Source: the human T2T-CHM13v2.0 reference genome, Homo sapiens
DNA: 64,000 nucleotides
NCBI GenBank assembly: GCA_009914755.4
Contig: CP068257.2
Span: 6,272,001 to 6,336,000, forward strand
Reading direction: 5' to 3'
The notes beneath the pieces are model-generated. The model did no database searches and was not told the origin of the DNA. It saw nothing but the letters and a program-made list of their open reading frames with translations. Below, one piece after another: positions 1 through 64,000 of this stretch; positions within the stretch are counted from its first letter, which is position 1, and every line of letters begins with the position of its first letter. Made by a program: the position numbers and the translations under genes.

Positions 1-3000
1 TAACTCTTGCCTAGGATCTGCTTACAGGTGGTATTGTGACATATCTCTGCACTGATCACCTAAGTGATGTAACAGTTGTGTAGGCTCTGCCTACAGGGGC
101 ACCTTGACATATCTCTGCACTGTTAACCGAGGTGATGTAACACTTGTCTAGGCTGTGCCCACAGGGGGATTGAGACATATCTCTGCAATGATCGCGAGGT
201 GATCGAAGTCTTGCGTGGTCTCTGCCTACTGGGGACATTGTGACATATCTCTGCACTGATCTCCCAGGTTCTGTAACTTTAATCTAGTCTCTGGCTACAA
301 GGCATTGTGACATATCACTGCACTGATCACCCAGATGATATAACTCTTGTCTAGGCTCTACCTACAGGGGGATTGTGACATATCTCTGCAATGATAACCC
401 AGATGATATAACTCTTCTCTAGGATCTGCCTACATGGTGATTTGTGACATATACCTGCAATGATCACCCAGGTGATATACCACTTGTCAAGGCTCTGCCT
501 AGAGGGGCATTGCAATGTATCTCTGCAGTGATCACCTAGGTCATGTAACTCCTGTCTAGGCTCTGCCTACAGTGGCATTGTGACATATCTCTGCACTGAT
601 CAACCAGGTGATGTAACTCTTTTCTAGGATCTGCCTACAGGGTGCTTTGTGACATATCCCTGCAATGATCACCCAGGTGATGTACCACTTGTCAAGACTC
701 AGCCTACAGAGACATTGTGATGTATCTCTGCACTGATCACCTAGGTCATGTAACTCTTTTCTAGGCTCTGCCTACCGTGGCATTTTGACATATCTTTGCA
801 CTGATCACCCAGGTGATGTAACAATTATCTAGGATCCGCCTAAAGGGACTTTGTGACATAACTCTGCACTGATCATCCAGGTGATGGAGCATTTGTCTAC
901 GATCTGCCTAAGGGGGCATTGTGACATATTTCTGCACTGATCACCCAGGTGACGGACTCTTGTCTTGGATCTGCCTATGGGGGCATTGTGACATACCTCT
1001 GCACTGATCACCCAGGTGATATAACTGCTGTATAAGCTGTGCCTACAGGGGAATTGTGAGAGATCTCGCCACTGATCACCCAAGTGATGAAACTATTGTC
1101 TAGGCTTTGCCTACAATGACATACCTTTGCACTGATAATCCAGGTGATGTAACTCATCTAAGTCCTGCCTACAGGAGCTTAGTGACATATCTCTGCACTG
1201 ATCACTTAGGTGATTTCACACTTTTATAAGCACTGCCTACAGGGAATTTTGACAAATCTCTGCACTGATCACCTAGGTGACGTAAACCTTGTCTGCCCAC
1301 TGCCCAAAGGGGGCACTGGGAAATATCTCTGCACTGATCACCCAGGTGATTCAACTCTTGTCTAGGTTCTGCCTACAAGGGGTAATGTGAAATATCTCTG
1401 CACTGATCAACTAGGTGATGTAACTCTTGTCTAGGCTCTGACTACAGGGTACATTGTGACATATCTCTGCACTGATCACCCAGGTGATGCAACTCTTCTC
1501 TATGCTGTGCCTACAGGGGACATTGTGACATATCTCTGAACTGATCACCCAGGTGATGCAACTCTTTTCTATGCTCTGCCTACAGGGGGCATTGTGATAT
1601 ATCGCTGCACTAATCACCCAGGTGATTCCACTCTTGTCTAGGATCTGCCTACAGGGGGTATTGTGAAATACCTCTGCACTGATCAACTTGGTGATGTAAC
1701 TCTTGTCTAGGCTCTGCCTGCAGGGGTGTTTTCACATATCCCTGAATTGATGACAAAGGTGATGTAACTCTTGTCTAGGCTCTGCCTATGGGGGCATTGT
1801 GACTTATCTCTGCACTGATCACGCAGGAGATGTGACACTTGTCTAAGCTCTGCCTAGAGGGACATTGGGACATGTCACTGCACTAATCTCTGAGGTGATG
1901 TAAAACTTGTCTAGGCTTTGCTTACAGTGGGATTTATGACATATCTCTGCACTGATCACCCAGGTGATGTAACTCTTGTCTAGGCTCTGCTTACAGGGGG
2001 TATTGTGAGATATATCTGCACTGATCACTCAGGCGATGTAACCCTGGTCTAGGCTCTGCCTACAGGGGCATTTTCACATATCACTGTACTGATCATGGAG
2101 ATAATGTAACTCTTGTATAGGCTTTGCCTACAGGGGACATTGAGACATATCTCTTCACTGATCACCGAGGTGATGTATCTCTTGTCTATGCTCTGCCTAC
2201 TGGAGACATTGTGATATATCTCCGCACTGATAACCCAGGTGATGTCACTTTTGTCAAGGATATGGCTACAGGCAGATTGTGACATGTCACTGCACTGATC
2301 ACATAGCTGATGTAACACTTGTCTAGGCTCTGGCAACACGGAGCTTGTGACACATCTATGCACTGATCACCCAGGTGATGTAAACCTTGTCTAGGCTCTG
2401 CCAAAAGGAGGCATTGTGACATAACTCTGCAATGATCACCCAGCTGATGGGACTCTTGTCCAGGCTCTGCCTACAGAGGCATTGTGACGTGTCTACTCAG
2501 TGATCACGCAGGTGATGTAACTCATGTCTATATCTGCCTACTGGCGGCATTGTGTCATATTTCTGCACTGATCACCCTGGTGATGGACTCTTGTCTTGGA
2601 TCTGCCTATGGGGGCATAGTGACATATCTCTGCACTGATCGCTCATGTGATGTAATGCTTGTCTAAGCTGTGCCTAAAAGGGAATTATGACAGATATCTC
2701 CACTGATAACCCAGGTGATGTAACAATTTTCTGGGATTTGTCTACACGGCCTTTGTGACATATATTTGCACTGATCACCCAGCAGATGTAACTCTTGTCT
2801 AGGATCGGCCTTCAGGGGCATTGTGACATATTTCTGTACTGATCAACCAGGTGATGTAACTCTTGTCTAGGCCCCGCCTACAGGGGGTATTGTGACGTAT
2901 CTCTGCACTGATCAGCCAGGTGATGTAATATTTATCTAGGATCTGCCTACAGGGGTGTTTGACATAGCTCTGCACAGATCACCTAGGTTATGTTACTCTT

Positions 3001-6000
3001 GTACACTCTCTGCTTACAGGGGGCATTGTGAAATATCTCTGCACTGATCACCCAGGTGATGTAACAGTTGTCTAGGCTCTGCTTACAGGGGGTATTGTGA
3101 GTTATCTCTGCGCTGATCACTAAGGTGATGGAAGTCTTCTCTAGGCTCTGTCTATGGGTGCATTGTGTCATATATCTGCATTGATCATCCAGGTGATGTA
3201 ACTCTTGTCTAGGCTCTGCCTACAGGGTCATTTTAACATATCACTGCACTGATCACCGAGATGATGTAACTCTTGTATAGGCTTCGCCGACAGGGGGCAT
3301 TGAGACATATCTCTGCACTGATCAAAGTGGTGATGCAACTCTTGTCTGGGATCTGCCTACAGGGGACATTGTGACATATCTCTGCACTGATCACCCTCGT
3401 GATGCAACTCTTCTCTATGCTCTGCCTACAGGAGACATTGTGAAATATATCTGCATTGATCACCCTGGTGAAGCAACTCTCCTCTATGCTCTGCCTACAG
3501 GGGGCATTGTGACATATCTCTGCACTGATCACCCTGGTTATGTAACTCTTGTCTAGGCTCTGCCTACGAGGGCATTGTGACTTATCTCTGCACTGATCAC
3601 CCAGGAGATGTAACTTTTGTCTAGGCTCTGCCTACTGGAGACATTGTGACATACCTCCACACAGATCACCCAGGTGATGTCACTTTTGTCAAGGATATGG
3701 CCACAGGGACATTGTGACATGTCACTACACTGATCACACAGCTGATGTAACACTTGTCTAGGCTCTGGCTACAGGGGGCTTGTGACACATCTCTGCACTG
3801 ATCATCCAGGTGATGTAACCCTTGTCTAGGCTCTTCCAAAAGGGGCACTGTGAAATAAATCTGCACTGATAACCCAGGTGATGGGACTCTTGTCTAGGCT
3901 CTGCCTACAGGGGCATTGTGACATATCTCTGCAGTGATCACGCAGGTGATGTAACTCTTTTCTATATCTGCCTACTGGCGGCATTGTGGCATATTTCTCC
4001 ACTGATCACCCGGGTGATGGACTCTTGTCTTGGATCTGCCTATGGGGGCATAGTGACGTATCTCTGCACTGATCAGTCATGTGGTGTAACGCTTCTCTAA
4101 CATGAGCCTAAAGGGGAATTGTGACAGACATCTCCACTGATCACCCAGGTGATGTAGCAATTTTCTCGGATTTGCCTACAGGGTGGTTTATGACATATCA
4201 TTGCACTGATCACCCAGGAGATGTAACTCTTGTCTAGGCTCTGCCTACAGGGGCTTTGAGACGTATTTCTGCACTGATCACCCAGGTTATATAACTCTTG
4301 TCTAGGCTTTGTCTACAGGGGGTTTTTGACATATCTCTGCACTGATCACCCAGGTGATATAACTCTTCCCTAGGATCTGCCTACAGGGTGCTTTGTGACA
4401 TATCCCTGCAATGATCACCTAGGTGATATATCACTTGCCAAGGCTCTGCCTACAGGGGCATTGCAATGTATCTCTGCACTGATCACCTAGGTCAGGTAAC
4501 TCTTGTCTAGGCTCTGCCTACAGTGGCATTGTGATATACCTCTACACTGATCACCCAGGTGATGTAACTCTTTTCCAAGATCTGCCTACAGGGTGCTTTG
4601 TGGCACATCCCTGAAATGATCACCCAGGTGATGTACCACTTGTCAAGGCTCTGCCTACTGGGAAATTGCGATGTATCTCTGCACTGATCACCTAGGTCTT
4701 GTAACTCTTGTCTAGGCTCTGCCTACAGTGGCATTGTGACATATCTCTGCACTGATCATCCAAGTGAAGTAACACTTGTCTAGGATCTGCCTAAAGGGAT
4801 TTTGTGATATAATTCTGCACTGATAATCCAGGTGATGGGGCCTTTGTCTAGGATCTGCTTAAGGGGGCATTGTGACAAATTTCTCCACTGATCACCCAGG
4901 TGACGGACTCTTCTCTTGGATCTGCCTATGGGGACACTGACACATCTCTGCTCTGATCACCCAGGTGATGTAACTGTTTTATAAGCTCTGCAGACAGGGG
5001 AATTGGAAGAGATCTCGCCACTGATCACCCAAGTGATGTAACTATTGTCTAGCCTTTGCCTACAGGGGGCTTTATGACATACCTTTGCACTGATCACCCA
5101 GGTGATGTATCTCATCTAAGTTCCGCCTACAGGAGCTTTGTGACATATCTCTGCACTGATCACTTAGGTGATGTAACACATTTCTAGGCACTGCCTACAG
5201 GGAAATTTGACAAGTCTCTGCAATGATCACCTAGGTGATGTAACTCTTTTCTACCCTCTGCCCAAAGTGGGCATTGTGAAATATCTCTGCACTGATCACC
5301 CAGGTGATTCAACTCTTGTCTAGGATCTGCCTACAGGGGGTATTGTGAAATATCTCTGCACTGATCAACTAGGTGATGTAACTCTTGTCTAGGCTCTGCC
5401 TACAAGGGCGTTTTCACATATCCCTGAACTGATGACACAGCTGATGTGAGTCTTGCCTATGCTTTGCCTACAGGGGACGTTGTGACATATCTCTGCACTG
5501 ATCACCCTCGTGATGCAACTCTTCTCTATGCTCTGCCTACAGGAGACATTGTGAAATATATCTGCATTGATCACCCTGGTGATGCAACTCTCCTCTATGC
5601 TCTGCCTACAGGGGCATTGTGACATATCTCTGCACTGATCACCCTGGTTATGTAACTCTTGTCTAGGCTCTGCCTACGGGGGCATTGTGACTTATCTCTG
5701 CACTGATCACCCAGGAGATGTAACTTTTGTCTAGGCTCTGCCTACTGGAGACATTGTGACATACCTCCACACAGATCACCCAGGTGATGTCACTTTTGTC
5801 AAAGATATGGCTACAGGGACATTGTGACATGTCACTGCACTGCATACACATCTGATGTAACAGTTGCCTAGGCTCTGGCTAACGGGGGCTTGTGACACAT
5901 CTCTGCACTGATCACCCATGTGATGTATCCCTTGTCAAGGCTCTGCCAAAAGGGGGCATTGTGACATAACTCTTCACTGATCACCCATGTGATGGGACTC

Positions 6001-7311
6001 TTGTCTAGGCTCTGCCTACAGGGACATTGTGACGTATCTCTGCAGTGATCACGCAGGTGATGTACCTCTTGTCTATATCTGCGTACTGGCGGCATTGTGG
6101 CATATTTCTGCATTGATCACACAGGTGATGGACTCTTTTCTTGGATCTGCCTATAGAGGCATAATTACATATCTCTGCACTGATCACTCATGTGATGTAA
6201 CGCTTGTCTAAGCTGCGCCTAAAGGGGAATTGTGACAGATATCTCCAGTGATCACCCAGGTGATGGAACAATTTTCTGGGATTTGTCTACAGGGGGTTTT
6301 GTGACATATCTTTGCACTGATCACCCAGGAGATGTAACTCTTGGTTAGGGTCTGCCTACAGGGGCTTTGTGACATATCTCTACACTGATCACCCATGTGA
6401 TGTAACTCTTTTCTAGGCTCCACCTAAAGGGGTTATTTTGACATATATCTGCACTGATCACCCAGGTGATGTAACTCTTGTCAAGGCTAAACCTACAGGG
6501 GGTATTGTGAAGTATCTCTTCCCTGATCACCCAGGTGATGTAACTCTTGTCTAGGCTCTGCCTGCAGGGGCTTTGTGACATATTTCTACACTGATCACCA
6601 AGGAGATGTAATTCTTGTTTAGGCTTTGCCTACTGGGTCTTAGTGATATATTTCTGTACTGATCACCCAGGTGATGTAACTGTTCTGTAGTTTCCACCTT
6701 GCAGAGTTATTTTGACGTATCTCTGCACTGATTACCCAGGTGATGTAACCCTTGTCTAAGCTCTGCCTACAGGGGCATTGTGACAGCTCTCTCCACTGCT
6801 CACCCAGGTGATGTAACAATTGTCTGGGCTTTGCCTACAGGGGGCTTTGTGATATACATTTCCACTGATCAAACAGGTGATGTAACCCTTGTCAAGGTTC
6901 TGCTTACAGGGGCTTTGTGACATATCTCTGCACTGATCATCCCAGGGAGGAAACATTTATCTACACTCTGCCTACAGGAGGTTTTAGTACTTACCCCTGC
7001 ACTGATCACTAGGTGATGTAACACTTGTCTAGGCTCTGTCTACACAGGAATTTTCACTTATCTCTACACTGATCACCTAAGTGATGTAAACCTTTTCTAG
7101 GTTCATCCTACTGGGGATTTCTCACATACCTATGCACTGATCACCGAGGTGATGTAAATCATTTCCAGGCTTTTTGTACAAGAGACATTGTGATATATCT
7201 CTGCACTGATCACCCAAATGATGCAAATCTTCTCTAGGCTCCGCAGGGAGGGGGAATTGTGACATATTTCTGAACTAATCATCCAGGAGATGTAACTGTT
7301 CTCCAGGCTTT
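1..7311. repeat. Beta-satellite (Sau3A-family) tandem array of 68-bp monomers. I call this orientation 'F': monomers read ...CTCTGCACTGATCACCCAGGTGATGTAACTCTTGTCTAGGCTCTGCCTACAGGGGCATTGTGACATAT... on the + strand.
   Basis: Direct reading of the sequence shows a 68-bp period (anchor motif at 47, 115, 183 ...). Each monomer carries GATC within TGATCACC. Monomers diverge by roughly 10-20%. The short six-frame ORFs here (MISAEICHN... types) recur every 204 bp, which is 3 x 68. Confidence 0.93.
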
Positions 7312-8016
7312 GACTAAAGAGAGTCGGAAGGTGTTCGGAAAGCCTCAGCCAGAATTTCACTGACGGACAGGGGCACAGAGAGGTCAGCGGGCTCCCTTGC
7401 ACGTCAGCCGGGGTGCACAATGAGCGCAGGTCTAGCCAGGAGGCCGGCAAAGAGAGTTAGAGGTTTGCGTTCCGCCACCAGTCGTTCCATGGTGGCAGCT
7501 GGGAGGCTGCTGGGGTACGGGCGGGCCGCTGACGGTATCGCGGGGGCGCAGAGTAGGCGAGCCGCCGGAGGGGTGTCAGGCCCGGACGCTGTGCGGGTCC
7601 GGTGTTTCACAGGACATGGGTCTCACCCAGCCCAGGGGAGGACGCATTTTCTGAGGGTTGGGGGTGGGGTGGGGTGGGGATCGTCAGGCGGGGGTGGGGT
7701 GGTGGAAAGGCATGAGAGCTCTGCCTGGGCTGTTCCCACAGCAAAGGCGGCTGCCCGCCTACCCGCACGTGCGCAGTAGGCGGCCCACTTGCTGGTACCT
7801 TGGCCGGCTCTGTGGTCCCCAGGATGCCTAGGAAAGAATAGCAGTTCTCCCCTTTGTGGAGCGTCTCACCGGGCCTAGACCTAGAAGGCAGGAATCTCAG
7901 GCCAGTCAGCCCGGTGGAGGTGGTGGGAGGAAGACACGCCCCTCCATAGCCAGCCAGTTGTTCCCCATTAAGCAGAGGCCACCGCCCTGCCCCGACCCGA
8001 CCCCGTCCCAACCCAG

Positions 8017-9460
<1,444 letters not shown>

Positions 9461-10087
9461 TCATGAATGGCGGTGAGCCCTGGGACAGCACGCCACATCC
9501 TGGAAGGGTACCAGGGCGCCGAGGCCTGTGGCCGGTGGCTGGTGAGGTGGGAGGGAGGGCGTGGTGATGGGGGTGGTGGGGCAGGAGATATGAAGAGGAA
9601 GGGGGCGAGGGGGAAGGGGTGAGGAGGGTGCGTTTTGGGAGCTGGCTCTTCGGACCTCTCAAGGAATCCCGTGGGAACTGGAAGCCACTCTCTGGGCTCC
9701 CACGCGTCTTCAGCAGGGAGAAGCCGGCCTGGGAGGGTGGAGGGGAGTGTGGAACTGAACCTCCGTGGGAGTCTTGAGTGTTCCAGGCCCTCTCCGTGAA
9801 GGAGGCAGTGCCTGTGGGTGTCGCTGTTGCCGGGACAATCTCACACACGCAGCCGTGTTGCTCTCATTCATTTTCACGTAGAAGACCAGAGCGAGAACCC
9901 AGAGAGAAGATGCCTCCCCGGCGTGATGGCCTGACATTGGATTCCCGTGTGCGGCAATATGGGGAGTCTGCAGTGTGGCCGGTTTGGAAACTGGCAAGGA
10001 GAGCAAAGGCACCATGCCAGTCTTCCACCCTTCCCTGCATGTTTCCGGGTGACCGCAGAGCTCCGGGAGCAAACATTCAGCATGAAA

Positions 10088-13000
10088 CATCTCTGAACTC
10101 ATCAACAAAGTGATGTAACAGTTGTCTAGGCTCTGCCTACAGGTGCTTTGTGACATATCTGTGCACTGATCACCCAGGTGATGGGACTTTTGTCTAGACT
10201 CTGCCTATGGGTGCATTGTGAGATATCTCTACACTGATCAACCAGGTGATGTAACTCTTGTGTTGGATCAGCCTATGGGGACATTGTGACATATTTCTGC
10301 ACTGATCACCCAGATGAAGGGACCCTTGTCTAGGCTCTGCGTATGGGGCTTTGTGACATATCTCTGCACTGATCACCCAGGCGAAGTAAAGCATGACTAG
10401 GCTCTGCCTACAGGGCATAGTGACATATCACTGCATTGATCACCAAGGTGATGTAACTCTTGTCCAAACTCTGCCTATAGGGGGCCTTGTGACATATCTC
10501 TGCACTGATCATCTTGGTGATGTAACTATTGCTTATGCTCTCCCTGCAGGGGCATTGTGAAATATCAGAGCACTGATCACCCAGGTGATGGGACTCTTCT
10601 CTAGGCTCTGCCTACTTGGGGCATTGTCACATATTTCTGCACTGATCAGCCAGGTGACAGGCTCTTGTCTAGGCTATGCCTACAGTGGCATTGTGACATA
10701 TCTCTGCACTGATCACCCAGGTGATGTAACTCTTTTCTAGGATCTGCGTACAGGGTGCTTTGTGACATATCCCTGCAATGATCACCCAGGTGATGTACCA
10801 CTTGTCAAGGTTCTGCCTACAGGGACATTGCGATGTATCTCTTCACTGATCACCTAGGTCATGTAACCCTTGTCTAGGCTCTGCCTACAGTGGCATTGTG
10901 ACATGTCTCTGTACTGATCATCCAAGTGATGTAACTCTTATCTAGGATCTGCCTAAAGGGACTTTGTGACATAACTCTGCACTGATCATCCAGGTGATGA
11001 GGCTTTTGTCTAGGCTCTGCCTAAGGGGGCATTGTGACATATTTCTGCACAGAGCAACCAGGTGATGGACTCTTGTCTTGGATCTGCCTATGGGGGCATT
11101 GTGACATATCTCTGCACTGATCACACAGGAGATGTAACTGTTGTATGAGCTCTGCCTACAGGGAAATTCTGAGAGATCTCTCTACTGAACACCCAAGTGT
11201 TGTAACTATTGTCTAGGCTTTGCCTACAGGGGACATTGTGACATATCTCTGCAATGATCACCCAGGTGATGCATCTCTTCTCTATGCTCTGCCTACAGGG
11301 GACATTGCGACATATCTTTGCACTGATCACCCAGGTGATGCAACTCTTCTCTATGCTCTGACTACAGGGGACATTGTGACACATCCCTGCACTGATCAGC
11401 CAGGTGATGCAACTCTTCTCTATGCTCTGCCTACAGGGGGAATTGTGACATATCTGTGCCCGGATCACCCAGGTGATGTAACTCTTTTCTAGTGTCTGCC
11501 TACAGAGGGCGTTGTGACATCACTCTGCACGGATCACCCGTGTTATGTAACTCTTGTCTAGGCTCTGCGTACAGGGACATTGTGACTTATCTCTGCACTG
11601 ATCACCCAGGAGATGTGACTCTTGTCTAAGCTCTGCCTAGAGGGACATTGGGACATATCTCTGCACTGATCGCTGGGGTGATGTAAAACTTGTCTAGGCT
11701 TTGCCTACAGTGGGTTTTATGACATATCTCTGCATTGGTCACCCAGGTGATGTAAGTCTTGTCTGGGCTCTGCTTACAGGGGTTATTGTGAGATATCTCT
11801 GCACTGATCACCCAGGTGATGTAACTCTTGTCTAGCCTCTCCCTACAGGGGCATTTTAACATATCACTGCACTGATCACCGAGGTGATGTAACTCTTATA
11901 TAGGCTTCGGCAACAGGGGTCATTGAGACATATCTCTGCACTGATCACCGAGGTGATGCAACTCTTGTCTGGGATCTGCTTACGTGGGGCATTTTGACAT
12001 ATCTCTGCCCTGATCACCCAGGTGATGTAACTCTTATCTAGGCTCTGCCTATTGGAGACATTGTGACATATCTCCGCACTGATCACCCACGTTATGTCAC
12101 TTTTGCCAAGGATATGGCTACAGGGACATTGTGACATGTCACTGCACTGATCACACAGCTGATGTAACTCTTGTCTAGGCTCTGGCTACAGGGGCTTTTG
12201 ACACATCTCTGCACTGATCACCCAGGAGATGTAACACTTGACTAGGCTTGGCCTACAGGGGATTTGTGACATATTTCTGCATTGATCACCCAGGTGATGT
12301 AACTCTTGCTTAGGCTCTGACTACAGGGGCTTTGTGACATATTTCTGTACTGATAACCCAGGTGATGTAACTCTTTTCTAGGCTCCACCTACAGGGGGTA
12401 TTGTGACATATCTCTGCACTGATCAACCAGGTGACGGATTGTTTTCTTGGATTTGCCTATGGGGGCATTGTGACATATATCTGCACTGATAACGCAGGTG
12501 ATGTAACACTGGTCTAAGCTCTGCCTAAAGGGGCATTGTGACAGGTCTCTGCTCTGATCACTCAGGTGATGTAACCATTTTCTAGGGTTTGCCTACAGAG
12601 GGCTTTGTGACATACCTTTGCACTGATCACTCAGGTGATGTAACACATCTACGTTTGCCGACAGGAGCTTTGTGCCATATCTCTGCACGGATCTCTTCGG
12701 TGATGTAACACTTTTATAAGCACTGCCTACAGGGAATTTTGACAAATCTCCCCACTGATCACCTTGGTGATGTAACTCTTTTCTAGGATCTGCCTACAGG
12801 GTGCTTTGTGACATATCTCTGCACTGATCACCCAGGTGATTCAACTCTTGTCTAGGATATGCCTACAGGGGGTATTCTGAAATATCTCTGCACTGATAAA
12901 CTAGGTAATGTAAGACTTGCCTAGGCTCTGCCTACAGGGGCTTTTTCACATATCCCTGAATTGATGACCAAGGTGATGTAACTCTTGCCTAGGCTTTGCC

Positions 13001-16000
13001 TACAGGGGACATTGTGACATAACTCTGCAGTTATCACCCAGGTGATGCAACTCTTCTCTATGCTCTGCCTACAGGGGACATGGTGACATATCTCTACACT
13101 GATCACCCAGGTGATGTACCTATTTTCTATTCTCTGCCTACAGAGGGCGTTGTGACATCACTCTGCACGGGTCACCCGGGTTATGTAACTCTTGTCTAGG
13201 ATCTGCCTATGGGAACACTGTGACTTATGTCTGCACTGATCACCCAGGAGATGTGACTCTTGTCTAAGCTCTGCCTATAGGCATATTGGGACATATCTCT
13301 GCACTGATCTCTGAGGTGACATAAAATTTGTCTAGGCTTTTCCTACAGTGGGATTTATGTCATATCTCTGCACTGATCACCCAGGTGATGTAACTCTTGT
13401 CTAGGCTCTGCCTACAGGGGCTATTGTGTGATATCCCTGCACTGATCACCCAGGTGATGTAACTCTTGTCTAGGCTCTGCCTACAGGGGCATTTTCACAT
13501 ATCACTGCACTGATCACAGAGATGATGTAACTCTTGTATAGGCTTCGACGACAGGGGCATTGAGACATATCTGTGCACTGATCACCGAGGTGATGCAACT
13601 CTTGTCTTGGATCTGCTTATAGGGGGCATTGTGACATATCTCTGCCCTGATCACCCAGGTGATGTAACTCTTGTCTAGGCTCTGCCTACTGGAGACATTG
13701 TGACATATCTCTGCACTGATCACCCAGGTGATGTCACTTTTGTCAAGGATATGGCTACAGGGACATTGTGACATGTAAATGCACGATCACACATCTCATG
13801 TAACTCTTGTCTAGGCTCTGGCTAGAGGTGGCTTGTGACACATCTTTGCACTGATCACCCATGTGAAGTAACTATTGTTTAGGCTCTGCTTAAAGGGACC
13901 TTGTCGCATATCTCTGCACTTATCACCCAGGTGATGTAACACTTGTTTAGGCTCTGCTTACAGAAGGTATTGTGACATATCTCTGCACTGATCACCTAAG
14001 TGTTGTAACAATTGTGTAGGCTCTGACTACAAGGGTATTTTGAAATATCCCTGCACTGTTAACCGAGGTGATGTAACTCTTGTATAGGCTGTGCCCACAG
14101 GGGAATTGAGACATAACTCTGTACTGATCACGAGGTGATCCAACTCTTGCCTGGTCTCTGCCTACTGGGGACATCGTGACATATCTCTGCACTGATCTCC
14201 CAGGTGCTGTAACTTTAATCTCGGCTCTGGCTACACGGCATTGTGACATATCACTGCACTGATCACCCAGATTATATAACTCTTGTCTAGGCTCTGCCTA
14301 CAGGGGGCTTGTGACATATCTCTGCACTGATCACCCAAGTGATATAACAATTCTCCAGGATTTGCCTACAGGGTGCTGTTTGACATATCCCTGCAATGAT
14401 CTCCCAGGTGATATACCACTTATCAAGGCTCTGCCTACAGGGGCATTGCCATGTATCTCTGCACTGATCACCTAGGTCATGTAACTCTTGTCTAGGCTCT
14501 GCCTACAGTGGCATTGTGACATATCTCTTCACTGATCACTCAGGTGATGTAACTCTTTACTAGGATCTGCCTAAATGGTGCTTTGTGACATCTCACTGCA
14601 ATGATCACCCAGGTGATGTACCACTTGTCAAGGCTCAGCCTACAGGGACATTGCGATGTATCTCTGCACGGATCACCTAGGTCATGTGAAACTTGTCTAG
14701 GCTCTGCCTACAGTGGTATTGTGGCATATCTCTGCACTGATCATCCAAGTGATATAACTCTTGTCTAGGATCTGCCTAAAGGGACTTTGTGACATAACTC
14801 TGCACTAATCATCCAGGTGATGGGGCTCTTGTCTAAGCTCTGCCTAAGGGGGCATTGTGACATATTACTGCACTGATCACCCAGGTGACGGACTATTGTC
14901 TTGAATCTGCCTATGGAGGCATCATGACGTATCTCTGCACTGATCACCCATGTGATGTAACTGTTGTATATGCTTCGCCTACAGGGGAATTGTGAGAGAT
15001 CTCGCCACTGTTCACGCAAGTGATGTAACTATTGTCTAGGCTTTGCCTACAGAAGTCTTTGTGACATACCTTTGCACTGTTAACCCAGATAGTGTAACTC
15101 AACTAAGTTCTGCCTTCAGGAGCTTTGTGACATATCTCTGCACTGATCACTTAGGTGATGTAACACTTTTATAAGCACTGCCTACAGGGAATTTTGACGA
15201 ATCTCTGCACTGATCACCTAGGTGAAGTAACTCTTGTCTACCCTCTGCCCAAAGGGGGCATTGTGAAATATTTCTCCACTGATCACCCAGGTGATTCAAC
15301 TCTTTTCTAGGATCTGCCTACAGGGGGTATTGTGAAATATCTCTGCACTGCAAAACTAGGTGATGTAACACTTGTCTAGGCTCTGCCTACATGGGCGTTT
15401 TCACATATCCCTGAACTGATGACAAAGGTGATGTAACTCTTGCCTAGCCTTTACCCACAGGGGACGTTGTGACATATCTCTGCACTGATCACCCAGGTGA
15501 TGTAACTCTTCTCTATGCTCTGTCTACAGGGCAGATTGTGACATAACTCTGCACTGATCACCCAGGTGATGCAACTCTTCTCTATGCAGTGCCTACAGGG
15601 GGTATTGTGACATACCTCTGCACTGATAACCCAGGTGATGTAACCCTTTTCTACTCTCTGCCTACTGAGGGCATTGTGACAACACTCTGCACGGAATACC
15701 CGTGTTATGTAACTCTTGTCTAGGCCCTGCCTATGGGGGCACTGTGGCTTATCTCTGCACTGATCACCCAGGAGATGTGACACTTTTCTAAGCTCTGCCT
15801 GGAGGGACATTGGGACATTTCTCTGCACTGATCGCTGAGGTGATGCAAAACTTGTCTAGGCTTTGCGTACAGTGGGTTTTATGACATATCTCTGCACTGA
15901 TCACCCAGGTGATGTAACTCTTGTCTAGGCTCTGCTTACAGAGGGTATTGTGAGATATCTCTGCACTGATCACCCAGGGGATGTAACTCTTGTCTAGGCT

Positions 16001-18258
16001 GTGCCTACTGGAGACATTGTGACATATCACTGCACTGATCACCGAGATGTTGTAACTCTTGTATAGGCTTCACTGACAGGGGGCATTGAGACATATCTCT
16101 ACACTGATCACCGAGGTGATGCAACTATTGTCTGGGATCTGCTTACAGGGTGCATTGTGACATATCTCTACCCTGATCACCCAGTTGATGTAACTCTTGT
16201 CTAGGCTCTGCCTACTGGAGACATTGTGACATATCTCCGCACTGATCACCCAGGTGATGTTAGTTTTGTCAAGGATATCGCTACAGGGACATTGTGACAT
16301 GTCACTGCACTGATCACACAGCTGATGTAACTCTTGTCTAGGCTCTGGCTACAGGGGCATTGTGACATAACTCTGCACTGATCACCCAGGTGATGTGACA
16401 CTTGTCTAGGCTCTGCCTACAGGGGCATTGTGAAATATCTCTGCAGTGATAACGCAAGTGATGTAACTTTTGTCTATATCTGCCTACTGGCGGCATTGTG
16501 GCATATTTCTGCACTGATCACCCAGGTGATGGACTCCTGTCTTGGATTTGCCTATGGGGGCATAGTGACATATCTCTGCACTGATCACTCATGTGATGTA
16601 ACGCTTGTCTAAGCTGCGCCTAAAGGGGAATTGTGACAGATATCTCCCCTGATCACCCAGATGATGTAACGATTTTCTGTGATTTGTCTACAGGGGGATT
16701 TGTGACATATCTTTGCACTGATCACCCAGGAGGTGTAACTGTTGTCTATGCTTGGCCTATATGGGATTTGTGACATATTTCTGCACTGATTACCCAGGTG
16801 ATGTAACTCTTGTCTAGGCTCCACCTCCAGGGGGTATGGTGACGTATCTCTGCACTGATCACTCAGTTGATGTAACATTTATCTAGGCTCTGCCTACAGA
16901 GATGTTTTGACATAGCTGTGCACAGATCAACTAGATTATGTAACTCTTGTCCACTCTCTGCCTACAGGGGGCATTGTGAAATATCTCTGCACTGATTACC
17001 CAGGTGATGGGACTCTTTTCTATACTCTGCCTAGAGGGGGAATTTGTGACAAATCTCTGGACTGATCACCCAGACGATGGAAGTCTTGTCTAGGCTCTGT
17101 CTATGAGGTCATTGTGTCAAATATCTGCACTGATCACCCAGTTGATTTAACTCTTGTCTAGGCTCTGTCTAGAGGGATTTTTCTAACATATCACTGCACT
17201 GATCACCTAGGTGATGTAAGCCTTGTATGGGCGTTGCCTACAGAAGGCTTTGTGACAGATCTGTGCACTGATCTCTGAGGTAATGCAACTCTTGTCTAGG
17301 CACTGCCTACAGGGTACATTGGTACATACCTCTGCACTGATCACCCAGGTGATGGACTTTTGTCTTAGATGTGCCTACATGGACATTGTGACACATCTCT
17401 GAACTGATCAACCAAGTGATGAAACTCTTGTCTAGGCTCTGCCTACAGGGGCTTTGTGACACATCTCTGCACTGATCACCCTGGGGAGGGAACTCTTGTC
17501 TATGCTCTGCCTACAGGAAGCTTTATGACTTATACCTGCACTGATAACCTAGGTGATGTAACACTTGTCTAGGCTCTGCCTACACGGGAATTCTCACATA
17601 TCTCTGCACTGATCACCGAGGTGATGTAACTCCTGTCTATGTTCAGCCTGCAGGAGAGTTTTGACATATCTCTGCACTGATCACCCAGGTGATGTAACCC
17701 TTGTCTAAGCTCTGCCTACACGGGCATTGTGACAGATCTCTCCACTGCTCACCCAGCTGATGTAACAATTGTCTGGGATTTGCCTACAGGGGCTTTGTGA
17801 TATACATTTCCGCTGATCAAACAGGTGATGTAACCCTTGTCAAGGTTCTGCTTATAGGGGCTTTATGACATATCTCTGCACTGATCACCCCAGGAAGGAA
17901 ACACTTGACTACACTCTGCCTACAGGAGGCTTTACGACTTATCCCTGCACTGATCACTAGGTGATGTAACACTTGTCTAAGCTCTGTATACACGGGAATT
18001 TTCACATATCTCTACACTGCTCACCTAAATGATGTACCGCTTGTGTAGGTTCAGCCTACTGTGGATTTCTGATGTACCTATGCACTGATCACCGAGGTGA
18101 TGTAAATCATTTCCAGGCTTTTTGTACAGGGGACATTGTGATATATCTCTGCACTGATCACCCAAATGATGGAAATCCTCTCTAGGCTCCGCAGGGAGGG
18201 TGCATTGTGACATATCTCTGAACTGATCATTCAGTTCTGTAACTATTCTCCAGGCTTT
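10088..18258. repeat. Beta-satellite array, 68-bp monomers, orientation F.
   Basis: Same monomer family and period as 1-7311. The first roughly 600 bp after block A resemble the first 600 bp after block B (19130 onward). Confidence 0.92.
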
Positions 18259-19129
18259 GACTAAAGAGTGTCAGAAGGTGTTGGGAGATCCTCAGCCGGA
18301 ATTTCACGACAAGGGCACAGAGAGGCGAGAGGGCTCCCTTACACGTCAGCCAGTGTGCGCAATGAGCGCCGGTCTAGCCAGGAGGCCAGCAAAGAGAGCT
18401 AGAGGTCAGCGTTCCACCGCCAGGCGCCCCATGGTGGCAGCTGGGAGGCTGCAGGGGCACGGGCTCTTTTAAAGGCCCGCAGGCAGGCAGGCTCCACCAC
18501 TTCATGAATGGCGGTGAGCCCTGGGACAGCCCGCCCCACACCAGAAGGGTCCCAGCTCGTCGAGGCCTGTAGCCGGAGGGTGATCGGGTGTGGGGGGATG
18601 GCGTGGTGATGGTGGTGGTGGGGCTGGATAGACGAAGAGGAAGGGGGCGAAGGGGAAAGGGTGAGGGGGGCGCGTTTCGGGAGCTGGATCTCCGGACCTC
18701 TCCAGGAATCCCGCGGGAACTGGAGGCTGCTCTCTGGGCTCCCACGCGTTTTCAGCAGAGACAAACTGGCCTGGGAGTGTGGCCGGGAGTGTGGAACTGA
18801 ACTTCCGTGAGTCTTCAGTGTTCCAGGCCCTCTCTCCGTGAAGGAGGCAGTGCCTGTGGGTGGCGCCATTGCCAGGACAGTCTGACACACGCAGCCATGT
18901 GGCTGTCATTTATTTCTACTTTGGAGACCAGAGCGAGACCCCAGAGAGAAGATGCCTCCCTAGCGTGATGGACTGACGATGGATTCCCGTGTGCAGCAAC
19001 ATGGGGAGACTGCAGTGTGGCCGGTTTGGAAACTGGCAAGGAGAGCGAAGGAACCATGCCGGTCTTCCACACTTCCCTCATGTTTCCGGGTGCCCGCAGA
19101 GCTCCGGGAGCAAACAGTTAGCATGACAC
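18259..19129 (-). repeat. D4Z4-like unit B, internally deleted. The 3' flank (18259-~18464) is fused directly to the TATA/promoter-proximal region (~18465-19129). The whole DUX4L ORF, about 1.9 kb, is missing.
   Basis: 18259-18464 aligns to block A 7312-~7520, and 18465-19129 aligns to block A ~9428-10087. The junction is CACGGGC|TCTTTTAAAGGCCCGCAGG at about 18464/18465. The TATA position here reads TTTAAAAG on the sense strand. Confidence 0.85.
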
Positions 19130-21757
19130 ATCTCAGAACTGTTCAACAAAGTGATGTAACACTTGTCTAGGCTCTGCCTACAGGGGCTTTGTGACATATC
19201 TCTGCACTGTTCACCCAGCTGATGGGAGTTTTTTCTAGGCTCTGCCTGTGGGGACATTGTGACATATCTCTACACTGATCACCTTGGTGATGTAACTCTT
19301 GTGTTGGATCTGCCTATGGGGGCATTGTGACATATTTCTACACTGATCGCCCAAGTGATGGGACTCTTGTCTAGGCACTGTGGATGGGGGCTTTGTGACT
19401 TATCTCTGCACTGATCACCCAGGTGATGTAACGATTAACTAGGCTCTGCCTACGGGGCATAGTGACATATCACTGCATTGATCACCGAGGTGATGTAACT
19501 CTTGTCCAGGCTCTGCCTATAGGGGGCCTTGTGACATATCTCTGCACTGATCACCTAGGTGATGCAACTCTTGCTTACGCTCTGCCTGCAAGGCATTATG
19601 AAATATCTCTGCACTGATCACCAAGGAGATGGGAATCTTCTCTAAGCTCTGCCTACTGGGGGCATTGTCACATATTTCTGCACTGATCACCCATGTGATG
19701 GACTCTTGTCTTGGATTTGCCTATGGGGGCATTGTGACATATCTCTGCACTGATCACCCAGGTGATGTAACTCTTGTCTAAGCTCTGCCTAAAAGGGCAT
19801 TGTGACAGATCTCTGCACTGATCACTCAGGTGATGTAACTATTGTCTAGGCTCTGCTTAAAGGGGCCTTGTCACATATCTCTGCACTGATCACCCAGGTG
19901 ATGTAACTCTTGTCTAGGCTCTGCTTAAACCTGGTATTGTGACGTATCTCTGCACTGATCACATAAGTGATTTAACACTTGTGTAGGCTCTGCATTCAGG
20001 GGCATTTTGACATATCTCTGCACTGTTAACCGAGGTGATGTAACCCTTGTCTAGGCTGTGCCCACAGGGGGATTGAGACATATCTCTGCACTTATTCCGA
20101 GAAGATCCAACTCTTGCCTGGTCTCTGCCTACTGGTGACATTGTGACATATCTCTGCACTGATCTCCCAGGTGCTCTAACTATATTCTAGGCTCTGGCTA
20201 CACGGCATTGTGACATATCACTGTACTGAACACCCAGGTGATATAACTCTTGTCTAGGCTCTGCCTACAGGGGGCTTGTGACATATCTCTGCACTGATCA
20301 CCCAGGTGATATAACTCTTCTCTAGGATCTGCCTACAGAGTGCTTTGTGACATATCCCTGCAATGATCACCCAGGTGATATACCATATGTCAAGGCTCTG
20401 CCTACAAGGGCATTGTGACAGAACTCTGCACTGATCACCCAGGTGATGGGACTCTTGTCTAGGCTCTCCCAACAGTGGCTTTGTGACATATCCCTTCACT
20501 GATCACCCAGGTGATGCAAATCTTTTGTAGGATCTGCCTACAGGGTGCTTTGTGACATATCCCTGCAATGATCACCCAGGTGATATACCACTTGTCAAGG
20601 CTCTGCTTACAGGGGCATTGCGATGTATCTCTGCACTGATCACCTAGGTCATGTAACTCTTGTCTAGGCTCTGCCTACAGTGGCATTGTGACATATCTCT
20701 GCACTGATCATCCAAGTGATGTAACTCTTTTCCAGAATCTGCCTAAAGGGACTTTGGGACACAACTCTGCACTGATCATCCAGGTGTTGGGCTTTTGTCT
20801 AGGCTCTGCCTAAGGGGGCAATGTGACATATTTCTTCACTGATCACCCAGGTGACTGAGTCTTGTCTTGGATCTGCCCATGGGGGCATTGTGACATATCT
20901 CTGCACTGAACACCCAGGTGATGTAAGTGTTGTACAAGCTCTGCCTACAGGGGAATTGTGAGGGATCTCACCACTGATCACCATAGTGATGTAAATATTG
21001 TCTAGGCTTTGCCAACAGGAGGCTTTGGAACATACCTTTGCACTGATCACCTAGGTGATGTAACTCATCTAAATTCTGCCTACAGGAGCTTTGTGACACA
21101 TCTCTGCACTGATCACTTAGTTGATGTAACACTTTTATAAGCACTGCCTATAGGAAATTTTGACAAATCTCTGCACTGATCACATATGTGATGTAACCCT
21201 TGTCTACCCTCTGCCCAAAGGGGGCATTGTGAAATATCTCTGCATTGATAACCCAGGTGATTCAACTCTTGTCTAGGATCTGCCTACAGGGGGTATTGTG
21301 AAATATCTCTGCACTGATCAGCTAGGTGATGTAACTCTTGTCTTGGCTCTGCCTACATGGGCGTTTTCACATATCCCTGAACTGATGACAAAGGTGATGT
21401 AACTCTTGTCTTGGCTCTGCCTACATGGGCGTTTTCACATATCCCTGAACTGATGACAAAGATGATGTAACTCTTGCCTAGGCTTTGCCTACAGGGGACA
21501 TTGTGACATATCTCTGCACTGATGAAGTGATGAAACCCTTGTCTAGGTTTAGCCTATTGGGAATTTCTGTCATACCTATGCACTGATTACGGAGGTGATG
21601 TAAATCATTTCCAGGCTTTTTGTACAGGGGACATTGTGATATGTCTCTGCACTGATCACCCAAATGATACAAATCTTCTCTATGCTCTGCAGGGAGGCTG
21701 CATTGTGACATGTTTCTGAACTGATCATTCAGGAGATGTAACAATTCTCCAGGCTTT
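19130..21757. repeat. Beta-satellite array, orientation F.
   Basis: 68-bp monomers. A local tandem duplication of one monomer at about 21345-21480 (...GATGACAAAGGTGATGTAACTCTTGTCTTGGCTCTGCCTACATGGGCGTTTTCACATATCCCTGAACT... appears twice). Confidence 0.9.
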
Positions 21758-23660
<1,903 letters not shown>

Positions 23661-26600
23661 AGCCTGGAGAATAGGTACATCTCCTGGATGATCAGTTCAG
23701 AAATGTGTCACAATGCCCCCTCCCTGCGGAGCATAGAGAAGATTTGCATCATTTGGGTGATCAGTGCAGAGATATAACACAATGTCCCCTGTACAAAAAG
23801 CCTGGAAATGATTTACATCACCTTGGTGATCAGTGCATAGGTATGTCAGAAATCCCCAGTAGGCTGAACCTAGACAAGGGTTACATCACTTAGGTGATGA
23901 GTGTAGAGATATGTGAAAATTCCCGTGTAGACAGAGCCAAGACAAGTGTTACATCACCTAGTGATCAGTGCAGGGATAAGTCGTAAAGCCTCCTTTAGGC
24001 AGAGTGTAGAAAATTGTTTCCTCCCTGGGGTGATCAGTGCAGAGAAATGTCACAAAGCCCCTGTAAGCAGAACCTTGACAAGGGTTACATCACCTGTTTG
24101 ATCTGCGGAAATGTATATCACAAAGCCCCCTGTAGGCAAAACCCAGACAATTGTTACATCACCTGGGTGAGCAGTGGAGGGATCTGTCACAATGCCCCTG
24201 TAGGCAGAGCTTAGACAAGGGTTACATCACCTGGGTGATCAGTGAATAGATATGTCAAAACGTTCCTTTAGGCTGAACCTAGACAGGAGTTACATCAACC
24301 AGGTGATCAGTGCACAGATATGTGAGAATTCCTGTGTAGGGAGAGCCTAGACCAGTTTTTCATCAACTAGGTTATCTGTGCAGGTATAAGTCATAAAGCC
24401 TCCTGTAGGCAGAGCGTAGACAAGAGTTCCATCCCCAGGGTGATCAGTGCAGAGATGTGTCACAAAGCCCCTGTAGGCAGAGGCTAGACAATAGTTTCAT
24501 CACTTGTTTGTTCAGTTCAGAGATGTGTCACAATGTCCATGTAGACAGATCTAAGACAAGCGTCCATCACCTGGGTGATCAGTGCAGAGATATGTCCCGA
24601 TGTCCCCTGTAGGCACTGCCTAGACAAGAGTTGCATCACCTCAGAGATCAGTGCATAGATATGTCACAAAGCCTTCTATAGGCAAAGCCCATACAAGGCT
24701 TACATCACCTAGGTGATCAGTGCAGTGATATGTCACACAAATCCCTGTAGACAGACCGTAGACAAGAGTTACATCACCTGGGTGATCAGTGCAGATATTT
24801 GACACAATGCCCCCATAGACAGAGTCTAGACAAGACTTCCATCTCCTGCGTGATCAGTGCAGAGATATGTCACAAATCTCCCTCTAGGCAGAGTATAGAG
24901 AAGAGTCCCATCACCTGGGTGACCAGTGCAGAGTTACTTCACAATATCCCCTGTAGACAGAGAGTTGACAAGAGTTACATAACCTACGTGACCTGTGCAG
25001 AGCTATATCAAAACGCCCCTGTAGGCAGATCCTATGTAAATGTTACATCACCTGGGTGATCAGTGCAGAGATACGTCACAATAGCCCCTGTAGGTGGAGC
25101 CTAGAAATGAGTTACATCACCTGGGTGATCAGTGCAGAGATAAGTCACAATGCACCCTGTAAGCTGTGCATAGAGAAGAGTTGCATCACCTGGGTGATCA
25201 GTACAGAGATATGTCACAATGGCCCCTGTTGGCAGAGCACAGAGAAGAGTTGCATCACCTGGGTGATCAGTGCAGAGATATGTCACAGTGCCCCCGTAGG
25301 CAAGGCCTAGGCAAGAGTTACATCACCTTTGTCATCAGTTCAGGGATATGTGAAAACGCCCCTGTAGGCAGAGCCTAGACGAGTGTTACATCACCTAGTT
25401 GATTAGTGCAGAGATATTTCACAATACCTCCTGTAGGCAGATCCTAGACAAGAGTTGAATCACCTGGGTGATCAGTGCAGAGATATTTCACAATGCCCCC
25501 TTTGGGCAGAGGGTAGACAAGAGTTATATCACCTAGGTGATCCGTGCAGAGATTTGACAAAATTCCCTGTATGCAGTGCTTATAAAAGTGTTACATCACC
25601 TAAGTGAGCAGTGCAGAGATATGTCACAAAGCTCCTGTAGGCAGAACTTAGATGAGTTACGTCACCTGGGTGATCAGTGCAAAGGTATGTCACAAAGCCC
25701 CGTGTAGGCAAAGCCTAGAATATCGTTACATCACTTGGGTGATCAGTGGTGAGATTTCTCACAGTTCACCTGTCGGCAGAGCTTATACAACAGTTACATC
25801 ACCTGGGTGATCAGTGCAGAGACATGTCACAATGCCCCCATAGGCAAATCCAAGACAAGAGTCCGTCACCTGGGTGATCAGTGCAGAAATATGTCACAAT
25901 GCCCCCTTAGGCAGAGCCTAGACAAAACCCCATCACCTGGATGATCAGTGCAGAGTTATGTCGCAAAGTCCCTTTAGGCAGTTCCTAGACAATGTTACAT
26001 CACTTGGATAACCAGAGCAGAGATATGTCACAATGCCAATGTAGGCAGAGCATAGACAAGATTTACATGACCTAGGTGATCAGTGCAGAGATGCATCGCA
26101 ATGAACCTGTAGGCAGAGCCTTGACAAGTGGTACATCACCTGGATGAACATTGCAGGGATATGTCACAAAGCACCCTGTAGGCAGATCCCAGAAAATAGT
26201 TACATCACCTGGGTGATCAGTGCAGTGATATGTCACAATGCCACTGTAGGCAGAGCCTAGACAAGAATTACATGACCTAGGTGATCAGTGCAGAGATACT
26301 TCGCAATGCCCCTGTAGCCAGAGCCTTGACAAGTGGTATATCACCTGCGTGATCATTGCAGGGATATGTCACAAGGCACCCTGTAGGCAGATCCTAGAGA
26401 AGAGTTATATCACCTAGGTGATCAGTGCAGAGATATGTCACAAGCCCCCTGTAGGCAGAGCCTAGACAAGGGTTATATCACCTGGGTGATCAGTGCAGTG
26501 ATATGTCACAATGCCGTGTAGCCAGAGCCCAGACTAAAGTTACAGCACCTGGGAGATCAGTGCAGAGATATGTTACAATGTCCCCATTAGGCACAGACCA

Positions 26601-29600
26601 GACAACAGTTGGATCACCTCGGGATCAGTGCAGACATATGTCTCAATCCCCCTGTGGGCACAGCCTAGACAATTGTTACATCACCTCGGTTAACAGTGCA
26701 GAGATATGTCAAAATGCCCCTGTAGGCAGAGCCTTCGCAAGGATTACATCACTTATGTGATCAGTGCAGAGATATGTCACAATACCCCCTGTAAACAGAG
26801 CCTAGACAAGAGTTACATCACCTGGGTGATCAGTGCAGAGATATGTGACAAGGCCCCTTTAAGCAGAGCCTAGACAACAGTTACATCACCGGAGTGATCA
26901 GTGCAGAGATCTTTCACAATGCCCTTTTAGGCAGAGCTTAGACCACAGTTACATCATCTGGGTGATCAGTGCAGAGATATGTCACAATGCCCCCATAGGA
27001 AAATCCAAGAAAAGAGTCCGCCACATGGGTGATCAGTGTAGAAATATGTGACAATAGCCCCAGGAGGCAGAGCCTAGAGAAAAGTCCAATCACCTGGGTG
27101 ATCAGTGCAGAGATATGTCACAAAGCCCCCATACACAGAGCATAGACAAGAATCCCATCACCTGGGTGATCAGTGAAGACATATGTCAAAATGACCCCAG
27201 AGGCAGATCCAACACAAGAGTTACATCACCTGGCTGATCAGTGCAGAGATATGTCAGAATGCTCCTCTAGGCTGAACCTAGAAATGAGTTACATCAACTG
27301 AGTGATCAGTGCAGAGATATGTGAGAATTCCCGTGTAGGCAGAGTCTAGACAAGTGTTACATCACCTAGGTTATCAGTGCAGGTATAAGTCATAAAGCCT
27401 CCTGTAGGCAGAGCATAGACAAGACTTTCCTCCCCAGGGTCATCAGTGCAGAGATGTGTCACCAAGCCCATTTAGGCAGAGCCTAGACAAGAGTTTCATC
27501 ACTTGGTTGATCAGTTCAGAGATGTGTCACAATGTCCATGTAGGCAGATCTAAGACAAGAGTCCATCTCCTGGGTGATCAGTGCAGAGATATGTACCAAT
27601 GTCCCCTGGAGGCAGTGCCGAGACAAGAGTTGCCTCACCTTAGCGATGAGTGCATAGATATGTCACAAAGCCTTCTGTAGGCAAAGCCCATACAAGGCTA
27701 ACATCACCTAGGTGATCAGTGCAGTGATATGTCACAAAAATTCCTGTAGACAGAGCCTAGAAAAGAGTTACATCACCTGGGTGATCAGTGCAGATATTTG
27801 ACACAATGCCCCCATGGACAGAGCTTTGACAAGACTTCCATCACCTGGGTGATCAGTGCAGAGATATGTCACAAACCCCCTCTAGGCAGAGTAAAGAGAA
27901 GTGTCCCATCACCTGAGTGATCAGTGCAGAGATATTTCACAATGCCCCTGTAGGCTGAGAGTGGACAAGAGTTACATAACCTAGGTGATCTGTGCAGAGC
28001 TATTTCAAAACGCCCCTGTAAGCAGAGCCTAGATAAATGTTACATCACCTGGGCGATCAGTGCAAAGATACGTCGCAATACCCCCTGTAGTTGGAGCCTA
28101 GACAAGAGTTACATCACCCGGGTGATCAATGAAGAGATACTTCACAATACACCCTGTAGTTGGAGCAGAGACAAGAGTTACATCACCTGGGTGATCAGTA
28201 CAGAAATATGTCACAAAGCCCCTGTAGGCAGAGCCTAGAAAAGAGTTACATCACCTAGTTGATCAGTGCAGAGATATTTCACAATGTCCCCTATAGGCAA
28301 AGCCTAGACGTGAGTTACATCACCTTTGTAATCAGTTCACGGATATGTGAAAACGCCCCTGTGGGGAGAGCCTAGACAAAAGTTACATCACCTAGGTGAT
28401 CAGTGCAGAGATATTTCACAATATCCCCTGTAAGCAGATCCTAGACAAGAGTTGAATCACCTGGGTGATCAGTGCAGAGATATTTCACAATGCCCCCTTT
28501 GAGCAGAGTGTAGACAAGAGTTACATCACCTAGGTGATCAGTGCAGAGATTTGTCAAAATTCCCTGTAGGCAGTGCTTATAAAATTGTTATATCACATAA
28601 GTGATCAGTGCAGAGATATGTCACAAAGCTCCTGTAGGCAGAACTTAGATGAGTTACATCACCTGGATGATCAGTGCAAAGGTATGTCACAAAGCCCCCT
28701 GTAGGCAAAGCCTAGACAATAGTTACATCAGTGGGGTGATCAGTGGCGATATCTCTCACAATTCCCCGGTAGGCAGAGCTTATACAACAGTTACATCAGC
28801 TGGGTGATTATTGCAGAGATATGTCACAATGCCCCCATAGGCAGATCCAAGACAAGAGTCCGTCACCTGGGTGATCAGTGCAGAAATATGTCACAATGCC
28901 CACTTAGGCAGAACCTAGACAATAGCCGCATCACCTGGATGATCAGTGCAGAGTTATGTCACAAAGTTCCTTTAGGCAGATCCTAGACAAGAGTTGCATC
29001 ACTTGGATGATCAGTGCAGAGATATGTCACAATTCCACTGTAGGCAGAGTCTAGACAAGAGTTACATGACCTAGGTGATTAGTGCAGAGATACAGCGTAA
29101 TGTCCCTGTAGGCAGGGCCTTGACAAGTGGTACATCACCTGGATGATTATTGCATGGATATGTCACAAAGCATCCTGTAGGCAGATCCTAGAGAAAAGTT
29201 ATATCACCTGGGTGATCAGGGCAGAGTTATGTCACAAGCCCCTGTAGGCAGAGCCTAGACAAGAGTTATATCACTTGGGTGATCAGTGCAGTGATATGTC
29301 ACAATGCCGTGTAGCCAGAGCCTAGACTAAAGTTACAGCACCTGGAAGATCAGTGCAGAGATATGTCACAATGTCCCCAGTAGGCAGAGACCAGGCAAGA
29401 GTTGGATCACCTCAGGATCAGTGCAGAGTAATGGCTCAATCCCCATGTGGGCACAGCCTAGACAAGGGTTACATCACCTCGGTTAACAGTGCAGAGATAT
29501 GTCAAAATGCACCTGTAGGCATAGCCTACACAAGTGTTACATCACTTAGGTGATCAGTGTAGAGATATGTCCCAATACCCCTGTAAGCAAAGCCTAGGAA

Positions 29601-31894
29601 AGGGTTACATCACCTGGGTGATCAGTGCAGAGATATGTGACAAGGCCCCTTTAAGCAGAGCCTAGACAATAGTTACATCACCTGAGTGATCAGTGCAGAG
29701 ATCTGTCACAATGCCCCTTTAGGCAGAGCTTAGACCAGAGTTACATCACCTGGGTGATCAGTGCAGGGATATGTCACAATGCTCCCATAGGCAAATCCAA
29801 GACAAGAGTCTGTCACCTGGGTGATCAGTGCAGAAATATGTGACAATGCTCCCAGTAGGCAGAGCCTAGAGAAGAGTCCCATCACCTGGGTGATCAGTGC
29901 AGAGATATTTCACAATGCCCCTGCAGGCAGAGCGCAAGCAAGCTTTACATCACCTAGATGATCAGTGCAGAGATATGTCACAAGCCCCCCAATAGGCAGA
30001 GCCTGGACAAGAGTTATATCACCTCGGTGATCAATGCAGTGATATATCACTATGCCCCGTAGGCAGAGCCTAGTCAAGCATTACATCACCTGGGTGATCA
30101 GTGCAGAGATATGTCACAAAGCCCCCAAACCCAAGGCCTAGACAAGAGTCCCATCACCTGGGAGATCTGTGAAGAAATATGTCACAATGCCCCCATAGGC
30201 AGATCCAACACAAGAGTTACATCACCTGGGTGATCAGTGTAGAGATATGTCACAATGCCTGCATAGGCAGAGCCTAGACAAAAGTCCCATCACTTGGGTG
30301 ATCCGTGCAGAGTGATGTCACAGCGCCCTCTGTAGGCACAGACTAGAAAATAGTTGCATCACCTCAGTGATCAGTGCGGAGATATGTCAAAATGTCTCCA
30401 GTAGGCAGAGACTAGACAAGAGTTATATCACCTGGGTGATCAGGGCAGAGATATGTCACAATGCACCCTGTTAGCAGATCCCAGACAAGAGTTGCATCAC
30501 CTCGGTGATCAGTGCAGAGATATGTCTCAATGCCCCCTGTCTGCGAAGCCTATACAAGAGTTACATCATCTCGGTGATCAGTGCAGTGATATGTTAAAAT
30601 GCCCCTGTATGCCGAGCCTAGACAAGAGTTACATCACCTGGTTGATCAGTGCAGAGATATCTCACAATACCCCCTATAAGCAGAGCCTAGACAAGAGTTA
30701 CATCACCTGGGTGATCAGTGCAGACATATGTCATAAATCGCACTGTAGGCAAAGCCTAGACAAGTTTTACATCACCTCAGCGATCAGTGCAGAGATATGT
30801 CCCAATGTCCCTCTAGGCAGAGGTTAGACAAGAGACACATCTCCTGGGTGATCACTGCAGTGCTAAGTCACAATGCCCCAATAGGCAGAGCCTAGACAAG
30901 AGTTACATAACCAGGGTGATCCGTGAAGAGTGATGTCACAACGCCCTCTGTAGGCAGAGACTAGAAACGAGTTACATCACCTGGGTGATCAGTGCAGAGA
31001 TATGTCACAATGCCCCCTGTAGGCAGAGCATAGAGAAGAGTTGCATCACCTGGGTGATCAGTGCAGAGATATGTCACAATGGCCCCTGTAGGCAGAGCAT
31101 AGAGAAGAGTTGCATCACCTGGGTGATCAGTGCAGTGATATGTCACAATGGCCCCTGTAGGCAGAGCATAGAGAAGAGTTGCATCACCTGGGGATCAGTG
31201 CAGAGATATGTCACAATGTCCCCTGAAGGCAAAGCCTAGGCAAGAGTTACATCACCTTTGTCATCAGTTCAGGGATATGTGAAAATGCCCCTGTAGGCAG
31301 AGCCTAGACAAGAGTTACATCACCTAGTTGATCAATGCAGAGATATTTCACAATACCCCCTGAAGGCAGATCCTAGACAAGAGTTGGATCACCTGGGTTA
31401 ACAGTGCAGAGATATTTCACAATGCCCCCTTTGGGCAGAGGGTAGACAAGAGTTACATCACCTAGGTGACCACTGCAGAGATTTTTCAAAATTCCCTATA
31501 GGAAGTGCTTATAAAACTGTTACATCACCTAGATAATCAATGCAGAGATATGTCACAAGGCCCCCTGTAGGCAGAGCCTGGACAAGAGTTACATCACCTC
31601 GGTTATCAATGCAGTGATATGTCACTATGTCCTGTAGGCAGAGCCTAGTCAAGCGTTGCATCACCTGGGTGATCAGTGCAGAGATATGTTCACAAAGCCC
31701 CCATACACAGAGCCTAGACAAGAGTCCCATCACCTGGGTGATCAGTGCAGAAATAGGTCACAATGCCCCCATAGGAAGATCCAACACAAGAGTTACATCA
31801 CCTGGGTGATCAGTGTAGAGTTATGTCACAATGCCCCCATAGGCAGAGCCTAGACAAAAGTCCCATCACCTGGTGATCAGTGCAGAGATATGGT
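23661..31894. repeat. Beta-satellite array in the opposite orientation, 'R'. Monomers read ...GATCAGTGCAGAGATATGTCACAATGCCCCTGTAGGCAGAGCCTAGACAAGAGTTACATCACCTGGGT... on the + strand.
   Basis: Same 68-bp family read as the reverse complement. The first roughly 300 bp (23661-23960) mirror the reverse complement of 21480-21757 at about 90% identity. Confidence 0.92.
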
Positions 31895-32853
31895 TTTCCG
31901 GGCAGACCTCCTGGCTGCACCTGCTGCAGTGCACAGGCCGGCTGAGGTGCACGGGAACCCGCGGGCTGGCGGAGCTCTGCGGGCACCCGGAAACATGCAG
32001 GGAAGGGTGGAAGACAGACATGGTGCCTGCGGCCGGGGGTTGTTGGGGTGGGGGTGGAGGGTGTGGTGATGGTGGTGGTGGGGCCGGAGAGACGAAGAGG
32101 AAGGGGGCGAGGGGGAAGGGGTGAGGGGTGTGCATTTGAGGGGCTGGCTCTCCGGACCTCTCCAGGAATCCCACGGGAACTGGAAGCCGCTCTCTGGGCT
32201 CCCATGCACCTTCAGCAGGGAGAAACCCGCCTGGGAGGGTGGAGTGGAGAGTGGAACTGAACCTCCGTGGGAGTCTTGAGTGTTCCAGGCCCTCTCTCCG
32301 TGTAGGAGGCAGTGCCTGTGGGCCTACAGAGGGCGTTGTGACATCACTCTGCACGGATCACCCGGGTTATGTAACTCTTGTCTAGGCTCTGCCTACGGGG
32401 GCATTGTGACTTATCTCTGCACTGATCACCCAGAAGATGTGACTCTTGTCTAAGCTCTGCCTAGAGGGACACCCAGGTGATGGGACTCTTGTCTAGGCTC
32501 TGTGTATGGGGGCTTTGTGACATGTCCCAATGTCCCCGCGATGGCACTCTCGAAACCTTCGGAGGGCACCCTCCCCAGCCCCATCCCCCACCCCCGGAAA
32601 ATGTGTCCTCCCCTGGGCTGAGTGGCTAGACCTGCAGTCATTGCACACACCGGCTGACGTGCAAGGGAGCCCCCTGGCCTCTCTGTGCCCTTGTGCATCC
32701 GTGCTCAGTACAGAAATATGTCACAAAGCCCCTGTAGGCAGAGCCTAAATAAGAGTTACATCTCCTGGGTGGTCAGTGCAGAGATATGTCATAAATCCCT
32801 GTGTAGGCAAAGCCTAGAGAATTTTACATCACCTCAGCGATCAGTGCAGAGAT
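31895..32853. repeat. Mosaic of short D4Z4-like fragments and beta-satellite monomers in alternating orientations. 31897-~32025 is 5'UTR-like plus far-upstream pieces, DUX4 sense on +. ~32026-32322 is promoter-distal hhspm3-like, antisense on +. 32323-32520 is beta-satellite F. 32521-32700 is an inverted chimera: DUX4 start codon with about 12 codons fused to the 3' flank, with internal deletions. 32701-32853 is beta-satellite R.
   Basis: 31897-31960 (CCGGGCAGACCTCCTGGCTGCACCTGCTGCAGTGCACAGGCCGGCTGAGGTGCACGGGAACCCGC) aligns to the canonical D4Z4 5'UTR in sense. 32026-32322 aligns to block A 9510-9830. 32533-32570 reads CCGCGATGGCACTCTCGAAACCTTCGGAGGGCACCCTCCC, encoding M-A-L-S-K-P-S-E-G-T-L-P (cf. 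DUX4 [12 protein letters not shown]) on +, followed directly by the reverse complement of 3' flank sequence. Confidence 0.7.
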
Positions 32854-33331
<478 letters not shown>

Positions 33332-33952
33332 TCATGAATGGCGGTGAGCCCTGGGACAGCCCGCCCCACCCCGGAAGGGTCCGAGGGCGTCGAGGCCTGC
33401 GGCCGGGGGCTGGTGGTGTGGGGGGGAGGGCGTGGTGATGTTGATGGTGGGGCCAGAGAGACGAAGAGGAAGGGGGCGAGGGGGAAGGCGTGAGGGGGGC
33501 GCGTTTCAGGGATTGGCTCTCCGGGCCTCTCCAGGAATCCCGCGGAAACTGGAAGCCTCTCTCTGGGCTCCCACGAATCTTCAGCAGGGAGAAACCGGCC
33601 TGGGAGGGTGGAGGGGAGTGTGGAACTGAACTTCCGTGGTAGTCTTGAGTGTTCCAGGCCCTCTCTCCGTGAAGGAGCCAGTGCCTGTGGGTGTCGCCAT
33701 TGCCGGGACAGTCTCACACACGCAGGCGTGTGGCTCTCGTTCATTTCCACGTAGGAGACAAGAGCGAGAGAAGATGCCTCCACAGCGTGAAGGCTTGACG
33801 ATGGATTCCCGTGTGCGGCAACATGGGGAGTCTGCAGGTTGGCCGGTTTGGAAACTGGCAAGGAGTGCAAAGGCACCATGGCGGCCTTCTACCCTTCCCT
33901 GCATGTTTCTGGGTGCCCGCAGACCTCCAGGAGCAAACAGTCAGCATGACAC

Positions 33953-36900
33953 ATCTCTGAATTGATCAACAAAGTGATGTAACTCTTGTCAAGGCTCTTC
34001 CTACACGGGAATTCTCAGATATCTCTGCACTGAACACCCAGATGACGGACCCTTGTCTTGGATCTGCCTATGGGGGCATTGTGACATATCTCTGCACTGA
34101 ACACCCAGGTGATGTAACTGTTGTATAAGTTCTGCCTACAGGGGAATTGTGAGAGATCTCGCCACTGATCACCCAAGTCATGTAACTATAGTCTAGGCTT
34201 TGCCTAAAGGGGGCTTTTTGACATACATTTGCACTGATCAACCAGGTGATGTAACTCATCTAAGCTCTGCCTACAGGAGCTTTGTGACATATCTCTGCAC
34301 TGATGACTTAGGTGATGTAACACTTTTATAAGCACTGCCTATAGGGAATTTTGACAAATCTCTGCACTGATCACCTAGGTGATGTAACTCTTGTCTACCC
34401 TCAGCCCAAAGGGGGCATTGCGATATATCTCTGCATTGATCACCCAGGTGTTTCAACTCTTGTCTTGGATCTGCCTACAGGGGTTATTGTGAAATATCTC
34501 CGCACTGATCAACTAGGTGATGTAAGTCTTGTCTAGTCTCTGCCTACAGGGTCGTTTTCACATGTCCCTAAACTGATGACAAAGGTGATGTAGCCCTACT
34601 CTAGGCTCTGCCAACAGGGACGTTTTCACATATCCCTGAACTGATGACAAAGGTGGTGTAACTCTTGCCTAGGCTTTGCCTACAGGGGACATTGTGACAT
34701 ATCTCTGCACTGATCTCCCAGGTGCTGTAACTTTAATATAGGCTCTGGCTACACGGCATTGTGACATATCACCGCACTGATCACCCGGTGATATAACTCT
34801 TGTCTAGGCTCTGCCTACAGGGGGCTTGTGACATATCTCTGCAGTGATCACCCAGGTGATATAACTCTTCTCTAGGATCTGCCTACAGGGTTCTTTGTGA
34901 CATATCCCTGCAATGATCACCCAGGTGATATACCACTTGTCAAGGCTCTGCCTACAGGGGCATTGCATTGTATCATGACACTGATCACCTATGTGATGTA
35001 ACCCTTGTCTAGGCTCTGCCTACAGTGGCATTGTGACATATCTCTGCACTGATCACCCAGGTGATATAACTCTTCTCTAGGATCTTCCTACAGGGTGCTT
35101 TGTGACATATCCCTGCAATGATCACCCAGGTGATGTACCACTTCTCGAGGCTCTGCCTACAGGGACATTGTGATGTATCTCTGCACTGATCACCTAGGTC
35201 ATGTAATTCTTGTCTAGGCTCTGCCTACAGTGGCATTGTGACATATCTCTGCCCTGATCATCCAAGTGATGTAACCCTTGTCTAGGATCTGCCTAAAGGA
35301 ATTATGTGACATAAGTCTGCACTGATCATCCAGGTGATGGGGCTTTTGTCTAGGCTCTGCCTAAGTGGGCATTGTGACATTTTTCTGCACTGATCACTTA
35401 GATGACGGACTCTTGTCTTGGATCTGCCTATGGGGGCATTGGGACATATCTCTGCAATGATCACCCGGGTGATGTAACTGTTGTATAAGCTCTGCCTACA
35501 GGGGAAATGTGAGAGATCTCACCCCTGATCACCCAAGTGATGTAACTATTGTCTAGGCTTTGCCCACAGGGGGCTTTGTGACATACATTTGCACTGATCA
35601 CCCAGGTGATGTAACTCATCTAAGTTCTGCCTACAGGAGCTTTATGACATATCTCTGCACTGATCACTTAGGTGATGTAACACTTTTATAAGCACTGTCT
35701 ACAGGGAATTTTGACAAATCTCTGCACTGATCTCCTAGGTGATGTAACTCTGGTCTAGGGTCTGCCTACAGGGGGAATTTTGAAATATCTCTGCACTGAT
35801 CAACTAGGTGGTGTACCTCTTGTCAAGGCTCTGCCTACAGAGGCGTTTTCACATATCTCTTCACTGATGACAAATGTGATGTAACATTTGCCTAGGCTTT
35901 GCCTACAGGGGACATTGTGACATATATCTGCACTGATCACCCAGGTGATGCAACTCTTGCCTAGGCTTTGCCTACATGGGACATTGTGACATATCTCTGC
36001 ACTGATCACCCAGGTGATGGAACTCTTCTCTATGGTCTGCCTACAGGGGTCATTGTGACATATCTCTGCACTGATCACCCAGGTGATGCAACTCTTCTCT
36101 ATGCTCTGCCTACAGGGGGCATTGTGACATATCTCTGCACTAATCACCAAGGTGATGTAACTCTTTTCTAGTCTCTGCCTACAGAGGGCGTTCTGACATC
36201 ACTCCGCACAGATAACCCGGGTTATGTAACTCTCGTCTAGGCTCTGCCTAGGGGGAAATTGTGACTTATTTCTGCACTGATCACCCAGGAGATATGAGTC
36301 TTGTCTAAGATATGCCTAGAGGGACATTGGGACATATCTCTGCACTGATCGCTGAGGTGATGTAAAACTTGTCTAGGCTTTGCCTACAGTGGAATTTATT
36401 ACATATCTCTGCACTGATCACCCAGGTGATGTAAGTCTTTCCTAGGCTCTGCTTTCAGGGGGTATTGTGAGATATCTCTGCACTGATCACCCAGGTGATG
36501 TAACTCTTGTCTAGGCTCTGCTTACAGGGGCATTTTAACATATCACTTCACTGACTACCGAGATGATGTAACTCTTGTATAGGCTTCGCCGACAGGGGGT
36601 ATTGAGATATACCTCTGCACTGATCACCGAGGTGATGCAACTCTTGTCTGGGATCTGCTTACAGGGGGCATTGTGACATATCTCTGCCCTGATCACCCAG
36701 GTGATGTAACTCTTGTCTAGGCTCTGCCTACTGGAGATATTGTGACATATTTCCGCACTGATCACCGAGGTGATGTTAGTTTTCTCAAGGATATGGCTAC
36801 AGGGACATTGTGATATGTCACTGCACTGATCACACAGCTGATGTAACACTTGTCTAGGTTCTGGATACAGGGGTCTTGTGACACATCTCTGCACTGATCA

Positions 36901-39900
36901 CCCAGGTGATGTAACCCTTGTCTAGGCTCTGCCAAAACGGGTTATTGTGACATAACTCTGCACTGATCACCCAGGTGATGGGACTCTTCTCTAGGCTCTG
37001 CCTACAGGGGCATTGTGACATATCTCTGCAGTGATCACGCAGGTGATGTAACTCTTGTCTATATCTGCCTACTGGCGGCATTGAGACATATTTCTGCACT
37101 GATCACCCAGGTGATGGACTTTTGTCTTGGATCTGCATACGGGGGCACAGTGACATGTCTCTGCACTGATCACTCATGTGATGTAACGCTTGTCTAAGCT
37201 GCGCCTGAAGGGGAATTGTGACAGATATCTCCACTGATCACCCAGGTGATGTAACAATTTCCTGGGATTTGTCTACAGGGGGCTTTGTGACATATCTTTG
37301 CACTGATCACCCAGGAGATATAACAACCCTTGTCTAGGCTCGGCCTACAGGGGCTTTGTGACATATTTCTGCACTGATCACCCAGGTGATGTAACTCTTC
37401 TCTAGGCTCCACCTACAGGGGGTATTGTAACGTATCTCTGCACTGATCACCTAGGTGATGTAAAATTTATCTAGGCTCTGCCTACAGGTGCGTTTTGACA
37501 TAGCTCTGCACAGATCACCTATGTTATGTAACTCTTGTCCACTCTCTGCCTACAGGGGGCATTGTGGAATATCTCTGCACTGATCACCCAGGTGATGGGA
37601 CTCTTCTCTATACTCTGCCTAGAGGGGGATTTGTGACATATCTCTGCACTGATCACCAAGGTGATGGAAGTCTTGTCTAGGCTCTGTCTATGGACGCATT
37701 GTGTCAAATGTCTGCACTGATCACCCAGGTGATGTACTTCTTTTCCAGGCTCTGTCTACAGGGATTTTTTTGACATATCACTGCACTGATCACCTAGGTG
37801 ATGTAAGCCTTGTATGGCCTTTGCCTACAGAAGGCTTTGTGAAATATCTGTGCACTGATCTCTGAGGTGATACAACTCTTGTCTAGCCACTGCCTACAGG
37901 GGACATTGGTACATATCTCTGCACTGATCAACCAGGTGATGGACTCTTGTCTTAGATCTGCCTACATGTACGTTGTGACAAATCTCTGAACTGATCAACC
38001 AAGTGATGAAACTCTTGTCTAGGCTCTGCCTACAGGGGATTTGTGACACATTTTTGCACTGATCACCCTGGGGAGGGAACTCTTTTCTACGCTCTGCCTA
38101 CAGGAGGCTTTATGACCTATAGCTGCACTGATAACCTAGGTGATGTAACAGTTGTCTAGGCTCTGTCTACCCGGGAATTCTCACATATCTCTGCACTTAT
38201 CACCCAGGTGACGGACTCTTGAGTTGGAACTGCCTATGGGGGCATTGTGACATATCTCTGCACTGATCACCCAGGTGATGTAACTGTTGTATAAGCTCTG
38301 CCTACATGGGAATTGTGAGAGATCTCACCACTGATCACCCAACTGATGTAACTATTGTCTAGGCTTTGCCTACATGGGGCTTTGTGACATAACTTTGCAT
38401 TGATCTCCCAGGTGATGTAACTCATCTAAGTTCTGCCTACAAGAGCTTTGTGACATATCTCTGCACTGATCACTTAGGTGATGTAAAAATTTTATAAGCA
38501 CCTCCTACAGTGAATTTTGACAAATCTCTCCACGGATCACCTAGGTGATGTAACTCTTGTCTACCCTCTGCCCAAAGGAGGCATTGTTGAATATCTCTGC
38601 ACTGATCACGCAGGTGATTCAACTGTTGTCTAGGATCTGCCTACAGGGAGTATTGTGAAATATCTCTGCACTGATCAACTAGGTGATGTAACCCTTGTCC
38701 AGGCTCTGCCTACAGGTGTGTTCACATATCCCTGAACTGATGACAAAGGTGATGTAACTCTTGCCTAGGCTTTGCCTACAGGGGACATTGTGACATATCT
38801 CTGCAATGATCACCCAGGTGATGCAACTCTTCTCTATGCTCTGCCTACAGGGGACATTGTGACATATCTCTGCACTGATCACCCAGGTGATGCAACTCTT
38901 CTCTATGCTCTGCCTACCGGGTGCATTGTGACATATCTCTGCACTGATCACCCACGTGATGTAACTTTTTTCTAGTCTCTGCCTACAGAGGGCGTTGTGA
39001 CATCACTCTGCACGTGTCACCTGGGTTATGTAACTCTCGTGTAGGCTCTGCCTACGGGGGCATTGTGACTTATCTCTGTACTGATCACCCAGGAGATGTG
39101 ACACTTGTCTAAGCTCTGCCTAGAGGGACATTCAGACATATCTCTGCACTGATCGCTGAGGTGATGTAAAACTTCTCTAGGCTATGCCTACAGTGGGATT
39201 TATGACATATCTCAGCACTGATCACACAGGTGATGTAACTGTGGTCTAGGCACTGCTTACAGTGGGTATTGTGAGATATCTCTTCACTGATCACCCAGGT
39301 GATGTAACTCTTGTCTAGGCTCTGCCTACAGGGGCATTTTAACACATCACTGCACTGATCACCGAGATGATGTAACTCTTGTATAGGCATTGCCGACAGG
39401 GGGCATTGAGACATATCTCTGCACTCATCACCGAGGTGAAGCAACTCTTGTCTGGGATGTGCTTACAGGGGGCATTGTGACATATCTCTGCCCTGATCAC
39501 CCAGGTGATGTAACTCTTGTCTAGGCTATGCCTACTGGAGACATTGTGACATATCTCCGCATTGATCACTCAGGTGATGTCACTTTTCTCAAGGATATGG
39601 CTACAGGGACATTGTGACATGTCACTGCACTGATCACACAGATGATGTAACTCTTGTCTAGGCTCTGGCTACAGGGGTCGTGTGACACATCTCTGCACTG
39701 ATCACCCAGGTGATGGGACTCTTGTCTAGGCTCTGCCTACAGGGGCATTGTGACATATCTCTGCAGTGATCACGCAGGTGATGTAACTCTTGTCTATGTC
39801 TGCCTCCTGGCGGCATTGTGGCATATTTCTGCACTGATCACCCATGTGATGGACTCTTGTCTTGGATCTGCCTATGGGGGCAAAGTGACATATCTCTGCA

Positions 39901-42900
39901 CTGATCACTTATGTGACGTAACGCTTGTCTAAGCTGCACATGAAGGGGAATTGTGACAGATATCTCCACTGATCACCCAGGGGATGTAACAATTTTCTGG
40001 GATTTGTCTACAGAGGGCTTTGTGACATATCTTTGCACTGATCACGCAGGAGATGTAACAACTCTTGTCTAGGCTCGGCGTACAGGGGTTTTGTGACATA
40101 TTTCTGCACTGATCACCCAGGTGATGTAACTCTTGTTTAGACTCTGCCTACAGGGGCTTTGTGACATATCTCTGCACTGATCACCCAGTTGATGTAACTA
40201 TTGTCTAGGCTCCATCTACAGGGGGTATTGTTACATATCTCTGTACTGATCACCCAGGTGACGTAACATTTATCTAGGCTCTGCCTACACGGGCGTTTTG
40301 ACATAGCTCAGCAGAGATCACCTAGGTTATGTAACTCTTGTCCACTCTCTGCCTACAGGGGACATTGTGAAATATCTCTGCACTGATCACCCAGGTGATG
40401 CGACTCTTCTCTATACTCTGCCTAGAGGGGGATTTGTGACATATCTCTGCCCTGATCACCAAGGTGATGGAAGTCTTGTCTAGGCTCAGTCTATGGGGGC
40501 ATTGTGTCAAATATCTGCACTGATCACCCACGTGATGTATCTCTTTTCTAGGCTCTGTCTACAGGGATTTTTTTCTGACATATCACTGCATTGATCACCT
40601 AGGTGATGTAAGCCTTGTATGGGCTTTGCCTACAGAAGGCTTTGTGAAATATCTGCACTGATCTCTGAGGTGATGCAACTCTTGTCTAGGCACTGCCTAC
40701 AGGAGACATTGGTACATATCTCTGCACTGATCACCCAGGTGATGGACTTTTGTCTTAGATCTGCCTACATGGACATTGTGACACACCTCTGAACTGATCA
40801 ACCAAGTGATGAAACTCTTGTCTAGGCTCTGCCTACAGGGGATTTGTGACACATCTCTGCACTGATCACCCTGGGGAGGGAACTGTTGTCTACGCTCTGA
40901 CTACAGAAGGTTTTATGACTTATACCTGCACTGATAACGTAGGTGATGTAACACTTGTCTAGGCTCTGCCTACACGGGAATTTTCACATATCTCTGCACT
41001 GATCACCCAGGTGACGGACTCTTGTCTTGGATCGGCCTAAGGGGGCATTGTGACATATCTCTGCACTGATCACCCAGGTGATGTAACTGTTGTATAAGCT
41101 CTGCCTACAGGGGAATTGTGAGAGATCTCGCCACTGATCACCCAACTGATGTAACTATTGTCTAGGCTTTGCCTACATAGGGCCTTGTGACATACCTTTG
41201 CACTGATCTCCCAGGTGATATAACTCATCTAATTTATGCCTACAGGAGCTTTGTGACATATCTCTGCACTGATAACTTAGGTGATGTAACACTTTTATAA
41301 GCACTGCCTACAGGGAATTTTGACAAATCTCTGCACGGATCACCTAGGTGATGTAAATCTTGTCTACCCTCTGCCCAAAGAGGGCATTGTGAAATATCTC
41401 TGCACTGATCACCCAGGTGATTCAACTCTTCTGTAGGATCTGCCTACAGGGGATATTGTGAAACGTCTCTGCACTGATCGACTAGGAGATGTAACTCTTG
41501 TCTAAGCTCTGCCTAAAGGGGCGCTTTCACATATCCCTGAACTGATGACAAAGGTGGTGTAACTCTTGCCTAGGCTTTGCCTACAGGAGACATTGTGACA
41601 TATATCTGCACTGATCACCCAGGTGATGCAACTCTTCTCTATGCTCTGCCTTCAGGGGGCATTGTGACATAACTCTGCACTGATCACCCAGGTGATGGGA
41701 CACTTGTCTAGGCTCTGCCTACAGGGGCATTGTGACATCTCTCTGCAGTGTTAACGCAGGTGATGTAACTCTTTTCTATATCTGCCTACTGGCGTCACTG
41801 TGGCATATATCTGCAATGATCACCCAGGTGATGGACTCTTGTCTTGGATCTGAATATGGGGGCATAGTGACATATCTCTGCACTGATCACTCATGTGATG
41901 TAACGCTTGTCTAATCTGCGCCTGAAGGGGAATTGTGACAGATATCTCCACTGATCACCCAGGTGATGTAACAATTTTCTGAGATTTGTCTACCGGGGGC
42001 TTTGTGACATATCTTTGCACTGATCACCCAGGAGATGTAACAACTCTTGTGTAGGCTCGGCCTACAGGGGCTTTGTGATATATTTCTGCACAGATTACCC
42101 AGGTGATGTAAGTCTTGTTTAGGCTCTGCCTACAGGGGCTTTGTGACATATCTCTGTGCTGATCACGCAGTTGATGTAACTCTTGTCCAGGATCCACCTA
42201 CAGGGGTATTATGAAGTATCTCTGCACTGATCACCCAGGTGATGTAACATTTATCTAGGCTCTGCCTACACGAGCGTTTTGACATACCTCTGGACAGATC
42301 ACCTCAGCTATGTAACTCTTGTCCACTCTCTGTCTACAGGGGGCATTGTGAAATATCTCTGCACTGATCACCCAGGTGATGCGACTCTTCTCTATACTCT
42401 GCCTAGAGGGGGATTTGTGACATATCTCTGCACTGATCACCAAGGTGATTGAAGTCTTGTCTAGGCTCTGTCTATGGCTGCATTTTGTCAAATGACTGCA
42501 CTGATCACCAAGGTGATGTACCTCTTTTCTAGTCTCTGTCTACAGGGATTTGTGTGACATATCATTGCACTGATCACCTAGGTGATGTAAGTCTTGTATG
42601 GGCTTTGCCTACAGAAGGCTTTGTGAAATATCTCTGCACTGATCTCTGAGGTGATGCAACTCTTGTCTAGGCACTGCCTACAGGGGACTTTGGTAGATAA
42701 CTCTGCACTGATCACCCAGGTGATGGACTCTTGTCTTAGATCTGCCTACATGGACATTGTGACACATCTCTGAACTGATCAACCAAGTGATGAAACTCTT
42801 GTCTACGCTCTGCCTACAGGAGGCTTTATGACTTATACCTGCATTGATAACCTAGGTGATGTAACACTTGTCTAGGCTCTGCCTACATGGGAATTCTCAC

Positions 42901-45900
42901 ATATTTCTGCACTGATCACCCAGTTGACGGAATCTTGTCTTGGATCTGCCTATGGGGGCATTGTGACATATCTCTGCATTGATCCCCCAGGTGAAGTAAC
43001 TGTTGTATAAGCTCTGCCTACAGGGGATTTGTGAGAGACCTCGCAACTGATCACCCAAGTGATGTAACGATTTTCTAGGCTTTGCCTACAGGGGGCTTTG
43101 TGGCATACTTTTGCACTGATCTCCCAGGTGATGTAACTCATCTAAGTTATGCCTACAGGAGCTTTGTGACATATCTCTGCACTGATAACTTAGGTGATGT
43201 AACACTTTTATCAGCACTGCCTACAGGGAATTTTGACAAATCTCTGCACGGATCACATAGGGGATGTAAATCTTGTCTACCTTCTGCCCAAAGGGGGCAT
43301 TGTGAAATATCTCTGCACTGATCACCCAGGTGATTCAACTCTTGTCTAGGATCTGCCTACAGGGGGTATTGTGAAATATCTCTGCACTGATCAACTAGGT
43401 GATGTAACTATTTTCTATGCTCTGCCTACAGGGGCGTTTTCACATATCCCTGAACTGATGACAAAGGTGATGTAACTCTTGCCTAGGCTTTGCCTATAGA
43501 GGACCCTGTGACATATCTCTTCAATGCTTGCCCAGGTGATGCAACTGTTCTCTATGCTCTGCCTACAGGGGACATTTTGACATATTCCTGCACTGATCAC
43601 CCAGGTGATGCAACTCTTCTCTATGCTCAGCCTACAGGGGGCATTGTGACATATCTCTGCACTGTTCACCCAGGTGATGTAACTCTTTTCCACTCTCTGC
43701 CTACAGAGGGCTTTGTGACATCACTCTGCACGGATCACCGGGGTTATGTAACTCTCGTCTAGGCTCTGCCTACTGGGGCATTGTGACTTATCTCTGCACT
43801 GATCACCCAGGAGATGTGACTCTTTTCTAAGCTCTGCCTAGAGGGACATTGGGACATATCTCTGCACTGATCGCTGAGGTGATGTAAAACTTGTCTAGGC
43901 TTTGTCTACAGTGAGATTGATGACATATCTCTGCACTGATCACCTAGGTGATGTAACTGTTGTCTAGGCTCTGCTTACAGTGGGTATTGTGAGATATCTG
44001 TGCACTGATCACCCAGGTGATGTAACTCTTGTCTAGGCTCTGCCTACAGGGGCATTTCAACATATCACTGCACTGATCACCGAGAGGATGTAACTCTTGT
44101 ATAGGCTTCGCCGACAGGGGGCATTGAGACATATCTCTGCACTGATCACCGAGGTGATGCAACTTTTTTCTGGGATCTGCTTACAGGGGGCATTGTGACA
44201 TATCTCTCTCCTGATCACCCAGGTGATGTAACTCTTGTCTAAGCTCGGCCTACTGGAGACATTGTGACATATCTCCGCACTGATCATCCAGGTGATGTCA
44301 CTTTTCTCAAGGATATGGCTACAGGGACATTGTGACATGTCACTGCACTGATCACACAGCTGCATTAACTATTTTCTAGGCTCTGGCTACCAGGGTCTTT
44401 TGACACATCTCTGCACTGATTACCCAGGTGATGTAACCCTTTTCTAGGCTCCGTCAAGAGGGGGCATTGTGACATAACTCTGCACTGATCACCCAGGTGA
44501 TGGGACTCTTGTCTAGTCTATGCCTACAGGGGCATTGTGACATATCTCTGCAGTGATCACGCAGGTGATATACCTCTTGTCTATATCTGCCTACTGGCAG
44601 CACTGTGGCATATTTCTGCACTGATCACCCAGGTGATGGACTCTTCCTTGGATCTGCCTATGGGGGCATAGGGACATATCTCTTCACTGATCACTCCTGT
44701 GATGTAACGCTTGTCTAAGCTGCGCCTCAACGGGAATTGTGACAGATATCTCCACTGATCACCAAGGTGATGTAACGATTTTCTGGGATTTATCTACAGG
44801 TGGCTTTGAGACATATCTTTGCACTGATCACCCAGGAGATGTAACAACTCTTGTGTAGGCTCGGCCTACAGGGGCTTTGTGACACATTTTTTGTCACTTT
44901 TTTTTGACATATCACTGCACTGATCACCTAGGTGATGTAAGCCTTGTATGGGCTTTGCCTACAGAAGACTTTGTGAAATACCTGTGCACTGATCTCTGAG
45001 GTGATGCAACTCTTGTCTAGGCACTGCCTACAGGAGACATTGGTACATATCTCTGCACTGATCAACCAGGCGATGGACTCTTGTCTTAGATCTGCCTACA
45101 TGGACATTGTGACACATCTCTGAACTGATCAACCAAGTGATGAAACTCTTGTCTAGGCTCTGCCTACAGGGGCTTTGTGACACATCTCTGCACTGATCAC
45201 CCTGGGGAGGGAACTCTTGTCTATACTCTGCCCACAGGAGGCTTTATGACTTATACCTGCACTGAAAACCTAGGTGATGTAACACTTGTCTAGGCTCTGC
45301 CTACATGGGAATTCTCACATATCCCTGCACTAATCACTCAGGTGACGGATTCTTGTCTTGGATCTGCCTATGGGGGCATTGTGACATATCTCTGCAATGA
45401 TCACCCAGGTGATGTAACTGTTGTATAAGCTCTGCCTACAGGGGAATTGTGAGAGATCTCGCCACTGGTCACCCAAGTGATGTAACTATTGTCTAGGCTT
45501 TGCCAACATGGGGCTTTGTGACATACCTTTGCACTGATCACCCAGGTGATGAAACTCTTCTAAGTTCTGCCTACAGGAGCTTTGTGACATATCTCTGCAT
45601 TGATCACTTGGGTGATGTAACACTTTTATAAGCACTGCCTACAGGGAATTTTGACAAATCTCTTCACTGATCACCCAGGTGATGTAACTCTTTCTTAGGA
45701 TCTCCCTACAGGGTGTTTTGTGACATATCCCTGCAATGATTACCCAGGTGATCTACCACTTGTCAAGGCTCTGACTACAGGGACATTTGGAGGTAACTCT
45801 GCACTGATCACCTAGGTCATGAAACTCTTTTCTAGGCTCACCCTACAGTGGCATTGTGACATATCTCTGCACTGATCATCCAAGTGATGTAACCCTTGTC

Positions 45901-48900
45901 TAGGATCTGCCTAAAAGGACTTTGTGACGTAACTCTGCACTGATCATCCAGGTGATGGGGCTTTTGTCTAGGCTCTGCTAAGGGGGAATTGTGACATATT
46001 TCTGCACTGACCACCCAGGTGACGGACTCTTGTCTTGGATCTTCCTATAGGGGCACTGTGACATATCTCTGCACTGATCACCCATGTGATGCAACTGTTG
46101 TATAAGCTCTGCCTACAGGGAACTGTGAGAGATCTCGCCACTGATCACCCAAGTGATGAAACTATTGTCTAGGTTTTGCCTACAGTGGGCTTGGTGACAT
46201 ACCTTTGCACTGATCACCCAGGTGATGGAACTCATCTAAGTTCTGCCTACAGGAGCTTTGTGACATATCTCTGCACTGATCACTTAGGTGATGTAACAGT
46301 TTTATAAACACTGCCTACAGGGAATTTTGACAAGTCTCTGCACTGATTACCTAGCTGTTGTAACTCTTTTTTACCCTCTGCCAAAAGGGGGCATTGTGAA
46401 ATATCACTGCACTGATCACCCAGGTGATGCAACTCTTCTCTATGCTCTGCCTACAGGGACATTGTGACATATCTCTGCACTGATCACCCAGGTGATGTAA
46501 CCCTTTTCTAGTCTCTGCCTACGGAGGGCGTTGTGACATCTCTCTGCACGTATCACCCGGGTTATGTAAGTCTTGTCTAGGCTCTGCCTAGAGGGGCATT
46601 GTGTCATATCTCTGCTCTGATCACACAGGTGATGTAATCCTTTTCTAGTCTCTGCCTACGGATTGCGTTGTGACATCACTCTGCACGGATCACCCGGGTT
46701 ATGTAACTGTTGTCTAGGATCTGCCTAGAGGGGCTTTGGGACATATCTCTGTACTGATCGCTGAGGTGATGTAAAACTTGTCTAGGCTTTGCCTACAGTG
46801 GTATTTATGACATATCTCTGCCCTGATCACCCAGGTGATGTAACTCTTGTCTAGGCTCTGCTTACACGGGGTATTGTGAGATATCTCCTCACTGATCACC
46901 CAGGCGATGTAACTCTTTTATAGCCTCTGCCTACAGGGGCATTTTAACATATCACTGCACTGATCAGCGAGATGATGTAAGTGTTGTATAGGCTTCGCCG
47001 ACGGGGTCATTGAGACATATCACTGCACTGGTCACCGAGGTGATGCAACACTTTTCTAGTCTCTGCCTACAGAGGGCGTTGTGACATCACTCTGCACGGA
47101 TCACCCAGCTGATGGGACTTTTGTCTAGGCTCTGCCTATGCGGGCATTGTGACATATCTCTGTACTGATCACCCAGGTGATGTAACTCTTGCGTTGTATC
47201 TGCCTATGGTGCCGTTGTGACATATTGCTTCACTGATCACCCAGGTGATGGGACTCTTGTCTAGGCTCTGTGTTTGGGGGTTTTGTGACATATCTCTGCA
47301 CTGATCACCCAGGTGATGTAACGCTTGACTAGGCTCTGCCTACGGGGCATAGTGACATATCACTGCATTGATCACCGAGGTGATGTAACTCTTGTCCAGG
47401 CTCTGCCTATAGGGGGCCTTGTGACATATCTCTGCAATGATCACCTAGGTGATGTAACTCTTGCTTACGCTCTGCCTGCAGGGGCATTGTGAAATATCTC
47501 TGCACTGACCACCCAGCTGACGGGACTGTTCTCTAGGCTCTGCCTACTGGGAGCATTGTCACATATTTCTGCACTGATCACCCAGGTGACGGACTCTTCC
47601 CTTGGATTTGCCTATGGGGGCATTGTGACATATCTCTGCACTGATCACCCAGGTGATGTAACTCTGCTCTTAGCTCTGCCTAAAGGGGAATTGTGACAGA
47701 TATCTGCACTGATCACTCAGGTGATGTAACTATTGTCTAGGCTCTGCTTAAAGGGGCCTTGTCACATATGTCTGCACGGATCACCCAGGTAATGCAACTC
47801 TTGTCTAAGTTCTGCTTAAAGGGGGTATTGTGACATAATTCTGCACTGATCACCTAAGTGATGTAACACTTGTATAGGCTCTGCCTAAAGGCGCATTTTG
47901 ACATATCTCTGCACTGTTAACCGAGGTGATGCTACACTTGTCTAGGCTGTGCCCACAGGGGGATTGAGACATATCTCTGCACTAATCCCGAGGTCATCCA
48001 ACTTTTGCCTGGTCTCTGCCTACTGGGGACATTGTGACGTATCTAGGCACTGATCTCCCAGGTGCTGTAACTTTAGTCTAGGCTCTCGCTACACAGCATC
48101 GTGACATATCACTGCACTGATCACCCAGGTAATATAACTCTCGTCTAGGCTCTGCCTACAGGGGGCTTGTGACATATCTCTGCACAGATCACCCAGGTGA
48201 TATAACTCTTCTATAGGATCTGCCTACAGGGTGCTTTGTGACATATCCCTGCAATGATCACCCAGGTGATATACTACTTGTCAAGGCTCAGCCTACAGGG
48301 GCATTGAGATGTATATCTGCACTGATCACCTAGGTCATGTAACTCTTCTCTAGGCTCTGCCTACAGTGGCATTGTGACATACCTCTGCACTGATCACCCA
48401 GGTGATGTAACTCTTTTCTAGGATCTGCCTACAGGGTGCTTTGTGACATATCCCTGCAATGATCACCCAGGTGATGTACCACTTCTCAAGGCTCTGCCTA
48501 CAGGGACACTGCAATGTATCTCTGCACTGATCACCAAGGTCATGTAACTCTTGTCTAGGCTCTGCCTACAGTGGCATTGTGACATATCTCTGCACTGATC
48601 ATCCAAGTGATGTAACCCTTGTCTAGGATCTGCCTAAAGGGACTTTGTGACATAAGTCTGCACTGATCATCCAGGTGATGGGGTTTTTGTCTAGGCTCTG
48701 CCTAAGGGGGCATTGTGACATATTTCTGCACTGATCACCCAGGTGATGGACTCTTGTCTTGGATCTGCCTATGGGGGTACTGTGACATATCTCTGCACTG
48801 ATCACCCAGGTGATGAAACTTTTGTATAAGCTCTGCCTACAGGGGAATTGTGAGAGATCTCGCCACTGATCACCCAAGTGATGTAACTATTGTATAGTCT

Positions 48901-51900
48901 TTGCCTACAGAGGGTTTTGTGACATACCTTTGCTCTGATCACCCAGGTGATGTAACTCATCTAAGTTCTACCTACAGGAGCTTTATGACGTATCTCTGCA
49001 CTGATCACTTATGTAACACTTTTATAAGCACTGCCTACAGGGAATTTTGACAAATCTCTGCACTGATCACATAGGTGATGTAACTCTTGTCTACCCTCTG
49101 CCCAAAGGGGGCATTGTGAAATATCTCTGCACTAATCACCCAGGTGATTCAACTCTTGTCTAGGATTTGCCTACAGGGGTTATTGTGAAATATCTCTGCA
49201 CTGATCATCTAGGTGATGTAACTCTTGTCTATGGTCTGCCTACAGGGGCGGTTTCACATATCCCTGAACTGATGACAAAGGTGATGTAACTCTTGCCTAG
49301 GCTTTGCCTAGAGGGGACATTGTGACATATCTCTGCACTGATCACCCAGGTGATGCAACTCTTCTCTATGCTCTGCCTACAGGGGACATTGTGATATATC
49401 ACTGCACTGATCACCCAGGTGATGCAACTCTTCTATATGCTCTGCCTTCAGGGGGCATTGTGACATAACTCTGCACTGATTACCCATGTGATGTAACTCT
49501 TTTCTAGTCTCTGCTACAGAGGGCGTTGTGACATCACTCTGCATGGGACACCCCGGTTATGTAACTCTTGTCTAGGCTCTGCCTATGGGGGCATTTTGAC
49601 ATATCTCTACACTGATAACCCAGGTGATGTAACTATTGTATAAGCTCTGCTTACAGGGGAATCGTGAGAGATCTCGCCACTGATCACCCAAGTGATGTAT
49701 CCATTGTCCAGGCTTTGCCTACAGGGGTCTTTGTGACATAGCTTTGCACTGATCACCCAGGTGATGTAACACATCTAAGTTCTGCCTACAGGAGCTTTTT
49801 GACATATATCTGCATTGATCACTTAGGTGATGTATCACTTTTATAAGCACTGCCTACAGGGAATTTTGACAAATCTCTGCACTGATCACCTAGGTGATGT
49901 AACTCTTGTCTACCCTCTGCCCAAGGGGACATTGTGAAATATCTCTGCACTGATCACCCAGGTGATTGAACTCTTGTCTAGGATCTGCCCACAGGGTGTA
50001 TTTTGAAATACCTCAGCACTGATCAACTAGGTGTTGTAACTCTTGTCTAGGCTCTGCCTACAGGGGCGTTTTCACATATCCCTGAACTGATGACAAAGGT
50101 GATGTAACTCTTGCTTAGGCTTTGCCTACAGGGGACATTGTGACATATATCGGCACTGATCACCCAGGTGATGCAACTCTGGCCTAGCGTTTGCCTACAG
50201 GGGACATTGTGACATACATCTGCACTGATCACCCAGGTGATGCAACTCTTCTCTATGCTCTGCTTACAGGGGACATTGTGACATATCTCTGCACTGATCA
50301 CCCATGTGATGCAACTCTTCTTTATGTTCTGTCTACAGGGGACATTGTGACATATCTCTGCACTGATCACCCAGGTGATGTGTTTTGTAGTCTCTGCCTA
50401 CAGAGGGCGTTGTGACATCATTCTCCACGGATCACCTGGATTATGTAACTCTTGTGTAGGCTCTTCCTATGGGGGCATTGTGACTTATCTCTGCACAGAT
50501 CACCCAGGAGATGTGACTCTTGTCTAAGCTCTGCCTAGAGGGACATTGGGACATATCTCTGCACTGATCGCTGAGGTGAGGTAAAATTGTCTAGGCTTTG
50601 CCTACACTGGGATTCATGACATATCACTGCACTGATCTCCCAGGTGATGTAACTCTTGTCTGGGCTCTGCTTACAGGGGTTATTGTGAGATATCTCTGCA
50701 CTGATCACCCAGGTGATGCAACTCTTGTCTAGGCTCTGCCTACAGCGGCATTTTAACATATCACTGCACTGATCACCGATAAGATGTAACTCTTGTATAG
50801 GCTTCGCCAACAGGGGGCATTGAGACATATCTCTGCAATGATCACCGAGGTGATGCAACTCTTGTTTGGGATCTGCCTACAGGGGGCATTGTGACATATC
50901 TCTGCCCTGATCACCCAGGTGATGTAACTCTTGTCTTGGCCTGCCTACTGGAGACATTGTGACATATCTCCGCACTGGTCACCCAGGTGATGTCATTTTT
51001 GTCAAAGATATGGCTACAGGGACATTGTGACATGTCACTGCACTGATCACACAGCTGATGTAACTCTTGTCTAGGCTCTGGCTACAGGGGGCTTGTGACA
51101 CTTCTCTGCACTGATCACCCAGGTGATGTAACCCTTGTCTAGGCTCTGCCAAAAGGGGGCATTGTGACATACCTCTGCACTGATCACCCAGGTGATGGGA
51201 CTGTTGTCTAGGCTCTGCCTACAGGGGCATTGTGACATATCTCTGCACTGATAACGCAGGTGATGTAACACTTGTCTATATCTGCCTACTGGCAGCATTG
51301 TGGCATATTTCTGCACTGATCACCCAGGTGATGGACTCTTGTCTTGGATCTGCCTATGGGGGCATAGTGACATATATATGCACTGATCACGCAGGTGATG
51401 TAACACTTGTCTATATTTGCCTACTGGCGGCATTTTGGCATATTTCTGCACTGATCACCAAGGTGATGGACTCTTGTCTTGGATCTGCCTATGGGGGCAT
51501 AGTGACATATATCTGCACTGATCACTCATGTAACGCTTGACTAAGCTGTGCCTAAAGGGGAATTGTGACAGATATCTTCACTGATCACCCAGGTGAAGTA
51601 ACAATTTTCTGGGATTTGTCTACAGGGGGCTTTGTGACATATCTTTGCACTGATCACCCAGGAGATGTAACTCTTGTCTAGGCTCGGCCTACATGGGCTT
51701 GTGACATATTTCTGCACTGATCACCCAGGAAATGTAACTCTTGTTCAGGCCCTGCCTACAGGGCTTTGTGACATATTTCTGTACTGATCACCCAGGTGAT
51801 GTTACTCTTGTCTAGTCTCCTCCTACCGGGGTTATTGTGACGTGTCTCTGCACTGTTCACCCAGGTGATGTAACTCTTGTCTAGGCTCCACCTACAGGGG

Positions 51901-53255
51901 GTATTGTGACGTATCTCTGCACTGATCACCCAGGTGATGTAACATTTATCTAGGCTCTGCCTACAGGGGCGTTTTGACATAGCTCTGCACAGATCACCTA
52001 GGTTATGTAACTCTTGTCCACTCTCTGCCTACAGGGGGCAGTGTGAAATATCTCTGCACTGATCACCCAGGTGATGGGACCCTTCTCTATACTCTGCCTG
52101 GAGGGGATTTGTGATATATCTCTGCACTGATCACCCAGGTGATGGAAGTCTTGTCTAGGCTCTGTCTACAGGGATTTTTGTGACATATCACTGCACTTAT
52201 AACCTAGGTGACGTAAGCCTTGTATGGGCTTTGCCTACAGAAGGCTTTGTGACATATCTATGCACTGATCTCTGAGGTGAGGCAACTCTTGTCTAGGCAT
52301 TGCCTACAGGGGACATTGGTACATATCTCTGCTCGGATCACCCAGGTGATGGACTCTTATCTTCGATCTGCCTACATGGACATTGTGACACATCTTTGTA
52401 CTGATTATCCATGTGATGAAACTCTTGTCTAGGCTCTGCCTACAGGGGCTTTGTGACACACCCCTGCACTGATCACCCTGTGGAGGGAACTCTTGTCTAC
52501 TGTCTGCCTACAGGAGGCTTTATGGCTTATACCTACACTGATAACCTAGGTGATGTAACAGTTGTCTAGGCTCTGACTACATGGGAATTCTCACATATCT
52601 CTGCACTGATCACCCGGGTGATGGAACTGCTGTATAGTTTCAGCCTACAGGAGCGTTTTGACATATCTCTGCACTGATCACCCAGGTGATGTAACCCTTG
52701 TTTAAGCTCTATCTACAGGGGCATTGTGACAGATCTCTCCACTGCTCACCCAGGTGATGTAACACTTGTCTGGGCTTGGCCTACAGGGAGCATTGTGATG
52801 TACATTGCCACTGATCAAACAGGTGATGTAACCCTTAAGGTTCTGCTTACAGGGGCTTTGTGACATATCTCTACACTGATCACCCCAGGGAGGAAACAAT
52901 TGTCTACACTCTACCTACAGGAGGCTTTACGACTTATCCCTGCACTGATCACTAGGTGATGTAACACTTGTCTTGGCTCTGTCTACACGGGAATTTTCAC
53001 ATATCTCTACACTGATCACCTAAGTGATTTAACCCTTGTCTAGGTTCAGCCTACTGGGGATTTCTGACATACCTATGCACTGATCACCGAGGTGATGTAA
53101 ATCTTTTCCAGGCTTTTTGTACAGGGGACATTGTGATATATCTCTGCACTGATCACCCAAATGATGCAAATCTTCTCTAGGTTCCACAGGGAGGGGGCAT
53201 TGTGACATATTTCTGAACTGATCATCCAGGAGATGTAACTATTCTCCAGGCTTTG
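33953..53255. repeat. Beta-satellite array, orientation F, about 19.3 kb, with multi-kb internal repeat structure.
   Basis: 68-bp monomers throughout. Landmark multi-monomer motifs recur. The CAGTGATCACGCAGGTGATGTAAC...TCTATATCTGCCTACTGGCGGCATTGTGGCATATTTCTGCACTGATCACCC...GGACTCTTGTCTTGGATCTGCCTATGGGGGCATAGTGAC block occurs at about 37020, 39750, 41730, 44530 and 51230 (duplicated at 51370). Minor scars are the T-rich junction at 44880-44920 and a 136-bp tandem duplication at 51230-51500. Confidence 0.92.
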
Positions 53256-53965
53256 ACTAAAGAGCGTCGGAATGTGCTGGGAGAGCCTCAGTCGGAATTT
53301 CATGGATGGACAAGGGCACAGAGAGGCCAGCGAGTTCCCTTGCATGTCAGCCAGGGTGCGCAATGAGCGCAGGTCTAGCCAGGAGGCTGGAAAAGAGAGC
53401 TAGAAGTCTGCGTTCCACAACCAGGCACTCCATGGTGGTAGCTGGCAGGCTGCAGGGTCACGGGCGTGCTGGCGACGGTGGCGGGGAGGCGCAGAGGGGG
53501 CGAGCCGCCAGAGGGGTGTCAGGCCTGGACGCAGCTCAGGCCCGGTGTTTCGCGGGATGGGTGTATCCACTCAGCCCAGGGGAGGACGCATTTTCCAGGG
53601 GAAGGCGGTGGGGGTGGGGAGGGGGTGGTCAGGCGTGGTTGTGGTGGTGGAAAGGCATGAGAGCTCTGCCCGGGCTGCTCCCACAGCCCAGGCGGCTGCC
53701 CGCAAAACCGCATGTGCGCAGTAGGCGGCCCACCTGCTGGTACCTGGGCCAGCTCTGGTATCCCCAGGATGCCCAGGAAAGAATGGCAGTTCTCCGCTTT
53801 GTGGAGTCTCTCACCGGGCCTAGACCTAGAAGGCAGGAATCCCAGGCCGGTCTGCCTGGTGGAATGGGCGTGGTGAAGACACGCCCCTCCATAGCCAGCC
53901 AGGTGTTCCCTGCAAAAGAGAGGCCACCGCCCCGCCCCGACGCGACCCCGTTCCAACCCCGTGTC

Positions 53966-55403
<1,438 letters not shown>

Positions 55404-55620
55404 TCATGAATGGCGGTGAGCCCTGGGACAGCCCGCCCCACCCCGGAATGTTCCCAGGGCATCGAGGCCCTGGGGTGGAGGGCGTGGTGATGGTGGGGCC
55501 GGAGAAACGAAGAGGAAGGGGGCGAGAGGGAAGGTGTGAGGGGGGCGCGTATCGGGGGCTGGCTCTCCGGACCTCTCCAGGAATCCCGCGGGAACTGGAA
55601 GCCTCTCTCTGGGCTCCCAG

Positions 55621-58600
55621 AGATTCAACTCTTCCCTAGGATCTGCCTACAGGGGCGTTTTCACATATCCCTAAACTGATGAAAAAGGTGATGTAACTCG
55701 TACCTAGGCTTTGCTTACAGGGGACATTGTGACATATCTCTGCATTGATCTCCCAGGTGATGCAACTCTTCTCTGTGCTCTGCCTACAGGGTACACTGTG
55801 ACATATCTCTGCACTGATCACCCAGGTGATGTAAATCTTTTCTAGTCTCTGCCTACAGAGGGCGTTGTGACATCACTCTGCACGGATCACCCGGGTTATG
55901 TAACTCTTGTCTAGGCTCTGCCTATGGGGGCATTGTGACATCTCTGCACTGATTACCCAGGAGAGGTGACACTTGTCTAAGCTCTGCCTAGAGGGACATT
56001 GGGACATATCTCTGCACTGATCACTGAGGTGATGTAAAACTTGTCTAGGCTTTGCCTACAGTGGGATTTATGAAATATCTCTGCACTGATCACCCAGGTG
56101 ATGTAACTCTTGTCTAGGCTCTACTTACCGGGCGTATTGTAAGATATCTCTGCACTGAAAACCCAGGAGATGAAACTCTTGTCTAGTCTCTGCCTATGGG
56201 GGCAATTTAACAAATCACTGCACTGATCACCGAGATGATGTAACTCTTGTATAGGCTTTGCCAACAGGGGGCATTGAGATATATCTCTGCACTGATCACC
56301 GAGGTGATGCAACTCTTGTCTGGGATCTGCTTACAGTGGACATTGTGACATATCTCTGCCCTGATCACCCAGGTGATGTAACTCTTGTCTAGGCTCTGCC
56401 TATTCGAGACATTGTGACATATCTCCGCACTGATCACCCAGGTGATGTCACTTTTGTAAAGATACGGCTAGAGGGATATTGTGATATGTCACTGCACTGA
56501 TCACACAGCTGATGTAACCCTTGTCTAGGCTCTGGCTACAGGGGGCTTGTGACACATCTCTGCACTTATCACCCAGGTGATGTAACCCTTCTCTAGGCTC
56601 TGCCAAAAGGGGGCATTGTGACATACATCTGCACTGATCATCCAGGTGACGGGACTCTTGTCTACGCTCTGCCTGTAGGGGCATTGTGACATATCTCTGC
56701 AGTGATCACGCAGGTGATGTAACTATTGTCTATATCTGCCTACTGGCAGCATTGTGGCATACTTCTGCACTGATCACCCAGGTGATGGACTCCTGTCTTG
56801 GATCTGCCTATGGGGGCATAGTGACATATCTCTGCACTGATCACCGAGGTGATGCAACTCTTGTCTTGGCTCTCCTTCCAGGGGGCATTGTGACATATCT
56901 CTGCCCTGATCACCCAGGTGATGTAACTCATTTCTAGGTTCCGTCTACAGGGGCTTTTTGACATATCTCTGAAGTGATCACCGAGGTGATGTAACTCTTG
57001 TCTAGGCATTGCTTACAGTGTGCATTGCAACATATCTCTGCACTGATCACTCAGGCGATGCAACTCTTCTCTAGGCTCTGCCTACAGTGTGCATTGTGAC
57101 ATATCTCTGCACTGATCTCCCCGATAATGTAACCTTTGCCTAGGCTCTGGCCACACGGCATTGTGACATATCACTGCACTGATCACCCATGTGATATAAC
57201 TCTTGTCTAGGCTCTGCCTACAGTGGCATTATGACATATCTCTGCACTGATCACCCAGGTGATATAACTCTTGTCTAGGATCTGCGTAAATAGACTTTGT
57301 GACATAAACCTGCACTGATCATCCAGGTGATGGGGCTTTTGTCTAGGCTCTGCCCACGAGGGCATTCTGACGTATTTCTGTACTGAACACCCAGGTGACG
57401 GACTCTTGTCTTGCATCTGCTTATGGGGGCATTGTGACATATCTCTGCACTGATCACCCAGGTGATGTAACTGTTGTATAAGCTCTTCCTACAGGGGAAT
57501 TGTGAGAGATGTCTTTACTGATCCCCCAAGTAATGTAACTATTGTCTAGGCTTTGCCTACAGGGGGCTTTGTGACATAACTTTGCACTGATCACCCAGGT
57601 GATGTAACTCATTTAAGCTCTGCCTACAGGGGCTTTGGGACATATCTCTGCACTTATCACTCCTGGTGAGAGAATTCTTGGCTAGGCTCTGCCTACAGGG
57701 AGCTTTGTGACATATATCTCTGCACTGATCACCTAGGTGATGTAACACTTTTATAAGCTCTGTCTACAGGGAATTTTGACAAACCTCTGCACTGATCACC
57801 TAGGTGATTTAACACTTCTCTACCCTCTGCCTACAGGAGGCAATGTGAAAAATCTCTGCACTGATCACCCAGGTGATGCAAGTCTTCTCTAAGATCTGTC
57901 TACAGTGGGTATTCTGAAATATCTCAGCACTGATCACCTAGGTGATGTAACTTTTTTCTACCCTCTGCCTACAGGGGACAATGTGAAAAATCTCTGCACT
58001 GATCACCCAGGTGATGCAAGTCTTGTCTAGGATCTGCCTAAAGGGGCATTTTAATATATCTCTGAACTGATGGCAAAGATGATGTAACTCTTGCCTAGGC
58101 TCTGCCTACAGGGGACATTGTGACATATCTCTGCACTGATCACCCAGGTGATGTAACTCTTGTCTAGGCTCTGCCTACAGGGGCATTTTAACACATCACT
58201 GCACTGATCACCGAGGTGATGCAACTCTTGTCTGGGATCTGCCCACAGAGGGCATTGTGACATATCTCTGACGTGATCACCCAGGTGATGTTACTCTTGT
58301 CTAGGCTCTGCCTAATGGAGACATTGTGATAGACATTGTGACTTATCTCTGCACTGATCACCCAGCTGATGTAACTCTTGTCTAGGCTCTGGCCACAGGG
58401 ACATAGTGACATATCTCTGCACTGATCTCTCAGGTGAGGTAACTCTTGTGTAGTCTCTGCCTACAGAGGGCTTTGTGACATCACTCTGCAATGATCACCC
58501 AGGTGATGTAACCCTTGTCTAGGCTCTGCCTACATGGACATTGTGACATGTCTCTGCACTGATCACCCAGGTGATGTAAATTTTGTCTGGGCTCTGCCCA

Positions 58601-61600
58601 CAGGTGCATTTTGACATATCTCTGCACTGGTCATGGAGATGATGTAACTCTTGTCTGGGCTTTGCTGACAGGAGGCATTGAGATATATCTCTGCACTGAT
58701 CACCGAGATGATGCAACTCTAGTCTGGGCTCTGCCTACAGGGGGATTGTGACATATCTCTGCACTGATCACCCAGGTGATGTAACTCTTGTCTAGGCTCT
58801 GCCTCAAGGGGGTATTGTGACATATCACTACACTGATCACACAGGTGATGTAACTCTTCTCTAGGCTCTGCCTACAAGGTGCTTTGTGACATCACTCTGT
58901 ATTGATCATCCCGGTGATGTAACTTTTGTCTAGGCTCTGCCTACAGGGACTTCGTGACATATCTCTGCACTGATCACCCAGGTGATGGGACTTTTGTCTA
59001 GGCTCTGCCTATGGGGGCATTGTGACATATCTCTACACTGATCACCCAGGTGATGTAACTCTTGTGTTGGGTCTGCCTATGGGGGCATTGTGACATATTT
59101 CTGCACTGATCACCCTGGTGATTGGACTCTTGCTTACGCTCTGCCTGCAGCGGCATTGTGAAATTTCTCTTTACTGATCAACCAGGTGATGTAACCCTTG
59201 TCTAGGATCTGCCTACAGGGTGCTTTGTGGCATAGCCCTGCAATGGTCACCCAGGTGATATACCACTTGTCAATGCTCTGCCTACACGGGCATTGTGATG
59301 TATCTCTGCACTGATCACCTAGGTCATGTAACTATTGTCTAGGCTCTGCTTACAGGGGGTATTTTGGCATATCTCTGCACTGATCACCTAAGTGATGTAA
59401 CACTTGAGTAGGTTCTGCCTACAGTGACATTTTGACATACCTCTTCCCTGATAAGCAAGGTGATTTAACTCTTGTCTCCGCTTTTCCCACAGAGGGATTG
59501 AGACTTATCTCTGCACTGATCCCGAGGTGATCCAAATCTTTTCTAGGCTCTGCCTACTGGGGACATTGTGACATATCTCTGTACTGATCTCCCAGGTGAT
59601 GAAACTTTTGTCTAGGCTCTGGCTACACAGCATTGTGACATATCACTGCACTTATCACCCAGGTGATATAACTCTTGTCTAGGCTCTGCCTGCAGTGGGC
59701 TTGTGACATATCTCTGCACTGCTCACCCAGGTGATGTAACTCTTGTCTAGGATCTGCCTACAGGGTGCTTTGTGACATATCCCTGCAATGATCACCCAGG
59801 TGATGTACCGCCTGTCAAGGCTCTGCCTACAGAGGCATTGTGATGTATCTCTGCACTGATCACCTAGGTCATGTAACTCTTTTCTAGACTCTGCCTACAC
59901 TGGCATTGTGTCATATCCCTGCACTGATCACCCAGGTTATGTAACTGTTGTCTAGGATCTGCCTACAGGGTGCTTTGTGACATATGCCTGCAATTATCAC
60001 CCAGGTGATGTACCACTTGTCAAGGCTCTGCCTACAGGGGGATTGTGATGTATCTCTGCACTGATCACCTGGGTCATGTAACTCTTGCCTAGGCTCTGCC
60101 TACAGTGGCATTGTGACATATCTCTGCACTGATCACCCAACTGATGTAACTGTTGTCTAGGATCTGCCTAAAGGGTCTTTGTGACATAACTCTGCCCTCA
60201 TCATCCAGGTGATGGGGCTTTTGTCTAGGCTCTGCCTACAGGGGCATTGTGACGTATTTCTGCTCTGTTCACCCAGGTGACAGACTATTGTCTTGCATCT
60301 GCCTATGGGGGCATTATGACATAGCTCTGCACTGATCACCGAGGAGATGTAACTGTTGTATAAGCTCTGCCTACTTGTGAGTTGTGAGAGATCTCTCCAC
60401 TGATCACCCAAGTGATTTAACTATTGTCTTGGCTTTTCCTGCAGTGGGCTTTGTGACATATCTGTGCACTGATCACCCAGGTGATGTAAGTCATCTAAGC
60501 TCTGCCTACAGGGGCCTTGTGACTTATCTCTGACCTGATCACTCCCGGCGTGGGAATTCTTGTCTAGGCTCTGCCTACAGGGGGCTTTGTGACACATCTC
60601 TGCACTGATCACCTAGGCAATGTAATAGTTTTATAAGCTCTGCCTACAGGGAATTTTCACAAATCTCTGCACTGATCACCTAGATGATGTACCTCTTGTC
60701 TACCCTCTGCCTACAGGGGGCATTTTGATATAGCTCTGCACTGATCACCCAGGTGATGCAACTCTTCTCTAGGATCTGCCTAAAGGGGGTATTGTGAAAC
60801 ATCTCTGCACTGATCAACTAGGTGATGTAACTCTTGTCTAGGCTCTGCCTACAGGGGCGTTTTGACATATCTCTGAACTGATGACAAATGTGATGTAAGT
60901 CTTGCCTAGGCTTTGACTACAGGGGACATCCTGACATATCTCTGCACTGATCACCCAGGTGATGCAACTATTCTCTAGGCTCTGCCTACAGGGGACTTTG
61001 TGACATATCTCTGCAATGATCAACTAGGTGATGTAACTGTTGTCCAGGCTCTGCCTATGGGGGCATTGTGACGTATCTCTGCACTGATCAATCCGGAGAT
61101 GTGACACTTTTCTAAGCTCTGCCTACAGGGGCATTGGGAGACATCTCTGCACTGATCACTGAGGTTATTTAAAACTTGTCTAGGCTTTGCCTACAGTAGG
61201 ATTTTTGACGTATCTCTGCACTGATCACCCAGTTGATGTAACTCTTGTCTAGACTTTGCCTACAGGGGGTATTTTGAGATATCTCTGCACTGATCACCGA
61301 GGTGAAGTAACTCATGTCTAGGCTCTGCCTACTGGAGACATGGTGACATATCTCTGCATTGATCACCCAGATGATGTAACTCTTGTCTAGGCTGTGGCCA
61401 CAGGGACATAGTGACATATATCTGTGCTGATCACTTATGTGATGTAACTCTTGACTAATCTTTGCCTACAGAGGGCGTTGTGACATATCTCTGCACTGAT
61501 CTCTCAGGTGAGGTAACTCTTGTCTAGTCTCTACCTACAGAGGTCGTTGTGAAATCACTCTGCAATGATCACCCAGGTGATGTAGCACTTGTCTAGGCTC

Positions 61601-62840
61601 TGCCTACATGGACATTGTGACATGTCTCAGCACTGATCACCCAGGTGATGTAAATTTTGTCTAGGCTCTGCTCACAGGAGCATTTTGACATATCTCTGCA
61701 CTGATCACTGAGATGATGTAACTCTTCTCTGGGCTTTGCCTACAGGAGGCATTGAGACATACCTCTGCACTGATCACCGAGGTGATGCAACTCTTGTCTG
61801 GGCTCTGCCTGCAGGGGGCATTGTGACATATCTCTGCCCTGATCACCCAGGTGATGTAACTCTTGTCTGGGCTCTGCCTACATGGGGTATTGTGACATAT
61901 CTCTGCACTGATCTCCTAGGTGATGTAACTCTTTTGTAGGGTCTGCCTACAGGTTCGTTTTGATATGTCTCTGAAGTGATCACAGAGGTGATGTAACTCT
62001 TTTCTAGGCTATGCCAACAGAGGGTATTGTAACATATCTCTGCAATGATCACACAGGTGATTTAACCCTTTTCTAGCCTCTGTCTACAGGGAAATTGTGA
62101 CATATCACTGCACTGATCACCCAGGTGATGTAACTCTTCTCTAGTCTGTACTTTCAGGGGGCTTTGTGGCATACCTCTGCACTGATCTACTAGGTGATGT
62201 AATTCTTTTCTAGGCTTTTCCCAGAGGGGGCATTGTTACATTTCTCTGCACTGATCACCCAGGTAATGCAACTCTTTTCTACGCTCTACCTACAATGGCA
62301 TTGTGACATGTCACTACACTGATCACACAGGTGATGGGACTCTTGTCTACGCTCTGCCTACAGGGGTCTTTGTGACATATCTCTGCACTGATCACTCAGG
62401 TGATGGAACTATTTTCTATACTCTGCCTAGAGGTGGATTCATGACATATCTCTGCACTGATAACCTAGGTGATGGAATTCTTGTCTAGCCTCTGTCTATG
62501 GGGTCATTGTGTCAAACATCTGCACTGATCACTCAGGTGATGTAACTCTTGTCTAGGCTCTGTCTACAGGGATTTTTGTGACATATCACTGCACTGATCA
62601 CCTAGATGATGTAACTCTTGTCTAGGCTCTGCCTACAGAGGAATTTTGACCTATCACTGCACTGATTACCCAGGTGATGTAACTTTTGTCTAGGCTCTGC
62701 CTATAGGGGGAATACTGACATATCTCTGCACTGATCACTCAGGTGATGTAACTATTGTCTAGGCTCTGCTTAAAGGGGCCTTGTCACATACCTCTACACT
62801 GATCACCCAGGTGATGTAACTCTTGTCTAGGCTCTGCTTA
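55621..62840. repeat. Beta-satellite array, orientation F.
   Basis: 68-bp monomers. It ends abruptly at ...GGCTCTGCTTACC where L1 sequence begins. Confidence 0.92.

Positions 62841-64000
<1,160 letters not shown>

What the first reader, a model, noticed from the sequence alone, without database searches (positions are those of the whole stretch)
21480..23960. Inverted duplication centred at about 23320 inside a D4Z4-like unit. It is the left breakpoint of the satellite orientation flip.
Block C begins at 21758 with the canonical junction and 3' flank. It is interrupted in homeobox 2 at about 23320 and continues as the reverse complement of its own first roughly 340 bp (23321-23660). It then passes into beta-satellite that mirrors the satellite to the left of the block; 23661-23960 is about 90% identical to the reverse complement of 21480-21757. 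The same peptide-like ORFs appear on opposite strands on the two sides ([11 protein letters not shown]... on + at 21809 and [11 protein letters not shown]... on - at 23607; MSQCSLPAEHREDLYHLGDQCRDISQCPLYKKPGNDLHH on - at 21478-21744 and MSQCPLPAEHREDLHHLGDQCRDITQCPLYKKPGNDLHH on + at 23705-23893). The result is a palindrome with arms of at least 600 bp and a spacer of about 1.2 kb holding the DUX4L 3' half. The arms are about 10% diverged and the left arm has a local tandem duplication, so the structure is old. Palindromes of this kind in GC-rich, CpG-dense repeats are candidate fragile or fold-back sites.
Basis: seen in the sequence. Interest (0 to 1): 0.7.

Follow-up and report, generated by a model that had tools for sequence, protein, structure and literature searches.

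The report
Old strand-flip junction in beta-satellite/D4Z4 array
The inverted repeat is real, but it is the edge of an old block of flipped satellite DNA lodged inside a dead DUX4-like gene copy and later copied many times in the human genome, which makes it an ordinary feature of this kind of heterochromatin.

Summary
Arms 21525-22080 and 23336-23891 are 85% complementary with a 1,255-bp spacer. They mark the left edge of the only reverse-oriented stretch of 68-bp beta satellite (23654-31892).

- **Not a self-copy.** The right arm is not a copy of block C's own start. It is closer to the other satellite-to-unit junctions in the window (89.5-90.8%) than to the left arm (81.4%). The two arms share 3 derived sites, against 78 private to the left arm.
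- **A split unit.** Block C stops at 23338 and resumes at 32851 with 87 bp missing. So one D4Z4-like unit is split in homeobox 2 by 9,512 bp of mostly inverted composite repeat. Both junctions have a 3-bp overlap.
- **Not an assembly artefact.** Independent metagenome contigs, one labelled human gut, cross the junction at 99.8%, 99.1% and 97.1% identity.
- **Old and multi-copy.** Paralogous copies at 85-91% carry the same junction. Two of them contain both arms.

Strand switches in beta-satellite/LSau composite arrays are already documented in the T2T literature. Fragility is unlikely in duplex DNA and was not tested.

The parts
19124..21757 (+). Beta satellite (68-bp monomers) in the array's majority orientation, left of the split unit
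   Evidence: Tandem Repeats Finder gives period 68 and 38.5 copies. The flank next to the unit is atypical: 81-83% to the equivalent flanks of blocks A, B and E, which are 92-95% alike among themselves.
21525..22080 (.). Left arm of the inverted repeat (233 bp of satellite plus the first 323 bp of the D4Z4-like unit)
21758..23338 (-). Left half of the split D4Z4-like unit. DUX4 sense is on the minus strand. It holds the 3' flank, the C-terminal region and helix 3 of homeobox 2.
   Evidence: It is colinear with block A 7324-8891 (82.9-83.2%) and block E 53197-54835 (85.1%). The minus strand reads [12 protein letters not shown]. The Pfam Homeodomain match covers positions 45-55 of 57 only. CpG density is 5.7%.
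22081..23335 (-). Spacer between the arms: the rest of the left half-unit (DUX4-like 3' half, with in-frame stops)
23336..23338 (.). Junction 1: a 3-bp overlap where plus-strand unit homology ends and inverted unit homology begins
   Evidence: Plus-strand alignments to A and E end at 23338, and inverted alignments start at 23336. Alignments A1 and A2 show the same. The same junction occurs in 14 independent contigs.
23336..23891 (.). Right arm of the inverted repeat
   Evidence: It is closest to the junctions of blocks E, A and B, not to the left arm.
23339..23658 (+). Inverted first ~320 bp of another D4Z4-like unit (its 3', satellite-adjacent end; DUX4 sense here on the plus strand)
   Evidence: Reverse-complement match to A 7324-7633, E 53213-53577 and C 21716-22080
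23654..31892 (-). Beta satellite in reversed orientation, about 121 monomers, with a ~3.0 kb higher-order period
   Evidence: The Tandem Repeats Finder consensus is the reverse complement of that of the rest of the array. AT skew is positive. 23658-26999 matches 26659-29996 at 84.9%.
31893..32850 (.). Patchwork right end of the inserted block: at least 8 short D4Z4-like and satellite pieces in both orientations
   Evidence: The pieces are 31897-31966 (-) = A 9408-9339; 31965-32028 (-) = A 10070-10007; 32025-32322 (+) = A 9524-9818; 32322-32528 (+) satellite; 32533-32576 (-) = A 9297-9255; 32569-32632 (-) = E 53623-53560; 32623-32703 (-) = A 7438-7358; 32700-32853 (-) satellite.
32851..32853 (.). 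Junction 2: a 3-bp overlap (GAT) between reversed satellite and the resumed unit
   Evidence: Satellite hits end at 32853 and unit homology to A 8979 starts at 32851. No independent copy was found.
32851..33961 (-). Right half of the same split D4Z4-like unit (start of homeobox 2, the linker, homeobox 1 and upstream region)
   Evidence: It is colinear with A 8979-10097 at 87.9%. Homeobox 1 is complete (Pfam Homeodomain 1-54 of 57, E 1.5e-17). 87 bp (A 8892-8978) are missing between the halves and occur nowhere else in the window as a separate piece.
23014..23607 (-). Chimeric 197-codon open frame across junction 1. It is not a gene and was used here only as a probe.
   Evidence: 32 protein clusters from metagenome assemblies align across the junction codon.

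Best explanation
The window is a human beta-satellite/D4Z4-like (LSau) composite array. One D4Z4-like unit, a dead DUX4 copy lying on the minus strand, has been split inside homeobox 2. Its two halves are 21758-23338 and 32851-33961, with 87 bp lost between them. In the gap sit 9,512 bp (23339-32850) of the same composite repeat in mostly reversed orientation.

The inserted block ends about 320 bp inside another unit's satellite-adjacent end. Two paralogous copies of the satellite-to-unit junction therefore face each other across 1.25 kb, which gives the 'palindrome'.

Each junction has a 3-bp overlap. This fits end joining or replicative template switching, not homologous recombination (inferred). 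The event is old. The whole module (left arm, spacer, junction, right arm) was later copied with the array and now exists in several diverged copies in the human genome (shown for junction 1). It is a rearrangement scar with no indication of function.
For: - **Array type.** There are 68-bp repeats throughout. The GC-rich blocks carry two homeodomains. Their CpG density is 5.0-6.2%, matching the ~5.4% reported for divergent D4Z4 copies in LSAU-BSAT regions (PMC10620044).
- **Orientation flip.** It is confined to 23654-31892.
- **Split unit.** Block C ends at the equivalent of A 8891 and resumes at the equivalent of A 8979.
- **Microhomology.** Both junctions have a 3-bp overlap.
- **Arms are paralogues, not sisters.** The right arm is 89.5-90.8% identical to blocks A, B and E and 81.4% to the left arm. 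The arms share 3 derived sites, against 78 and 20 private ones. Left-right mean identity is 79.7% and right-canonical is 84.2%, with 0 of 1000 bootstraps reversed.
- **Independent and multi-copy.**
  - Contig L007 matches at 99.76%, L006 at 99.13% and L008 (a human gut metagenome record) at 97.07%, all colinear across the junction.
  - L001-L005 and L009-L014 match at 85-91.5% with the identical junction.
  - Two diverged copies occur within single samples.
  - L010 and L014 span both arms.
  - Junction-bearing copies form a clade apart from blocks A and E.
  - 32 protein clusters span the junction.
Against: - The right 960 bp of the inserted block is a patchwork with pieces in both orientations, so more than one event occurred and their order cannot be resolved.
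- No source copy above 96% identity is present in the window.
- Junction 2 and the 9.5-kb span have no independent confirmation.
- An inversion between two already truncated blocks would give the same sequence, though it needs two coincidences.
- The left arms evolve unusually fast, or belong to a divergent subfamily. Rate differences could therefore hide an ancient sister relationship.
Confidence: 0.7

Rival explanations
1. Fold-back inverted duplication. Replication or repair turned back at homeobox 2 of block C and copied the unit's own start and its left satellite flank in reverse. On this view the two arms are sister copies and their divergence dates the event.
For: The arms are in register across the satellite-to-unit boundary at 85%. 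The junction has microhomology. From the left arm's side the right arm is marginally its best match in one 400-bp bin, at 86.4%.
Against: - The right arm is much closer to the junctions of blocks A, B and E (satellite flank 93-95% against 82.6%), and 96.6% to the E flank against 89.8% to the left arm.
- There is no excess of shared derived sites.
- In paralogous copies that carry both arms, the arms are again only 80% alike, and the right arms group away from the left arms.
- The satellite is in register for only about 230-280 bp. The right side then carries about 1.2-1.3 kb that the left side lacks, although block B's flank has it for at least 1.1 kb and E's and A's for 0.8-1.1 kb.
- The model does not explain the resumption of the same unit at 32851.
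Confidence: 0.07
2. A simple two-break inversion, either between two intact units or between two blocks that were already truncated or internally deleted.
For: The satellite orientation flips once and flips back. Internally deleted units do exist in this array: block B equals A 7320-7522 joined to A 9421-10099.
Against: - With intact units, the right edge should show the reverse complement of unit positions beyond the break. Instead reversed satellite abuts a plus-oriented continuation of the unit.
- With pre-truncated blocks, both inversion breaks would have to fall exactly on older junctions, and those junctions would have to lie only 87 bp apart in unit coordinates.
Confidence: 0.15
3. An assembly fold-back or mis-join artefact of the source assembly.
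For: Palindromic joins in GC-rich repeats are a known failure mode of assemblers. Junction 2 and the 9.5-kb span could not be cross-checked.
Against: Junction 1 is crossed colinearly by 14 contigs from independent short-read metagenome assemblies. Three match at 97-99.8% identity, and there are several diverged paralogues.
Confidence: 0.03

Closest known systems
Strand switches ('mosaic inversion structure') in human beta-satellite arrays, as described for T2T-CHM13
   Same: There is a change of monomer orientation inside a beta-satellite array that is interspersed with LSau/D4Z4-like blocks. Altemose et al. (bioRxiv 10.1101/2021.07.12.452052) report over 200 inversion breakpoints in the HSat3B5 array and in the beta-satellite arrays of chr1 and the acrocentrics. 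Nurk et al. (PMC9186530) note a mosaic inversion structure in proximal BSat arrays.
   Different: Those papers count strand switches and do not dissect them. Here the left breakpoint is resolved to 3 bp inside homeobox 2 of a D4Z4-like unit, the flipped block lies within one split unit, and the junction is multi-copy.
Divergent D4Z4-pLAM units of LSAU-BSAT composite repeats (PMC10620044)
   Same: The units are about 2.8-2.9 kb and flanked by beta satellite. They carry a double homeobox, have CpG density around 5-6%, and are about 82-88% alike among copies.
   Different: The unit in question is split and lacks 87 bp of homeobox 2. Several other units in the window are internally deleted or truncated (blocks B and E).
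The single inverted, truncated D4Z4 unit (DUX4c) proximal to the 4q35 array
   Same: Both are an inverted D4Z4-derived fragment near direct-oriented D4Z4-type sequence.
   Different: DUX4c keeps the homeoboxes and lies near FRG2, in unique sequence (my knowledge, and PMC10620044 for the chr22 paralogue). The inverted fragment here is only the ~320-bp satellite-adjacent 3' end with no homeobox, and it is embedded in satellite.
Fragile long inverted repeats (Alu quasi-palindromes in yeast, palindromic AT-rich repeats in human)
   Same: Both have two inverted arms of several hundred bp.
   Different: Fragile repeats have near-identical arms and spacers of a few to tens of bp. Recombination drops about 40-fold when the spacer grows from 12 to 20 bp, and is lost at 75% homology in duplex DNA (PMC10164571). 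Here the spacer is 1,255 bp, identity is 85% and the longest perfect run is 46 bp. The structure falls only within the permissive range reported for long single-stranded DNA.

Membership tests
Beta satellite (68-bp Sau3A family) | Long tandem arrays of ~68-bp monomers | tested here: met
   Period 68 over 1-18229, 19124-21742, 23654-31892 and 33947-62841
Beta-satellite/LSau (LSAU-BSAT) composite array | Beta satellite interspersed with D4Z4-like blocks that carry a DUX4-like double homeobox | tested here: met
   Blocks lie at 7256-10140, 18202-19140, 21758-23338 plus 32851-33961, and 53197-55619. The Pfam Homeodomain E-value is 1e-15 to 1e-17 for both homeoboxes.
Beta-satellite/LSau (LSAU-BSAT) composite array | Reduced CpG density (~5.4%) compared with the 4q/10q arrays (~9.8%) (PMC10620044) | tested here: met
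   5.0-6.2% CpG in the blocks
Beta-satellite/LSau (LSAU-BSAT) composite array | Sequence match to the LSau and D4Z4-pLAM consensus | not testable with these tools
   No repeat library or human reference is available. My recollection of the pLAM/exon 3 sequence resembles 23590-23730, but that is memory, not a test.
Satellite strand switch (inversion breakpoint within an array) | Monomer orientation reverses within one continuous array | tested here: met
   Reverse-complement consensus in 23654-31892. AT skew changes sign. Inverted pairs are listed.
Fold-back / palindromic inverted duplication | The two arms are each other's closest relatives (sister copies) | tested here: not met
Fold-back / palindromic inverted duplication | The mirrored sequence continues outward in register from the arms | tested here: not met
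   The register holds for ~230-280 bp of satellite only. There is then a ~1.2-1.3 kb difference.
Cruciform-prone fragile palindrome | Near-perfect arms with a spacer of at most tens of bp | tested here: not met
   85% identity, 1,255-bp spacer and longest exact run of 46 bp. Thresholds are from PMC10164571.
4q35 DUX4c-type inverted D4Z4 unit | The inverted unit retains the double homeobox | tested here: not met
   The inverted fragment 23339-23658 covers only the first ~320 bp of the unit and holds no WFQN motif or homeodomain.

The most novel reading that the evidence does not exclude
The palindromic module (satellite, unit start, 1.25-kb spacer, inverted unit start, inverted satellite) exists in many copies. 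It might therefore not be a passive scar. It could act as a recurrent substrate for fold-back annealing in long single-stranded DNA, or for exchange between copies, and so seed further strand switches or dicentric and Robertsonian-type rearrangements in acrocentric short arms.

A milder and more likely corollary is that many of the 'over 200' strand switches counted in beta-satellite arrays are copies of a few ancestral junctions and not independent inversions.
Probability: 0.08. Interest if true: 0.5.

Novelty: already known. Interest (0 to 1): 0.15.

Why it matters
It matters little on its own. It is one resolved example of the strand switches already reported in human beta-satellite/LSau composite arrays.

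There are two modest points of use:
- An apparent palindrome in a composite satellite need not be a fold-back duplication, and comparing each arm with the other paralogues settles the question.
- This junction is amplified, so counts of inversion breakpoints in such arrays overstate the number of independent events. The junction could also serve as a marker for tracing how composite-array segments spread between chromosomes.

Tried and rejected
- **Exact 29-mer across junction 1 in metagenome contigs:** no hit. A gapped pattern then found 5 contigs.
- **Junction 1 and junction 2 patterns in bacterial/archaeal genomes and viral contigs:** nothing. This is uninformative, because those collections hold little human DNA.
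- **Protein search with the 80-codon frame across junction 2:** only satellite-derived partial matches, none across the junction. Junction 2 therefore remains unconfirmed elsewhere.
- **Biopython bootstrap consensus tree of the arms:** it gave incoherent low-support groupings and was discarded. A plain distance matrix, a neighbour-joining tree and a direct bootstrap of group means replaced it.
- **First attempts at Pfam input and at translating blocks A and C-right:** these were in the wrong frame or contained stops. They were redone from the frames found.
- **Search for a recent source copy of the inserted block in the window:** the best matches are 92-96% and scattered over many places, so no source can be named.
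- **Simple inversion between intact units:** rejected on the structure of the right edge.
- **A local tandem duplication in the left arm:** looked for and not found.
Full report
**What the window is.** Almost all of the 64 kb is 68-bp beta satellite (Tandem Repeats Finder: period 68, hundreds of copies). It is interrupted by GC-rich blocks at 7256-10140 (A), 18202-19140 (B), 21758-23338 (C), 32851-33961 and 53197-55619 (E).

- The blocks are homologous to each other at 82-88%.
- They carry DUX4-like double homeoboxes on the minus strand. WFQN motifs were found. Pfam Homeodomain gives E 9.6e-16 for homeobox 2 of A and 1.5e-17 for homeobox 1 at 32965.
- All reading frames contain stops.
- CpG density in the blocks is 5.0-6.2%. 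This matches the ~5.4% reported for the divergent D4Z4 copies of LSAU-BSAT composite repeats on acrocentric short arms and pericentric chr1 (PMC10620044).
- The array ends at 62841 against an L1 ORF2 fragment.
- Contigs recovered from metagenome assemblies match at up to 99.8%. One of them is labelled as a human gut metagenome. The source is therefore human, or a very close relative.

**Checking the observation.** The inverted repeat is real.

- Arms 21525-22080 and 23336-23891 are 556 nt long and 85% complementary without gaps, with 1,255 nt between them. blastn gives 84.1% over 604 columns.
- The satellite part is 89.8% identical and the D4Z4-like part 82%.
- Satellite orientation is reversed only in 23654-31892, and AT skew flips at the same places. 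So this is indeed the left edge of the flip.
- The break is in homeobox 2. Block C keeps only [10 protein letters not shown], which is Homeodomain profile positions 45-55 of 57.
- The exact junction is 23336-23338, where plus-strand homology to A and E ends and inverted homology begins, with a 3-bp overlap.
- I found no tandem duplication in the left arm beyond normal satellite periodicity.

**Are the arms copies of each other?** They are not.

- I aligned 500 bp of satellite flank plus ~325 bp of unit for all five junction copies in the window. The right arm is 89.5-90.8% identical to A, B and E (93-95% in the satellite flank) but only 81.4% to block C's own left arm (82.6% in the satellite, 79.5% in the unit).
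- At sites where A, B and E agree, the two arms share 3 derived states. A further 78 are private to the left arm and 20 private to the right arm. This is no more sharing than for any other pair.
- Beyond ~230-280 bp the satellite on the two sides is no longer in register. The right side carries ~1.2-1.3 kb that the left side lacks. Block B's flank has this stretch for at least 1.1 kb, and the flanks of E and A have it for about 0.8-1.1 kb.

**What lies at the other end.** Block C stops at the equivalent of A 8891. The plus-oriented block at 32851-33961 starts at the equivalent of A 8979 and runs to the end of the unit.

- The missing 87 bp occur nowhere else as a separate piece.
- At 32851-32853 reversed satellite meets the unit, again with a 3-bp overlap (GAT).
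- So one unit is split in homeobox 2 and holds 9,512 bp of foreign-orientation material.
- That material consists of three parts:
  - ~320 bp of another unit's satellite-adjacent end (inverted);
  - 8.2 kb of inverted satellite with a ~3-kb higher-order period;
  - a 960-bp patchwork of at least eight short unit and satellite fragments in both orientations.
- A plain inversion between two intact units predicts a reverse-complemented unit tail at the right edge, and that is not there.
- An inversion between two already truncated blocks would need both breaks to coincide with older junctions lying 87 bp apart in unit coordinates.
- Insertion of an inverted segment is the most economical reading. 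It could have arisen by capture at a break or by template switching, which the short microhomologies favour.
- The patchwork shows that further small events took place.

**Independent evidence and age.**

- An exact 29-mer across junction 1 was absent from metagenome contigs. A gapped pattern found five contigs.
- A protein search with the chimeric 197-codon frame across the junction found 183 hits. Of the 120 listed, 32 clusters align across the junction codon.
- At the DNA level the retrieved contigs are all colinear across the junction:

| Contig(s) | Length | Identity to window | Window span |
|---|---|---|---|
| L007 | 839 bp | 99.76% | 22838-23676 |
| L006 | 1,379 bp | 99.13% | 22454-23832 |
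| L008 | 1,431 bp | 97.07% | 22309-23739 |
| L009 | 1,250 bp | 91.5% | 22432-23681 |
| L001-L005, L010-L014 | 0.8-2.1 kb | 84.9-88.5% | within 21724-23833 |

- The junction sequence is the same in all of the L001-L005 contigs apart from point changes.
- Single samples hold two copies that differ by 12-13%, so one genome has several paralogues.
- Junction-bearing copies form a clade apart from A and E, both in the spacer and in the right arm.
- L010 (colinear with 21738-23833) and L014 (colinear with 21724-23551) contain both arms, so the whole palindrome was copied as a module.
- In a joint analysis the right arms of all copies cluster at 86-100%. The left arms of the window and L010 pair at 85%. 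Left-right identity (79.7%) is lower than right-canonical identity (84.2%) in all 1000 bootstraps.
- This rules out an assembly artefact for junction 1. It shows a single old origin followed by amplification, and it argues against a fold-back of the unit's own start even at the time of origin.
- Junction 2 could not be cross-checked.

**Mechanism and consequences.**

- *Shown:* the anatomy, the two 3-bp overlaps, the non-sister arms and the multi-copy status of junction 1.
- *Inferred:* formation by microhomology-mediated joining or template switching of an inverted composite segment into a break in homeobox 2, followed by amplification with the array.
- Nothing suggests a function, and the DUX4-like frames are dead.
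- On fragility:
  - In duplex DNA the instability of inverted repeats falls steeply with spacer length (about 40-fold from 12 to 20 bp) and with divergence (PMC10164571).
  - A 1,255-bp spacer, 85% identity and a longest perfect run of 46 bp place this structure well outside the fragile range.
  - It lies only within the broader range (spacer up to 30 kb, up to 25% heterology) reported for repeats exposed in long single-stranded DNA in yeast (PMC10164571).
  - The intact module survives in paralogues that have diverged by 12-15%, which argues for stability.

**Comparison with what is known.** Beta-composite arrays (beta satellite plus LSau) and their many strand switches are described for T2T-CHM13. 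Over 200 inversion breakpoints are reported in HSat3B5 and in the beta-satellite arrays of chr1 and the acrocentrics (bioRxiv 10.1101/2021.07.12.452052). A 'mosaic inversion structure' is noted in proximal BSat arrays (PMC9186530). The present feature is one such switch, resolved to the base. It is not the DUX4c-type inverted unit of 4q35, because it has no homeobox and is embedded in satellite. It is not a fold-back duplication and not a classic fragile palindrome.

**Verdict.** The feature is an ordinary, already documented kind of satellite rearrangement. It has one mildly useful twist: the junction is ancient and amplified, so breakpoint counts in such arrays overstate the number of independent events. 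Interest is low.

Noticed in passing
window 62842-64000: The beta-satellite array ends abruptly at 62841 against an AT-rich (36% GC) plus-strand L1 ORF2 fragment. I recognised its endonuclease / reverse-transcriptase region by eye from the sequence. No tandem repeats are found there.
   Followed up: partly
window 18202-19140: Block B is an internally deleted D4Z4-like unit. The first ~200 bp (= A 7320-7522) are joined directly to the last ~680 bp (= A 9421-10099), so both homeoboxes are lost.
   Followed up: partly
window 31893-32850: There is a dense patchwork of at least eight 45-300 bp D4Z4-like and satellite fragments in alternating orientation at the right end of the flipped block. It looks like the trace of a complex multi-break or template-switching event. 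The order of events is unresolved.
   Followed up: partly
window 6800-7311, 17750-18258, 23659-24160, 52750-53254 versus the adjacent units: The satellite just outside the units is better conserved between copies (92-95%) than the D4Z4-like units themselves (82-87%). This probably reflects decay of methylated CpG in the units, but only 19 of 76 differences between the arms lie in a CpG context, so this is not the whole story.
   Followed up: partly
window 23658-29996 and 33947-53262: The beta satellite has higher-order periodicity of about 2.8-3.0 kb. 23658-26999 matches 26659-29996 at 84.9%. A shift of 2,796 bp gives 79.3% against a background of ~76%. The 2.6 kb between blocks B and C recurs at 47090-49637 (88.9%).
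   Followed up: no
window 7341-7456 and 9297-9411 (also 53280-53387 and 55247-55346): Each D4Z4-like unit contains an internal direct repeat of ~110 bp at 74-79% identity, one copy near its start and one ~1.95 kb further in.
   Followed up: no
protein hits P0001-P0120, e.g. P0061: Open frames from this human repeat are stored as 'proteins' in metagenome-derived protein collections. One DUX4-like homeodomain fragment is annotated as a hypothetical protein of Bacillus thuringiensis (GH893_30945). This indicates human DNA contamination in that bacterial assembly.
   Followed up: no
locus L009 versus window 22432-23681: Contig L009 is 99.1% identical to the window in the right arm but only 91.5% overall. 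It is either a chimeric short-read assembly of two paralogues or a copy that underwent gene conversion.
   Followed up: no
window 53197-55619: Block E is truncated at the equivalent of A 9702 and passes straight into satellite. It lacks the last ~440 bp present in blocks A, B and the 32851-33961 half-unit.
   Followed up: no
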